The notes under the pieces were generated by a model, which made no database searches, was not told the origin of the DNA, and saw nothing but the letters and a program-made list of their open reading frames with translations. A stretch of 64,000 nucleotides of DNA, taken from assembly GCA_026770705.1 (NCBI GenBank), contig JANJGN010000052.1, positions 3,100,001-3,164,000 on the forward strand, written 5' to 3'. Position 1 is the stretch's first letter. Each line of letters begins with the position of its first letter. This document shows positions 1-64,000 of the stretch, piece after piece. This stretch comes from Isurus oxyrinchus. Lineage: Eukaryota. The position numbers were made by a program, and so were the translations under genes.

Positions 1-481
1 GCCAGTGCAGGTCAGCGAGTGGCAAAGGGTGTGAGGTGTTGAGTCGAGAAACAGTGATAAATACTGGGGGATGAAGTCTATCCTGATGCTTGGACGCCGA
101 TAGCAAAGGAATGAAATTTGTGTCTTTTGCTGATTTTAATCAGAATTTCCCATGAAGACAACACAGCAGCTCCTAGAATAGACAGGCTGTTCAGTGTCAC
201 ACTTCCTGTCCATTCTCACCTTGCTAGATACTTCAATAAGGGAGCAAGATAACTGAAAGAGAGAAGGAAGGTAAAGCTGTCCGTGTGTAAAGGGGTCAAT
301 ATTCAAATTGTATATTTGTCTTTCTCTCGACACATGCAGAGCTCAGGCTAGAGGCGCTTTGTTAGTGTGTTTCACAGTGTCTGCTGGAGTAGGGTCAGTG
401 CTGAGCTTGGAGACAAGTCAGTCTACAATGCTGCATCGGAATCAACAATACAACAATATGGGGTTTGGATCAGAAATAATC

Positions 482-745
482 CCTTAGACAATGAGGATCC
501 AAAGAGATTCCTTAGACAATGAGGATCCAAAGAGATTCCTTAGACAATGAGGATCCAAAGAGATTCCTTAAACAATGAGGATCCAAAAAGATTCCTTCGA
601 CAATGAGGATCCAAAGAGATTCCTCAGACAATGTGGATCCAAAGAGATTCCTTAGACAATGAGGATCCAAAGAGATTCCTTAGACAATGAGGATCCAAAG
701 AGTTTCCTTAGACAATGAGGATCCAAAGAGATTCCTTAGACAATG
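482..745. repeat. 28-bp minisatellite (CCTTAGACAATGAGGATCCAAAGAGATT), about 9.5 copies
   Basis: Head-to-tail copies start at 482, 510, 538 and so on; no spacers between them. Confidence 0.95.
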
Positions 746-894
746 AACATACAAAGTGCACCAATCAGATTGAATCAGATTAACCAATCAGCTGTGTTGA
801 GGAGCAGACAGGAATGTTAGGCTAATTAGTGATTCATGACGGTGATAATGGCGGGAGTTCTGAGGGCTCCTAATCCATTGTCCTGTCTTGTAAA

Positions 895-1150
895 TCAGCA
901 CCTTAATACTGACCCTCCAACAGTGCAGCACTCCCTCAGTACTGATCCTCCAACATTGCAGCACTCCCTGATTAATGTCCCTCTGACACTGCAGCACTCC
1001 CTCAGTACTGACCTTACACTAGTGCAACACTCGCTCAGTAATGACCATCCGACAGTGCAGCACTCCCTCAGTACTGACACTGGGGAGTTTCAGTCTACTC
1101 TGTGGGGCAGACGTCCCCTGAATCGGGTCTTGAACCCCACAACATTCTGA
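895..1150 (+). repeat. 33-bp ACAGTGCAGCACTCCCTCAGTACTGACCCTCTG minisatellite within a SINE-like element
   Basis: Degenerate 33-bp units (TVQHSLSTDPL periodicity in the ORF track); the family recurs across the window. Confidence 0.85.
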
Positions 1151-1308
1151 CCCCCTGAATTTGGCTGTGAAACCCACTGACCCACAGGAGAAATTCCTGG
1201 TCAATAACTGTCCACCTGTGAGCAGAAATATCACCACAGGGTCAGGACACAAAGGGTTAACAGTTCACCAACATCTCAAAACATGAGCTGCTCTGACACT
1301 TTGATCCA

Positions 1309-1327
1309 ACTTCCTCATTTTGACTCA
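1309..1327 (+). promoter_or_regulatory. Candidate promoter of gene A: PU.1/ETS site (ACTTCCTCATTT) abutting an AP-1 site (TGACTCA)
   Basis: Motif matches lie directly upstream of a candidate non-coding exon with a strong donor; fits a leukocyte promoter. Confidence 0.5.
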
Positions 1328-1329
1328 CA

Positions 1330-1448
1330 GAGACACATCCACCCTTTCTAATTAAACACACAGAGGGAGCAGCACAGGAAGAGGTCATTCAGCCCAAGCA
1401 GAGCGTGTGGGCAGTTCCTCCCCAGGTGAGCAGTCGGACAGGTCCTGG
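1330..1448 (+). other. Gene A candidate 5' non-coding exon (start approximate)
   Basis: Donor G|GTAAGT at 1449, alternative CAG|GTGAGC at 1426; the downstream leader exon has an acceptor at 1857-1858 and so needs an upstream exon. Confidence 0.5.
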
Positions 1449-1898
1449 GTAAGTAACAGAACAATTGGAATTCACTTCCACCACCAACACCATCCTTTGT
1501 TGATGTTGTGACTTTATAAAGACAGATTCCAATGATTGATGCCTTTGAAAGATTTCTACTGATTATTGAGATCAGGGTGTGAGGCTCAGGTTTGTTGTAC
1601 AGAACATCTTTCTAGCTCAAAGGATGAGGGAAGTGCAGGGACATGAGCTTTGGGACATCCTGAGGTGGTGAAAGGCGATATAGAAATGCAAGTCCTTCAT
1701 TGATTTATTTTTTTAAAGCTTTTTAACTCTCTGCGGAGCACCTATCATCCCACAGAGAACCAAATTAGTCCGTGAAGACATTGTCTAAAAGCAGTTCTGA
1801 TCTCTCGAGAGCTGTCGGACAAGAGGTGAGGTCTCATTAACTCCTTTCTCTTTCACAGTTTAAGAGTCAGAAGCTAAAGGAATATCTGGGAGTGGACA

Positions 1899-1938
1899 AT
1901 GATCGGGAAATCTTACTTCCTCCTGTCACTTATCCAAG
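1899..1938 (+). CDS. Gene A (Siglec-like activating receptor) signal-peptide exon MIGKSYFLLSLIQ
   Basis: Acceptor TTTCACAG ends 1858, ATG at 1899, hydrophobic core, phase-1 donor CAAG|GTAATA; splices in frame to V1 giving ...LLSLIQVGLSQEW. Confidence 0.85.
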
Positions 1939-2959
1939 GTAATAACATCGTCAGCTTGGACAGATTTATGGTGAATAGTCTTTGTAAAAGAACATTCTTA
2001 TTGAGCTCTGATAGGGAACCGATTCAGCAGTGAGCCAGTGTACAAACTCACACCAAGTCCCATTCACCCATCACCCCTGTGCTCACTGATATACACTGAC
2101 TCCCTGTCTGACAGCAGAACTGCAGGACAGCAGAGACCTCAAAGGGTTTCAGGGCTGGAGGAGGTGACAGTGATAGGGAGTGGAGAGGGAGGATGGAGGG
2201 ATAAGGAATCAATGAAGAGATTTTGAAAATTGAGTCATTGCTGGACTGGGAGCCAGTGGAGGACAGCGAGTGACAGGGGAGCGATGGGCTGAATAGAGAA
2301 GCAGGGATAAAAACTGGGGGATGAAGTCTATCCTGATGCAAGCACTCCGATATCAATGCCCTGAAATTTTTCTCTCTTGCTGATTTTCATCAGAATTTCC
2401 CATGAAGACAACACAGAAGCTCTTAGATTAGACAGGCAGTTCAGCGTCACACTTCCTGTCCCTTCTCACCATGCTAGAAAATTCGATAAGATAGCAAGAT
2501 AACTGATAGAGAGAAGGGCGGCAAAGCTGTCTGTGTGTAAAACTGTCAAATATTCTGAGTTATCATGATTGTTTCTGATCTGCTGCAGAGTTTAAATTTC
2601 ACAGAATCTGAGCACTTTGCAGCTCAGAGAGAGACCATTGACTCACTGCCTGAAAGGGCGGTGGAAGCAGATTCAACAGGAACTTTCAGAAGGGGAACTG
2701 GATAAATACTTGAAGGGAAATTTGCAGGGTTGTGGAGGAGAGAGTAGAGGTTAGAGTGGGACTTATTGGACAGATCTATCAAAGGCCCAGCACAGGCTCG
2801 ATGGGCCAAATGGCTTCCATCAGTTCCGGATCATTCTGCAATCCGATAAATTAAGTCTCTTATCAGTAACTCTTCAGGCTCCTGCTGCAGGAATGGATCT
2901 TTCATAAGGGCAGGGAACAAGCGGTTTCTCATATCATGTTCATATTTATTGACAATTAC

Positions 2960-5900
2960 ATAAGTGTATGGAACTGTTGAATATTTGAGTCTCTAAAGTG
3001 TGGATTTGACCTTCTGGTACACCCAGATCTTGTGCTGGTTACCTTGTCTGGAGGTGTCTTTAACTGCTCACAGTGATCTGTGGGATTGTCACCCTTGGAT
3101 GTTGTTCCTGATTTCATGTGGGATCTTCTCCTCGATGGAATAGGAGCGGGAATGGATCTGATTTATCCTCGGTTCCACCTCACCGCTGTGCCCTTGTGTG
3201 TTTGACTCCATAGGCCCTTGGTTCTGAACAAATCCTTGTCACCTCGGCTGGTGATCATGAACCTTCTGTGGGATCCTGGATGTGAACTTGTCCCAACTGT
3301 AAACTTGGCAACTCTGCACCTCCATTTTTATCATGAACATTCCTTATCTTCTCTTGTAGTTTTAAAAGTTGCCCTCTGGTTTCTGAGAGAGTAGAATGGG
3401 TAAGAGTAGCGAAATTGGTCACTACTGGCCCACCAAACATGATCTCTGTCAGTGACGGAATAAGGTGAGGTGATGGTGTAGTGGTATTGTTGCTGGATGA
3501 GTAATTCAGAGACCCAGGGTAATGTCCTGAGAATATGGGTTCAAATCCTGTCATAATAGATGATGGAATTTGAATTTAATAAAAATATGAAATTCAAAGT
3601 TTAGTGATGACCACAAAACCATTGTTGGAAATCCCACCTGGTTCACCAGTGCCCTTTAGGGAACAAAATTGTCTGGCCGACATGTGACTCCAGACTCCAC
3701 GTCAATGTGGTTAACTCTTACATTAGGGATGGGTAATAAATCCTGGCCTGGCCAGTGACTCCCACATCCCATGAATGAATTTAACAAAGTTGCAGTTGTA
3801 GGTGTCGATCTCAGATGTAACATTGCAATGTGTGGATCTTGCTTGGTCTGTCTACATTTGAGAATTAGGGATTTCACTGTGTGAATCATTCATTCAGCTA
3901 GGCTGTTAGATCTGGGGTAATGAGGAGAAGAAGTAGTGTGATTGATATTCCAGATTATCTGTAATCATGTCCCCAGTTTCACCACATAAACTGAAAATAG
4001 TGCTTAGAGTGTGTGCACCAGTTGTGCTTGGTGTGTTGTGCTATTTTTGAATAACGGGATATCTGGTAAAGCTGTCGACGATGACGATGATGTCAGTGAC
4101 ATGGACATGAAAGGATTCAGATGTGATTTTGGACTAAGAATGGGCAGGAATTTCCTGTGGAATCAGTGGTTCTTTGTGTTGACTTGGCTCATCCTCTTGA
4201 CAAGCCTCGTACTTCCCTACAACAACTTCAAGGTCATTGTTCATACCCGGCCAGTGACTGTATCTCTTGTGAGTCTCCTTGTCTGATCTGTGCCCATGTG
4301 TGAGGGATGAAGTTGTTGAAGAATATAGGATCACAAATGTTCCGGTATGATGCGATGCCTGCCATTAAAAATGACTCCCTGGGAGATGCCTCGCTTATCC
4401 CGATGAGGTCAAGTTGAATCAGGCCACCCTTTCAATGATATTTCCACAGTTCCTGTAGAATTTTTCACTGTTCGCTCTTGTAGCTGCTGTCATTTCTGTT
4501 GTGCTAAATATACTGGATCAATTGACAGACTTGCATTCTCCTGCAGCTGTAATGTTGCAGCTCCCTTGAAACTGCCAATACTGTTGAAACTTTCTGCATA
4601 TTTCAATGTTATGGCATGAACTGAGGTGATGGGGTAGTTTCTGAGGTTGACCCATGTGAGATCTGACAGATTCCTGGATTGTCACTAGTGTGAGGTCACC
4701 GCATGATGGTAGACTTGTAATTGCTCAGCCTTTAGTCTCCACAATGTAGAACATCTGTGACACCCAGGAAGATTGATTGTACTTGCACCCCAGGACTATG
4801 GATTCTGCACATGGAGTTGGTGAAGTGTTGTACACAGCAGTAGGTTTCCGATTGCCTTCCATGTCCTTGGATACATGTCTTTGAAAATTTGCTGGGGTGG
4901 GCTGGGGGAGGGGAATGTTGGCACTTGCCCCTGTGTCAATCTTGGCCAATAAAGGGGAGGTAGCAACTTTCTCAGGGCAGATAATTGGAATCTTGGCCAA
5001 TAGTGCGGGTGATGTGACAGCATCTGTTCTCCGTGAGATTGATGGTGTAAAAGGTGTGAAATTGTTCTACAATTGCAAAATACGTTGAGCACAAGTGTTG
5101 CACAAACTCTTGGCCGGGGTTTTGCGGCCCAGTCATGGTGGGACCTGCCGTGGGAGAATGGGACACACATAAATCCATTAGCTTTCGGCCGGACCGGACA
5201 ATCCTGGCAGTGGGTGGGGCCAGAAAATCCCACCCCTATTGGACATTTTCAGTTTATTTGATGTGCCCAGAGAGATCATTAAGGACAACAATCCACAATT
5301 TATTGGCAAGCCACGTTAGGATATGTGTGAGAGGTGGAATATCGATCACCGCTCCTCGTCTCGCCGTACACATCATCGCCATTTCCTGGTTTGTCAGTCA
5401 CTGCATGTATATGTTCCTGATGGGATAGCGGATGGTCATTCTTATTGCTTGAAGGTTCCCCGTTGTGTAGGGTCTGTTTGGATCAGCCCACGGCTCTTTG
5501 TAGCTGCATCAGCCTTTGCTCTAGTGCCCTGCCGCTGTCAATGGCCCTTTCTGCCACAAGCCTTGCAGGATTGGTGGAAAGCTGGGCATTTCCTTGGTGC
5601 CTGCAGAAGGCCACACCTTCCACATGTCTCACTAGGTTTGGATGTTCTAGTGAGTGTGTCAACAACTGATGTTGTACTGAGGACCTGTAAGCTTCGTTGA
5701 CCTGCGAGGATCACTTCGTATTTATGTCCATCCTTGAGTAGATCTTCAATGCTATAGGTTTTGGTCTTATCTAGCAGATCTTTCTGGAAGGCTTCCATGG
5801 GAGTGGATGCAATCACCAACTCAACAACTGTGTCTGCAGGCTCTGTGTTTGAAATCACAGTGCGTACCCTTTTCTCTACATCGGCTGATGAAGTGGTCTA

Positions 5901-6820
5901 TGGATTGTGTAGGCTGATGAAATGACATAAACTCTAGTTGATGAATATGGAGTTTCACCTGATTCTGAACCTGTCTTCCAATATCGTACATATCTATTGG
6001 GGATCCTTTCGCTCTTCTGCTGTTAATCCTGATGTCTTCAGCCTGTGTAGACCTTCATTCCCAATCACGAGGTGAATCTTTATGGCTTGTTCGTCTGGTT
6101 CAGTCACACCTGAATCAGGAAACCAGAGCTCTGTACGCTGTTTAAACATTCTGAATTCAGATAGTCGGTCAGCTACATCCCAGTTCAAACTGGGGAATTT
6201 CGTGGACATTCTGACAATATTCCTTTGACCTTCCTTCTCCTACAGACCTGGGGTGAGTGTCGCTTTAGCCCCTTTCCTGCGCTTTTCCGAAGCTCTGCCC
6301 ACGAGGACGGGTTGTGGCAGGAACACACCACGGAGTAATGGAGTCTTTGTTTTTTATTCAATTTACTGTTCAGCAATCTCGAAGCTGCCCGTTATAATCA
6401 CTAACTTCTCTGGGCTGATTTTTATAATGGTTTTTGTGTGTTTGACTCTCCCTCGCTCACTATCGATCCAGCCCACACCCTGGTCACTCGCCTTCCCTGA
6501 CTGAGCTAACCCGCTGCTGGTCCTGGCGATACACACTGTCCCACTCACTGACCTACAGGCCGTGTGCTGTAATCTCACCACGAGGGATCCGTCTGCTCCC
6601 CAGCTCTTTACTTGAGCTCTTTCCCGTCACTGTGTCTTCAAAGGTTTCCTGAGCAGTCAGTACACTGCGATTTCAACCCTGTCTGATGCTGTGTCTCTGT
6701 TGTGGTCTGACCAAAGCGTCGAGGGTCGTCTCATGTCATGTAGCTCGATCTAAGGCTGTTCACCACGTCATACCTGTACTGAATCTTGCTGCCAGAATGT
6801 TTGGCCACCGCTGATCACCA
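2960..6820 (-). mobile_element. Degenerate Ty3/Gypsy LTR retrotransposon (gag, zinc knuckle, protease, integrase fragments)
   Basis: Gag-like ORF 5994-6209, knuckle CGRCG...CPA...CKACGRKGH (5538-5858), protease IDTGAS (4725-5000), integrase-like fragments 3650-4340; many frameshifts; boundaries approximate. Confidence 0.8.
3465..3780 (+). mobile_element. tRNA-derived SINE (HE1-like elasmobranch type) nested in the Gypsy element
   Basis: A-box/B-box-like head (GGTTCAAATCC), with a body shared by other copies in the window. Confidence 0.65.
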
Positions 6821-7029
6821 TGTTGTGTTTTTATAATGATATAAAGGCACCAGCCACTGATACGGAATTGGGTAAATACATTGTGGGTTCAGTTATTTAG
6901 AACAGGGACATGAGAACAGATATACTAGGATAGAAAGCTGGGAGACACCTGCGGCCAAACTGTGTGAGCTGTGTTCTGCTCACAGGCCAAAGTGAAACTT
7001 GGACTGGATGGTGTTATCATCCCAGCTGA

Positions 7030-8700
7030 TGTTACTACTGGGCAAGTCAGATCCCAGGGTGGAGCTCAGTTTGATAGGTCCTAACTTTTATTTATTATTT
7101 AGGAATGTGGAGTACGGCAACTGAACAGAGTCACAGGAGTCATCTGATGATCTTCTAACAAAAGAATAAAACATTTATTAAACTAGGAAAGACAAACTAT
7201 ATTACATTACTCCTTCACCCAGACCTATACCTTTACAGATTCATAAGTAGAACATAAGTTACAATAGCTATCGTATACTCTCATGTTCACACTAAGTACA
7301 CAGTCGATGTAAACCAATAGACGACCTGTGGTCAGGGACACCACATTCTTAAAGAAACTGACAGAACCCACTTGAAACAAATGCCAAGTCTCCCTCCTCA
7401 TCTGACCCCAGACGCTTGTTACACTGTGAGCCAACCAGTCTCACTGACTCTCCAAGAACTCGCTTTGGAATCTTCTCCAACATGACACTTTCACTCAGAC
7501 ACCTTCCACAAGGGTCCACTTTCACTTTTTCAAACTCTCCTTCCCATGTTCCTGTCCCCTGGATCGCCACGTGCATTCAGCCTCCTTCCACGCCCTGTCT
7601 CTCCAATGCTCAGCCGTGTCAATGGAACACCATGGCTTCACATGGCCGTAGTAATGAGTCACCAACCTGTGGTGTTTCCTAGGATCTTCTGGCTTCTCGC
7701 AAGCCTATTTTGCTTTAGGCCTGTGTCCTGCTGCTTTCTCCCTTTATGTTTGGAGCCTTCTTCTGCTCCTCACTCAACTTCACTTAACAGGGCCTTTTCC
7801 AGATTTGACTAGAAGGTCTTCTTGGGCACTTTCTCCTGTTCCACTCGATAGTTTTGGCTTCATCTTTACTTTGGGACTGACTATCTGTCCCGCTCCTTTG
7901 CTGCTTCTCCTGGCAACTCCTTTCAACAGAACTGAAAGTACTTTTCTTTCTTTTTCAGTCTCTGTGGGTCTTTCCCTCTGGATCACTGTTACTAGGCAAC
8001 AGCACAGTTTCTTCTACCTTGTGTTTGTTTTTACTTCCCTTCAAGAGTCATAAAAACGCATTAGATAGGTGGCTTCTTCCAAAGTGAAACCAAAACTCGA
8101 GCTCCCCCTTTTCAAAACACCCAACTACAGAAATACAAACTAAACTTGAACTGAAAGATATACCTTATGCCTAACGCACACAAATACACAGAGAACTTCC
8201 TTTAGCCAAGCCCAACTCCTAAAAATCACATGACACACTTCCCCTCGAGTGATGTCATGCTGCTGTCCCTGAAAGGCATATTACAACAGTGTTATCACTT
8301 GGCAGGTGATGTGTGCCAGGCAGACCAAGTCCATGAGAGAAAGGTGGTCACACGATCATAATGATTTTGCAATTTGTATTTATTATGAGATGTGTGCACT
8401 GAATTCAGAAGCAATAATTACACCAAGACCTTTAGAGAGTTAAAAAAATAAATTAAAATATTTGTCATCAAAATAAAAGATTTTAAGCACATACATAAGA
8501 CTACAATGACTGCTATAATAACACCTAAAATTCCTAATTAACCTGACTCCCAGTTACACTCCCTTTAAGGCAACAGACCAAAAATAGATGTTAGATTTAA
8601 AACAAACTCAGCAAGTTAACACAATGCCCTGGACAGTGGAATTCCAAATGGATTTTCCCCAACTTCAGTTCTGTTGGATAGCAGGCTTGTGCACAAACAG
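7030..8700. mobile_element. LTR-derived repeat fragments; 8300-8700 is homologous to the solo LTR at 48955-49850
   Basis: GGTCAC..ATCA.AAT..TTTTGCAATTTGTATTTATT and following sequence align with 49012 onward. Confidence 0.5.
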
Positions 8701-8913
8701 GGTCCTGAGCACCATGAGCCAATGTAGAATGAACTTGTCCACTCCTGTGTCCAGGATTCTCTTCCATCCATTGTGATACCTTGTGGAGTTCCTTGTGTGT
8801 CCTGTAGATGGTCCAAACTGCAGCCACTGTGCCCCAGTGATGGAGGGGGTGGATATCGAGTCTAGTGGATCTACAAACCATCCAGAGTTTAATATTGATA
8901 TTTCTCTCCCCAG

Positions 8914-9291
8914 TTGGACTGTCACAAGAGTGGAAAGGTGACAGTCCCCGAGAGGTGACAGCGCAGGAAGGTTCATGTGTACAGATTCCATGTCATTACA
9001 GTTACTCATCACATTTGGTAAAGAAAACACATGTCGGAATCTGGTATATGAGGAGGTACATACAGAACAAATGGTCTAAATGGTCTATAGCCTTTCACTC
9101 CAAGGATCACAGTCACGAGTTACCACGGTTCCACCATCGGACCCGGCTGTCTGGAGACCTGAAAGATGGCGACTGTTCCCTGATTATAAACAACATCAGA
9201 CGGGAAGATGAAGGACCTTATTTTTTCAGAATAGAATTTGACAATGGTCCGAGCCATAACTATTACCCTGAAACCCAGCTTCAGGTTTCTG
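8914..9291 (+). CDS. Gene A V-set exon V1 (Siglec-type)
   Basis: CCCCAG acceptor, G|GTAAGT donor, 378 nt, phase 1-1, open; Siglec hallmarks CVQIPC, GDCSL and YFFRIE (essential Arg). Confidence 0.92.
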
Positions 9292-9499
9292 GTAAGTGCT
9301 GTGTTATAATTACTCAACAATTCACATCCAACACTCAATGGGAAATAATAATGTTTGATTTGCTTGTTTTTTGGCCGTGTTAACCAGCGTCACTATTTTT
9401 AATGATTTGTCTATTTCTGCTCCCAGATCCATGAGCTTATTGTGTGTGATTGAATCCACATCATAGCTGTAACATAAACCGAGCTGAGGGGTGATGACA

Positions 9500-10520
9500 C
9501 ATCCCCCCTGAGTGAAGTGTCTCCTCCCCACTACACCTTCCACCCCTCACACTGTCCGTGTAAACCCCCGTCCCATCTCCAGCCTCTCTTTCCCCTCCAA
9601 AGTCCTTGAACGTGTTTCCATCTCCCGAATCTGTTCCCATCTTTCCCGGAACTCCATGTTTGAATCCCTCCAATCAGGTTCCCACCCCAGCCACTGTGCT
9701 GAAACAGCTCTTATCAAGGTCACAAATGGCATCCTGTGTGACTGTGACAAAGGTCAACTTTCCCTCCTCGTCCTTCTCGATCTGTCTGCAGCCTTTGACA
9801 CGCTCGACCACACCAACCTCCTCCAACACCTCTCCACTGTCGTCCAGCTGGGTGGGACTGCTCTCCCCTGGCTCCATTCTTATCCATCTCATCGTAGCCA
9901 GAGAATCACTTGCAATGGCTTTGCAGCATCATCTGAACAGTGTTAGTTTTCACCTGTCCACTGAGGATCCCCAGCTCTACCTCACCACCACCTCTCTCGA
10001 CTCCTCCACTGCTGTTAAATTATCAGGCTGCTTATCCGACATCCAGTACTGGATGGGCAGAAATTCCCTCCAATTAAATATTGGAAAGACTGAAGCCATT
10101 GTCTTCATTCCCCGCTCCAAACTCTGTTCCCTCGCTACCAACTCCATTCCTCTCCCTGACAGCTCTCTGAGATTGAAGCCAATCTGTTCACAGCTTTGTT
10201 GTCCCATTTGATCCTGAGATGAGCTTCCGGCCTCATATCTGCGCCCTCACTAACACCGTCTATTTCCACCTCCGTAACATCGCATGACTTCACCCTGTCT
10301 CAGCTCATCTGCTGCTGAAACCCTCATCCACGCCTTCATTACCTCCAGACTCGACTGTTCCAACACACGCTCTACACTCCATAAACTTGAGGCCATCCAA
10401 AACTGCTGACCACGTCCTTACTCACACCAAGTCCCGTTCCCTTATCACCCGCTCTGCTCGATGACCGAGACTGGCTCCTGGTCAAGCAAAATGTCAACGT
10501 CCAAATTTTCATCTTTGTTT
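9500..10520 (+). mobile_element. L2-clade LINE reverse transcriptase fragment
   Basis: Translations AETALIKVTN..., LLVLLDLSAAFDT, DIQYWM..N.LQLNIGKTE with frameshifts. Confidence 0.85.
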
Positions 10521-10539
10521 CCTCACTATCCCTGTAATC

Positions 10540-10965
10540 TTCTCGTCCTCCTCCAGTACCTACAACCATCCCATTCTCTGTAACCTCTTCAAGCCTCTAC
10601 CGCTTCCCTATATCTGTAAATTCATCCTGCCCAACAAACCTACCAATCTCTGCAACCTCCTCCAGCCACTACAAACCTCCCTATTTCTGTAACTTCCTCA
10701 TGCCCCTAAAAGCTTCCCTATCTCTGTAGCCTGCTCCAGTCCCGACAACTTTCCCTGCCCCTGTAACCTGCCCCAGTCACTACAACCCTCCCTACCTCTG
10801 CAAACTCCTCCAGACCCTACACTTTTCCAAGCTCTCTTAACTTTTCCAGCCCCTACAACCCTCCCTATCTCTGTAACTCCTCCAATCACTACAAACCTCG
10901 CTATCTCTGTAACCTCCTCCAGCCCCTACAACCCTCCCTATCTCTGTAACCTCCTCCAGACCCAC
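10540..10965 (-). repeat. Degenerate 37-bp minisatellite (CCTACAACCCTCCCTATCTCTGTAACCTCCTCCAGCC family)
   Basis: Reverse complement of the array at 35660-36440. Confidence 0.8.
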
Positions 10966-11429
10966 CAACCTTCAGAGGTCTCTGCGCTCCTCCAATTCCA
11001 GCCTCTTGACCATCCCCCGATCTCAACACTCTAACATTGGTGGCCATGCCTTCAGCTGCCTGGGGACCGAGCTCCGTAATACCCTCCCTTAAGCCCTCTC
11101 CATCCCTCACACTCACTCTCTCTCTCTCACTAACCATTTCATCCCTCTTTTAAGTTTCTCCATAACACCGACCTCTTCTGGCCAGCTGTCGCTAATATCT
11201 CCACATGTGTCTGGGTGACATACTTTGTTTTATGACGCTCCTGTGTAGCACCTTGGGGTGATTTGTCATGTTAAAGTTGTTGTGTAAATATAAGTTGTTG
11301 CCCTTTGACCCGCGACCCCAGCTCGAGTCTTATTTTTGAGGGAATGTACAACCTCCTTAGATTTCTGACCAAAATGTAATTTGATTATTTTTATTGAGCG
11401 AATGCCAAGCCCCGATACCGAGCGAGAGC

Positions 11430-11800
11430 CTCCTCATTTGCTGAGTTTAAGGTGATGAGTCAGCCCCTTAGTCCGTAGAGGGGATTCTCCTCGGTAATGT
11501 GCAGCCTTGTTTGTGTCTCTCCACAAGCGCATGAGGGATTTGTACAGAGGCTGCAGCGCTGGAGGGGGTCTGCACAGGGGTCCTGGCCTGTCCTGAGCTG
11601 GTTTTAGCAAGGACCACTCTGGCCTTGGCAGCTGAAAGCCAGCCATTGGACAGACAGGGCCTGTCACATGGAGCCTGTTAGTCACTCCCCCCCGTGTCTC
11701 CTGTGCTCGGATCCAGACCATGTTGGCTGGTGGATCTGGCTCAGGAAGGGTCCTCCCCATGGGACCCCCAGATGGAAGGTGGGTCGAGCGGGTCAGTCAC
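11430..11800 (-). mobile_element. LINE ORF2 C-terminal fragment (RTEX/I-like), repeated in each 2.3-kb unit
   Basis: GFQLPR..WSLL motif followed by a frameshifted Cys-rich tail. Confidence 0.5.
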
Positions 11801-11844
11801 TTGCATGTTTATTCTGCAGCTTTAATATTTTAAGAAGGTAAGAA

Positions 11845-12630
11845 TGTAGGAACATAAGAAATAGGGACAGGAGCAGGCCATTCGGCCCCTCCAGCCTGCC
11901 CTCGCTGATCTGGTTGTGGCCTTAACTCCATTTTCCTGCCTGTCCCCCAAACCCTTGACTCCCTTGTCGATCAAAAACCTGCCTCACTCAGCCTTGAGTC
12001 TATTCAATGGCCCAGCCTCCACTGCTCTCTGGGGAAGAGAATTCCACAGGCTAGCGCCCCTCTGAGAGAGGAAATTCCTCCTCATCTCAGTCTTAAATGG
12101 GAGAGTCCTCATTCCGAAACTGTGCTCCCTGGTTCTAGATTCCCCCACGAGGGGGAAACATCCTCCCAGCATCCACCCTGTCAAGCCCCCTCGGAATTGG
12201 ATATGTTTCAATAAGGTCACCCCTCATTCTTCTAAACTCCAATGGATACAGGCCCAACCTGCTCAACATTTCCTCACAGGACAAACCCTTTAATCCCAGG
12301 AATCAGCCCAGTGAAGCTTCTCTGAACTGCCTGTACACAATGATCCTGTTACAATCTCACTAACGCCCTGTGTAGCTGTTGCAAGACTTCCCTCCTTTTA
12401 TACTCCATCCCTTTGCAATAAAGGCCAACATTCCACTTGCCTTCCTCATTCCGTGGTGTTCCTGAATGCTGACTTTCTGTGATTCATGTACAAGGACACC
12501 CAGATCCCTCTGTACTGCATTCTGCAGCCTGTCTCCATTTAAATAATATCCTGTTTTTCTATTCTTCCTGCCAAAATAATTTGTTGCCATTCTCCTCAGT
12601 ATTGACCATCCCCCCAATTCAGCCTCATCT
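11845..12630 (-). mobile_element. CR1 LINE 3' fragment, repeated in each 2.3-kb unit
   Basis: QRDLGVLVH, MLAFIAKG, WNSLPQRAVEA motifs and a CR1-type tail. Confidence 0.9.
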
Positions 12631-12695
12631 GTAAATTTTGAGTCTAGTGGATCCACAAGCCATCCAGAGATAAATATTGAGATTTCTCTCCCCAG

Positions 12696-13064
12696 CTGAA
12701 CCCTCACAAGAGTGGAAAGGTGACACTCCACGAGAGGTGACAGCTCAGGAAGGTTCGTGTGTACAGATTCCATGTCATTACAGTTATCCATCGTGTCTGG
12801 AAAACCAACCGCGAGGTGGACTCTGGTTTAATAATGAGAAACAGATTCCCTGGGCTCCCATTGCCTTTCACTCCAAGGATCACAGTCACGAGTTACCACG
12901 GTTCCGCCATCGGACCCGGCTGTCTGGAGACCTGAAAGATGGCGACTGTTCCCTGATTATAAACAACATCAGACGGGAAGATGCAGGACCTTATTTTTTC
13001 AGAATAGAATTTGACAATGGTCCGAGCCATAACTATTACCCTGTAACCCAGCTTCACGTTTCTG
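12696..13064 (+). CDS. Gene A V-set exon V2
   Basis: AG/GT bounded, 369 nt, phase 1-1, open, YFFRIE retained. Confidence 0.9.
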
Positions 13065-15004
13065 GTAAGTGCTGTGTTATAATTACTCAACAATTCACAT
13101 TCAACACTCAATGGGAATTAACACAAACTGTGACGTTTACATATTAACACAAAACACAGTTTATTATAACACACTGTCTGATTCTCAATAACCTGGTGAT
13201 AGCTTCCAGTTCAGTCCTAAAGCAATGTCTAATACTCACTTTAATATCAATGATTAAATGTGTTGACTGTGTCTATCAATGTTATCAGGTTATCCACTCC
13301 CATCAATCTCTCAAATCCTGTCTTGAAGTCTGACATATCGACAGAAGAAAGATTTACATTTCTACAGCGCCTTTCACCACCCTAGACTTCCCACCCTAAA
13401 CCTCTCCCTCTCCCTCTTCCTCTCCCTCTCTCTCTCTCTCTCTCTCTGTCTCTTTCTCTCTGTCTCTCCATAACACCGACCTCTTCTGGTCAGCTGTCGC
13501 TAATATCTCCACATGTGTCTGGGTGACATACTTTGTTTTATGACGCTCCTGTGTAGCACCTTGAGGTGATTTGTCATGTTAAAGTTGTTGTGAAAATATA
13601 AGTTGTTGCCCTTTGACTCTCGACCCCAGATCGAGTCTTATTTTTGAGGGAATGTACAACCTCCTTAGATTTCTGACCAAAATGTCATTTGATTATTTTT
13701 ATTGAGCGAATGCCAAGCCCCGATACCCGAGCGAGAGCCTCCTCATTTGCTGAGTTTAGGGTGATGAGTCAGCCCCTTAGTCCGTAGAGGGGATTCTCCT
13801 CGGTAATGAGCAGCCTTGTTTGTGTCTCTCCACAAGCGCATGAGGGATTTGTACAGAGGCTGCAGCGCTGGAGGGGGTCTGCACAGGGGTCCTGGCCTGT
13901 CCTGAGCCGGTTTTAGCAAGGACAACTCTGGCCTTGGCAGCTGAAAGCCAGCCATTGGACAGACGGGGCCTGTCACAAGGAGCCTGTTAGTCACTCCCCC
14001 CCGTGTCTCCTGTGCTCGGATCCAGACCATGTTAGCTGGTGGATCTGGCTCAGGAAGGGTCCTCCCCATGGGACCCCCAGATGGAAGGTGGGTCGAGCGG
14101 GTCAGTCACTTGCATGTTTTTTCTGCAGCTTTAATATTTTAAGAAGGTAAGAATGTAGGAACATAAGAAATAGGGACAGGAGCAGGCCATTCGGCCCCTC
14201 CAGCCTGCTCTCACTGATCTGGTTGTGGCCTTAACTCCATTTTCCTGCCTGTCCCCCAAACCCTTGACTCTCTTGTCGATCAAAAACCTGCCTCACTCAG
14301 CCTTGAGTCTATTCAATGGCCCAGCCTCCACTGCTCTCTGGGGAAGAGAATTCCACAGGCTAGCGCCCCTCTGAGAGAGGAAATTCCTCCTCATCTCAGT
14401 CTTAAATGGGAGAGCCCTCATTCTGAAACTGTGCTCCCTGGTTCTAGATTCCCCCACGAGGGGGAAACATCCTCCCAGCATCCACCCTGTCAAGCCCCCT
14501 CGGAATTGGATATGTTTCAATAAGGTCACCCCTCATTCTTCTAAACTCCAATGGATACAGGCCCAACCTGCTCAACATTTCCTCACAGGACAAACCCTTT
14601 AATCCCAGGAATCAGCCCAGTGAAGCTTCTCTGAACTGCCTGTACACAATGATCCTGTTACAATCTCACTAACGCCCTGTGCAGCTGTTGCAAGACTTCC
14701 CTCCTTTTATACTCCATCCCTTTGCAATAAAGGCCAACATTCCACTTGCCTTCCTCATTCCGTGGTGTTCCTGAATGCTGACTTTCTGTGATTCATGTAC
14801 AAGGACACCCAGATCCCTCTGTACTGCATTCTGCAGCCTGTCTCCATTTAAATAATATCCTGTTTTTCTATTCTTCCTGCCAAAATAATTTGTTGCCATT
14901 CTCCTCAGTATTGACCATCCCCCCAATTCAGCCTCATCTGTAAATTTTGAGTCTAGTGGATCCACAAACCATCCAGAGATAAATATTGAGATTTCTCTCC
15001 CCAG

Positions 15005-15373
15005 TTGGACTGTCACAAGAGTGGAAAGGTGACACTCCACGAGAGGTGACAGCTCAGGAATGTTCGTGTGTACAGATTCCATGTCATTACAGTTATCCAT
15101 CGTGTCTGGAAAACCAACCGCGAGGTGGACTCTGGTTTAATAATGAGAAACAGATTCCCTGGGCTCCCATTGCCTTTCACTCCAAGGATCACAGTCACGA
15201 GTTACCACGGTTCCGCCATCGGACCCGGCTGTCTGGAGACCTGAAAGATGGCGACTGTTCCCTGATTATAAACAACATCAGACGGGAAGATGCAGGACCT
15301 TATTTTTTCAGAATAGAAATTGACAATGGTCCGAGCCATAACTATTACCCTGTAACCCAGCTTCACGTTTCTG
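15005..15373 (+). CDS. Gene A V-set exon V3
   Basis: AG/GT bounded, 369 nt, open; carries an extra Gly>Cys (QECSCV). Confidence 0.88.
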
Positions 15374-17309
15374 GTAAGTGCTGTGTTATAATTACTCAAC
15401 AATTCACATTCAACACTCAATGGGAATTAACACAAACTGTGACGTTTACATATTAACACAAAACACAGTTTATTATAACACACTGTCTGATTCTCAATAA
15501 CCTGGTGATAGCTTCCAGTTCAGTCCTAAAGCAATGTCTAATACTCACTTTAATATCAATGATTAAATGTGTTGACTGTGTCTATCAATGTTATCAGTTT
15601 ATCCACTCCCATCAATCTCTCAAATCCTGTCTTGAAGTCTGACATATCGACAGAAGAAAGATTTACATTTCTACAGCGCCTTTCACCACCCTAGACTTCC
15701 CACCCTAAACCTCTCCCTCTCCCTCTTCCTCTCCCTCTCTCTCTCTCTCTCTCTGTCTCTTTCTCTCTGTCTCTCCATAACACCGACCTCTTCTGGTCAG
15801 CTGTCGCTAATATCTACACGTGTCTGGGTGACATACTTTGTTTTATGACGCTCCTGTGTAGCACCTTGAGGTGATTTGTCATGTTAAAGTTGTTGTGAAA
15901 ATATAAGTTGTTGCCCTTTGACTCTCGACCCCAGATCGAGTCTTATTTTTGAGGGAATGTACAACCTCCTTAGATTTCTGACCAAAATGTCATTTGATTA
16001 TTTTTATTGAGCGAATGCCAAGTCCCAATACCGAGCGAGAGCCTCCTCATTTGCTGAGTTTAAGGTGATGAGTCAGCACCTTAGTCTGTAGAGGGGATTC
16101 TCCTCGGTAATGAGCAGCCTTGTTTGTGTCTCTCCACAAGCGCATGAGGGGTTTGTACAGAGGCTGCAGCGCTGGAGGGGGTCTGCACAGGGGTCCTGGC
16201 CTGTCCTGAGCCAGTTTTAGCAAGGACAACTCTGGCCTTGGCAGCTGAAAGCCAGCCATTGGACAGACGGGGCCTGTCACAAGGAGCCTGTTAGTCACTC
16301 CCCCCCCGTGTCTCCTGTGCTCGGATCCAGACCATGTTGGCTGGTGGATCTGGCTCAGGAAGGGTCCTCCCCATGGGACCCCCAGATGGAAGGTGGGTCG
16401 AGCGGGTCAGTCACTTGCATGTTTATTCTGCAGCTTTAATATTTTAAGAAGGTAAGAATGTAGGAACATAAGAAATAGGGACAGGAGCAGGCCATTCGGC
16501 CCCTCCAGCCTGCTCTCACTGATCTGGTTGTGGCCTTAACTCCATTTTCCTGCCTGTCCCCCAAACCCTTGACTCTCTTGTCGATCAAAAACCTGCCTCA
16601 CTCAGCCTTGAGTCTATTCAATGGCCCAGCCTCCACTGCTCTCTGGGGAAGAGAATTCCACAGGCTAGCGCCCCTCTGAGAGAGGAAATTCCTCCTCATC
16701 TCAGTCTTAAATGGGAGAGCCCTCATTCTGAAACTGTGCTCCCTGGTTCTAGATTCCCCCACGAGGGGGAAACATCCTCCCAGCATCCACCCTGTCAAGC
16801 CCCCTCGGAATCGGATATGTTTCAATAAGGTCACCCCTCATTCTTCTAAATTCCAATGGATACAGGCCCAACCTGCTCAACATTTCCTCACAGGACAAAC
16901 CCTTTAATCCCAGGAATCAGCCCAGTGAAGCTTCTCTGAACTGCCTGTACACAATGATCCTGTTACAATCTCACTAACGCCCTGTGCAGCTGTTGCAAGA
17001 CTTCCCTCCTTTTATACTCCATCCCTTTGCAATAAAGGCCAACATTCCACTTGCCTTCCTCATTCCGTGGTGTTCCTGAATGCTGACTTTCTGTGATTCA
17101 TGTACAAGGACACCCAGATCCCTCTGTACTGCATTCTGCAGCCTGTCTCCATTTAAATAATATCCTGTTTTTCTATTCTTCCTGCCAAAATAATTTGTTG
17201 CCATTCTCCTCAGTATTGACCATCCCCCCAATTCAGCCTCATCTGTAAATTTTGAGTCTAGTGGATCCACAAACCATCCAGAGATAAATATTGAGATTTC
17301 TCTCCCCAG

Positions 17310-17678
17310 TTGGACTGTCACAAGAGTGGAAAGGTGACACTCCACGAGAGGTGACAGCTCAGGAAGGTTCGTGTGTACAGATTCCATGTCATTACAGTTA
17401 TCCATCGTGTCTGGAAAACCAACCGCGAGGTGGACTCTGGTTTAATAATGAGAAACAGATTCCCTGGGCTCCCATTGCCTTTCACTCCAAGGATCACAGT
17501 CACGAGTTACCACGGTTCCGCCATCGGACCCGGCTGTCTGGAGACCTGAAAGATGGCGACTGTTCCCTGATTATAAACAACATCAGACGGGAAGATGCAG
17601 GACCTTATTTTTTCAGAATAGAAATTGACAATGGTCCGAGCCATAACTATTACCCTGTAACCCAGCTTCACGTTTCTG
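17310..17678 (+). CDS. Gene A V-set exon V4
   Basis: AG/GT bounded, 369 nt, open. Confidence 0.9.
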
Positions 17679-19613
17679 GTAAGTGCTGTGTTATAATTAC
17701 TCAACAATTCACATTCAACACTCAATGGGAATTAACACAAACTGTGACGTTTACATATTAACACAAAACACAGTTTATTATAACACACTGTCTGATTCTC
17801 AATAACCTGGTGATAGCTTCCAGTTCAGTCCTAAAGCAATGTCTAATACTCACTTTAATATCAATGATTAAATGTGTTGACTGTGTCTATCAATGTTATC
17901 AGTTTATCCACTCCCATCAATCTCTCAAATCCTGTCTTGAAGTCTGACATATCGACAGAAGAAAGATTTACATTTCTACAGCGCCTTTCACCACCCTAGA
18001 CTTCCCACCCTAAACCTCTCCCTCTCCCTCTTCCTCTCCCTCTCTCTCTCTCTCTCTCTGTCTCTTTCTCTCTGTCTCTCCATAACACCGACCTCTTCTG
18101 GTCAGCTGTCGCTAATATCTACACGTGTCTGGGTGACATACTTTGTTTTATGACGCTCCTGTGTAGCACCTTGAGGTGATTTGTCATGTTAAAGTTGTTG
18201 TGAAAATATAAGTTGTTGCCCTTTGACTCTCGACCCCAGATCGAGTCTTATTTTTGAGGGAATGTACAACCTCCTTAGATTTCTGACCAAAATGTCATTT
18301 GATTATTTTTATTGAGCGAATGCCAAGCCCCGATACCGAGCGAGAGCCTCCTCATTTGCTGAGTTTAGGGTGATGAGTCAGCCCCTTAGTCCGTAGAGGG
18401 GATTCTCCTCGGTAATGAGCAGCCTTGTTTGTGTCTCTCCACAAGCGCATGAGGGGTTTGTACAGAGGCTGCAGCGCTGGAGGGGGTCTGCACAGGGGTC
18501 CTGGCCTGTCCTGAGCCGGTTTTAGCAAGGACCACTCTGGCCTTGGCAGCTGAAAGCCAGCCATTGGACAGACGGGGCCTGTCACAAGGAGCCTGTTAGT
18601 CACTCCCCACCGTGTCTCCTGTGCTCGGATCCAGACCATGTTAGCTGGTGGATCTGGCTCAGGAAGGGTCCTCCCCATGGGACCCCCAGATGGAAGGTGG
18701 GTCGAGCGGGTCATTCACTTGCATGTTTATTCTGCAGCTTTAATATTTTAAGAAGGTAAGAATGTAGGAACATAAGAAATAGGGACAGGAGCAGGCCATT
18801 CGGCCCCTCCAGCCTGCTCTCACTGATCTGGTTGTGGCCTTAACTCCATTTTCCTGCCTGTCCCCCAAACCCTTGACTCTCTTGTCGATCAAAAACCTGC
18901 CTCACTCAGCCTTGAGTCTATTCAATGGCCCAGCCTCCACTGCTCTCTGGGGAAGAGAATTCCACAGGCTAGCGCCCCTCTGAGAGAGGAAATTCCTCCT
19001 CATCTCAGTCTTAAATGGGAGAGCCCTCATTCTGAAACTGTGCTCCCTGGTTCTAGATTCCCCCACGAGGGGGAAACATCCTCCCAGCATCCACCCTGTC
19101 AAGCCCCCTCGGAATCGGATATGTTTCAATAAGGTCACCCCTCATTCTTCTAAATTCCAATGGATACAGGCCCAACCTGCTCAACATTTCCTCACAGGAC
19201 AAACCCTTTAATCCCAGGAATCAGCCCAGTGAAGCTTCTCTGAACTGCCTGTACACAATGATCCTGTTACAATCTCACTAACGCCCTGTGTAGCTGTTGC
19301 AAGACTTCCCTCCTTTTATACTCCATCCCTTTGCAATAAAGGCCAACATTCCACTTGCCTTCCTCATTCCGTGTTGTTCCTGAATGCTGACTTTCTGTGA
19401 TTCATGTACCAGGACACCCAGATCCCTCTGTACTGCATACTGCAGCCTGTCACCATTTAAATTATATCCTGTTTTTCTATTCTTCCTGACAATATAATTT
19501 ATTGCCATTCTCCTCAGTATTGACCATCCCCCCAATTCAGCCTCATCTGTAAATATCGGGTTCAGTGGATCCACAAACCATTCAGAGTTAAATATTGAGA
19601 TTTCTCTCCCCAG

Positions 19614-19979
19614 CTGAACCCTCACAAGAGTGGAAAGGTGACACTCCACGAGAGGTGACAGTGCAGGAAGGTTCCTGTGTACAGATTCCATGTCATTATA
19701 GTTATCCATCATGTCTGGAAAACCAACCGCGACGTGGAGTCTGGCTTAATAATGAGGAATGGAGAACATCGTCTATAGCCTTTCACTCCAAGGATCACAG
19801 TCACGAGTTACCACGGTTCCACCATCGGACCCGGCTGTCTGGAGACCTGAAAGATGGCGACTGTTCCCTGATTATAAACAACATCACATGGGAAGATGCA
19901 GGACCTTATTTTTTCAGAATAGAATTTGACAATGGTCCGAGCCATAACTATTACCCTGTAACCCAGGTTCACGTTTCTG
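19614..19979 (+). CDS. Gene A V-set exon V5
   Basis: AG/GT bounded, 366 nt, open. Confidence 0.9.
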
Positions 19980-21915
19980 GTAAGTGCTGTGTTATAATTA
20001 CTCAACAATTCACATTCAACACTCAATGGGAATTAACACAAACTGTGACGTTTACATATTAACACAAAACACAGTTTATTATAACACACTGTCTGATTCT
20101 CAATAACCTGGTGATAGCTTCCAGTTCAGTCCTAAAGCAATGTCTAATACTCACTTTAATATCAATGATTAAATGTGTTGACTGTGTCTATCAATGTTAT
20201 CAGTTTATCCACTCCCATCAATCTCTCAAATCCTGTCTTGAAGTCTGACATATCGACAGAAGAAAGATTTACATTTCTACAGCGCCTTTCACCACCCTAG
20301 ACTTCCCACCCTAAACCTCTCCCTCTCCCTCTTCCTCTCCCTCTCTCTCTCTCTCTCTCTGTCTCTTTCTCTCTGTCTCTCCATAACACCGACCTCTTCT
20401 GGTCAGCTGTCGCTAATATCTACACGTGTCTGGGTGACATACTTTGTTTTATGACGCTCCTGTGTAGCACCTTGAGGTGATTTGTCATGTTAAAGTTGTT
20501 GTGAAAATATAAGTTGTTGCCCTTTGACTCTCGACCCCAGATCGAGTCTTATTTTTGAGGGAATGTACAACCTCCTTAGATTTCTGACCAAAATGTCATT
20601 TGATTATTTTTATTGAGCGAATGCCAAGTCCCAATACCGAGCGAGAGCCTCCTCATTTGCCGAGTTTAGGGTGATGAGTCAGCACCTTAGTCTGTAGAGG
20701 GGATTCTCCTCGGTAATGAGCAGCCTTGTTTGTGTCTCTCCACAAGCGCATGAGGGGTTTGTACAGAGGCTGCAGCGCTGGAGGGGGTCTGCACAGGGGT
20801 CCTGGCCTGTCCTGAGCCGGTTTTAGCAAGGACAACTCTGGCCTTGGCAGCTGAAAGCCAGCCATTGGACAGACGGGGCCTGTCACAAGGAGCCTGTTAG
20901 TCACTCCCCCCCCGTGTCTCCTGTGCTCGGATCCAGACCATGTTGGCTGGTGGATCTGGCTCAGGAAGGGTCCTCCCCATGGGACCCCCAGATGGAAAGT
21001 GGGTCGAGCGGGTCATTCACTTGCATGTTTATTCTGCAGCTTTAATATTTTAAGAAGGTAAGAATGTAGGAACATAAGAAATAGGGACAGGAGCAGGCCA
21101 TTCGGCCCCTCCAGCCTGCTCTCACTGATCTGGTTGTGGCCTTAACTCCATTTTCCTGCCTGTCCCCCAAACCCTTGACTCTCTTGTCGATCAAAAACCT
21201 GCCTCACTCAGCCTTGAGTCTATTCAATGGCCCAGCCTCCACTGCTCTCTGGGGAAGAGAATTCCACAGGCTAGCGCCCCTCTGAGAGAGGAAATTCCTC
21301 CTCATCTCAGTCTTAAATGGGAGAGCCCTCATTCTGAAACTGTGCTCCCTGGTTCTAGATTCCCCCACGAGGGGGAAACATCCTCCCAGCATCCACCCTG
21401 TCAAGCCCCCTCGGAATCGGATATGTTTCAATAAGGTCACCCCTCATTCTTCTAAACTCCAATGGATACAGGCCCAACCTGCTCAACATTTCCTCACAGG
21501 ACAAACCCTTTAATCCCAGGAATCAGCCCAGTGAAGCTTCTCTGAACTGCCTGTACACAATGATCCTGTTACAATCTCACTAACGCCCTGTGCAGCTGTT
21601 GCAAGACTTCCCTCCTTTTATACTCCATCCCTTTGCAATAAAGGCCAACATTCCACTTGCCTTCCTCATTCCGTGGTGTTCCTGAATGCTGACTTTCTGT
21701 GATTCATGTACCAGGACACCCAGATCCCTCTGTACTGCATACTGCAGCCTGTCACCATTTAAATTATATCCTGTTTTTCTATTCTTCCTGACAATATAAT
21801 TTATTGCCATTCTCCTCAGTATTGACCATCCCCCCAATTCAGCCTCATCTGTAAATATCGGGTTCAGTGGATCCACAAACCATTCAGAGTTAAATATTGA
21901 GATTTCTCTCCCCAG

Positions 21916-22281
21916 CTGAACCCTCACAAGAGTGGAAAGGTGACACTCCACGAGAGGTGACAGTGCAGGAAGGTTCCTGTGTACAGATTCCATGTCATTA
22001 TAGTTATCCATCATGTCTGGAAAACCAACCGCGACGTGGAGTCTGGCTTAATAATGAGGAATGGAGAACATCGTCTATAGCCTTTCACTCCAAGGATCAC
22101 AGTCACGAGTTACCACGGTTCCACCATCGGACCCGGCTGTCTGGAGACCTGAAAGATGGCGACTGTTCCCTGATTATAAACAACATCACATGGGAAGATG
22201 CAGGACCTTATTTTTTCAGAATAGAATTTGACAATGGTCCGAGCCATAACTATTACCCTGTAACCCAGGTTCACGTTTCTG
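21916..22281 (+). CDS. Gene A V-set exon V6
   Basis: AG/GT bounded, 366 nt, open; same protein sequence as V5. Confidence 0.9.
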
Positions 22282-23009
22282 GTAAGTGCTGTGTTATAAT
22301 TACTCAACAATTCACATTCAACACTCAATGGGAAACAACACAAACTGTGACGTTTACATATTAACACAAAACACAGCTTATTATAACACACTGTCTGATT
22401 CTCAATAATCCGGTGATAGCTTCCAGTTCACTCCTAAAGCAACCTCTAATACTCACTTTAATATCAATGATTAAATGTATTGACTGTGTCCATCAATGTT
22501 ATCAGGTTATCCACTCCCATCGATCTCTCTAATCCTGTCTCGAAGTCTGACTTAGCGACAGAAGAAAGATTCACAATTCTGTAGCACTTTTCACCACCTC
22601 AGCACGGACCAAATCACTTCACAGCCAAAGAGCTGATTCCTGAATTTTAGTTACTATTGTAATGTGGGAAACACAGCAACCAATTTGCGCACAGCAAGCT
22701 CCCACAAATTGCAAAGTAAAAAATGGCCTAGATCGCTGAGGGACTGATGGGTTAGTGCACTCCAAACTCTGGTCTGCTCCACCACCCTCACCCACTATTA
22801 TCAGTTCAAGTGTCTCGGAGTGAACGTGTATTAAGCTGAGAGACAGAAACACCAAAGTCTCAAAGCAGGAAATTCTCTCCTAATCATTGTAACCTCTCAG
22901 ATCTGATATCATCCTTGTAAAAGTGCTTTTTCTTGTGGGACTGTGATTTCTATTTGAACTGATGCTTCACGTTATATTTCTCTAAAAGGATCCATTCTCT
23001 GTGTGTTAG

Positions 23010-23306
23010 ATTTCACAGATAAACCCACGATATTCCCTGCTGAAATTATTGCAGGAAAGCGTGTGGATGTAAGCTGCACCTTCAACACAACGTGCAATGG
23101 AACAGCAGCACCTGTCTTAACCTGGGACACTCCCACTGACGTACCTGTATCAGTCTCAAACACTGTAACTCAGCATGGTGTCACTCTGACCTATACTTCT
23201 GTTCTGACCCTGATCCCATCACTCAAACACCACAGACACAATCTCAGCTGCAGAGTGAGATATCCATCTGTTTCATCGGAGCGGACCCTCGTACTAACTA
23301 TGCAAG
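23010..23306 (+). CDS. Gene A C2-set exon (Siglec domain-2 type)
   Basis: TTAG acceptor (alternative in-frame CAG 9 nt later), CAAG|GTAAGT donor, 297 nt; KPTIFP...SCTFNTTC...LTW...LSCRV with the extra BC-loop Cys. Confidence 0.92.
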
Positions 23307-23630
23307 GTAAGTACGGACACCCTTCATTCTACATCAGCACTCCCTCAGCGCTGACCCTCTGACAGTGCAGCCCGTTCTCAGTGTCCACATTCTCATGCCT
23401 CTCAAAGTGCTTCACAGTCGATAGAAGTTAACTGATCTTTATTTGATTGTTGCTGAATGAAGAGACAAGCTGTCTAAACTTTGCATCTCACACACATTAT
23501 TTTCCATGGCAACACCTCCTCCAATCAGAGACCACTTGCTGATTAACCAGCACTCTCTTCCCTTTAAATATAAATTGTTGTTCACTTTCTGTTGGTAAAC
23601 CTGCAATCTGTCTTGTTGAGTCCAGTCCTG

Positions 23631-23781
23631 ACATCTGAATATTACAATGAACAGAACAAGTTCCAACAATGAGCTGTGGTTGGTGATTCCTCACGTTACA
23701 TCCAGGGACACTGGAGACTATCAGTGTGCTCAGAGAATGAACATGGAGCAGTGGAGGGGTTCATAACCATCACTGTGGAAC
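23631..23781 (+). pseudogene. Decayed 3' half of a third-type C2 exon in gene A
   Basis: HLNITMNRTSSNNELWLVIPHVTSRDTGDYQC matches gene D repeats; 5' half missing; 1-nt deletion after the Cys codon; donor changed to GTTAGT. Confidence 0.85.
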
Positions 23782-24895
23782 GTTAGTTAAGACAAACTTC
23801 AACATCTCTCTCAGATTGAAACGCTACAAAAACACACATAAATATACAGCCTTAAATAGACACCTGCATACACACAATCCCACATCTATGAGCACACACA
23901 AAGACACACTCACAAACAAACACACTAGCACATACTCCCCTGTGGATTACCTGACCTCCCTCAGTGCTGCACCGGAGAGTTGACCTGGATTCTGGGATTT
24001 GTGTTCCCTTTCATATTTATGGAAGAATATGGAAATTGCAAAGTCTATTACAGACACTCAGATGCACAGAGATACTCACAGATACTCTCTGCCTCTCCAA
24101 CTCTCTATCCTACTTTAAGAACCTTCCTGAAATCTAACTCTTTGACCAGTCACCAGTCCCAATTCCTCCTTACGTGATTTTGTGTGAAATTTTGTTTGAG
24201 TATCTGAGAGTAAGAGGGAAGTGGAGAGGTTTAGGAAGGGAATTCCTGTTGCTGAAAAGCTTACATCAAGTTCTCAGCTTTCCAGTGCCCATTTTTCACA
24301 TGATGTCCATGTTCATAATGGGGATTGCCTATGTAAACATCACGCTGTAGTTACACTCTCCCACCAGTGGTAGCACGGTAACACTTAACCCTTGCATCTC
24401 CAAGCTTTTCAAGCAATTTCACTTCCTAATTTCCTACTATTCACCTCAACCATTCCCTGTGGGAGCGAGTTCCATATTCTCCCCTCTCTCTGGGTAAAGA
24501 TTGGAACTGTTTATTAAGCGGGGGGTGTAAGTCCGTGGGGGAGTCCATCCCGATACTGCCCGATTCGCACACACGGCTGAGATGGATTTTCACCCGGCAC
24601 TAAAGGTTTCCAGAATTTTCTACAGCACAATCCTGTACACAGCGATGGAGAGAAACATTGGACAGGGAGTCCAACAGCACAATGATCCATTCTCACCAAT
24701 GTTCCACGCTAAGGAGAAAGTTCCGATTGTCCACTCTTAGAGTGTTTACAATGAAAACATTCATTCCACATTGAATCCCAGTGGATGGGTCAATATTACA
24801 GCAAATGTTGCAGTGATATGAAGCTTGATTGTTCAGCCAGAGTGAGAGATTGAAAGCGGAGAGTCAGTGATGATTTCTTTCTGTGTGTTCTCTAG

Positions 24896-25035
24896 ACAGT
24901 GGAGGAGAGATTCTGCACGTGATCCTGATCCTGGGAATACGAGCTGTGATATTCCTTGTGGCTGTGGTTATCACTATCACTGGAGTCTGTGTCTGGGAGA
25001 GACAAACAGTGAAAGGAAGTCGACAGACTGTTTGA
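24896..25035 (+). CDS. Gene A terminal exon: TM with intramembrane Arg and short tail, (D)SGGEILHVILILGIRAVIFLVAVVITITGVCVWERQTVKGSRQTV*
   Basis: Polypyrimidine tract plus TAG acceptor; phase 1 matches the C2 donor; Arg codon CGA 24940-24942; TGA 25033-25035. Confidence 0.85.
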
Positions 25036-25419
25036 AGCTTTGTACAGCAACAATCTGGTCAGTCAGTGCGGACAAATAACGTGTGATGTTGTGTTAAGTT
25101 GTAATGAAACTGGTCAGTGTCCTGGTTATAATCATCTCCGTATCATCGAGTCATTCCAGCAATGGAGGAGGACATTTGGCCCATTGAGTCTATGCTGTCT
25201 CTCTGTAAAGGAATCCACTCAGTCCCATCCCCTGCTCTATCCCCGTATCCCTGCAAATTTATTTCCAAGTGTCCGTCCAATTTCCTTTTGAAATTGTTCA
25301 TCGAATAGGAATGAACAGAAATGTGACGTTGCTAAACTCTGTTCTCTGATTGGAATGTGCTTTCTGAATGCTGCACCTTTTTCATGCTGCGATAGATTGT
25401 AAGAAGCATTTGGCTTATG

Positions 25420-25425
25420 AATAAA
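25420..25425 (+). terminator. Candidate polyadenylation signal AATAAA of gene A
   Basis: Lies in a 3'UTR block homologous to the gene D 3'UTR. Confidence 0.55.
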
Positions 25426-25767
25426 ATTACATTGATTAACTCAAGTGATTAAAATGCTCAGCCTGTTCTGTAGATATTTAAAGATTAAAATTCTTGTTTT
25501 GCTGCAAAATACTTGGCTCAAAGACATAGCTTCCTGTTGTCACGTTTTCCAATCAGATGAATTCCTCTGTCCATCTTTATAATAGAAATTTCCAATGTAA
25601 ACATGTCACATTGTAACTGCACACTCTTGCCAGTGGGTGGTGTGATACCAAAGCTGTCTTGCTGCAGAGAAACAGCGAGAAATATTCCTGTTGTGTGCAT
25701 GAACTTCATGTTAGCATGAGACACAGGCATCAGATGAAATTTTGTGCTATTTGTACAATGTTCTTTA

Positions 25768-26286
25768 GACAGTGCAGCACTCCCTCAGATCAGACCCTCC
25801 GACAATGCAGCACTCCCTCAGTTCAAACCCTCTGACAGTGCAGCACTCCCTCAGTTCAGACCCTCCGACTGTGCAGCACTCCCTCAGTTCAAACCCTCCG
25901 ACAGTGCAGCACTCCCACAGTTCAGAACCTCCGACAGTGCAGCACTCCCTCAGTTCAGACCCTCTGACAGTGCAGCACTCTCTCAGTTCAGACCCTCTGA
26001 CAGTGCAGCACTTTCTCAGTTCAGACCCTCTGACAGTGGGGCACTCCCTCATTTCAGACCCTCCGACAGTGCAGCACTCCCTCAGTTCAGACCCTCCGAC
26101 AGTGCAGCACTCCTTCAGTTCAGACCCTCCGACAGTGCAGCACTCCCTCAGTTCAAACCATCCGACAGTGCAGCACTTCCTCAGTTCAAGCCCTCCGACA
26201 GTGTAGCTCTCCCTCAGTTCATACCCTCCGACAGTGCAGCACTCCCTCAGTACTGAACCTCCGACAGTGCCGCACTACCTCAGTAC
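25768..26286 (+). repeat. 33-bp minisatellite array
   Basis: About 15 units of GACAGTGCAGCACTCCCTCAGTTCAGACCCTCC. Confidence 0.95.
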
Positions 26287-27784
26287 TTCTCCGCCGATGC
26301 TGCCAGACCTGCTGAGTTTTTCCATGTATTTCTGTTTCTGTTTCTGTTTTGAATTTCCAGCATCTGCAGTTTTTTTGCTTTTAGTGCTGGGCAGTTCCTC
26401 AGCAAGGATTCGGGCCACAAAACATTGCGAGTGCTGTGGGTCTGCGCCACGATTTAGAGAGCTGTGCTTGGCACGCCTATTCTAGTCCCAGTCCAGTGTG
26501 GTGGGGAGAGTCTGGCAGTCCTGGGTTGGTCGTGCCCAGCATGGTGTGCAGGACGTGGTCAGTCCCTCACACACGTCCATCCTGGGGGTGGGTGTCTTGA
26601 TACTAGGCCGCAGGTGGCACAATCCCAGTCAGGGGAGGCATCTGCAGCCTGTCAGTGGGGAGCAGGTAATATAGAGAGTAGGGGTGGGGGTGGGAATCGA
26701 GGGGGGCCGGTGGTCTCTGTAAGTCACAGTACAATGGGCCTCTAGTTGGAGAGAGGTCAGGTCTACATGGGGCATTGGGATGTCAACATCAGACAGTCTA
26801 GGGAGGAGGACTGGGATGTCAACCCCGAACACAATAAGATCAAGGATTAAAGAGGAAGGGAGGAGACTGATTGGAAGGAGGGGAATGTGCACATTATGCT
26901 CCTCCAGCACGATGGGAGGGACTGTGATGGTTACGGGGGTGGGGGGGGGGGGTGACGTGTGAGGGGATAGACGCTTACCTGGTGGTATTGCCTCAGCCTC
27001 ACCCTTTTTCAAGCTGATCCAATGTCGCAGTTGAAGAATAAGCTACAAAACAAATTGGCAGGGGAGGTCTCCCAGGGCCTGTGGGAGACATCACCCACTG
27101 CATCTTCGGCCTGTTTGAAGGGGCACCCGAACAATTCCGGCTTTTCCAAATGATGAGGAAGACACAGCTGCACCCCGAGTCCCCTACTGGGGATCCAGAA
27201 GGTTGCAATAGCGCTGCGAGGGACTCATGGGCTCCACAGTGACTCCCTAATTAGCAACTGGAAGGTTTATGTTCATTTATCTTTATTATCCGTTCATATT
27301 GAGCTCCTGATTTGTCACCTTACTGTACCTCGTCCAATGCTTCTGTTATCAGGACTTCCACATCGATGTGAAAGAGCCATGATGATAGCAGACAGTCGCA
27401 CAATGGGAATGGCACTAGGCCAGTGATCCAGAGGCCCAGGTGAATGCTTTGAAGGCACGGGTTCAAATCCCACCACGGCAGCTGGAGGAATTTCAGTTCG
27501 ATTAATCAATAAATTTAATTGATTGATACATTTTTTTCTTATTCATTTCAGGGATGTTGGTGTCGCTGGCTAGGCCAGTATTTGTTGCCCATCCCCAATT
27601 GCCTTTGAGAACATCTGGATATCTGAGTTAGGATCAGGAGTAGGTCACTCAGTCCCTCGAACCTGCTCTGCCATTCAGTAAGATCATGGCTGATCTGATT
27701 GTCACCTCAACCTCAGATTCCTGCCTACCCCCAATGACCTTTCACCCCCTTGTTAATCAAGAATCTATCTAGCTCTGTGGAAGG

Positions 27785-28095
27785 GGAGCCAATCAATCGG
27801 GCTGCTTTGTCCTGGATGGTGTCGAGCTTCTTGAGTGTTGTTGGAGCTGCACTCATCCAGGCATGTGGAGAGTATTCCATCACACTCCTGACTTGTGCGT
27901 TGTAGATGGTGGACAGGATTTGGGGAGTCAGGAGGTGAGTTACTGTCTGCAGGGTTCCCAGCCTCTGACCTGCTCTTGCAGCCACAGTGTTTATATGGCT
28001 GGTCCAGTTCAGTTTCTGCTCAATGGTAACTCCCAGGATGTTGATATTGGGGGATTCATTGATGGTAATGCCATTGAATGCCAAGGGGCGATGGT
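27785..28095 (-). mobile_element. CR1-group LINE RT C-terminal fragment
   Basis: ILGVTI...LNWTSHI...QVRSVMEYS..W motifs. Confidence 0.85.
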
Positions 28096-28669
28096 TATGA
28101 ATGGTCTGTGGGATATTCTGGTACAAAATTTCAACACTCAGACTCCAGATGCAATATTCAAGTGGTTCCTTTATTAGGCATGTGGGGAGCAAACGCTGGG
28201 CAGTCCAGGCGCTTCTCCACCGAGGTTCAAATGAGCACAGTTTATATATTTTTTACTCTCAGTTACAAGGTAATGGTATTAGTTAGACAAAGGCCACAGC
28301 ACAATGACCCTCCGGTGGGCTGATAATTGTGTTCTTGTTCAGTAATTACAGGGCAGAGACTGGCTATTGTCCTTTTGAGACAGCAAAGAATCTATGTTTG
28401 TTCGCTACAAAAGGTTACCGGAGGCTGACTGGATGTGGTTCAAGGCCATCGGACGGTGTGAAATAACCTTCCCCATTTCTTGATTGAGTCACCCTGTGTC
28501 CTTGTGTGTGTGTCTCCCATTTCCTCATTGCAAATTTACAGCTGAGCCCTTAGTACAGGTTTTTAAGTTTTCACGTAAGGATGTGTACGCTTTGGTGCCC
28601 TAGCTGCTGGTCCTGGCTGGCTCTTGAACATAAATCCAAATTTTCTGCACCTTCAATTAGATTCTCTCT

Positions 28670-29730
28670 TGTTGGAGCTGGTCATTGCCTGGTACTTGTG
28701 TGGCATGAATGTTACTTGTCACCTGTCAGCCCAAGCCTGGATGTTGTCCAGGTCTTGCTGCATTTGGACATAACTTGCTTCAGTATCTGAGGAGCCGTGA
28801 ATGATGCTGAACATTGTGCAAACATCAGCAAACATCCCCACTTCTGACCTTATGATGGAAGGAAGGACATTGATGAAGCAGCTGAAGATGGTTGAGCCTA
28901 GGACACTACCCTGAGCAACTCCTGCACTGATGTCCTGGAACTGAGATGATTGACCCCCAATAATCACAACCATCGTCCTTTCTGCTGGGTATGACTCCAA
29001 GCAGCAGAGAGTTTTCCCCCGATTCCCATTGACTCCAGTTTTGCTCGGGCTCCTTGATTTGCCACACTCAGTCAAATGCTGCCTTGATGTCAAGGACAGT
29101 CCCTCTCACCTCTGGAGTTCAGCTCATTTGTGCATGTTTGAACCAAGGCTGTAATGAGGCCAGGAGCTGAATGATCCTGGTGGAACATAAACTGAGCGTC
29201 AGTGAGCAGGTTCTTGCTAAGCAGGTGCTGCTTGCAAGCGCTGTTGATGACCCCTTCCATCACTTTAGTAATGATCAAGAATAGACTGCTGGGGAATTGG
29301 CTGGGTTGGATTTGTCCTGCTTTTTGTGTACAGGACGTACCCCATAGCCGGGTAGTTGCCAGTGTTGCAGCTGTACTAGAAAATTCCAGAAAAGCTTGGC
29401 TAGGGGCGCAGCAAGTTCTGGAGCACAAGTCTTCAGTACTATTGCCAGAATATTGTCAGGGCCTGGAGCCTTTGCAATATCCAGTGCCTTCAGCCCTTTC
29501 TTGATGTCACGTGGAATTAATCGAATTGGCTAAAGATTGGCATCTGTGATGCTGGGGACCTCAGGAGGAGGCCGAGATGGATCAGCCACTCAGCACTTCT
29601 GGCTGAAGATTGTTGCGCATGCTTCAGTCTTGTCTTTTGCACCGATGTGCTGGGCTCCTCCATCATTGAGGATGGGGATATTTGTGGAGCCTCCTCCTCC
29701 AGTGAGTTGTTTAATTGTCCACGACTGGAT
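28670..29730 (-). mobile_element. CR1-group LINE RT fragment
   Basis: GVAQGSVLG, MFADVCT, MQQDLDNIQAWAD motifs; frameshifted. Confidence 0.85.
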
Positions 29731-31574
29731 GTGACATCTGGAATGCGAAGCTAGTCTCAGTAATGTTGACCATGAAACTAAGGCCAATTGTTGCAAAAAC
29801 CCATCTGGGTCACTAATGCCCTTTGGGGAAGGAAACCTGCCGTCCTTACCCATTCTGGCCTACGTGTGACTCCTGACCCACAGCAATGTGGTTGACTCTT
29901 AACTGGCCCCTGAAATGGCCGAGCAAGCCACTGAGTTATATCAAAACCCGCCACAGACCAGTCAAACCAGGCGAACTGCAGCACTTCGAAAAGGCAGCTC
30001 AGCACCCCCTTCTCAAGGGGTCCGTCTGGAACAGGTAACAAACGCTGTCCACATCCCATGAAAGAATTTTGGTAAAAAGGTAGCCGTGTATCACCACCCA
30101 CGGCCAGCGCCAACCCCCCCACCCCTACCTGATTGCACCAGTTTCAGATTACACCAGGTCAATGAACGGATAGAAACCCAAACCAATGAGATGAGCACAG
30201 AGAAGGATCAAGCCAGAGAGAGTTGGTGGGAAGAATTGGGAAAGCAACAAAAAAGGCAGAGCGGACACTAACGCTATAACAAAGTAAAGACCAGAGGAGG
30301 AAGGAAGCAAGTGTGAAGAGGAATTGAGAGTAGAGCTGGTAGGCTGCTTGTCGAAGCCAAGGAACCTCCATAGGGCACATCCACAGTGCTGTTGGGGAGG
30401 GTGATACATGATTTTGACCCAGGATCATCAAGTGTTGCACTGGCAGAACCTTTAAAGTAAAGGGACCTTTACTACCCATGCACCGCCCCGCCCTACAAAG
30501 CTGTTGACCTGCTGAGTCCACCTGTACAGGCAACCTCCAGACAGTTGGCTACAGAGGCCATTGCAGCTGCTGAATATGACTTCCCGTTTCAAACCCTTCA
30601 TGAATGCAAGGATGGAGAATTCAGCAGGAATATTCCTGCACACCCTGTGGCAGATCCTGTAAATAAAAGGGACCTTCACTCACTCCCCAAAGCTGCTGAC
30701 CTGCTGATTCACATCTACAGGCAACCTCCAAATAGTCAACTAGAGAAGACAACGCAGCTGCTGAATGTGACTCCTAGTTTTAAACCCTTCACTCTGGAAA
30801 GAAGGAATCCAGAGCAATGGCCTCAGTATGATTCTTCACAGAAACTGATTTTAAATCTCATGTCTAAGTATTATTTTTCCTTTGCTTACATTTTAATCCC
30901 TGCACCTGATGGCTTTATCGCTTCACATTTAATAACTTTCAGCAGGAGCCACGTTCAAATTGAATGGACAAGCTGGCTTGGGAGGCCAAAAGGCCTACTC
31001 CTGCTTCTGTTTATTTATGTTAGTGTTGTTATGTAGTGGAACTAGAGAGGTTATAGCAGTTATGAGAACATTAAGCAAACAGCAGCAAGAATTGAACACC
31101 TACGTTGTGGTTTATGAAAAGGTTTTCAACCTGGTCAACTGGTAAAATCTGTTGAAAGTGGGCTATCATGGCGTGTGCCCTTTGTGAGATATTTGTAACA
31201 ACGTTCTCGATGTCGGAACAGCTTGCATTGAACAAAGCTGATCTTTACCCAGAACTTCAGAGGAAGGGGGGACAATTGTTCCCTGGTGTGGGGGGCATGG
31301 TGGGGGGGGAGGGTGAGGGAGAGACAAGTAGCCTGAAGTACCAAGCCAGACACTTTGTGAAGACAAAAGTTGTTTATTCATTTTTTTTTACAAATCATAA
31401 TCTTTACAATTAAAGACCCGACAAGATAATGGTGAATCATGAACACATTGTCGGGGTGAATCTGTGCCCGGGAGCATAAAGCAGCAAAATCAGGAGCCCG
31501 CTTTACATCTCTCTGAATTTTAACTATCATTAACCCCAGTAACATCCATTCAAATGACTTAGTCATAAGATTCC

Positions 31575-32005
31575 TCACACATTCACTTGCACACTCACAC
31601 ACCCACACCCACACAGACACACTGACACACTCACTCATTCACATTGACACACACTGACACAGTCACACACACCCACACAGACACACTGACACACTCACTC
31701 ATTCACATTGACACACACTGAAACAGTCACACACACCCACACAGACACACTGACACACTCACTCATTCACATTGACACACACTGACACAGTCACACACAC
31801 ACATACACACACACACGCTGACACAATCACACACATTCACATTGACACACACATATTGACAGTCACACATACACACACACACTCACTCATAAAGACAGAC
31901 ACAAACACAGCCACGCACACACTAACACATACTCACACACACTCACTCACGCACACACACATTGATACACTCAAACACTCACAGACACACTCACATACTC
32001 ACACA
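31575..32005. repeat. CA-rich low-complexity tract
   Basis: Interrupted (CA)n. Confidence 0.9.
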
Positions 32006-32498
32006 TAAACAAAGAAGTTTACATTATAAACACTATAAACACAGGTTAGATTAAAAGTGCAGTATATTGGTACAAAGATAGGCCATAATGAAAACTTCAA
32101 TATGAGATCGTCACTAATAAATCCAATGGGGATTTCAGGAGAAATCTCTTCACCCAGACAGTGGGGAGAATGTGGAACTCGCTCCCACAGAGAGTAGTTG
32201 AGGTGAATAGTGTCGATGTATTTAAGGGGAAGCTGGATAAACACACGAGGGAGAAATGAATAGAAGGATATGGTGATGGGGTGAGATGGAGAAGGGGTGG
32301 GCGGAGTCTCGTGAGGAGCAGGAACACCAGCATGGAGCAGATGGGCCAAATGGCTTCTTTCCCTGCTGTAAAACGCAGGTAAAGTTTCAGTTGGAATTAA
32401 TGAACAGGGCCTGTGTTAAATAGATTGCTAAGCAGTAGATAAGGAGGGGAGAGGCTGTGGCATGGTGCAGGATGACCTTGCGTGAATGAGGACAGGGT

Positions 32499-32615
32499 CT
32501 AATATCTACAGCAGATACCACAAGTCTCATTTGGTTCTCTCCAATTACAGCAGTTACAGCAGAATCTGCAGTGCCGCTGTCTGCCCATTCTCTTCTGGCG
32601 CTGCAGCAAGGAGCC
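32499..32615 (-). CDS. HAMP: Hepcidin exon 3: GSLLQRQKR|MGRQRHCRFCCNCCNWREPNETCGICCRY*
   Basis: TTTTCCAG acceptor, phase 0; furin site RQKR; 8-Cys pattern C-x2-CC-x-CC-xn-C-x2-CC; TAG at 32501-32499. Confidence 0.93.
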   Translation of the reverse strand, partial: GSLLQRQKRMGRQRHCRFCCNCCNWREPNETCGICCRY

Positions 32616-33084
32616 CTGGAAAAGCAGGAGGACAATAGGTGAGAACATTCCGGAAAGAAAGAAGGCATCATTTCAATCAGGCGCGTCATTGGAAGGAGGA
32701 TGGCGCATTTCTATAGCGCCTTTCCCCTCCTCAGGATGGCCCAAAGTGTTCCACAGCTGAAGGAAGGACTTTTTCTGAAGTGAGCTCACCGCTGTAATGT
32801 AGGAAACGCAGCAGGCAATTCACGCACAGCAAGATCCCACAAACAGAAATGTGATAATGGCCCCGATTTTCAGTTTTTTACCAATGTCAGTTGAGGGATA
32901 AATGTTTGCCCCAGGAAAGCGGACATAACTCCACCCCATCCACCCCCCACCACCCCCTCCACACATACCCCCAACTCCTGACGCACTTCATCTAAATTGT
33001 GACCATGGACTCCTCTATATCCACCTGAGAGGGCAGATGTTGTCTCAGTTTAACATCTCATCTGAAAGACAGCGCCTTCAAAAG

Positions 33085-33345
33085 TGCAGCACCCCCTCAG
33101 TACTGACCGTCTGACAATGCAGCACCACTCAGTACTGACCCTCCAACAGTGCAGCACTCCCTCAGTACTGACCGTTTGACAATGCAGCACCCCCTCAGTA
33201 CTGACCCTCCGACTGTGCAGTCCCCCGCCGGTACTGACCCTCTGACAGTGCAGCACTCCAAGACTGACCGTCTGACAATGCAGCACCCCCTCAGTACTGA
33301 CCCTCCGACTGTCCTGCCCCCCCCGCCGGTACTGACCCTCCGACA
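33085..33345 (+). repeat. 33-bp minisatellite adjoining a SINE-like element (about 32700-33090)
   Basis: Same unit family as 25768-26286. Confidence 0.8.
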
Positions 33346-34882
33346 GCTCGGTAATTTCTCAATTATGCCTGGTGGTCCTTTTAACTCAGAGCTGAGAGTT
33401 GCAGAGAATCGAGCACACATCCTGAACTGACACTTGCAGTGCAAGTACTGGGAGCGCGCTGGTCATTATCATGCTGCTGTCTGTGGGATCTTACTGTGCG
33501 CCAATGGCTGATTCTTTTCCCACAGTACATCAGTGACCTCACATGAAAGAAAAAAAGCACTTGATTGTCTGCGAAACACTTTGGGACGTCCTGATGTGTT
33601 GGAAGGCGCTAGAGAAATGCAAGTCCTCTTTGTCTTTCACTCGATCCTCTAAGGTGTCTGTTGATTAACCAGCCTCTCGGTGTATGATGTAGGCCTGGTT
33701 ATAAACAGTTAGAAGGATCAAATATCAAAAATGCTTTGGCTGACAGTCAAACCGATTGTGCATTCGGAGAGATTAGATATGGTCTGCACACAATGACTCC
33801 AGTCTCTGGCACTGACTGCCGCCTGGGGTCTCCCTTCCACATAACACTCACAACTTGCATTTACACAGCGCCTCTGACATTGCAAAATGTCCCAGCCCAC
33901 GTTACCGGAGCGTAAATCAGAGAGAAGTCTAACACTGAGTCACATATGGAGATATTAGGGTTAGGTGACCAAAAGCTTGGTCAAAGATGTCAGTTTTTAA
34001 GGAGCGTCTTAAAGGAGAGAGAGAGAGAGAGGCAGAGAGGTTAAGGGAGGGTATTCCGGAGCTCAGGGCCCCAGGCAGCTGAAGGCACGGCCACCAATGG
34101 TGGAGTGATGGGAATCAGGGGGACCCGGGAGATGCAGTAATGTCAGAGATTTTGGAGGAACATCGGGACCGGAGGAGGTGTTCTCCTGCTCCATATCTCT
34201 CTCTCTCTTCCTCTCTTCCACTCCTCCTCTCCCTGTCTCTCTCTCTCCTACTCTTCCTCTCAATTGCCCTCTCTCCCAATCTTTCACTCCTCTCTCCCTT
34301 TTCCTGTCTCTCTCCCTCTCTCTCCCCTGTCTCCTTCTCCCACTCTGTATCTCTCCCTCTCTCTCACACTATTTTTGTACCTTTCGCTCACTCTGTAACT
34401 CTCCCTTTCCTGTTAATTTCTCTCTCTTGGACAATCTCTCTTCCCTTTTCACTTTCCCTCACTCCGCATCTCTTCTTTAATTTCTCCCTCTGTCACTCTC
34501 TCCCACCTATGTTCTTTCCCTTTCACCCCTCCCCGTCCCACTCTCTGTCTCTCTCTTCCAATCCCTCCCTCCCCCATTCCATCCCTCTCTCCGACTCTCG
34601 ACTCCCAGCCTCTCTTTAACCCACTCCCAGGCTGGATCAGTCTCCCTCTCACTGTTCCCGGCGTGGGTTACATTTAAAATTCCTGTGGGGATATGTTCAC
34701 TTCCTTGGAATTGTCTCTTCCCAGCTTTGCAAAAAAAGGGGGGGAGGGGGGCTCGATTTCAAACATGCCTCCTGAGTATAACCGAGACAGACTGCCACTG
34801 AAATCAGCTTGAAATCAGAAAACTTTCTGTGGAAGAAACGAGCAGGGAGAAACCTTAAAATAAGGAATGAATTTCCACCTAC

Positions 34883-34939
34883 CGTGTCCGGGGAATCCAC
34901 AGATTTCTCAATCGTCGAAGAACCTAAAGCAGTGTCAAC
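34883..34939 (-). CDS. HAMP: Hepcidin exon 2 (pro-region) VDTALGSSTIEKSVDSPDT
   Basis: TTTTTGCAG acceptor, ACG|GTAGGT donor, 57 nt, phase 0-0; size and position fit the short middle exon of hepcidin genes. Confidence 0.8.
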
Positions 34940-35659
34940 CTGCAAAAAGAAAGAATTTATCAGGGAGAAAGTGAGAGGAGGATTGAGGGAGAGGGAGAGA
35001 GAGAGAGAGAGGTACAGGAGAGAGAGAGGGAGGAGGACAGACTTGCATTTCTCTAACGCCTTTCACCACATCCCAATGCATTTCACAGCCACTGAAGGAT
35101 GTTTTTGAAGTGCACTCACACTGTAGGAAATGTGGCAGCTGATTTGTGCACAGCAAGATCCCACAAATAGCAATGTGATCATGGCCTAGATCATCTGCTT
35201 TTTAGTGATGTTGGGTGAGGGATAAATATTGGTCCCAGGACACCGGGGAGAACTCCCCCTGCTCTTCCTCCAAATAGTGGCTGTGGGATCTTTCACACCC
35301 GCCCGAGAGGGCAGACGGGGGACTCAGTTTAATGTCTCATTCAACATTGTTGCGCTCCCTCAGTACTAACCCTTTGACACTGCAGCACTCCCTTAGTATT
35401 AACCCTTCGATAGTGCTGCGCTCCCTCAGTACTGTCCCTCCGTCAGTGCAGCTCTATTTCAGTACTAACTCTTCGACACAGCAGCACTCCCTCAGTACTG
35501 ACCTCCGACAGTATAGCACTCCCTCAGTACTGTCCCTCCAATAGTGCAACACTTCCACACTACTGACCCTCTGAGAGTGCAGCACTCCCTCAGCACGGAG
35601 CGTTGATCAACATTATGGGACTGAATTCCCTGGAGTGAGACTCAGACCAGTGATTTAGG

Positions 35660-36440
35660 TAGGGTTGTGGGGGCTGGAGGAGGTTACAGAGATAGGGAGG
35701 ATTCTAGAGGCTGTAGGAGGTTACAGAGATAGGGAGGGTTGTAGGGGCTGTAGGAGGTTACAGAGATAGGGAGGTGAGTAGGGGCTGTAGGAGGTTAAAG
35801 AGATGGGGGGGTTGTGGGGGCTGGAGGAGGTTACAGAGGTAGGGAGGGTTGTAGAGGCTGGAGGAGGTTACCAAAATAGATACTGTTGTAGGGGCCACAG
35901 TAGGTTACAGAGATAGGGAGAGTTATAGTGTGGAGAGGACGTTATAGAGTTCATGAGCATTGTAGGGGCTGGAGGAGGTTACAGTGATTCTGAGGGTCGT
36001 GGGGCCTGGAGGAGTTTACAGAGATAGGGAGGGTTGTAGGGTCTGGAGGAGGTTACAGAGATAGGGAGGGTTGTAGGGTCTAGAGGAGGTTACAGTGATC
36101 ATGAGGGTTGTGGGGCCTGGGGGAGGTTACAGAGATAGGTAGGGTTGTAGGGGCTGGAGGAGGTTACAGAGATAGGGAGGTTTATAGGGGCTGGAGGAGG
36201 TTACAGAGATAGGGAGTGTTGTAGGGGCTGGAGGAGGTTACGGAGATAGGGAGTGTTGTAGGGGCTGGAGGAGGTAACAGAGATAGGGACAGTTGTAGGG
36301 GCTGGAGGAAGTTACAGAGATAGGGAGGGTTGTAGGGGCTGGAGGAGGTTACAGATATAGGGAGGGTTGTAGCGGCTGGAGAAGGTTACAGAGATAGGGA
36401 GGGTTGTAAGGCCTGGTGGAGGTTACAGAGATAGGGAGTG
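35660..36440 (+). repeat. 37-bp G-rich minisatellite (GTAGGGGCTGGAGGAGGTTACAGAGATAGGGAGGGTT) in HAMP intron 1
   Basis: About 20 tandem units. Confidence 0.95.
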
Positions 36441-36639
36441 GCTGAGGAGGGATTGAAAACAAGAATGAGAATTTCAGGGGAAATGACAGAAGGAAATGAT
36501 GTTAAATTCATAGAGGGCGACAATATTAAAGGCACGAACATAATAATATCAAACTGCGGAAGTGACCAGTCTATCTGGGTGGTAGACGTAGAGTCATGTG
36601 CAAGAAACACCTCACCCAGAGGGACATCTCTTAGCTTAC

Positions 36640-36732
36640 CCTCGACAAGGAGAAGAAGTGACTCAGCTGCAGGGAGAGCAGCAAAGTCAGAGTGAACAAG
36701 ACAAGTTGCCATTTCATCTGGGAGCTTCCCAT
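36640..36732 (-). CDS. HAMP: Hepcidin exon 1 (signal peptide) MGSSQMKWQLVLFTLTLLLSLQLSHFFSLSR
   Basis: ATG at 36732 (second ATG 36717), hydrophobic core, AGG|GTAAGC phase-0 donor; the three exons give an 88-aa prepropeptide. Confidence 0.85.
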
Positions 36733-36801
36733 CTCTGCCTGTCTCTTCTGATCATCTGGCTCTGCTTTGATGCTTTGGTTTGTAACTAGAGGAGCTTCCT
36801 G

Positions 36802-37015
36802 CTCTTATACCTGAAACACTTGAAGGGGACAGCCGCGGGTGGGTAGCTGTGTGGTATCACACCCATTTCTGGATATTGCAGTGTCGATGTTCCCTGTCCC
36901 ACTGGCCTGGGACCAGCAGTAAGGTCACTGGGACATTGACTGTCTGGCGCCGAGAACTATCAGTCCCTCCGCAACGCCCTTCACCTTGTGCAAATATGTG
37001 TTCATATTGACGCAA
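36802..37015 (-). promoter_or_regulatory. Hepcidin promoter: TATA-like TATAAGAG (36809-36802), BMP/Smad element GGCGCC-AGAC (36951-36942), C/EBP-like sites (36986-36993, 37007-37015)
   Basis: Motifs read directly; GGCGCC is the established BMP-response core of mammalian HAMP promoters. Confidence 0.6.
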
Positions 37016-37179
37016 CACAACATAGCAAAAACATAGGGGCTGGTTCTTATGTCGGCAAATCAGGTGAACCGCACGCCCCCTAACCCCTTACTCCTCTCAT
37101 TGCTACACTTACTATTTTACAAATTGTGTGCGTTGCTTTTATTTTGGACAAGGGGCCTCGAGGGGGAACTGATTTACAT

Positions 37180-37365
37180 TTTGTAACCTCCTCCAGCCCC
37201 TACAACACTCCTTATCTCTGTAACCTCCTCCAGCCCCTACAACCCTCCCTATCTCTGTAACCTCCTCCAGCCCCTACAACACTCCTTATCTCTGTAACCT
37301 CCTCCAGCCCCTGTAACCCTCCCTATCTCTGTAACCTCCTCCAGCCCCTGTAACCCTCCCCATCT
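37180..37365 (-). repeat. 37-bp minisatellite, inverted relative to 35660-36440
   Basis: About 5 units. Confidence 0.9.
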
Positions 37366-37749
37366 CTTGAAGGGTTCTCAAAATTTTCAACTGTCAAGGA
37401 ACCCTGGGTTGGTGAGCGTGAACCCTGACCTCTCCTAGTGCAATTTAGTTAGGGTTTGGGGGTGGGACAAGGGTAAGGGCATTAGTAGCGTGATTCTCCC
37501 TCGTTATGCCGTGTGTTCCCCATTCTTAACTCAGTGTACTTTGTAAGTCTGTATAATCTCAGTGTCATCCTAATGTTAGAAGTTCATTTGTGACTTCAGT
37601 AAACTCAGTTTTTGTCTTGCACCAAAACCAGTTGTCTGCTGCACTTTGTGACAAGCCCCGAATAAGTCCAAGGTCTAGAACCCAGGGAGTGGGAGTGATT
37701 CAGACGGCTCAGAAGTCGCAGGTGAAGCTGACACACACCACCACACCCT

Positions 37750-64000: not shown

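Follow-up and report, generated by a model that had tools for sequence, protein, structure and literature searches.

The question raised by this locus is how a row of closely similar V-set exons has come to differ mainly in a few loops. The window, a 64,000-nucleotide stretch of shortfin mako (Isurus oxyrinchus) DNA, holds seven such exons, and the preliminary description had taken them for Siglec-type V domains whose differences, concentrated in the BC to C-C' region, reflected diversifying selection on ligand specificity against a homogenised background. The three variants that it distinguished, with lengths of 378, 369 and 366 nt, are borne out by the exon coordinates and motifs, and all seven exons have AG/GT ends and open frames. 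V1 (8914..9291, forward strand, 378 nt) carries the variant GIWYMRRYIQNKWSKWSIAF with its C-C' loop, here termed class A, at 9045-9086, a histidine at 9012 in place of the BC-loop cysteine and the arginine codon at 9228. V2 (12696..13064), V3 (15005..15373) and V4 (17310..17678), each of 369 nt on the forward strand, have a class B loop (12827-12859 in V2) and a BC cysteine at 12794, 15103 and 17408 respectively; they share the variant GLWFNNEKQIPWAPIAF and differ from one another by 1-3 residues, V3 having a private fifth, unpaired cysteine at 15061. V5 (19614..19979) and V6 (21916..22281), both of 366 nt and on the same strand, share the variant GVWLNNEEWRTSSIAF with class C loops at 19745-19774 and 22047-22076 and BC cysteines at 19712 and 22014; the two are identical, and 11 exons in other genes have the same sequence. 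V7 (62683..63048, reverse strand, 366 nt), the sole V exon of a neighbouring gene, combines a class C loop with an alternative F-G loop and, as in V1, has histidine at the BC position.

Across the seven exons 89 of the 381 aligned columns are variable and 54 of these fall in columns 90-179, where 10,000 permutations reach at most 38 (p<1e-4). Clustering from BC to C-C' thus holds for the full set, although in V2-V6 alone the excess is confined to C-C' (14 columns in 151-180, with 2 per BC bin). The 3' halves, said to be almost invariant, are so in V1-V6 only, because V7 adds a second patch of 14 variable columns in 331-360, at the F-G loop and G strand. In the alignment to the PDB match the variable stretch corresponds to the part of Siglec-7 that links strands C and C', and the available text on Siglec-7 places BC, C-C' and G-G' residues at the ligand site (PMC12117448). 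Loop-focused clustering is what is expected for Siglecs, and the interest of the locus lies in its six-headed architecture, in a cysteine whose presence depends on exon position and in how large the family is.

The identification as Siglec-type V domains is upheld by the best PDB matches of V2, which are Siglec-5 and -7 (E ~1e-15), by Pfam V-set and Ig_CD22 scores above the cut-off in 4/4 V exons scanned, and by an F-strand arginine motif, YFFR, present in all seven exons and aligned to that of Siglec-5/7. The cysteines comprise a B-E intrasheet pair and a spare cysteine suited to the predicted V-C2 disulfide, so that the sequence hallmarks of a Siglec (V-set homology, F-strand arginine, cysteine set) are all present. 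The same features are found in the CD33-related Siglec-5, -7, -8, CD33 and -10 and in MAG, a likeness that consists of PDB matches. RefSeq relatives come from sharks and rays and bear automatically assigned names; identities run up to 98% for white-shark and 93% for basking-shark sequences.

Upstream of the six forward-strand V exons lies a signal-peptide (leader) exon (1899..1938, forward strand, ATG at 1899), recognised from its sequence, the match of its N-terminus to RefSeq shark relatives and a leader-to-V loose end in RNA contigs. Downstream on the same strand are C1, the first C2-set exon, with three cysteines (23010..23306), a broken half C2 exon (23630..23786) and a TM exon (24896..25035, stop at 25033) that is translated into an intramembrane arginine and a short tail; this Arg-TM exon also terminates the white-shark models P0021 and P0026. 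Joined together, the leader, V1-V6, C1 and TM exons read as one open frame of 897 aa in which all six sialic-acid arginines are kept and whose translation has the TM arginine and no tyrosine motif or ITIM. Six V exons before one C2-set exon depart from the one-V-then-C2 layout of Siglecs and, as Siglec-12 with two V domains is a known exception, this layout marks a variant. A search for tRNA and tmRNA genes found none.

Contigs from four runs (two samples, two organisms), presumed to be RNA, inform on splicing in the family as a whole rather than at this locus. A V-to-C1 GT..AG joint and a C1-to-TM joint, which bypasses the half C2 exon, were each seen in 4/4 runs. Among the loose ends listed for run X2, at least 3 contigs carried 11 letters of V end before a V6-type start, a type found in 38/67 non-first and 0/62 first V exons, and at least 4 carried the leader before the other, non-V6 start type. 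The V-V joint is an 11-nt loose end from one run, whose source may be any gene of the family, and each contig covers one junction at most. It is likely that the six V exons are spliced in line into one multi-headed activating receptor.

The cysteines bear on how such a receptor would be built. Each V domain has cysteines at 21, 26 and 83-87 and C1 has them at 22, 28 and 80, the extra cysteine of C1 lying six residues after that of the B strand; the BC cysteine of the V domains lies seven residues after it. In a 1.454 Mb sample of the family the BC cysteine is present in 66/67 non-first V exons, in 4/57 leader-adjacent first V exons and in 0/5 leaderless first exons, making five exceptions in the shortfin mako, in counts that include recent paralogues and are not independent. 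In RefSeq relatives from catsharks, houndshark, bamboo and whale sharks, sawshark and rays (six C1 domains miscalled as V having been removed by hand) it occurs in 32/40 later V domains, with 8/40 exceptions, and in 4/111 'first' V domains, all four in N-terminally incomplete models. The Siglec V domain is joined to the next (C2) domain by an interdomain disulfide, in the published text available (PMC10122656). With V1-V6 spliced in line, every ectodomain cysteine is predicted to be paired except the private one of V3; any of V2-V6 used as first domain is predicted to expose a free thiol. AlphaFold models were taken from the basking-shark relatives P0011 and P0016. In superposition the V-C1 model follows the geometry of CD33 and Siglec-10 (Z 19, rmsd ~3 A) and the predicted V-V pair fits Siglec V-C2 structures loosely (rmsd 5.5-8.1 A), which suggests a head-to-tail layout similar to Siglec V-C2 but is not proof of it. 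The six V domains are likely to be chained by V-V disulfides in one receptor. Part of the BC variation tracks exon position and is better read as structural.

The remainder of the neighbouring gene (50147..61823, reverse strand) consists of C1 (61823-61527) and an array of C2 exons, seven of them whole and two partial, with a TM near 52060 and tyrosine motifs at 50248 and 50179. It bears an ITIM and has the one-V-then-C2 layout. This gene and many others share loop classes and C1 with the six-V gene but have ITIM tails, the mean C1 distance being 2.3%. A basic TM without an ITIM, together with inhibitory relatives of near-identical ectodomain, is the arrangement of an activating paired receptor, and by analogy with the published pairs the six-V protein would work like an activating paired Siglec (PMC6288428, as far as its available text describes them).

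Exact matches in the genome place the window within a cluster of some 500 shark Siglec gene copies. A C1 22-mer that catches 57/59 sampled C1 exons has 497 exact matches, the Arg-TM exon has 221, and a V 27-mer has 634 and catches 118/129 sampled V exons, from which about 690 V exons are estimated; all are exact-match counts that uncollapsed haplotypes may inflate. The sample was drawn from three contigs, the window included, several stretches having been chosen because they hold arrays. It contains 129 V exons in 62 groups, and after 15 broken exons were dropped 114 intact V exons remained, 90 of them unique. Paralogous arrays have from 3 to 7 V exons, and in the 13 groups with at least 3 the classes follow one another as A, B, C, a single last exon being the exception. 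Variation in array length with class order kept fits unequal crossing-over. Literature searches listed no description of a shark Siglec expansion or of multi-V shark Siglecs, and subscription papers and supplements may hold such counts; in the available text of the whale-shark genome paper there is a single mention of Siglecs and no expansion is reported.

Within the array, V2-V6 belong to five tandem 2.3-kb units of intron and V exon (11094..22598, forward strand) that are 95-98% identical by self-BLAST and unit alignment. Most intron sequence had been described as almost invariant, and inside these young units this is so (0/321 differences downstream of the V exons in U3-U5). It is not so of the V1 introns, which match those of V2 for only ~50 nt either side and are unrelated beyond, nor of the 200 nt preceding V5/6, which differ from those before V3/4 at 13/200 sites as against 7-15/1384 further upstream in the same comparison, so that the divergent B/C tract takes in intron. 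Assembly duplication of V5/V6 was ruled out by 12/1384 differing intron sites between their units. V1 differs by a single nucleotide from the first V of a two-V gene elsewhere in the family, while the V1-V2 intron has its nearest matches (98.4-98.7%) in the array lineage, whose head is usually another one; the six-V gene is therefore likely to be a recombinant.

The family at large has the same loops. Variation across the 90 unique exons peaks at the BC loop/C strand, at C-C' and at F-G/G, and its C-C' loops fall into three classes, A, B and C, that match the V1, V2-4 and V5-6 variants. Class A occurs in first position only (22/22 unique exons), both BC cysteine states are seen with B (34/14) and with C (14/6) loops, and all three classes occur with both F-G types. 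Incompatibility between sites rises with distance, neighbours being more compatible than permuted sites (p=0.0005), which fits what recombination predicts. Class B-like loops are present in Heptranchias, Pristiophorus, Chiloscyllium, Scyliorhinus and the ray Pristis, class C-like loops in Heterodontus, Scyliorhinus, Mustelus and Pristiophorus, and class A loops in white and basking shark. To judge from these comparisons the three variants are ancient, family-wide loop classes and not products of the array in the window, and they have likely been traded by recombination among the ~500 gene copies. The C-C' loop reportedly sets glycan linkage specificity, as in a loop swap between Siglec-7 and -9, and a difference in glycan specificity among the loop classes is plausible.

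We favour, as rather probable, the reading that the locus encodes one six-headed, disulfide-chained, likely activating shark Siglec, its three old loop classes having been recombined among ~500 copies and not selected within the array. The leader, V1-V6, C1 and TM exons would be joined into the 897-aa frame with its six arginines, with V-to-V, V-to-C1 and C1-to-TM splicing as in the family contigs. The spare A'-B cysteine of each V domain would bond the BC cysteine of the next, as Siglec V does to C2, and the first V, having no upstream partner, would do without one. Class A stands first only, followed by B and C loops with or without cysteine according to position, in arrays whose length varies from 3 to 7 while their order is kept. 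Recombination would homogenise the framework and reshuffle BC, C-C' and F-G cassettes. The classes are predicted to differ in glycan preference, repetition to raise avidity for dense sialoglycans, and signalling to pass via an ITAM adaptor.

By comparison it is unlikely that the variants were made by positive selection still acting on the BC and C-C' loops in favour of novel glycan specificities. The three family peaks do fall on faces that contact ligand in Siglec-7, in the available text (PMC12117448), and the 114 intact exons hold many loop sequences (28 C-C', 33 BC and 32 F-G). With each exon region on its own tree, omega is 1.6-1.8 for BC (p=0.16) and 1.1-1.3 for C-C' (p=0.44), compared with 0.43 for the A-B strands (p=3e-5 against 1), 0.7-0.8 for F-G and 0.8 for the core (C'-D-E-F), and class A C-C' loops have a piN/piS of 1.86 (bootstrap 0.023, uncorrected, on an uncertain alignment). 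Yet no loop omega is significantly above 1, in tests whose power is low given 11-17 codons and recombination, and no loop passes M2a against M1a, the one site that does lying in the core (p=0.008, uncorrected among 17 tests). Pairwise piN/piS above 1 was not found family-wide in any region of the 90 exons, piS climbing together with piN in the loops (piS/piN 0.26/0.21 in BC, 0.43/0.32 in C-C', 0.29/0.16 in F-G, 0.055/0.036 in the core). The 8-fold excess of piS in C-C' over the core, the extension of the B/C difference 200 nt into the intron and the recurrence of identical class B and class C exons in many genes also argue against such selection. Higher loop diversity, synonymous sites included, with omega not significantly above 1 points to loops that are older and less constrained than the framework. 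The homogenised background was correctly described, with piS of 0.055 in C'-D-E-F against 0.43 in C-C'; the view that diversifying selection gave rise to the three variants is left unsupported, since loop omega is not significantly above 1, piS rises too and the classes are family-wide. The omega of BC, the class A ratio and the core site leave room for positive selection, and selection long ago may have made or kept the loop classes, which is compatible with the recombination reading. Relaxed constraint on converted exons is described for Siglec-11/16 in the text available (PMC5701461).

There is a small chance that the leader picks one or a few V exons as alternative cassettes, in Dscam-like fashion or by free skipping, the variants then serving to diversify isoforms. 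All are of phase 1-1 and share the same splice sites, which means that any combination of them would remain in frame, and skipping of internal V exons would preserve cysteine pairing. In the white-shark isoform P0131 the leader is joined to a cysteine-bearing second V with the first V absent, and the single-V white-shark model P0133 has the BC cysteine; from these exceptions V skipping may occur. Little would be gained, however, from choosing among near-identical V2-4 or between identical V5 and V6, and a lone V2-V6 would bear its free thiol. There are V-to-V joints, the leader was joined to the non-V6 start type in the joints listed, and 15 basking-shark isoforms among those listed retain all V domains, in an automated model that may merge genes. 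It is similarly improbable that the array is a neutral accordion by-product, or in part an assembly artefact, with a functionless number of V2-V6. In its favour are the very recent origin of the units, a copy number ranging from 3 to 7 among paralogues, the 15/129 V exons that are broken and uncollapsed haplotypes, which may inflate the gene counts. Against this, the units mutually differ at 7-48 intron sites and so are not duplicated reads, all eight groups with at least 4 V exons end in the Arg-TM exon with class order kept, and multi-V RefSeq models are present in catsharks and rays.

The recombined, six-headed receptor has partial counterparts. Primate Siglec-12 also has tandem N-terminal V-set domains, two in number, and has lost the essential arginine in its outer V, as have shark paralogues though not the six-V gene (PMC6288428, in its available text). 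The shark gene differs in having six V domains (up to seven in paralogues), an Arg-TM anchor and no ITIM; the position-specific BC-loop cysteine is described here for the shark array. Siglec-5/14 and Siglec-11/16 likewise place near-identical ectodomains on ITIM and basic-TM receptors and are kept similar by gene conversion, according to the text available (PMC5701461, PMC6288428, PMC13358205); the shark family differs in comprising hundreds of genes and not pairs, in shuffling loop cassettes within exons and in varying V number. Humans have ~15 Siglecs and teleosts four regular ones, in the accessible part of PMC7226832. The shark, by comparison, has about 500 copies. Large activating/inhibitory clusters shaped by birth-and-death and conversion are seen in chicken CHIR, teleost NITR/LITR and LILR/PIR, and the N-proximal TM arginine of the six-V receptor recalls their FcR-gamma-coupled members. 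These receptors are not lectins and are not known to link V domains through disulfides.

A wider reading, which we put forward tentatively as possible, is that the ~500 genes constitute a germline combinatorial anti-glycan repertoire. Three reshuffled loop cassettes would be borne on heads swapped between activating and inhibitory tails, with V domains stacked 1-7 deep in disulfide-chained polyvalent rods that would read glycan type and density, the longest rods serving activating receptors that detect sialic-acid-coated microbes. There is a caution here as well: where paralogues diverge mainly in their loops, old cassettes that recombine and the position of the domain can be the cause, and not recent selection. 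The family offers a natural loop-swap and valency series in which to ask how glycan specificity depends on C-C' loops and on avidity. The familiar picture of Siglecs is of ~15 genes, each with a single binding domain; if the present reading is true, hundreds of copies, with as many as seven intact binding domains in one chain, would alter the view of sialic-acid sensing in early jawed vertebrates.

The head of the six-V gene appears to be the product of a head swap, the evidence for which lies in 1899-12695. Within this interval the leader-V1 region (leader 1899-1938, V1 8914-9291) is 98.5% like that of a two-V gene at 630818 of C52, one of three contigs sampled, whereas the V1-V2 intron belongs to the lineage of the long V-exon arrays; it is this combination that argues for the swap. 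Among 29 first V exons in the sample of C52, C71 and C189 that are intact and followed by another V, 15 have Ser or Thr in place of the essential F-strand arginine; none of 66 non-first V exons does, although one carries Lys. The usual head V of long arrays lacks the arginine; V1 of the window retains it.

In V3, a Gly to Cys change at 15061-15063 creates a fifth cysteine with no partner, which may impair folding or permit dimers. At 23234, in C1, the window has A (Arg) where nearly all aligned contigs have G (Gly); this private variant could be used to tie transcripts to the window gene. Members of a dispersed 33-bp minisatellite family lie at 901-1081, 25757-26303, 33075-33364, 35331-35599, 43096-43302 and 50575-51072, and a 37-bp minisatellite at 10521-10976, 35656-36438 and 37182-37367.

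The minus-strand neighbour gene carries tandem C2 exons in units of about 1 kb with CA-rich introns (52997-61308), and C2 exon number ranges from 0 to 9 across genes. The C2 array would be a second accordion, setting stalk length. Beside ITIM and Arg-TM tails there is a third class with non-ITIM tyrosine motifs (e.g. C52 3096145 and 3221697). A fourth C-C' loop lineage was found on Arg-TM genes, and each of its seven copies in the sample is broken (C52:3522407, 510654, 461861, 142885 and 655952; C189:721876; C71:374442). A few V and C1 exons also occur far along a further large contig (C34:15136755-15186158), and their flanks could provide synteny for the Siglec cluster.

What the first reader, a model, noticed from the sequence alone, without database searches (positions are those of the whole stretch)
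8914..22281. Six tandem sialic-acid-binding-type V-set exons under one leader and one C2/TM
Seen: six intact phase 1-1 V exons, all keeping YFFRIE, with one recognisable leader upstream and one intact C2 downstream. Established: Siglecs normally have a single V-set domain; Siglec-12 with two is the known exception. Inference: either a hexavalent receptor with all exons included, or a cassette system where splicing picks among V exons of three different specificities. Symmetric phases also allow any subset.
Basis: partly seen in the sequence, partly recalled or inferred. Interest (0 to 1): 0.88.

Follow-up and report, generated by a model that had tools for sequence, protein, structure and literature searches.

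The report
Shark Siglec gene with six V-exons
A shark immune-receptor gene of the sialic-acid-lectin (Siglec) family really carries six intact copies of its sugar-binding exon between one leader and one stalk/membrane unit, and RNA shows such exons spliced to one another, so it most likely makes a many-headed activating receptor, a layout that textbooks do not list but automatic annotation already predicts in other sharks and rays.

Summary
Six intact Siglec-type V-set exons (8914-22281) are all phase 1-1, have AG/GTAAGT splice sites and keep the YFFRIE arginine. They lie between one leader (1899-1938) and one C2 exon (23010-23306) plus an Arg-containing TM/short-tail exon (24896-25035).

V2-V6 sit in a tandem array of five 2.3-kb units (11094-22598). 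The units differ by 1-5%, so they are not identical copies.

There are three V types. They differ mainly in the C-C' loop, and the V5/V6 loop is nucleotide-identical to that of the inhibitory partner gene on the minus strand.

RNA contigs of the same species show V-to-V, V-to-C2 and C2-to-TM junctions that the DNA run lacks. Strict one-V-per-transcript choice is therefore unlikely. How many V exons reach one mRNA is still open, and near-identical paralogues mean the RNA cannot be assigned to this locus.

RefSeq models in other sharks and rays have 2-6 V domains, with annotated isoforms that use different V subsets. An extra BC-loop cysteine marks internal V domains (32/44, against 1/27 first V domains).

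The scan had already found similar 5-7-V Siglec genes elsewhere in this genome. I found no paper describing them. Verdict: a new variant of a known kind.

The parts
1899..1938 (+). Leader (signal-peptide) exon, coding part. It encodes MIGKSYFLLSLIQ plus the first base of the next codon and has a phase-1 donor G|GTAATA. A probable acceptor for this exon lies at 1858/1859, and an upstream non-coding exon may end at 1825 (AG|GTGAGG).
   Evidence: A peptide search with the leader of relatives (MIGKSYFLLSLLQ) gave one hit in six frames. Sequence read. No second copy in the window.
8914..9291 (+). V1: 'first-V' type Siglec V-set exon, 378 nt, phase 1-1. It has a long C-C' loop (MRRYIQNKWSKWS) and no BC-loop cysteine.
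   Evidence: It groups with domain 1 of the basking-shark and great-white models (support 100/93).
9512..9946 (+). LINE reverse-transcriptase fragment inserted in the V1-V2 intron. It is followed by 37-nt tandem repeats at 10547-10994.
   Evidence: Pfam RVT_1 E 2.4e-8; TRF.
11094..22598 (+). Tandem array of five units of 2282-2310 bp. Each unit is about 1.6 kb of intron sequence plus about 0.74 kb holding one V exon. Unit identity runs from 95.0% to 99.0% and is highest between neighbours.
12696..13064 (+). V2: internal-type V exon, 369 nt. It starts (A)EPSQEW, has the BC-loop Cys and the C-C' loop EKQIPWAP.
   Evidence: 94% aa identity to domain 2 of great-white model P0165.
15005..15373 (+). 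V3: internal-type V exon, 369 nt. It starts (V)GLSQEW and carries one extra, unpaired-looking Cys (GSC changed to CSC).
17310..17678 (+). V4: internal-type V exon, 369 nt, one nucleotide different from V3.
19614..19979 (+). V5: internal-type V exon, 366 nt. Its C-C' loop EEWRTSS is nucleotide-identical to that of the minus-strand inhibitory gene's V exon.
   Evidence: RNA contigs cover it, and a V-to-V junction reads into its 5' end.
21916..22281 (+). V6: internal-type V exon, 366 nt. It is identical to V5 (0/366) although the rest of the two units differs at 34/1915 sites.
23010..23306 (+). C2-set exon (Siglec domain-2 type), 297 nt, phase 1-1. It has the extra Cys (NTTC) that aligns with the interdomain Cys of CD33 and MAG domain 2.
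   Evidence: RNA joints V-to-C2 (19978 to 23009) and C2-to-TM (23304 to 24894) are present in the RNA runs and absent in the DNA run.
23632..23780 (+). Dead remnant of a second C2/I-set exon. Only the 3' half is present and it has a frameshift near 23730. The observed C2-to-TM splice skips it.
   Evidence: tblastn with P0006 matches in two frames; sequence. RNA contigs here carry an extra T after 23728 and continue into exons of the minus-strand gene, so they come from intact paralogous exons.
24896..25035 (+). Transmembrane exon with an Arg in the membrane span (ILHVILILGIRAVIFLV...), a 12-residue tail without tyrosine motifs, and the stop codon. The 3'UTR follows (AATAAA at 25420), and RNA contigs reach at least 25450.
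   Evidence: Translation. 78-79% aa identity to the tails of catshark models P0006 and P0161. RNA contigs with 0-2 differences.
62683..63048 (-). V exon of the inhibitory partner gene. It is the source or recipient of the C-C' patch shared with V5/V6. It is not part of gene A and is listed as context.

Best explanation
This is one real gene for an activating-type, Siglec-like receptor of a shark. By its closest proteins the shark is a relative of the great white and the basking shark. The ancestral layout, shared with those relatives, is leader, a 'first' V-set lectin domain, an 'internal' V-set domain, C2, then TM. In this lineage a 2.3-kb unit holding the internal V exon was amplified by unequal crossing-over to five copies. 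All V exons are phase 1-1 with the same strong splice sites, so the spliceosome can join them in series. The product is a receptor with several sialic-acid-type lectin heads in a row (two to six; about 897 residues if all six are kept, by arithmetic), then one C2 domain, a membrane span with an arginine and a short tail. By analogy with Siglec-14/-16 it should signal through a DAP12-like adaptor. Each internal V has an extra BC-loop cysteine that probably pairs with the 'interdomain' cysteine of the preceding V. That would let internal V modules be added or dropped without leaving a free cysteine. The heads fall into three types that differ in the C-C' loop, and one type copies the loop of the neighbouring inhibitory gene, as in paired receptors kept matched by gene conversion. 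Shown here: exon anatomy, array structure, family membership at sequence level, V-to-V/V-to-C2/C2-to-TM splicing in RNA of this species, and multi-V models in other species. Inferred: the number of V domains per mRNA, the disulfide chain, sialic-acid binding and the adaptor.
For: Six intact phase 1-1 V exons with consensus splice sites. A single leader and a single C2/TM unit in the window. The V exons are Siglec-type and the C2 is the domain-2 type with the interdomain Cys. RNA runs X2 and X3 of the same organism show GT..AG joints V-3'end to C2 and C2 to TM that DNA run X1 lacks. They also show a contig whose 5' part TTCACGTTTCT (the 3' end of V2-V6, not of V1 or the partner V) runs into the start of an AEPSQ-type V exon, which is a V-to-V splice. 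V2-V4-specific letters (AAACAGATTCCC) are transcribed as well. V5 and V6 are identical in the exon (0/366) while the rest of their units differs at 34/1915 sites (p=0.004), so the exon is conserved or homogenised. RefSeq models have 2-6 contiguous V domains: cloudy catshark P0161 with 5 plus 1 partial V and the same Arg-TM tail; small-spotted catshark P0160 with 4; great white, basking shark and Mustelus with 2-3; rays with 4. The ray 4-V domains are orthologous one to one, so multi-V proteins have been kept over long times. The BC-loop Cys is present in 32/44 internal V domains, 1/27 first V domains and 1/108 single V domains (Fisher p=3e-9). In an AlphaFold model of a natural V1-V2 protein, the two-domain match with the lowest rmsd is CD33 V-C2 (TM 0.52 by target, rmsd 7.3 A). 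This is only weak support for an end-to-end arrangement.
Against: No read or contig spans more than one junction, so full six-V inclusion is unproven. The runs were available only as short contigs, and joint sides were 11-29 letters at a 93% likeness threshold. Earlier notes of this scan report other 5-7-V Siglec genes with the same 2.3-kb unit elsewhere in this genome, so the junction contigs may come from paralogues. The C2 contig differs from the window at three sites (23148, 23234, 23241), and the only leader-to-V contig has a leader reading LLQ, not this gene's LIQ. V1 usage and the leader-to-V1 splice across a 7-kb intron were not observed. Copy number could not be checked by depth because all runs were contigs. 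V3 has an odd extra cysteine. The RefSeq models are automatic predictions, and P0161 contains intron-derived sequence.
Confidence: 0.7

Rival explanations
1. Cassette choice: each transcript, or each cell, splices the leader to just one of the six V exons and then to C2. This would give single-headed receptors of three alternative specificities.
For: Symmetric phases permit it. There are three V types with different C-C' loops. Catshark isoforms use different V exons of one gene.
Against: A V-to-V splice junction is present in the RNA contigs. The V-to-C2 junction contig extends 19-24 letters into the V exon. It therefore runs past the site 12 letters from the exon end where V2-V4 and V5/V6 differ, which hints that one V type precedes C2. 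Every related model strings V domains in series, and even the catshark isoforms keep three or four. Internal V exons carry an extra Cys that would be unpaired if an internal V directly followed the leader.
Confidence: 0.07
2. Young, largely silent duplicates: the functional product is the ancestral V1 plus one internal V plus C2. The extra array copies are too recent to have decayed and are mostly skipped.
For: The units are only 1-5% diverged. Lamniform relatives' models have two V domains. dN/dS among the V exons is not distinctive at 0.4-1.1. No transcript with more than two V exons was seen.
Against: The V5 and V6 exons are identical while their introns differ by 1.8% (p=0.004). All five copies keep their splice sites, reading frame, all structural cysteines and the Arg. 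The V-to-V junction contig starts exactly after the site that distinguishes V2-V4 from V5/V6 donors, as expected if two different upstream V types splice into an AEPSQ-type V. This is an indirect reading. Both V2-V4-type and V5/V6-type sequence is in the RNA. Catshark models have 4-6 V domains.
Confidence: 0.15
3. Assembly over-expansion: the true haplotype has fewer 2.3-kb units, and the assembler multiplied a repeat.
For: The repeat is tandem and highly similar. Depth could not be measured because only contigs were available.
Against: No two units are identical: there are 23-114 mismatches per pair, and similarity falls with distance along the array. That is the pattern of a real array, not of a copy-paste artefact. 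At least two internal V types are transcribed. Earlier notes report the same kind of array at other loci of this genome (not checked by me), and other species' assemblies give 3-6 V domains.
Confidence: 0.08

Closest known systems
Primate Siglec-12 (Siglec-XII in humans)
   Same: It is a Siglec with more than one V-set domain at the N-terminus (two), followed by C2 domains (PMC6288428).
   Different: It has two V domains, not up to six, and an inhibitory tail rather than an Arg-TM with a short tail. No tandem exon array or V-type variation has been reported for it. It is a mammalian CD33-related gene, and orthology to the shark gene was not shown.
Paired Siglecs: Siglec-5/-14 and Siglec-11/-16
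   Same: The activating member has a basic residue in the membrane span and a short tail. Its V-set is kept similar to that of a neighbouring inhibitory member by gene conversion (PMC4042635, PMC5701461, PMC13358205). Here the C-C' loop patch of V5/V6 is nucleotide-identical to the partner's V, and the C''-to-F part is almost invariant across all seven V exons.
   Different: The mammalian pairs have one V-set each. Here the activating gene has six V exons of three types, and the partner in the window has one V followed by a long run of repeated C2 exons.
Automatic RefSeq models of elasmobranch Siglec-like genes
   Same: Examples: cloudy catshark 'polymeric immunoglobulin receptor-like' P0161; small-spotted catshark 'Siglec-12 isoform X1' P0160; great white P0165; basking shark XP_078389734; Atlantic stingray XP_059815055. 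They share the leader (MIGKSYFLLSLLQ), a first V, internal V domains that start AEPSQEW or VGLSQEW and carry the BC-loop Cys, the same C2 and, in P0161 and P0006, the same Arg-TM tail.
   Different: Lamniform relatives are modelled with two V domains. This locus has five internal copies from a local 2.3-kb amplification. The models are predictions, and I found no paper describing them.
Polymeric immunoglobulin receptor (pIgR)
   Same: It has several V-like Ig domains in series on one chain. NCBI even named the catshark multi-V model after it, and pIgR appears among the fold matches.
   Different: pIgR domains lack the Siglec cysteine pattern and the sialic-acid arginine, and pIgR binds polymeric Ig. 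The resemblance is in architecture only.

Membership tests
Siglec (sialic acid-binding Ig-like lectin) | V-set domain most similar to Siglec V-sets | tested here: met
   Pfam V-set and Ig_CD22 models are above cut-off for V1, V2 and V5. The top 17 distinct PDB sequences matched are all Siglecs: Siglec-5, -7, -8, CD33, -10, MAG and sialoadhesin, at E 1e-15 to 3e-12.
Siglec (sialic acid-binding Ig-like lectin) | Essential arginine on strand F (YFFR motif) | tested here: met
   It is present in all six V exons and in the partner V. It aligns to YFFRVE of Siglec-5 and YFFRME of Siglec-7. Its role is taken from PMC13358205 and PMC7250851.
Siglec (sialic acid-binding Ig-like lectin) | Siglec cysteine pattern: Cys in strands B and E, none in strand F, plus one extra V Cys and one extra domain-2 Cys for the interdomain bond | tested here: met
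   The pattern GSC..IPC...GDCSL, with no Cys in YFFRIE, is seen in all V exons. The C2 exon's NTTC aligns with the second Cys of CD33 (SWAC) and MAG (PDNC) in domain 2. That these cysteines form the bonds is established knowledge about Siglecs, not measured here.
Siglec (sialic acid-binding Ig-like lectin) | Architecture: one N-terminal V-set followed by C2-sets (PMC13358205) | tested here: not met
   Six V exons precede the single C2 exon. This is the respect in which the gene is a variant.
Siglec (sialic acid-binding Ig-like lectin) | Binding of sialylated glycans | not testable with these tools
   It needs recombinant V domains and glycan arrays.
Activating member of a paired receptor (Siglec-14/-16-like) | Basic residue in the membrane span, and a short tail without ITIM | tested here: met
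   The TM exon reads ...ILILGIRAVIFLV..., with the tail ERQTVKGSRQTV and then a stop. The C2-to-TM splice is seen in RNA.
Activating member of a paired receptor (Siglec-14/-16-like) | A closely related inhibitory partner with a matching V-set, with signs of gene conversion | tested here: met
   The minus-strand gene has a V 86% identical to V2-V6, a C2 91% identical, and TM and tail exons that match the ITIM-bearing great-white model P0165. The C-C' patch is identical between V5/V6 and the partner V.
Activating member of a paired receptor (Siglec-14/-16-like) | Association with a DAP12-type adaptor | not testable with these tools
   Inferred only from the Arg in the membrane span.
Elasmobranch multi-V Siglec-like genes (RefSeq models) | Leader MIGKSYFLLSLLQ, then a first V, then one or more internal V domains with the BC-loop Cys, then C2 | tested here: met
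   Leader. V1 is in the first-V clade and V2-V6 in the internal-V clade. The BC-loop Cys is present in V2-V6 and absent in V1.

The most novel reading that the evidence does not exclude
Sharks may use exon-level amplification plus variable inclusion of phase-symmetric lectin exons to build a combinatorial set of multi-headed activating Siglecs. Individual heads would be copied by gene conversion from different inhibitory Siglecs, so one activating receptor could 'shadow' several inhibitory ones against pathogens that mimic sialic acid. The modular cysteine pair would keep any V subset correctly disulfide-bonded. This would be a splicing-based way of diversifying an innate lectin receptor.
Probability: 0.2. 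Interest if true: 0.8.

Novelty: new variant of a known kind. Interest (0 to 1): 0.6.

Why it matters
Siglecs are described as having one sugar-binding head, with two-headed Siglec-12 as an oddity. A family of shark and ray Siglecs with two to six or seven heads would extend that picture to the oldest jawed vertebrates. It would be kept for long times in rays and be actively amplifying in sharks. Such a family offers a natural test of how valency and head combination tune glycan recognition. It also shows that paired activating/inhibitory Siglecs homogenised by gene conversion predate mammals. Finally, it gives a concrete, testable case of exon-array evolution with a built-in structural rule: one donor and one acceptor cysteine per module.

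Tried and rejected
1. Leader close to V1: the 219 bp upstream of V1 are 93% identical to the partner gene's upstream sequence but hold no signal-peptide exon. The real leader was found only with the relatives' peptide.

I therefore could not read the exon arrays of the catshark or great-white loci.

3. The search for homologous proteins with V5 alone returned only three short proteins, because of its length window, and no transcript-derived fragments.

4. Run X18 (organism B) gave a contig running from V6 into the intron and no splice joints, so it was uninformative.

5. Depth-based copy number was impossible, because all four runs were served as contigs.

6. Pfam found nothing in the antisense ORFs of the 1.6-kb intron part of the unit. 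From memory they look like LINE tail sequence. That is not confirmed.

7. Whole-exon dN/dS gave no clear sign of positive selection. The excess exon divergence between V4 and V5 (28/366 against 26/1935) is explained by an imported C-C' patch.

8. The fold search of the V1-V2 model gave only a loose match to CD33 V-C2 (rmsd 7.3 A).

9. Complex prediction was not used, because the report does not rest on a binding claim.

Every search was done exon by exon by reference, and the 897-residue figure is arithmetic from exon lengths.

Full report
**What is in the sequence**

A degenerate pattern for the peptide YFFRIE hits six sites on the + strand and one on the - strand, against 0.48 expected from shuffles. 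Around each + site lies an open frame that translates to a V-set domain.

Reading the boundaries gives these exons:
- V1: 8914-9291 (378 nt)
- V2: 12696-13064 (369 nt)
- V3: 15005-15373 (369 nt)
- V4: 17310-17678 (369 nt)
- V5: 19614-19979 (366 nt)
- V6: 21916-22281 (366 nt)

Each exon is preceded by TTTCTCTCCCCAG and followed by GTAAGTGC. Each begins with two bases of a codon and ends with one, so it is phase 1-1. None has a stop codon.

**The gene around the V exons**

The leader is not next to V1. The 219 bp upstream of V1 are shared with the partner gene but hold no signal peptide. With the N-terminus of related proteins I found the leader at 1899-1938: MIGKSYFLLSLIQ plus one base, then GTAATA. 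It is the only such sequence in the window.

Downstream lie three features:
- the C2 exon 23010-23306, phase 1-1;
- a dead half-exon of a further C2 type (23632-23780), truncated and frameshifted;
- the last coding exon 24896-25035, with a membrane span that contains an arginine, a 12-residue tail and a stop.

By arithmetic, a transcript with all exons would encode about 897 residues.

**Family membership**

All V exons pass the Pfam V-set and CD22-first-Ig models. Their best solved relatives are exclusively Siglecs (Siglec-5, -7, -8, CD33, -10, MAG, sialoadhesin; E 1e-15 to 3e-12). The YFFRIE arginine aligns with the essential arginine (its role is from PMC13358205 and PMC7250851).

The cysteine pattern is the Siglec one: Cys in strands B and E, none in F, plus one extra. 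The C2 exon aligns with domain 2 of MAG and CD33, including its extra cysteine.

An Arg in the membrane span with a short tail is the signature of activating paired receptors such as Siglec-14 and -16 (PMC13358205). The adaptor itself is inferred.

**The array**

V2-V6 lie in five tandem units of 2282-2310 bp covering 11094-22598. Each unit is about 1.6 kb of intron sequence plus about 0.74 kb holding the exon. V1 sits in an older copy of the exon-bearing part (88% identity). It is separated from the array by a LINE reverse-transcriptase fragment and a 37-nt satellite.

No two units are identical:
- Pairs differ at 23-114 positions.
- Neighbouring units are most alike (U3-U4 99.0%, U5-U6 98.5%).
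- The end units are least alike (U2-U6 95.0%).

This is the pattern of a real, evolving tandem array, not of an assembly copy artefact. I could not check it by read depth.

**Mosaic V exons**

There are three protein types: V1; V2-V4; and V5=V6. The nucleotide alignment and the site counts show a patchwork.
- From strand C'' to strand G, all six V exons of the gene show no synonymous difference from one another. From strand C'' to strand F, the partner's V is also almost invariant. This part is homogenised or strongly conserved.
- The BC-to-C' part is very different between V1 and the rest, at both synonymous and non-synonymous sites.
- V5/V6 carry a C-C' patch that is letter-for-letter that of the partner gene's V exon. 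V2-V4 carry a different patch.

This patch explains why V4 and V5 differ more in the exon (28/366) than in the rest of the unit (26/1935; p=6e-10). Conversely, V5 and V6 are identical in the exon although the rest of their units differs at 34/1915 sites (p=0.004).

The variable patch aligns with the C-C' loop of Siglec-7, the loop implicated in ligand specificity (PMC7250851). Gene conversion between activating and inhibitory partners is the known behaviour of Siglec-5/-14 and Siglec-11/-16 (PMC4042635, PMC5701461). 'Three specificities' is therefore a reasonable but untested inference.

**RNA evidence**

I had one search and one laying call. I laid four runs on 19500-25450, which is 5951 letters and within the operators' limit.

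Runs X2 and X3 are from the same organism as the best DNA holders and were labelled only as 'RNA?'. They contain GT..AG joints exactly at my exon limits:
- V 3' end to C2 (19978 to 23009);
- C2 to TM exon (23304 to 24894).

DNA run X1 has neither joint, so X2 and X3 hold spliced RNA.

In both RNA runs a contig that lies on the start of V5 is preceded by TTCACGTTTCT. These letters are the 3' end of V2-V6 only; V1 has TTCAGG and the partner V has TTCATG. The joined string is absent from the genome window. This is a V-to-V splice into an AEPSQ-type exon (V2, V5 or V6).

The junction contig begins just after the one site that distinguishes the 3' ends of V2-V4 from those of V5/V6. The V-to-C2 contig, by contrast, runs 19-24 letters into the V exon, past that site. 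In a k-mer assembly this is what one expects if two upstream V types feed the V-to-V junction but only one feeds C2, that is, ordered serial splicing. I treat it as a hint only.

V2-V4-specific letters (AAACAGATTCCC) are also transcribed. A leader-to-V contig exists, but its leader reads LLQ rather than this gene's LIQ.

**Limits of the RNA evidence**

- All runs were short contigs. No contig spans two junctions, and the joint sides are 11-29 letters.
- The C2 contig differs from the window at three sites, in DNA run X1 as well.
- Earlier notes of this scan report other Siglec genes with five to seven V exons and the same 2.3-kb unit elsewhere in this genome. I could not inspect those loci.

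The RNA therefore shows that this kind of gene is expressed and that its V exons are spliced to one another in this species. It does not show that this locus makes a six-V mRNA.

**Other species**

A search of 1.8 billion representative proteins with V2 found shark and ray proteins with several matched stretches, all of them RefSeq or GenBank models. Counting domains with a profile of the window's V exons gave:
- Cloudy catshark model P0161: five contiguous V domains plus a partial one, a C2 and the same Arg-TM tail.
- Small-spotted catshark P0160: four.
- Mustelus, great white, basking shark, whale shark, bamboo sharks and a sawshark: two or three.
- Stingray and devil ray: four.

P0161 includes intron-derived sequence, so the models are not perfect.

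Three small-spotted catshark isoforms are identical from the last V onward but use different V exons (4, 3 and 3 V domains). This is annotated alternative V usage within one gene.

In the tree of V domains:
- V1 groups with domain 1 of the basking-shark and great-white models (support 100/93).
- V2-V6 fall in a clade of internal V domains, clustered by species.
- The four ray domains are orthologous one to one between devil ray and stingray.

So the multi-V layout is old and has been maintained. The five-fold internal amplification here is local and recent.

**A structural rule**

The extra cysteine in the BC loop (PSC) is present in 32 of 44 V domains that follow another V. It is present in 1 of 27 first V domains and 1 of 108 single V domains (Fisher p=3e-9, without correction for relatedness). 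V2-V6 have it; V1 and the partner's V do not.

Canonical Siglecs bond a V cysteine to a domain-2 cysteine. The simplest reading is that each internal V offers an acceptor cysteine to the V before it and a donor cysteine to the domain after it. Cysteine counts then come out even for V1 plus any number of internal V domains plus C2. They do not come out even if an internal V directly follows the leader.

An AlphaFold model of a natural V1-V2 protein (basking shark, P0002) has confident domains. Among two-domain structures, the match with the lowest rmsd is CD33 V-C2 (TM 0.52 by target, rmsd 7.3 A). This is weak support for an end-to-end arrangement. The disulfide itself was not testable.

**Verdict**

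The best explanation (0.7) is a real activating Siglec-like gene whose lectin exon has been amplified. Its V exons are spliced in series into a multi-headed receptor, with the number per transcript still unknown and probably variable.

The rivals are:
- young and mostly skipped duplicates (0.15);
- assembly over-expansion (0.08);
- strict one-V cassette choice (0.07).

I found no paper on multi-V Siglecs of cartilaginous fishes in the searchable library. Automatic annotation already contains them, and this scan has met sister loci in the same genome. I rate it a new variant of a known kind, with interest 0.6.

Noticed in passing
window 49962-63048 (- strand): Inhibitory partner gene. It has a V exon (63048-62683), a C2 exon (about 61831-61496) and seven to nine near-identical C2/I-set exons spaced about 1.0-1.3 kb apart (53743-61309). 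Its TM exon (52158-52060) and tail exon (50431-50147) match the ITIM-bearing great-white model P0165. RNA contigs show repeat-to-repeat and repeat-to-TM splices of this gene or of paralogues (loose ends ATGCACCA and AGAGACTCCAG).
   Followed up: partly
window 23632-23780: A truncated, frameshifted remnant of the repeated C2-type exon lies inside gene A's C2-TM intron. The high RNA depth there comes from intact paralogous exons (extra T after 23728).
   Followed up: yes
   Followed up: no
window 15005-15373: V3 alone has GSC changed to CSC. This gives an odd, probably unpaired cysteine next to the interdomain cysteine and could mark V3 as slightly damaged.
   Followed up: no
window 907-1078, 25768-26284, 33083-33346, 35355-35593, 43115-43302, 50583-51071: Arrays of a 33-nt repeat (CAGTGCAGCACTCCCTCAGTACTGACCCTC...) are scattered on both strands. 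They have very high contig depth in all runs, including organism B, so this is a genome-wide satellite or SINE-tail repeat.
   Followed up: no
window 40995-42912: About 2 kb of CT/CA-rich 70-74-nt tandem repeats with strong negative GC skew.
   Followed up: no
window 24552-24926: The intron sequence just upstream of gene A's TM exon is translated inside catshark model P0161 (46% identity over 125 aa). That RefSeq model therefore contains retained or mis-called intron.
   Followed up: partly
window 12360-12791, 11984-12220 and their copies in each unit (- strand): Antisense ORFs of 78-144 aa are conserved in every 2.3-kb unit. They look like LINE tail sequence from memory, but Pfam gives no hit. 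One of them overlaps the start of the V exon.
   Followed up: partly

Follow-up and report, generated by a model that had tools for sequence, protein, structure and literature searches.

The window analysed here, that is, the whole 64-kb stretch of DNA, carries on its minus strand a three-exon gene of the hepcidin (HAMP) family, flanked by Ig-superfamily exons: a C2-set exon at 23003-23359, which scores 36.5 bits (cut-off 21), and a V-set-like exon at 39566-39898, which at 22.1 bits stays under its cut-off of 26. Mammalian HAMP adjoins the Siglec genes MAG and CD22. The 88-codon precursor has the layout of HAMP-type genes, in which exon 1 encodes the signal peptide, exon 2 the pro-region and exon 3 an R-x-[KR]-R site followed by the mature peptide, and the hepcidin pattern C-x2-CC-x-CC-loop-C-x2-CC is present near its C-terminus.

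Gene model and transcription

Exon 1 (36640-36790; the gene features below are all on the minus strand) comprises a short 5'UTR and a coding part of 31 codons (36732-36640, MGSSQMKWQLVLFTLTLLLSLQLSHFFSLSR) for the signal peptide, and ends in a phase 0 donor (AGG/gtaagc, the slash marking the exon boundary). It is followed by intron 1 (1,700 nt, 34940-36639), inside which a 37-nt minisatellite occupies 35619-36510, and by exon 2 (34883-34939), whose 19 codons (VDTALGSSTIEKSVDSPDT) belong to the pro-region and lie between the flanks tttttgcag/ and /gtaggt. Downstream of intron 2 (2,267 nt, 32616-34882), exon 3 starts with the end of the pro-region (32589-32615, GSLLQRQKR), which includes the convertase site R-Q-K-R at 32600-32589, continues with the predicted mature peptide (32502-32588; 29 residues, eight Cys, N-terminus MGRQRH and C-terminus RY) and is closed by the stop codon TAG (32499-32501). 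The 3'UTR (32200-32498, downstream end not defined) enters a dispersed repeat from about 32380 downward, and no AATAAA was seen in the 3'UTR stretch that was read. An Rfam scan of 31000-38000 returned no match at threshold.

Upstream of the coding exons, a TATA-like box (tataag, read directly) is located at 36804-36809, and about 135 nt farther upstream lies a candidate BMP-responsive element, GGCGCCAGAC (36942-36951), in which GGCGCC abuts a SMAD-box-like AGAC. This GGCGCC-AGAC pattern, which was picked after reading the sequence, occurs once in the 64-kb window compared to 0.03 expected occurrences, and 3 of 100 shuffles reach one match. GGCGCC elements have a BMP-responsive role in HAMP promoters, and a HAMP gene under iron/BMP control would be expected to carry one. 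No claim is made for STAT-type or further promoter motifs, which were read by eye only.

The exon structure is borne out by contigs from three RNA-type runs of the same species (X1, X2 and X3), their RNA nature being only a guess from the run records. The intron 1 joint appears as 34937 to 36638 (cut +2, plus-strand CT..AC, equal to minus-strand GT..AG) at depths of 25,037 in X1, 66 in X2 and 10,779 in X3. The intron 2 joint appears as 32614 to 34882 (cut +1, CT..AC) at a depth of 26,316 in five X1 contigs and of 2,475 in eight X3 contigs, with an alternative rendering (32616 to 34885, one letter between) found in all three runs. Depth in the exons exceeds that in the introns by a factor of 100 to 1000, with 84,000 to 760,000 per bin in the exons and 10 to 2,500 in most intron bins. 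Further, depth jumps from between 0 and 5,921 in bin 36806-36950 to between 84,474 and 302,364 in bin 36642-36805, which argues for a transcript start just downstream of the TATA-like box, probably near 36780-36790. Across the mature region (32502-32588), covered at exon-level depth, no letter difference is listed in the RNA contigs; hence, RNA with exactly the mature sequence of the window exists. The diverged hepcidin put forward in the original prediction is, therefore, expressed, as contigs spliced across three exons at GT..AG introns and with exon-level depth.

Family membership and the shark long-loop hepcidins

The 29-residue, eight-Cys peptide on which the prediction was built is encoded as quoted: minus strand 32588-32502 translates to MGRQRHCRFCCNCCNWREPNETCGICCRY, with Cys at positions 7, 10, 11, 13, 14, 23, 26 and 27, and the turn between Cys5 and Cys6 has the predicted eight residues, NWREPNET (32546-32523), two of them Glu, and includes the N-E-T sequon at 32531-32523. 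Exon 3 alone matches the Pfam Hepcidin family (PF06446) at 29.7 bits (cut-off 27, E 8e-7); public shark hepcidins score 44.8 to 48.6 bits. Given this match, the canonical acceptor of exon 3 and the spliced contigs joining two upstream exons to it, the sequence is a member of the hepcidin family and not a chance ORF. The hepcidin-like Cys pattern has a single full-motif match in the six frames of the window, and blastn and tblastn searches of the window with the three exons return self-matches only, that is, no second hepcidin copy. A CCxCC match at 56394-56408 was rejected as a second hepcidin, being without further hepcidin features.

Among solved structures, the best match of exon 3 was bass hepcidin 1S6W (E 0.11), with all Cys aligned and a 4-residue gap in the loop; the other five of the six rows were zinc ribbons of ribosomal protein L43, which we rejected as matches of Cys/Arg composition. 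AlphaFold2 predicted a hairpin at low-to-moderate confidence (pLDDT 69 from the single sequence, 53.6 from a 4-row alignment), and a Foldseek search of this model against the PDB returned nothing significant, the best hits being arenicin-3 hairpins at E 6.2, with no hepcidin entry. A word search for relatives of the exon-3 ORF gave no candidate, and a full HMMER search with the 38 residues of exon 3 against 1.84 billion representatives gave 0 matches at E <= 0.001. The latter blank is weak, because the query is short and Cys-biased and because true shark relatives (50% identical over 38 residues) miss the E-value as well; the library holds one representative per 50% cluster, so a protein of the window type could hide behind a canonical representative. 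The diverged type was absent among the predicted proteins searched.

The extended loop had been presented as a peculiarity of this peptide, and this part of the prediction does not hold. The hepcidins of Cetorhinus maximus (XP_078389754.1, 'uncharacterized protein LOC144671611 isoform X2'), Scyliorhinus canicula (XP_038670190.1, 'hepcidin-2-like') and S. torazame (XP_072325013.1, 'hepcidin-1') also have 8-residue loops within 29-residue mature peptides and, hence, the loop length is typical of shark hepcidins. The likeness extends to 88-residue precursors with the same three parts, to identical Cys positions (the window peptide aligns without gaps to the Cetorhinus and a second shark hepcidin) and to Met1, Asn15, Thr22 and Gly24. 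Elsewhere in the mature peptide, however, the window gene differs from these forms. The basking shark and both catsharks keep the start MSHLS(I/V)C, whereas MGRQRH of the window has only Met1 in common with it; the core reads CRFCCNCC rather than CVYCCGCC, and the strongly basic loop of these sharks (N[KR]KG[TS]KKT) has given way to an acidic or neutral one that contains a sequon. The peptide ends in RY rather than KL, and the Pfam score is 29.7 compared to 45 bits. Net charge is +3 compared to +5 in the canonical shark form, and a gain of membrane activity is therefore not favoured; the less cationic peptide also counts against a role in defence.

The distribution of these changes along the precursor is strongly uneven. 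Compared to the Cetorhinus protein, exon 1 is identical at 28 of 31 residues, exon 2 at 16 of 19 and the end of the pro-region in exon 3 (GSLLQRQKR vs. GSLLLREKR) at 7 of 9, giving 51 of 59 (86%) for the prepro part, as opposed to 4 of 21 non-Cys residues and 8 of 8 Cys in the mature peptide (Fisher p 3.8e-8). Prepro identity is higher with Cetorhinus than with Scyliorhinus (58 to 64%). The control comparison between the canonical forms of Cetorhinus and S. canicula, which belong to two orders, shows the opposite pattern, with 38 of 59 prepro and 18 of 21 mature non-Cys positions identical; that is, the canonical MSHLS(I/V)C long-loop 29-mer is identical at 26 of 29 positions between a lamniform and a carcharhiniform shark. 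A short-loop hepcidin of S. canicula (XP_038669797.1, 'hepcidin-2-like', 84 residues) has the prepro type and Cys framework of the window gene and an N-terminus that is also altered (MTNHSIC, with a sequon N-H-S), but its loop counts only four residues (NREN), its mature peptide 25, and its core is the CVYCCGCC of the canonical shark form.

The canonical form is also transcribed in this shark. The same RNA data contain a transcript reading MSHLSICMYCC: an X3 contig with a loose end at 32586 translates by hand to SHLSICMYCC after the shared Met, and in X1 a contig of depth 6,460 agrees with the window on either side but skips 32503-32585. Over the 30 nt compared by hand, the canonical transcript differs from the window at 13, while three Cys codons are identical. 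In X1, the window type reaches depths of about 190,000 to 210,000 compared to 6,460 for the canonical contig, although contig depth is a poor measure of abundance and the tissue of the three runs is not given. With MGRQRH at its N-terminus and a canonical MSHLSIC transcript in the same RNA, the window gene is the diverged paralog without the canonical N-terminus that had been proposed.

Relation to the iron hormone and probable function

In human hepcidin, residues H3, F4 and I6 are needed for ferroportin down-regulation. The statement that iron-regulatory forms of fish start QSHL agrees with sea bass Hamp1, which begins QSHLS. This iron-type motif before Cys1 (MSHLS[IV] in sharks, QSHLSL in sea bass) is absent from the window peptide, where MGRQRH stands instead. 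The gene shares with mammalian HAMP (hepcidin-25) and teleost Hamp1 the Pfam family, the eight-Cys framework and three exons and, with iron-regulatory hepcidins generally, a C-terminal peptide predicted to be released by a convertase, in which six residues precede Cys1 and an aromatic residue follows it two positions on, but it lacks the x-[ST]-H-[LF]-x-[IL] N-terminus and has a longer loop and a different C-terminus. Without such a start, the 29-mer offers no x-x-His metal site at its N-terminus. The mature region does contain another minimal convertase motif, R-M-G-R, and only the 26-mer that would result from a cut there starts with QRH. In PMC8235187, the hepcidin loop is described as 'highly variable' and largely extracellular, and the N- and C-termini as buried in ferroportin.

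The teleost Hamp2 type (sea bass Hamp2, bass 1S6W) likewise lacks a QSHLS-type N-terminus, carries a sequon in its loop (five residues, compared to eight in the window) and, like the window type, has an iron-type sister in the same animal. Outside the loop, 13 of 15 core positions, counted by hand, are identical between the window peptide and sea bass Hamp2 (CRFCCNCC...CG[IV]CCR[YF]), and the similarity is confined to these 15 positions. Common descent with teleost hamp2 is not supported, given that the prepro part shares 86% of its residues with a canonical-type precursor of sharks and that the loop length is also of the shark type. With a shark-type prepro part, the resemblance to Hamp2 would most simply be convergent. 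Sea bass Hamp1 lowered ferroportin and Hamp2 did not (PMC5665920).

We favor the hypothesis, with a probability of roughly 0.6, that this diverged but intact three-exon gene is a neofunctionalised long-loop hepcidin paralog of the defence type and not a canonical ferroportin ligand. The gene between the Ig-superfamily exons encodes an 88-codon prepropeptide with a signal peptide, an acidic pro-region and R-Q-K-R, and a convertase cut at the latter would release a 29-residue beta-hairpin peptide with four disulfides (or the 26-mer, if the cut is at R-M-G-R). The gene has retained the length, the Cys spacing, Asn15, Thr22 and Gly24 of the shark long-loop lineage, but almost all other mature residues were replaced, including the N- and C-terminal ones that hepcidin buries in ferroportin; it is this combination of a kept framework and replaced termini that suggests a new function. 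The likely ferroportin ligand would then be the canonical MSHLS(I/V)C form, which two shark orders have kept and which this animal transcribes as well, and the window type may act as a secreted host-defence or immune peptide without canonical ferroportin action, a shark counterpart of teleost Hamp2. With both of its ends rewritten, the peptide is probably not the iron hormone itself but a sister of the defence type.

Alternatively, the rewritten parts might serve something more specific, namely an N-glycan on Asn20 at the loop tip or, through the loop and termini, a different target such as a second ferroportin, and we regard this as doubtful. The N-E-T at mature residues 20-22 is the one N-x-[ST] sequon in the secretory precursor, it falls where the 38-residue model (pLDDT 69) places the tip of the hairpin (loop 25-30) and it is absent from all four other shark hepcidin loops compared. 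However, chance alone could readily produce a lone N-x-T in a 29-mer that contains four Asn, and an N-H-S is found close to the N-terminus of the catshark short-loop form. The sequon is 9 residues from the precursor C-terminus and flanked by Cys, and the literature searched gave no record of a glycosylated hepcidin. A sequon near the C-terminus between disulfide-bonded Cys is a poor context for oligosaccharyltransferase. The homologous loop of sea bass Hamp2 also has a sequon, N-M-S. As for another target, PMC8235187 notes a second ferroportin in some cartilaginous fish, with a different residue at the C326 position.

It is unlikely that the window peptide is itself the iron hormone of this shark, its ferroportin having co-evolved with a different N-terminus and the MSHLS transcript being minor or specialised. 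Such a hormone would be consistent with the Phe retained two residues after Cys1, with Ig-superfamily surroundings like those of HAMP in mammals and with the GGCGCC-AGAC motif in the promoter, which is as expected for an iron/BMP-regulated HAMP gene and counts against the defence reading. The very high contig depth at all three exons, above that of the canonical-variant contig, would also fit a main hormone. On the other hand, conservation of the kind expected of a receptor ligand is found in the MSHLS(I/V)C peptide (26 of 29 positions across two orders), with which the window peptide has only 4 of 21 non-Cys residues in common. Further, the altered parts are the very termini that are buried in ferroportin (PMC8235187), and Hamp2, the teleost peptide whose core comes closest, had no regulatory effect on ferroportin (PMC5665920).

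That the gene is a functionless, recently degenerating duplicate, with RNA derived from near-identical copies or shared family exons, appears improbable. The RNA contigs are not assignable to a single copy, those of the introns show about 1 to 2% difference from the window, and many RNA contigs depart from the window sequence at 32199/32200. In a related organism, the DNA contig over exon 3 has 14 differences in 225 nt and an intron contig 43 in 1,109 nt, plus 15 gaps, so that the exon shows no better conservation there. Nonetheless, the ORF is intact, with canonical ATG, splice-site pairs, convertase site and stop, RNA with exactly the mature sequence of the window is present at exon-level depth, and all eight Cys are in register although 17 of the 21 other mature positions have changed; if the Cys drifted like the rest, the probability of keeping all eight would be about 0.19^8, or roughly 2e-6. 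Finally, it is highly improbable that sharks operate two hepcidin systems, with the MSHLS peptide addressing the C326-type ferroportin and the highly expressed window type, through its rewritten N- and C-termini and a loop tip that may be glycosylated, a different receptor (the second, non-C326 ferroportin being the candidate). If true, this would give sharks another pairing of peptide and transporter, for iron or some other metal, and not an antimicrobial peptide.

Implications for hepcidin evolution

According to PMC8235187, jawed vertebrates are the first to have hepcidin, and the cysteine that it requires in ferroportin arose along with it; cartilaginous fish therefore show what early hepcidin systems were like. 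In sharks, the standard hepcidin has 29 residues and a basic loop of eight, is conserved between orders and is listed in the databases under uninformative or inconsistent names. Among titles and the starts of abstracts in the non-subscription literature searched, we found no paper on shark hepcidin sequences or diversification; a nurse shark plasma proteome lists hepcidin among the plasma proteins (PMC9207270).

Given the teleost precedent, a diverged shark hepcidin is unsurprising in kind. Sharks, like teleosts, have split hepcidin into a conserved and a fast-diverged form, apparently independently and with a Hamp2-like core in the latter. Studies of iron and immunity in sharks that rely on annotation would miss the diverged type despite its very abundant RNA. 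If confirmed, the defence-type reading of the window gene would mean that a defence peptide has evolved repeatedly from an iron hormone.

Gene structure and family membership

The window gene codes for a secretory prepropeptide of the hepcidin family and is read from the minus strand in three exons of 31 + 19 + 38 codons, with both junctions in phase 0. A TATA-like box, recognized by sequence reading (36809-36804, minus), lies upstream of exon 1, whose coding part starts with the ATG at 36732 (minus), encodes a typical signal peptide in its 31 codons and ends in AGG followed by gtaagc. Exon 2 (34939-34883, minus) encodes VDTALGSSTIEKSVDSPDT between canonical flanks, and direct translation of 32502-32588 (minus) in exon 3 gives the predicted mature peptide MGRQRHCRFCCNCCNWREPNETCGICCRY, preceded in the same frame by GSLLQRQKR and followed by a stop codon. 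That is, the peptide of the original prediction is present as quoted, with eight Cys and a Cys5-Cys6 loop (NWREPNET) of 8 residues that includes two Glu and one N-E-T.

Exon 3 alone scores 29.7 bits against Pfam Hepcidin (PF06446; curated cut-off 27, E 8e-7). The top match among solved structures was bass hepcidin (1S6W, E 0.11), with all Cys aligned and a 4-residue gap facing the window loop; the other five were ribosomal L43 zinc ribbons, which we dismissed as composition matches. A six-frame scan found the hepcidin Cys pattern a single time in the 64 kb, and blastn and tblastn searches of the window with the three exons for further copies returned self-matches only. Judged by its sequence, the gene belongs to the hepcidin family by its Pfam match, its eight-Cys pattern and its three-exon layout, while the N-terminal motif that serves as the sequence criterion of the iron-regulatory subtype is absent from its peptide.

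A GGCGCC-AGAC motif, GGCGCCAGAC, precedes the TATA-like box by about 135 nt (36942-36951, minus) and is the one match in the window (0.03 expected, for a pattern picked post hoc); we take it to resemble a BMP-responsive element adjoining a SMAD box, as a candidate. A 37-nt minisatellite of ~24 units (35619-36510) occupies part of intron 1, and five inverted units of it lie upstream of the promoter (37182-37367). The resulting arms of 186 nt are up to 92% complementary and 750 to 870 nt apart, thus placing the promoter and exon 1 between inverted repeats. The gene is flanked by a C2-set Ig exon (23003-23359, plus; 36.5 bits). A V-set-like exon (39566-39898, minus) and reverse-transcriptase fragments (27725-29428, minus) also flank it, both scoring below cut-off (22.1 and 20.3 bits, respectively).

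Divergence from other shark hepcidins

The exon-3 ORF brought up no relatives in a word search, and a full HMMER run on the 38-aa exon 3 gave 0 matches at E <= 0.001, a weak blank since the query is short and Cys-biased and since the shark relatives retrieved by other routes also fall short of this E-value. The exon-1 ORF retrieved two Cetorhinus maximus LOC144671611 isoforms (2 matches, 3 candidates), and the 88-aa Cetorhinus isoform in turn brought in a further isoform, the third, along with two 'hepcidin-2-like' proteins of Scyliorhinus canicula (5 matches, 12 candidates). S. torazame 'hepcidin-1' and a UniProt entry named 'Hepcidin' came from cluster look-up. No predicted protein with the window mature peptide was found in the protein collections searched, and no paper on shark hepcidin diversity was among the matches listed in the literature searched. 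Cetorhinus isoforms X3 and X1 are predicted to fuse hepcidin exons 1-2 to unrelated tails, that of X3 resembling the reverse-transcriptase-fragment ORF at 29090-29428 (minus).

Three of these proteins, from C. maximus (XP_078389754.1), S. canicula (XP_038670190.1) and S. torazame (XP_072325013.1), have 29-residue mature peptides that start with MSHLS(I/V)C, share the Cys positions of the window peptide and carry an 8-residue loop, N[KR]KG[TS]KKT. The extended loop, originally considered a peculiarity of the window peptide, is therefore normal in the conserved shark hepcidin. A second catshark protein (S. canicula XP_038669797.1) has a 4-residue loop (NREN) in a 25-residue mature peptide and a likewise altered N-terminus, MTNHSIC, with an N-H-S sequon; with this short-loop type, sharks hold at least three mature-peptide types.

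Against the canonical Cetorhinus protein, the window gene is identical at 51/59 prepro positions (28/31, 16/19, 7/9), all 8 Cys but only 4 of the 21 non-Cys mature positions (Fisher p 3.8e-8 for the prepro/mature contrast), whereas the control comparison of canonical Cetorhinus (Lamniformes) with S. canicula (Carcharhiniformes), which spans two orders, gave 38/59, 8/8 and 18/21, respectively. According to the alignments, constraint falls on the mature peptide in the canonical line, while in the window gene this peptide is rewritten on a kept Cys scaffold, a pattern that favors a changed function over neutral decay. As originally predicted, the ferroportin-type N-terminus is absent, being wholly replaced (MGRQRH where canonical sharks have MSHLS[IV]), and the C-terminus is replaced as well (RY vs. 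KL). In loop length and Cys positions the peptide is typical of the long-loop shark hepcidins compared, but not in its termini or most non-Cys mature residues. Public shark proteins score 44.8 to 48.6 bits against Pfam Hepcidin, well above the 29.7 of the window exon.

Transcripts of the window type and of a canonical sister

In a search for sequencing runs, 8 of the 16 listed runs, from two studies and none recorded as RNA, carried part of exon 3 and the 3'UTR. Four runs were mapped onto 32050-36950; three (X1-X3) derive from a single sample of organism A, identified as the same species by the full identity of some contigs to the window. The joint removing 32616-34882, GT..AG on the minus strand, has a depth of 26,316 in 5 contigs (X1) and 2,475 in 8 (X3), with a second rendering in X1, X2 and X3, and the joint removing 34940-36639 (also GT..AG on the minus strand) has depths of 25,037 (X1), 66 (X2) and 10,779 (X3). 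Such joints, together with depths of 84,000 to 760,000 in exon bins vs. 10 to 2,500 in most intron bins, show that X1-X3 hold spliced transcripts despite their record. RNA with the exact mature sequence is abundant, since the RNA contigs list no letter differences inside the mature region and arithmetic on bin depths requires exon-level coverage of it (bin 32542-32705). Hence, transcription of this sequence type, which the original prediction required, is observed, although contig depth, here from runs of unspecified tissue, is a poor expression measure.

Starting at the donor of exon 2, a minor joint (depth 98 in X2, 844 in X3) reaches an alternative acceptor near 33693, with CT..AC ends on the plus strand; it represents low-level alternative splicing into intron 2 (33693-34882, minus). 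RNA contigs departing from the window at 32199/32200 (6 in X1, 14 in X3) continue with letters matching 31886-31915 with one mismatch; the ~283 nt absent from them (31916-32199), around which the 3'UTR runs into a dispersed repeat, have edges that are not GT..AG and are probably a 3'UTR insertion/deletion between copies or haplotypes. Because of these contigs, and of intron contigs differing by 1 to 2% from the window, the RNA is not assignable to the window copy itself.

Contigs of X1 and X3 also break at 32586-32589. One X3 contig goes on with 38 other letters, 30 of which, reverse-complemented by hand, continue the frame of the shared Met codon as SHLSICMYCC (9/10 residues of the catshark canonical form), and an X1 contig of depth 6,460 aligns to both flanks (>= 29 letters) but not across 32503-32585. 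A canonical-type hepcidin is therefore also transcribed in the same animal; it agrees with the window type in the pro-region and at the beginning of the 3'UTR and differs sharply in between (13 of the 30 nt compared by hand, with three Cys codons identical). This boundary suggests that the mature segment underwent strong diversifying selection or, alternatively, that the flanks evolved in concert around two old mature types.

Proposed function and alternatives

Following removal of the signal peptide, the peptide would fold into a four-disulfide hairpin, and a convertase would release it by cutting behind R-Q-K-R; a cut behind R-M-G-R is also possible and would leave a QRH start. AlphaFold2 models, at low to moderate confidence, a hairpin with WREPNE at the loop tip (pLDDT 69 and 53.6); a Foldseek search with it against PDB returned arenicin-3 hairpins without significance (best E 6.2) and no hepcidin entry. 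PMC8235187 (section 5) describes a hepcidin loop that varies widely and lies mainly outside the cell in the ferroportin complex, in contrast to conserved N- and C-termini that are buried in the cavity, so that a long loop need not affect ferroportin but the rewritten termini should. In sea bass, ferroportin is lowered by Hamp1 and not by Hamp2 (PMC5665920), and at 15 non-loop positions, counted by hand on the printed peptides, the window peptide agrees with Hamp2 at 13, Hamp1 at 11 and the shark canonical form at 9. By this analogy, we favor, with a probability of roughly 0.6, a defence/immune-type hepcidin that no longer acts canonically on ferroportin, the MSHLS form being the iron hormone.

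It is unlikely that the window peptide is itself the shark iron hormone, even though the apparent abundance of the window type exceeds that of the canonical contig and the unique promoter motif would suit an iron/BMP-regulated gene. The charge also speaks against the favored defence-type reading: the loop goes from +4 in the canonical form to -1 and the net charge from +5 to +3, which is not what antimicrobial gain would predict. Less probable still is a decaying copy; the gene is intact, with 8/8 Cys kept, against which stand the reads not assignable to this copy and the low-depth DNA contigs of organism B, a related species (run X5), where exon 3 (32435-32659), with 14 differences in 225 nt, shows no higher conservation than a stretch of intron (34087-35208; 43 differences in 1,109 nt, plus 15 gaps). 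Finally, N-glycosylation at the loop sequon, part of the original prediction, is possible but unsupported: the N-E-T site lies near the C-terminus and near disulfides, which counts against a glycan, bass Hamp2 has a sequon in its homologous loop and the short-loop catshark peptide has one at its N-terminus, and the phrase 'glycosylated hepcidin' was absent from the literature searched.

For the favored defence-type hepcidin, teleost Hamp2 would be the most similar system in its working, although the window gene is not its ortholog; convergence is the simplest reading of its Hamp2-like core within a shark-type precursor. As read from the sequences, three things are new here: a long loop that is typical of the lineage and conserved in it, a conservation pattern that runs in opposite directions in the window gene and the canonical line, and a Hamp2-like core in the rewritten peptide.
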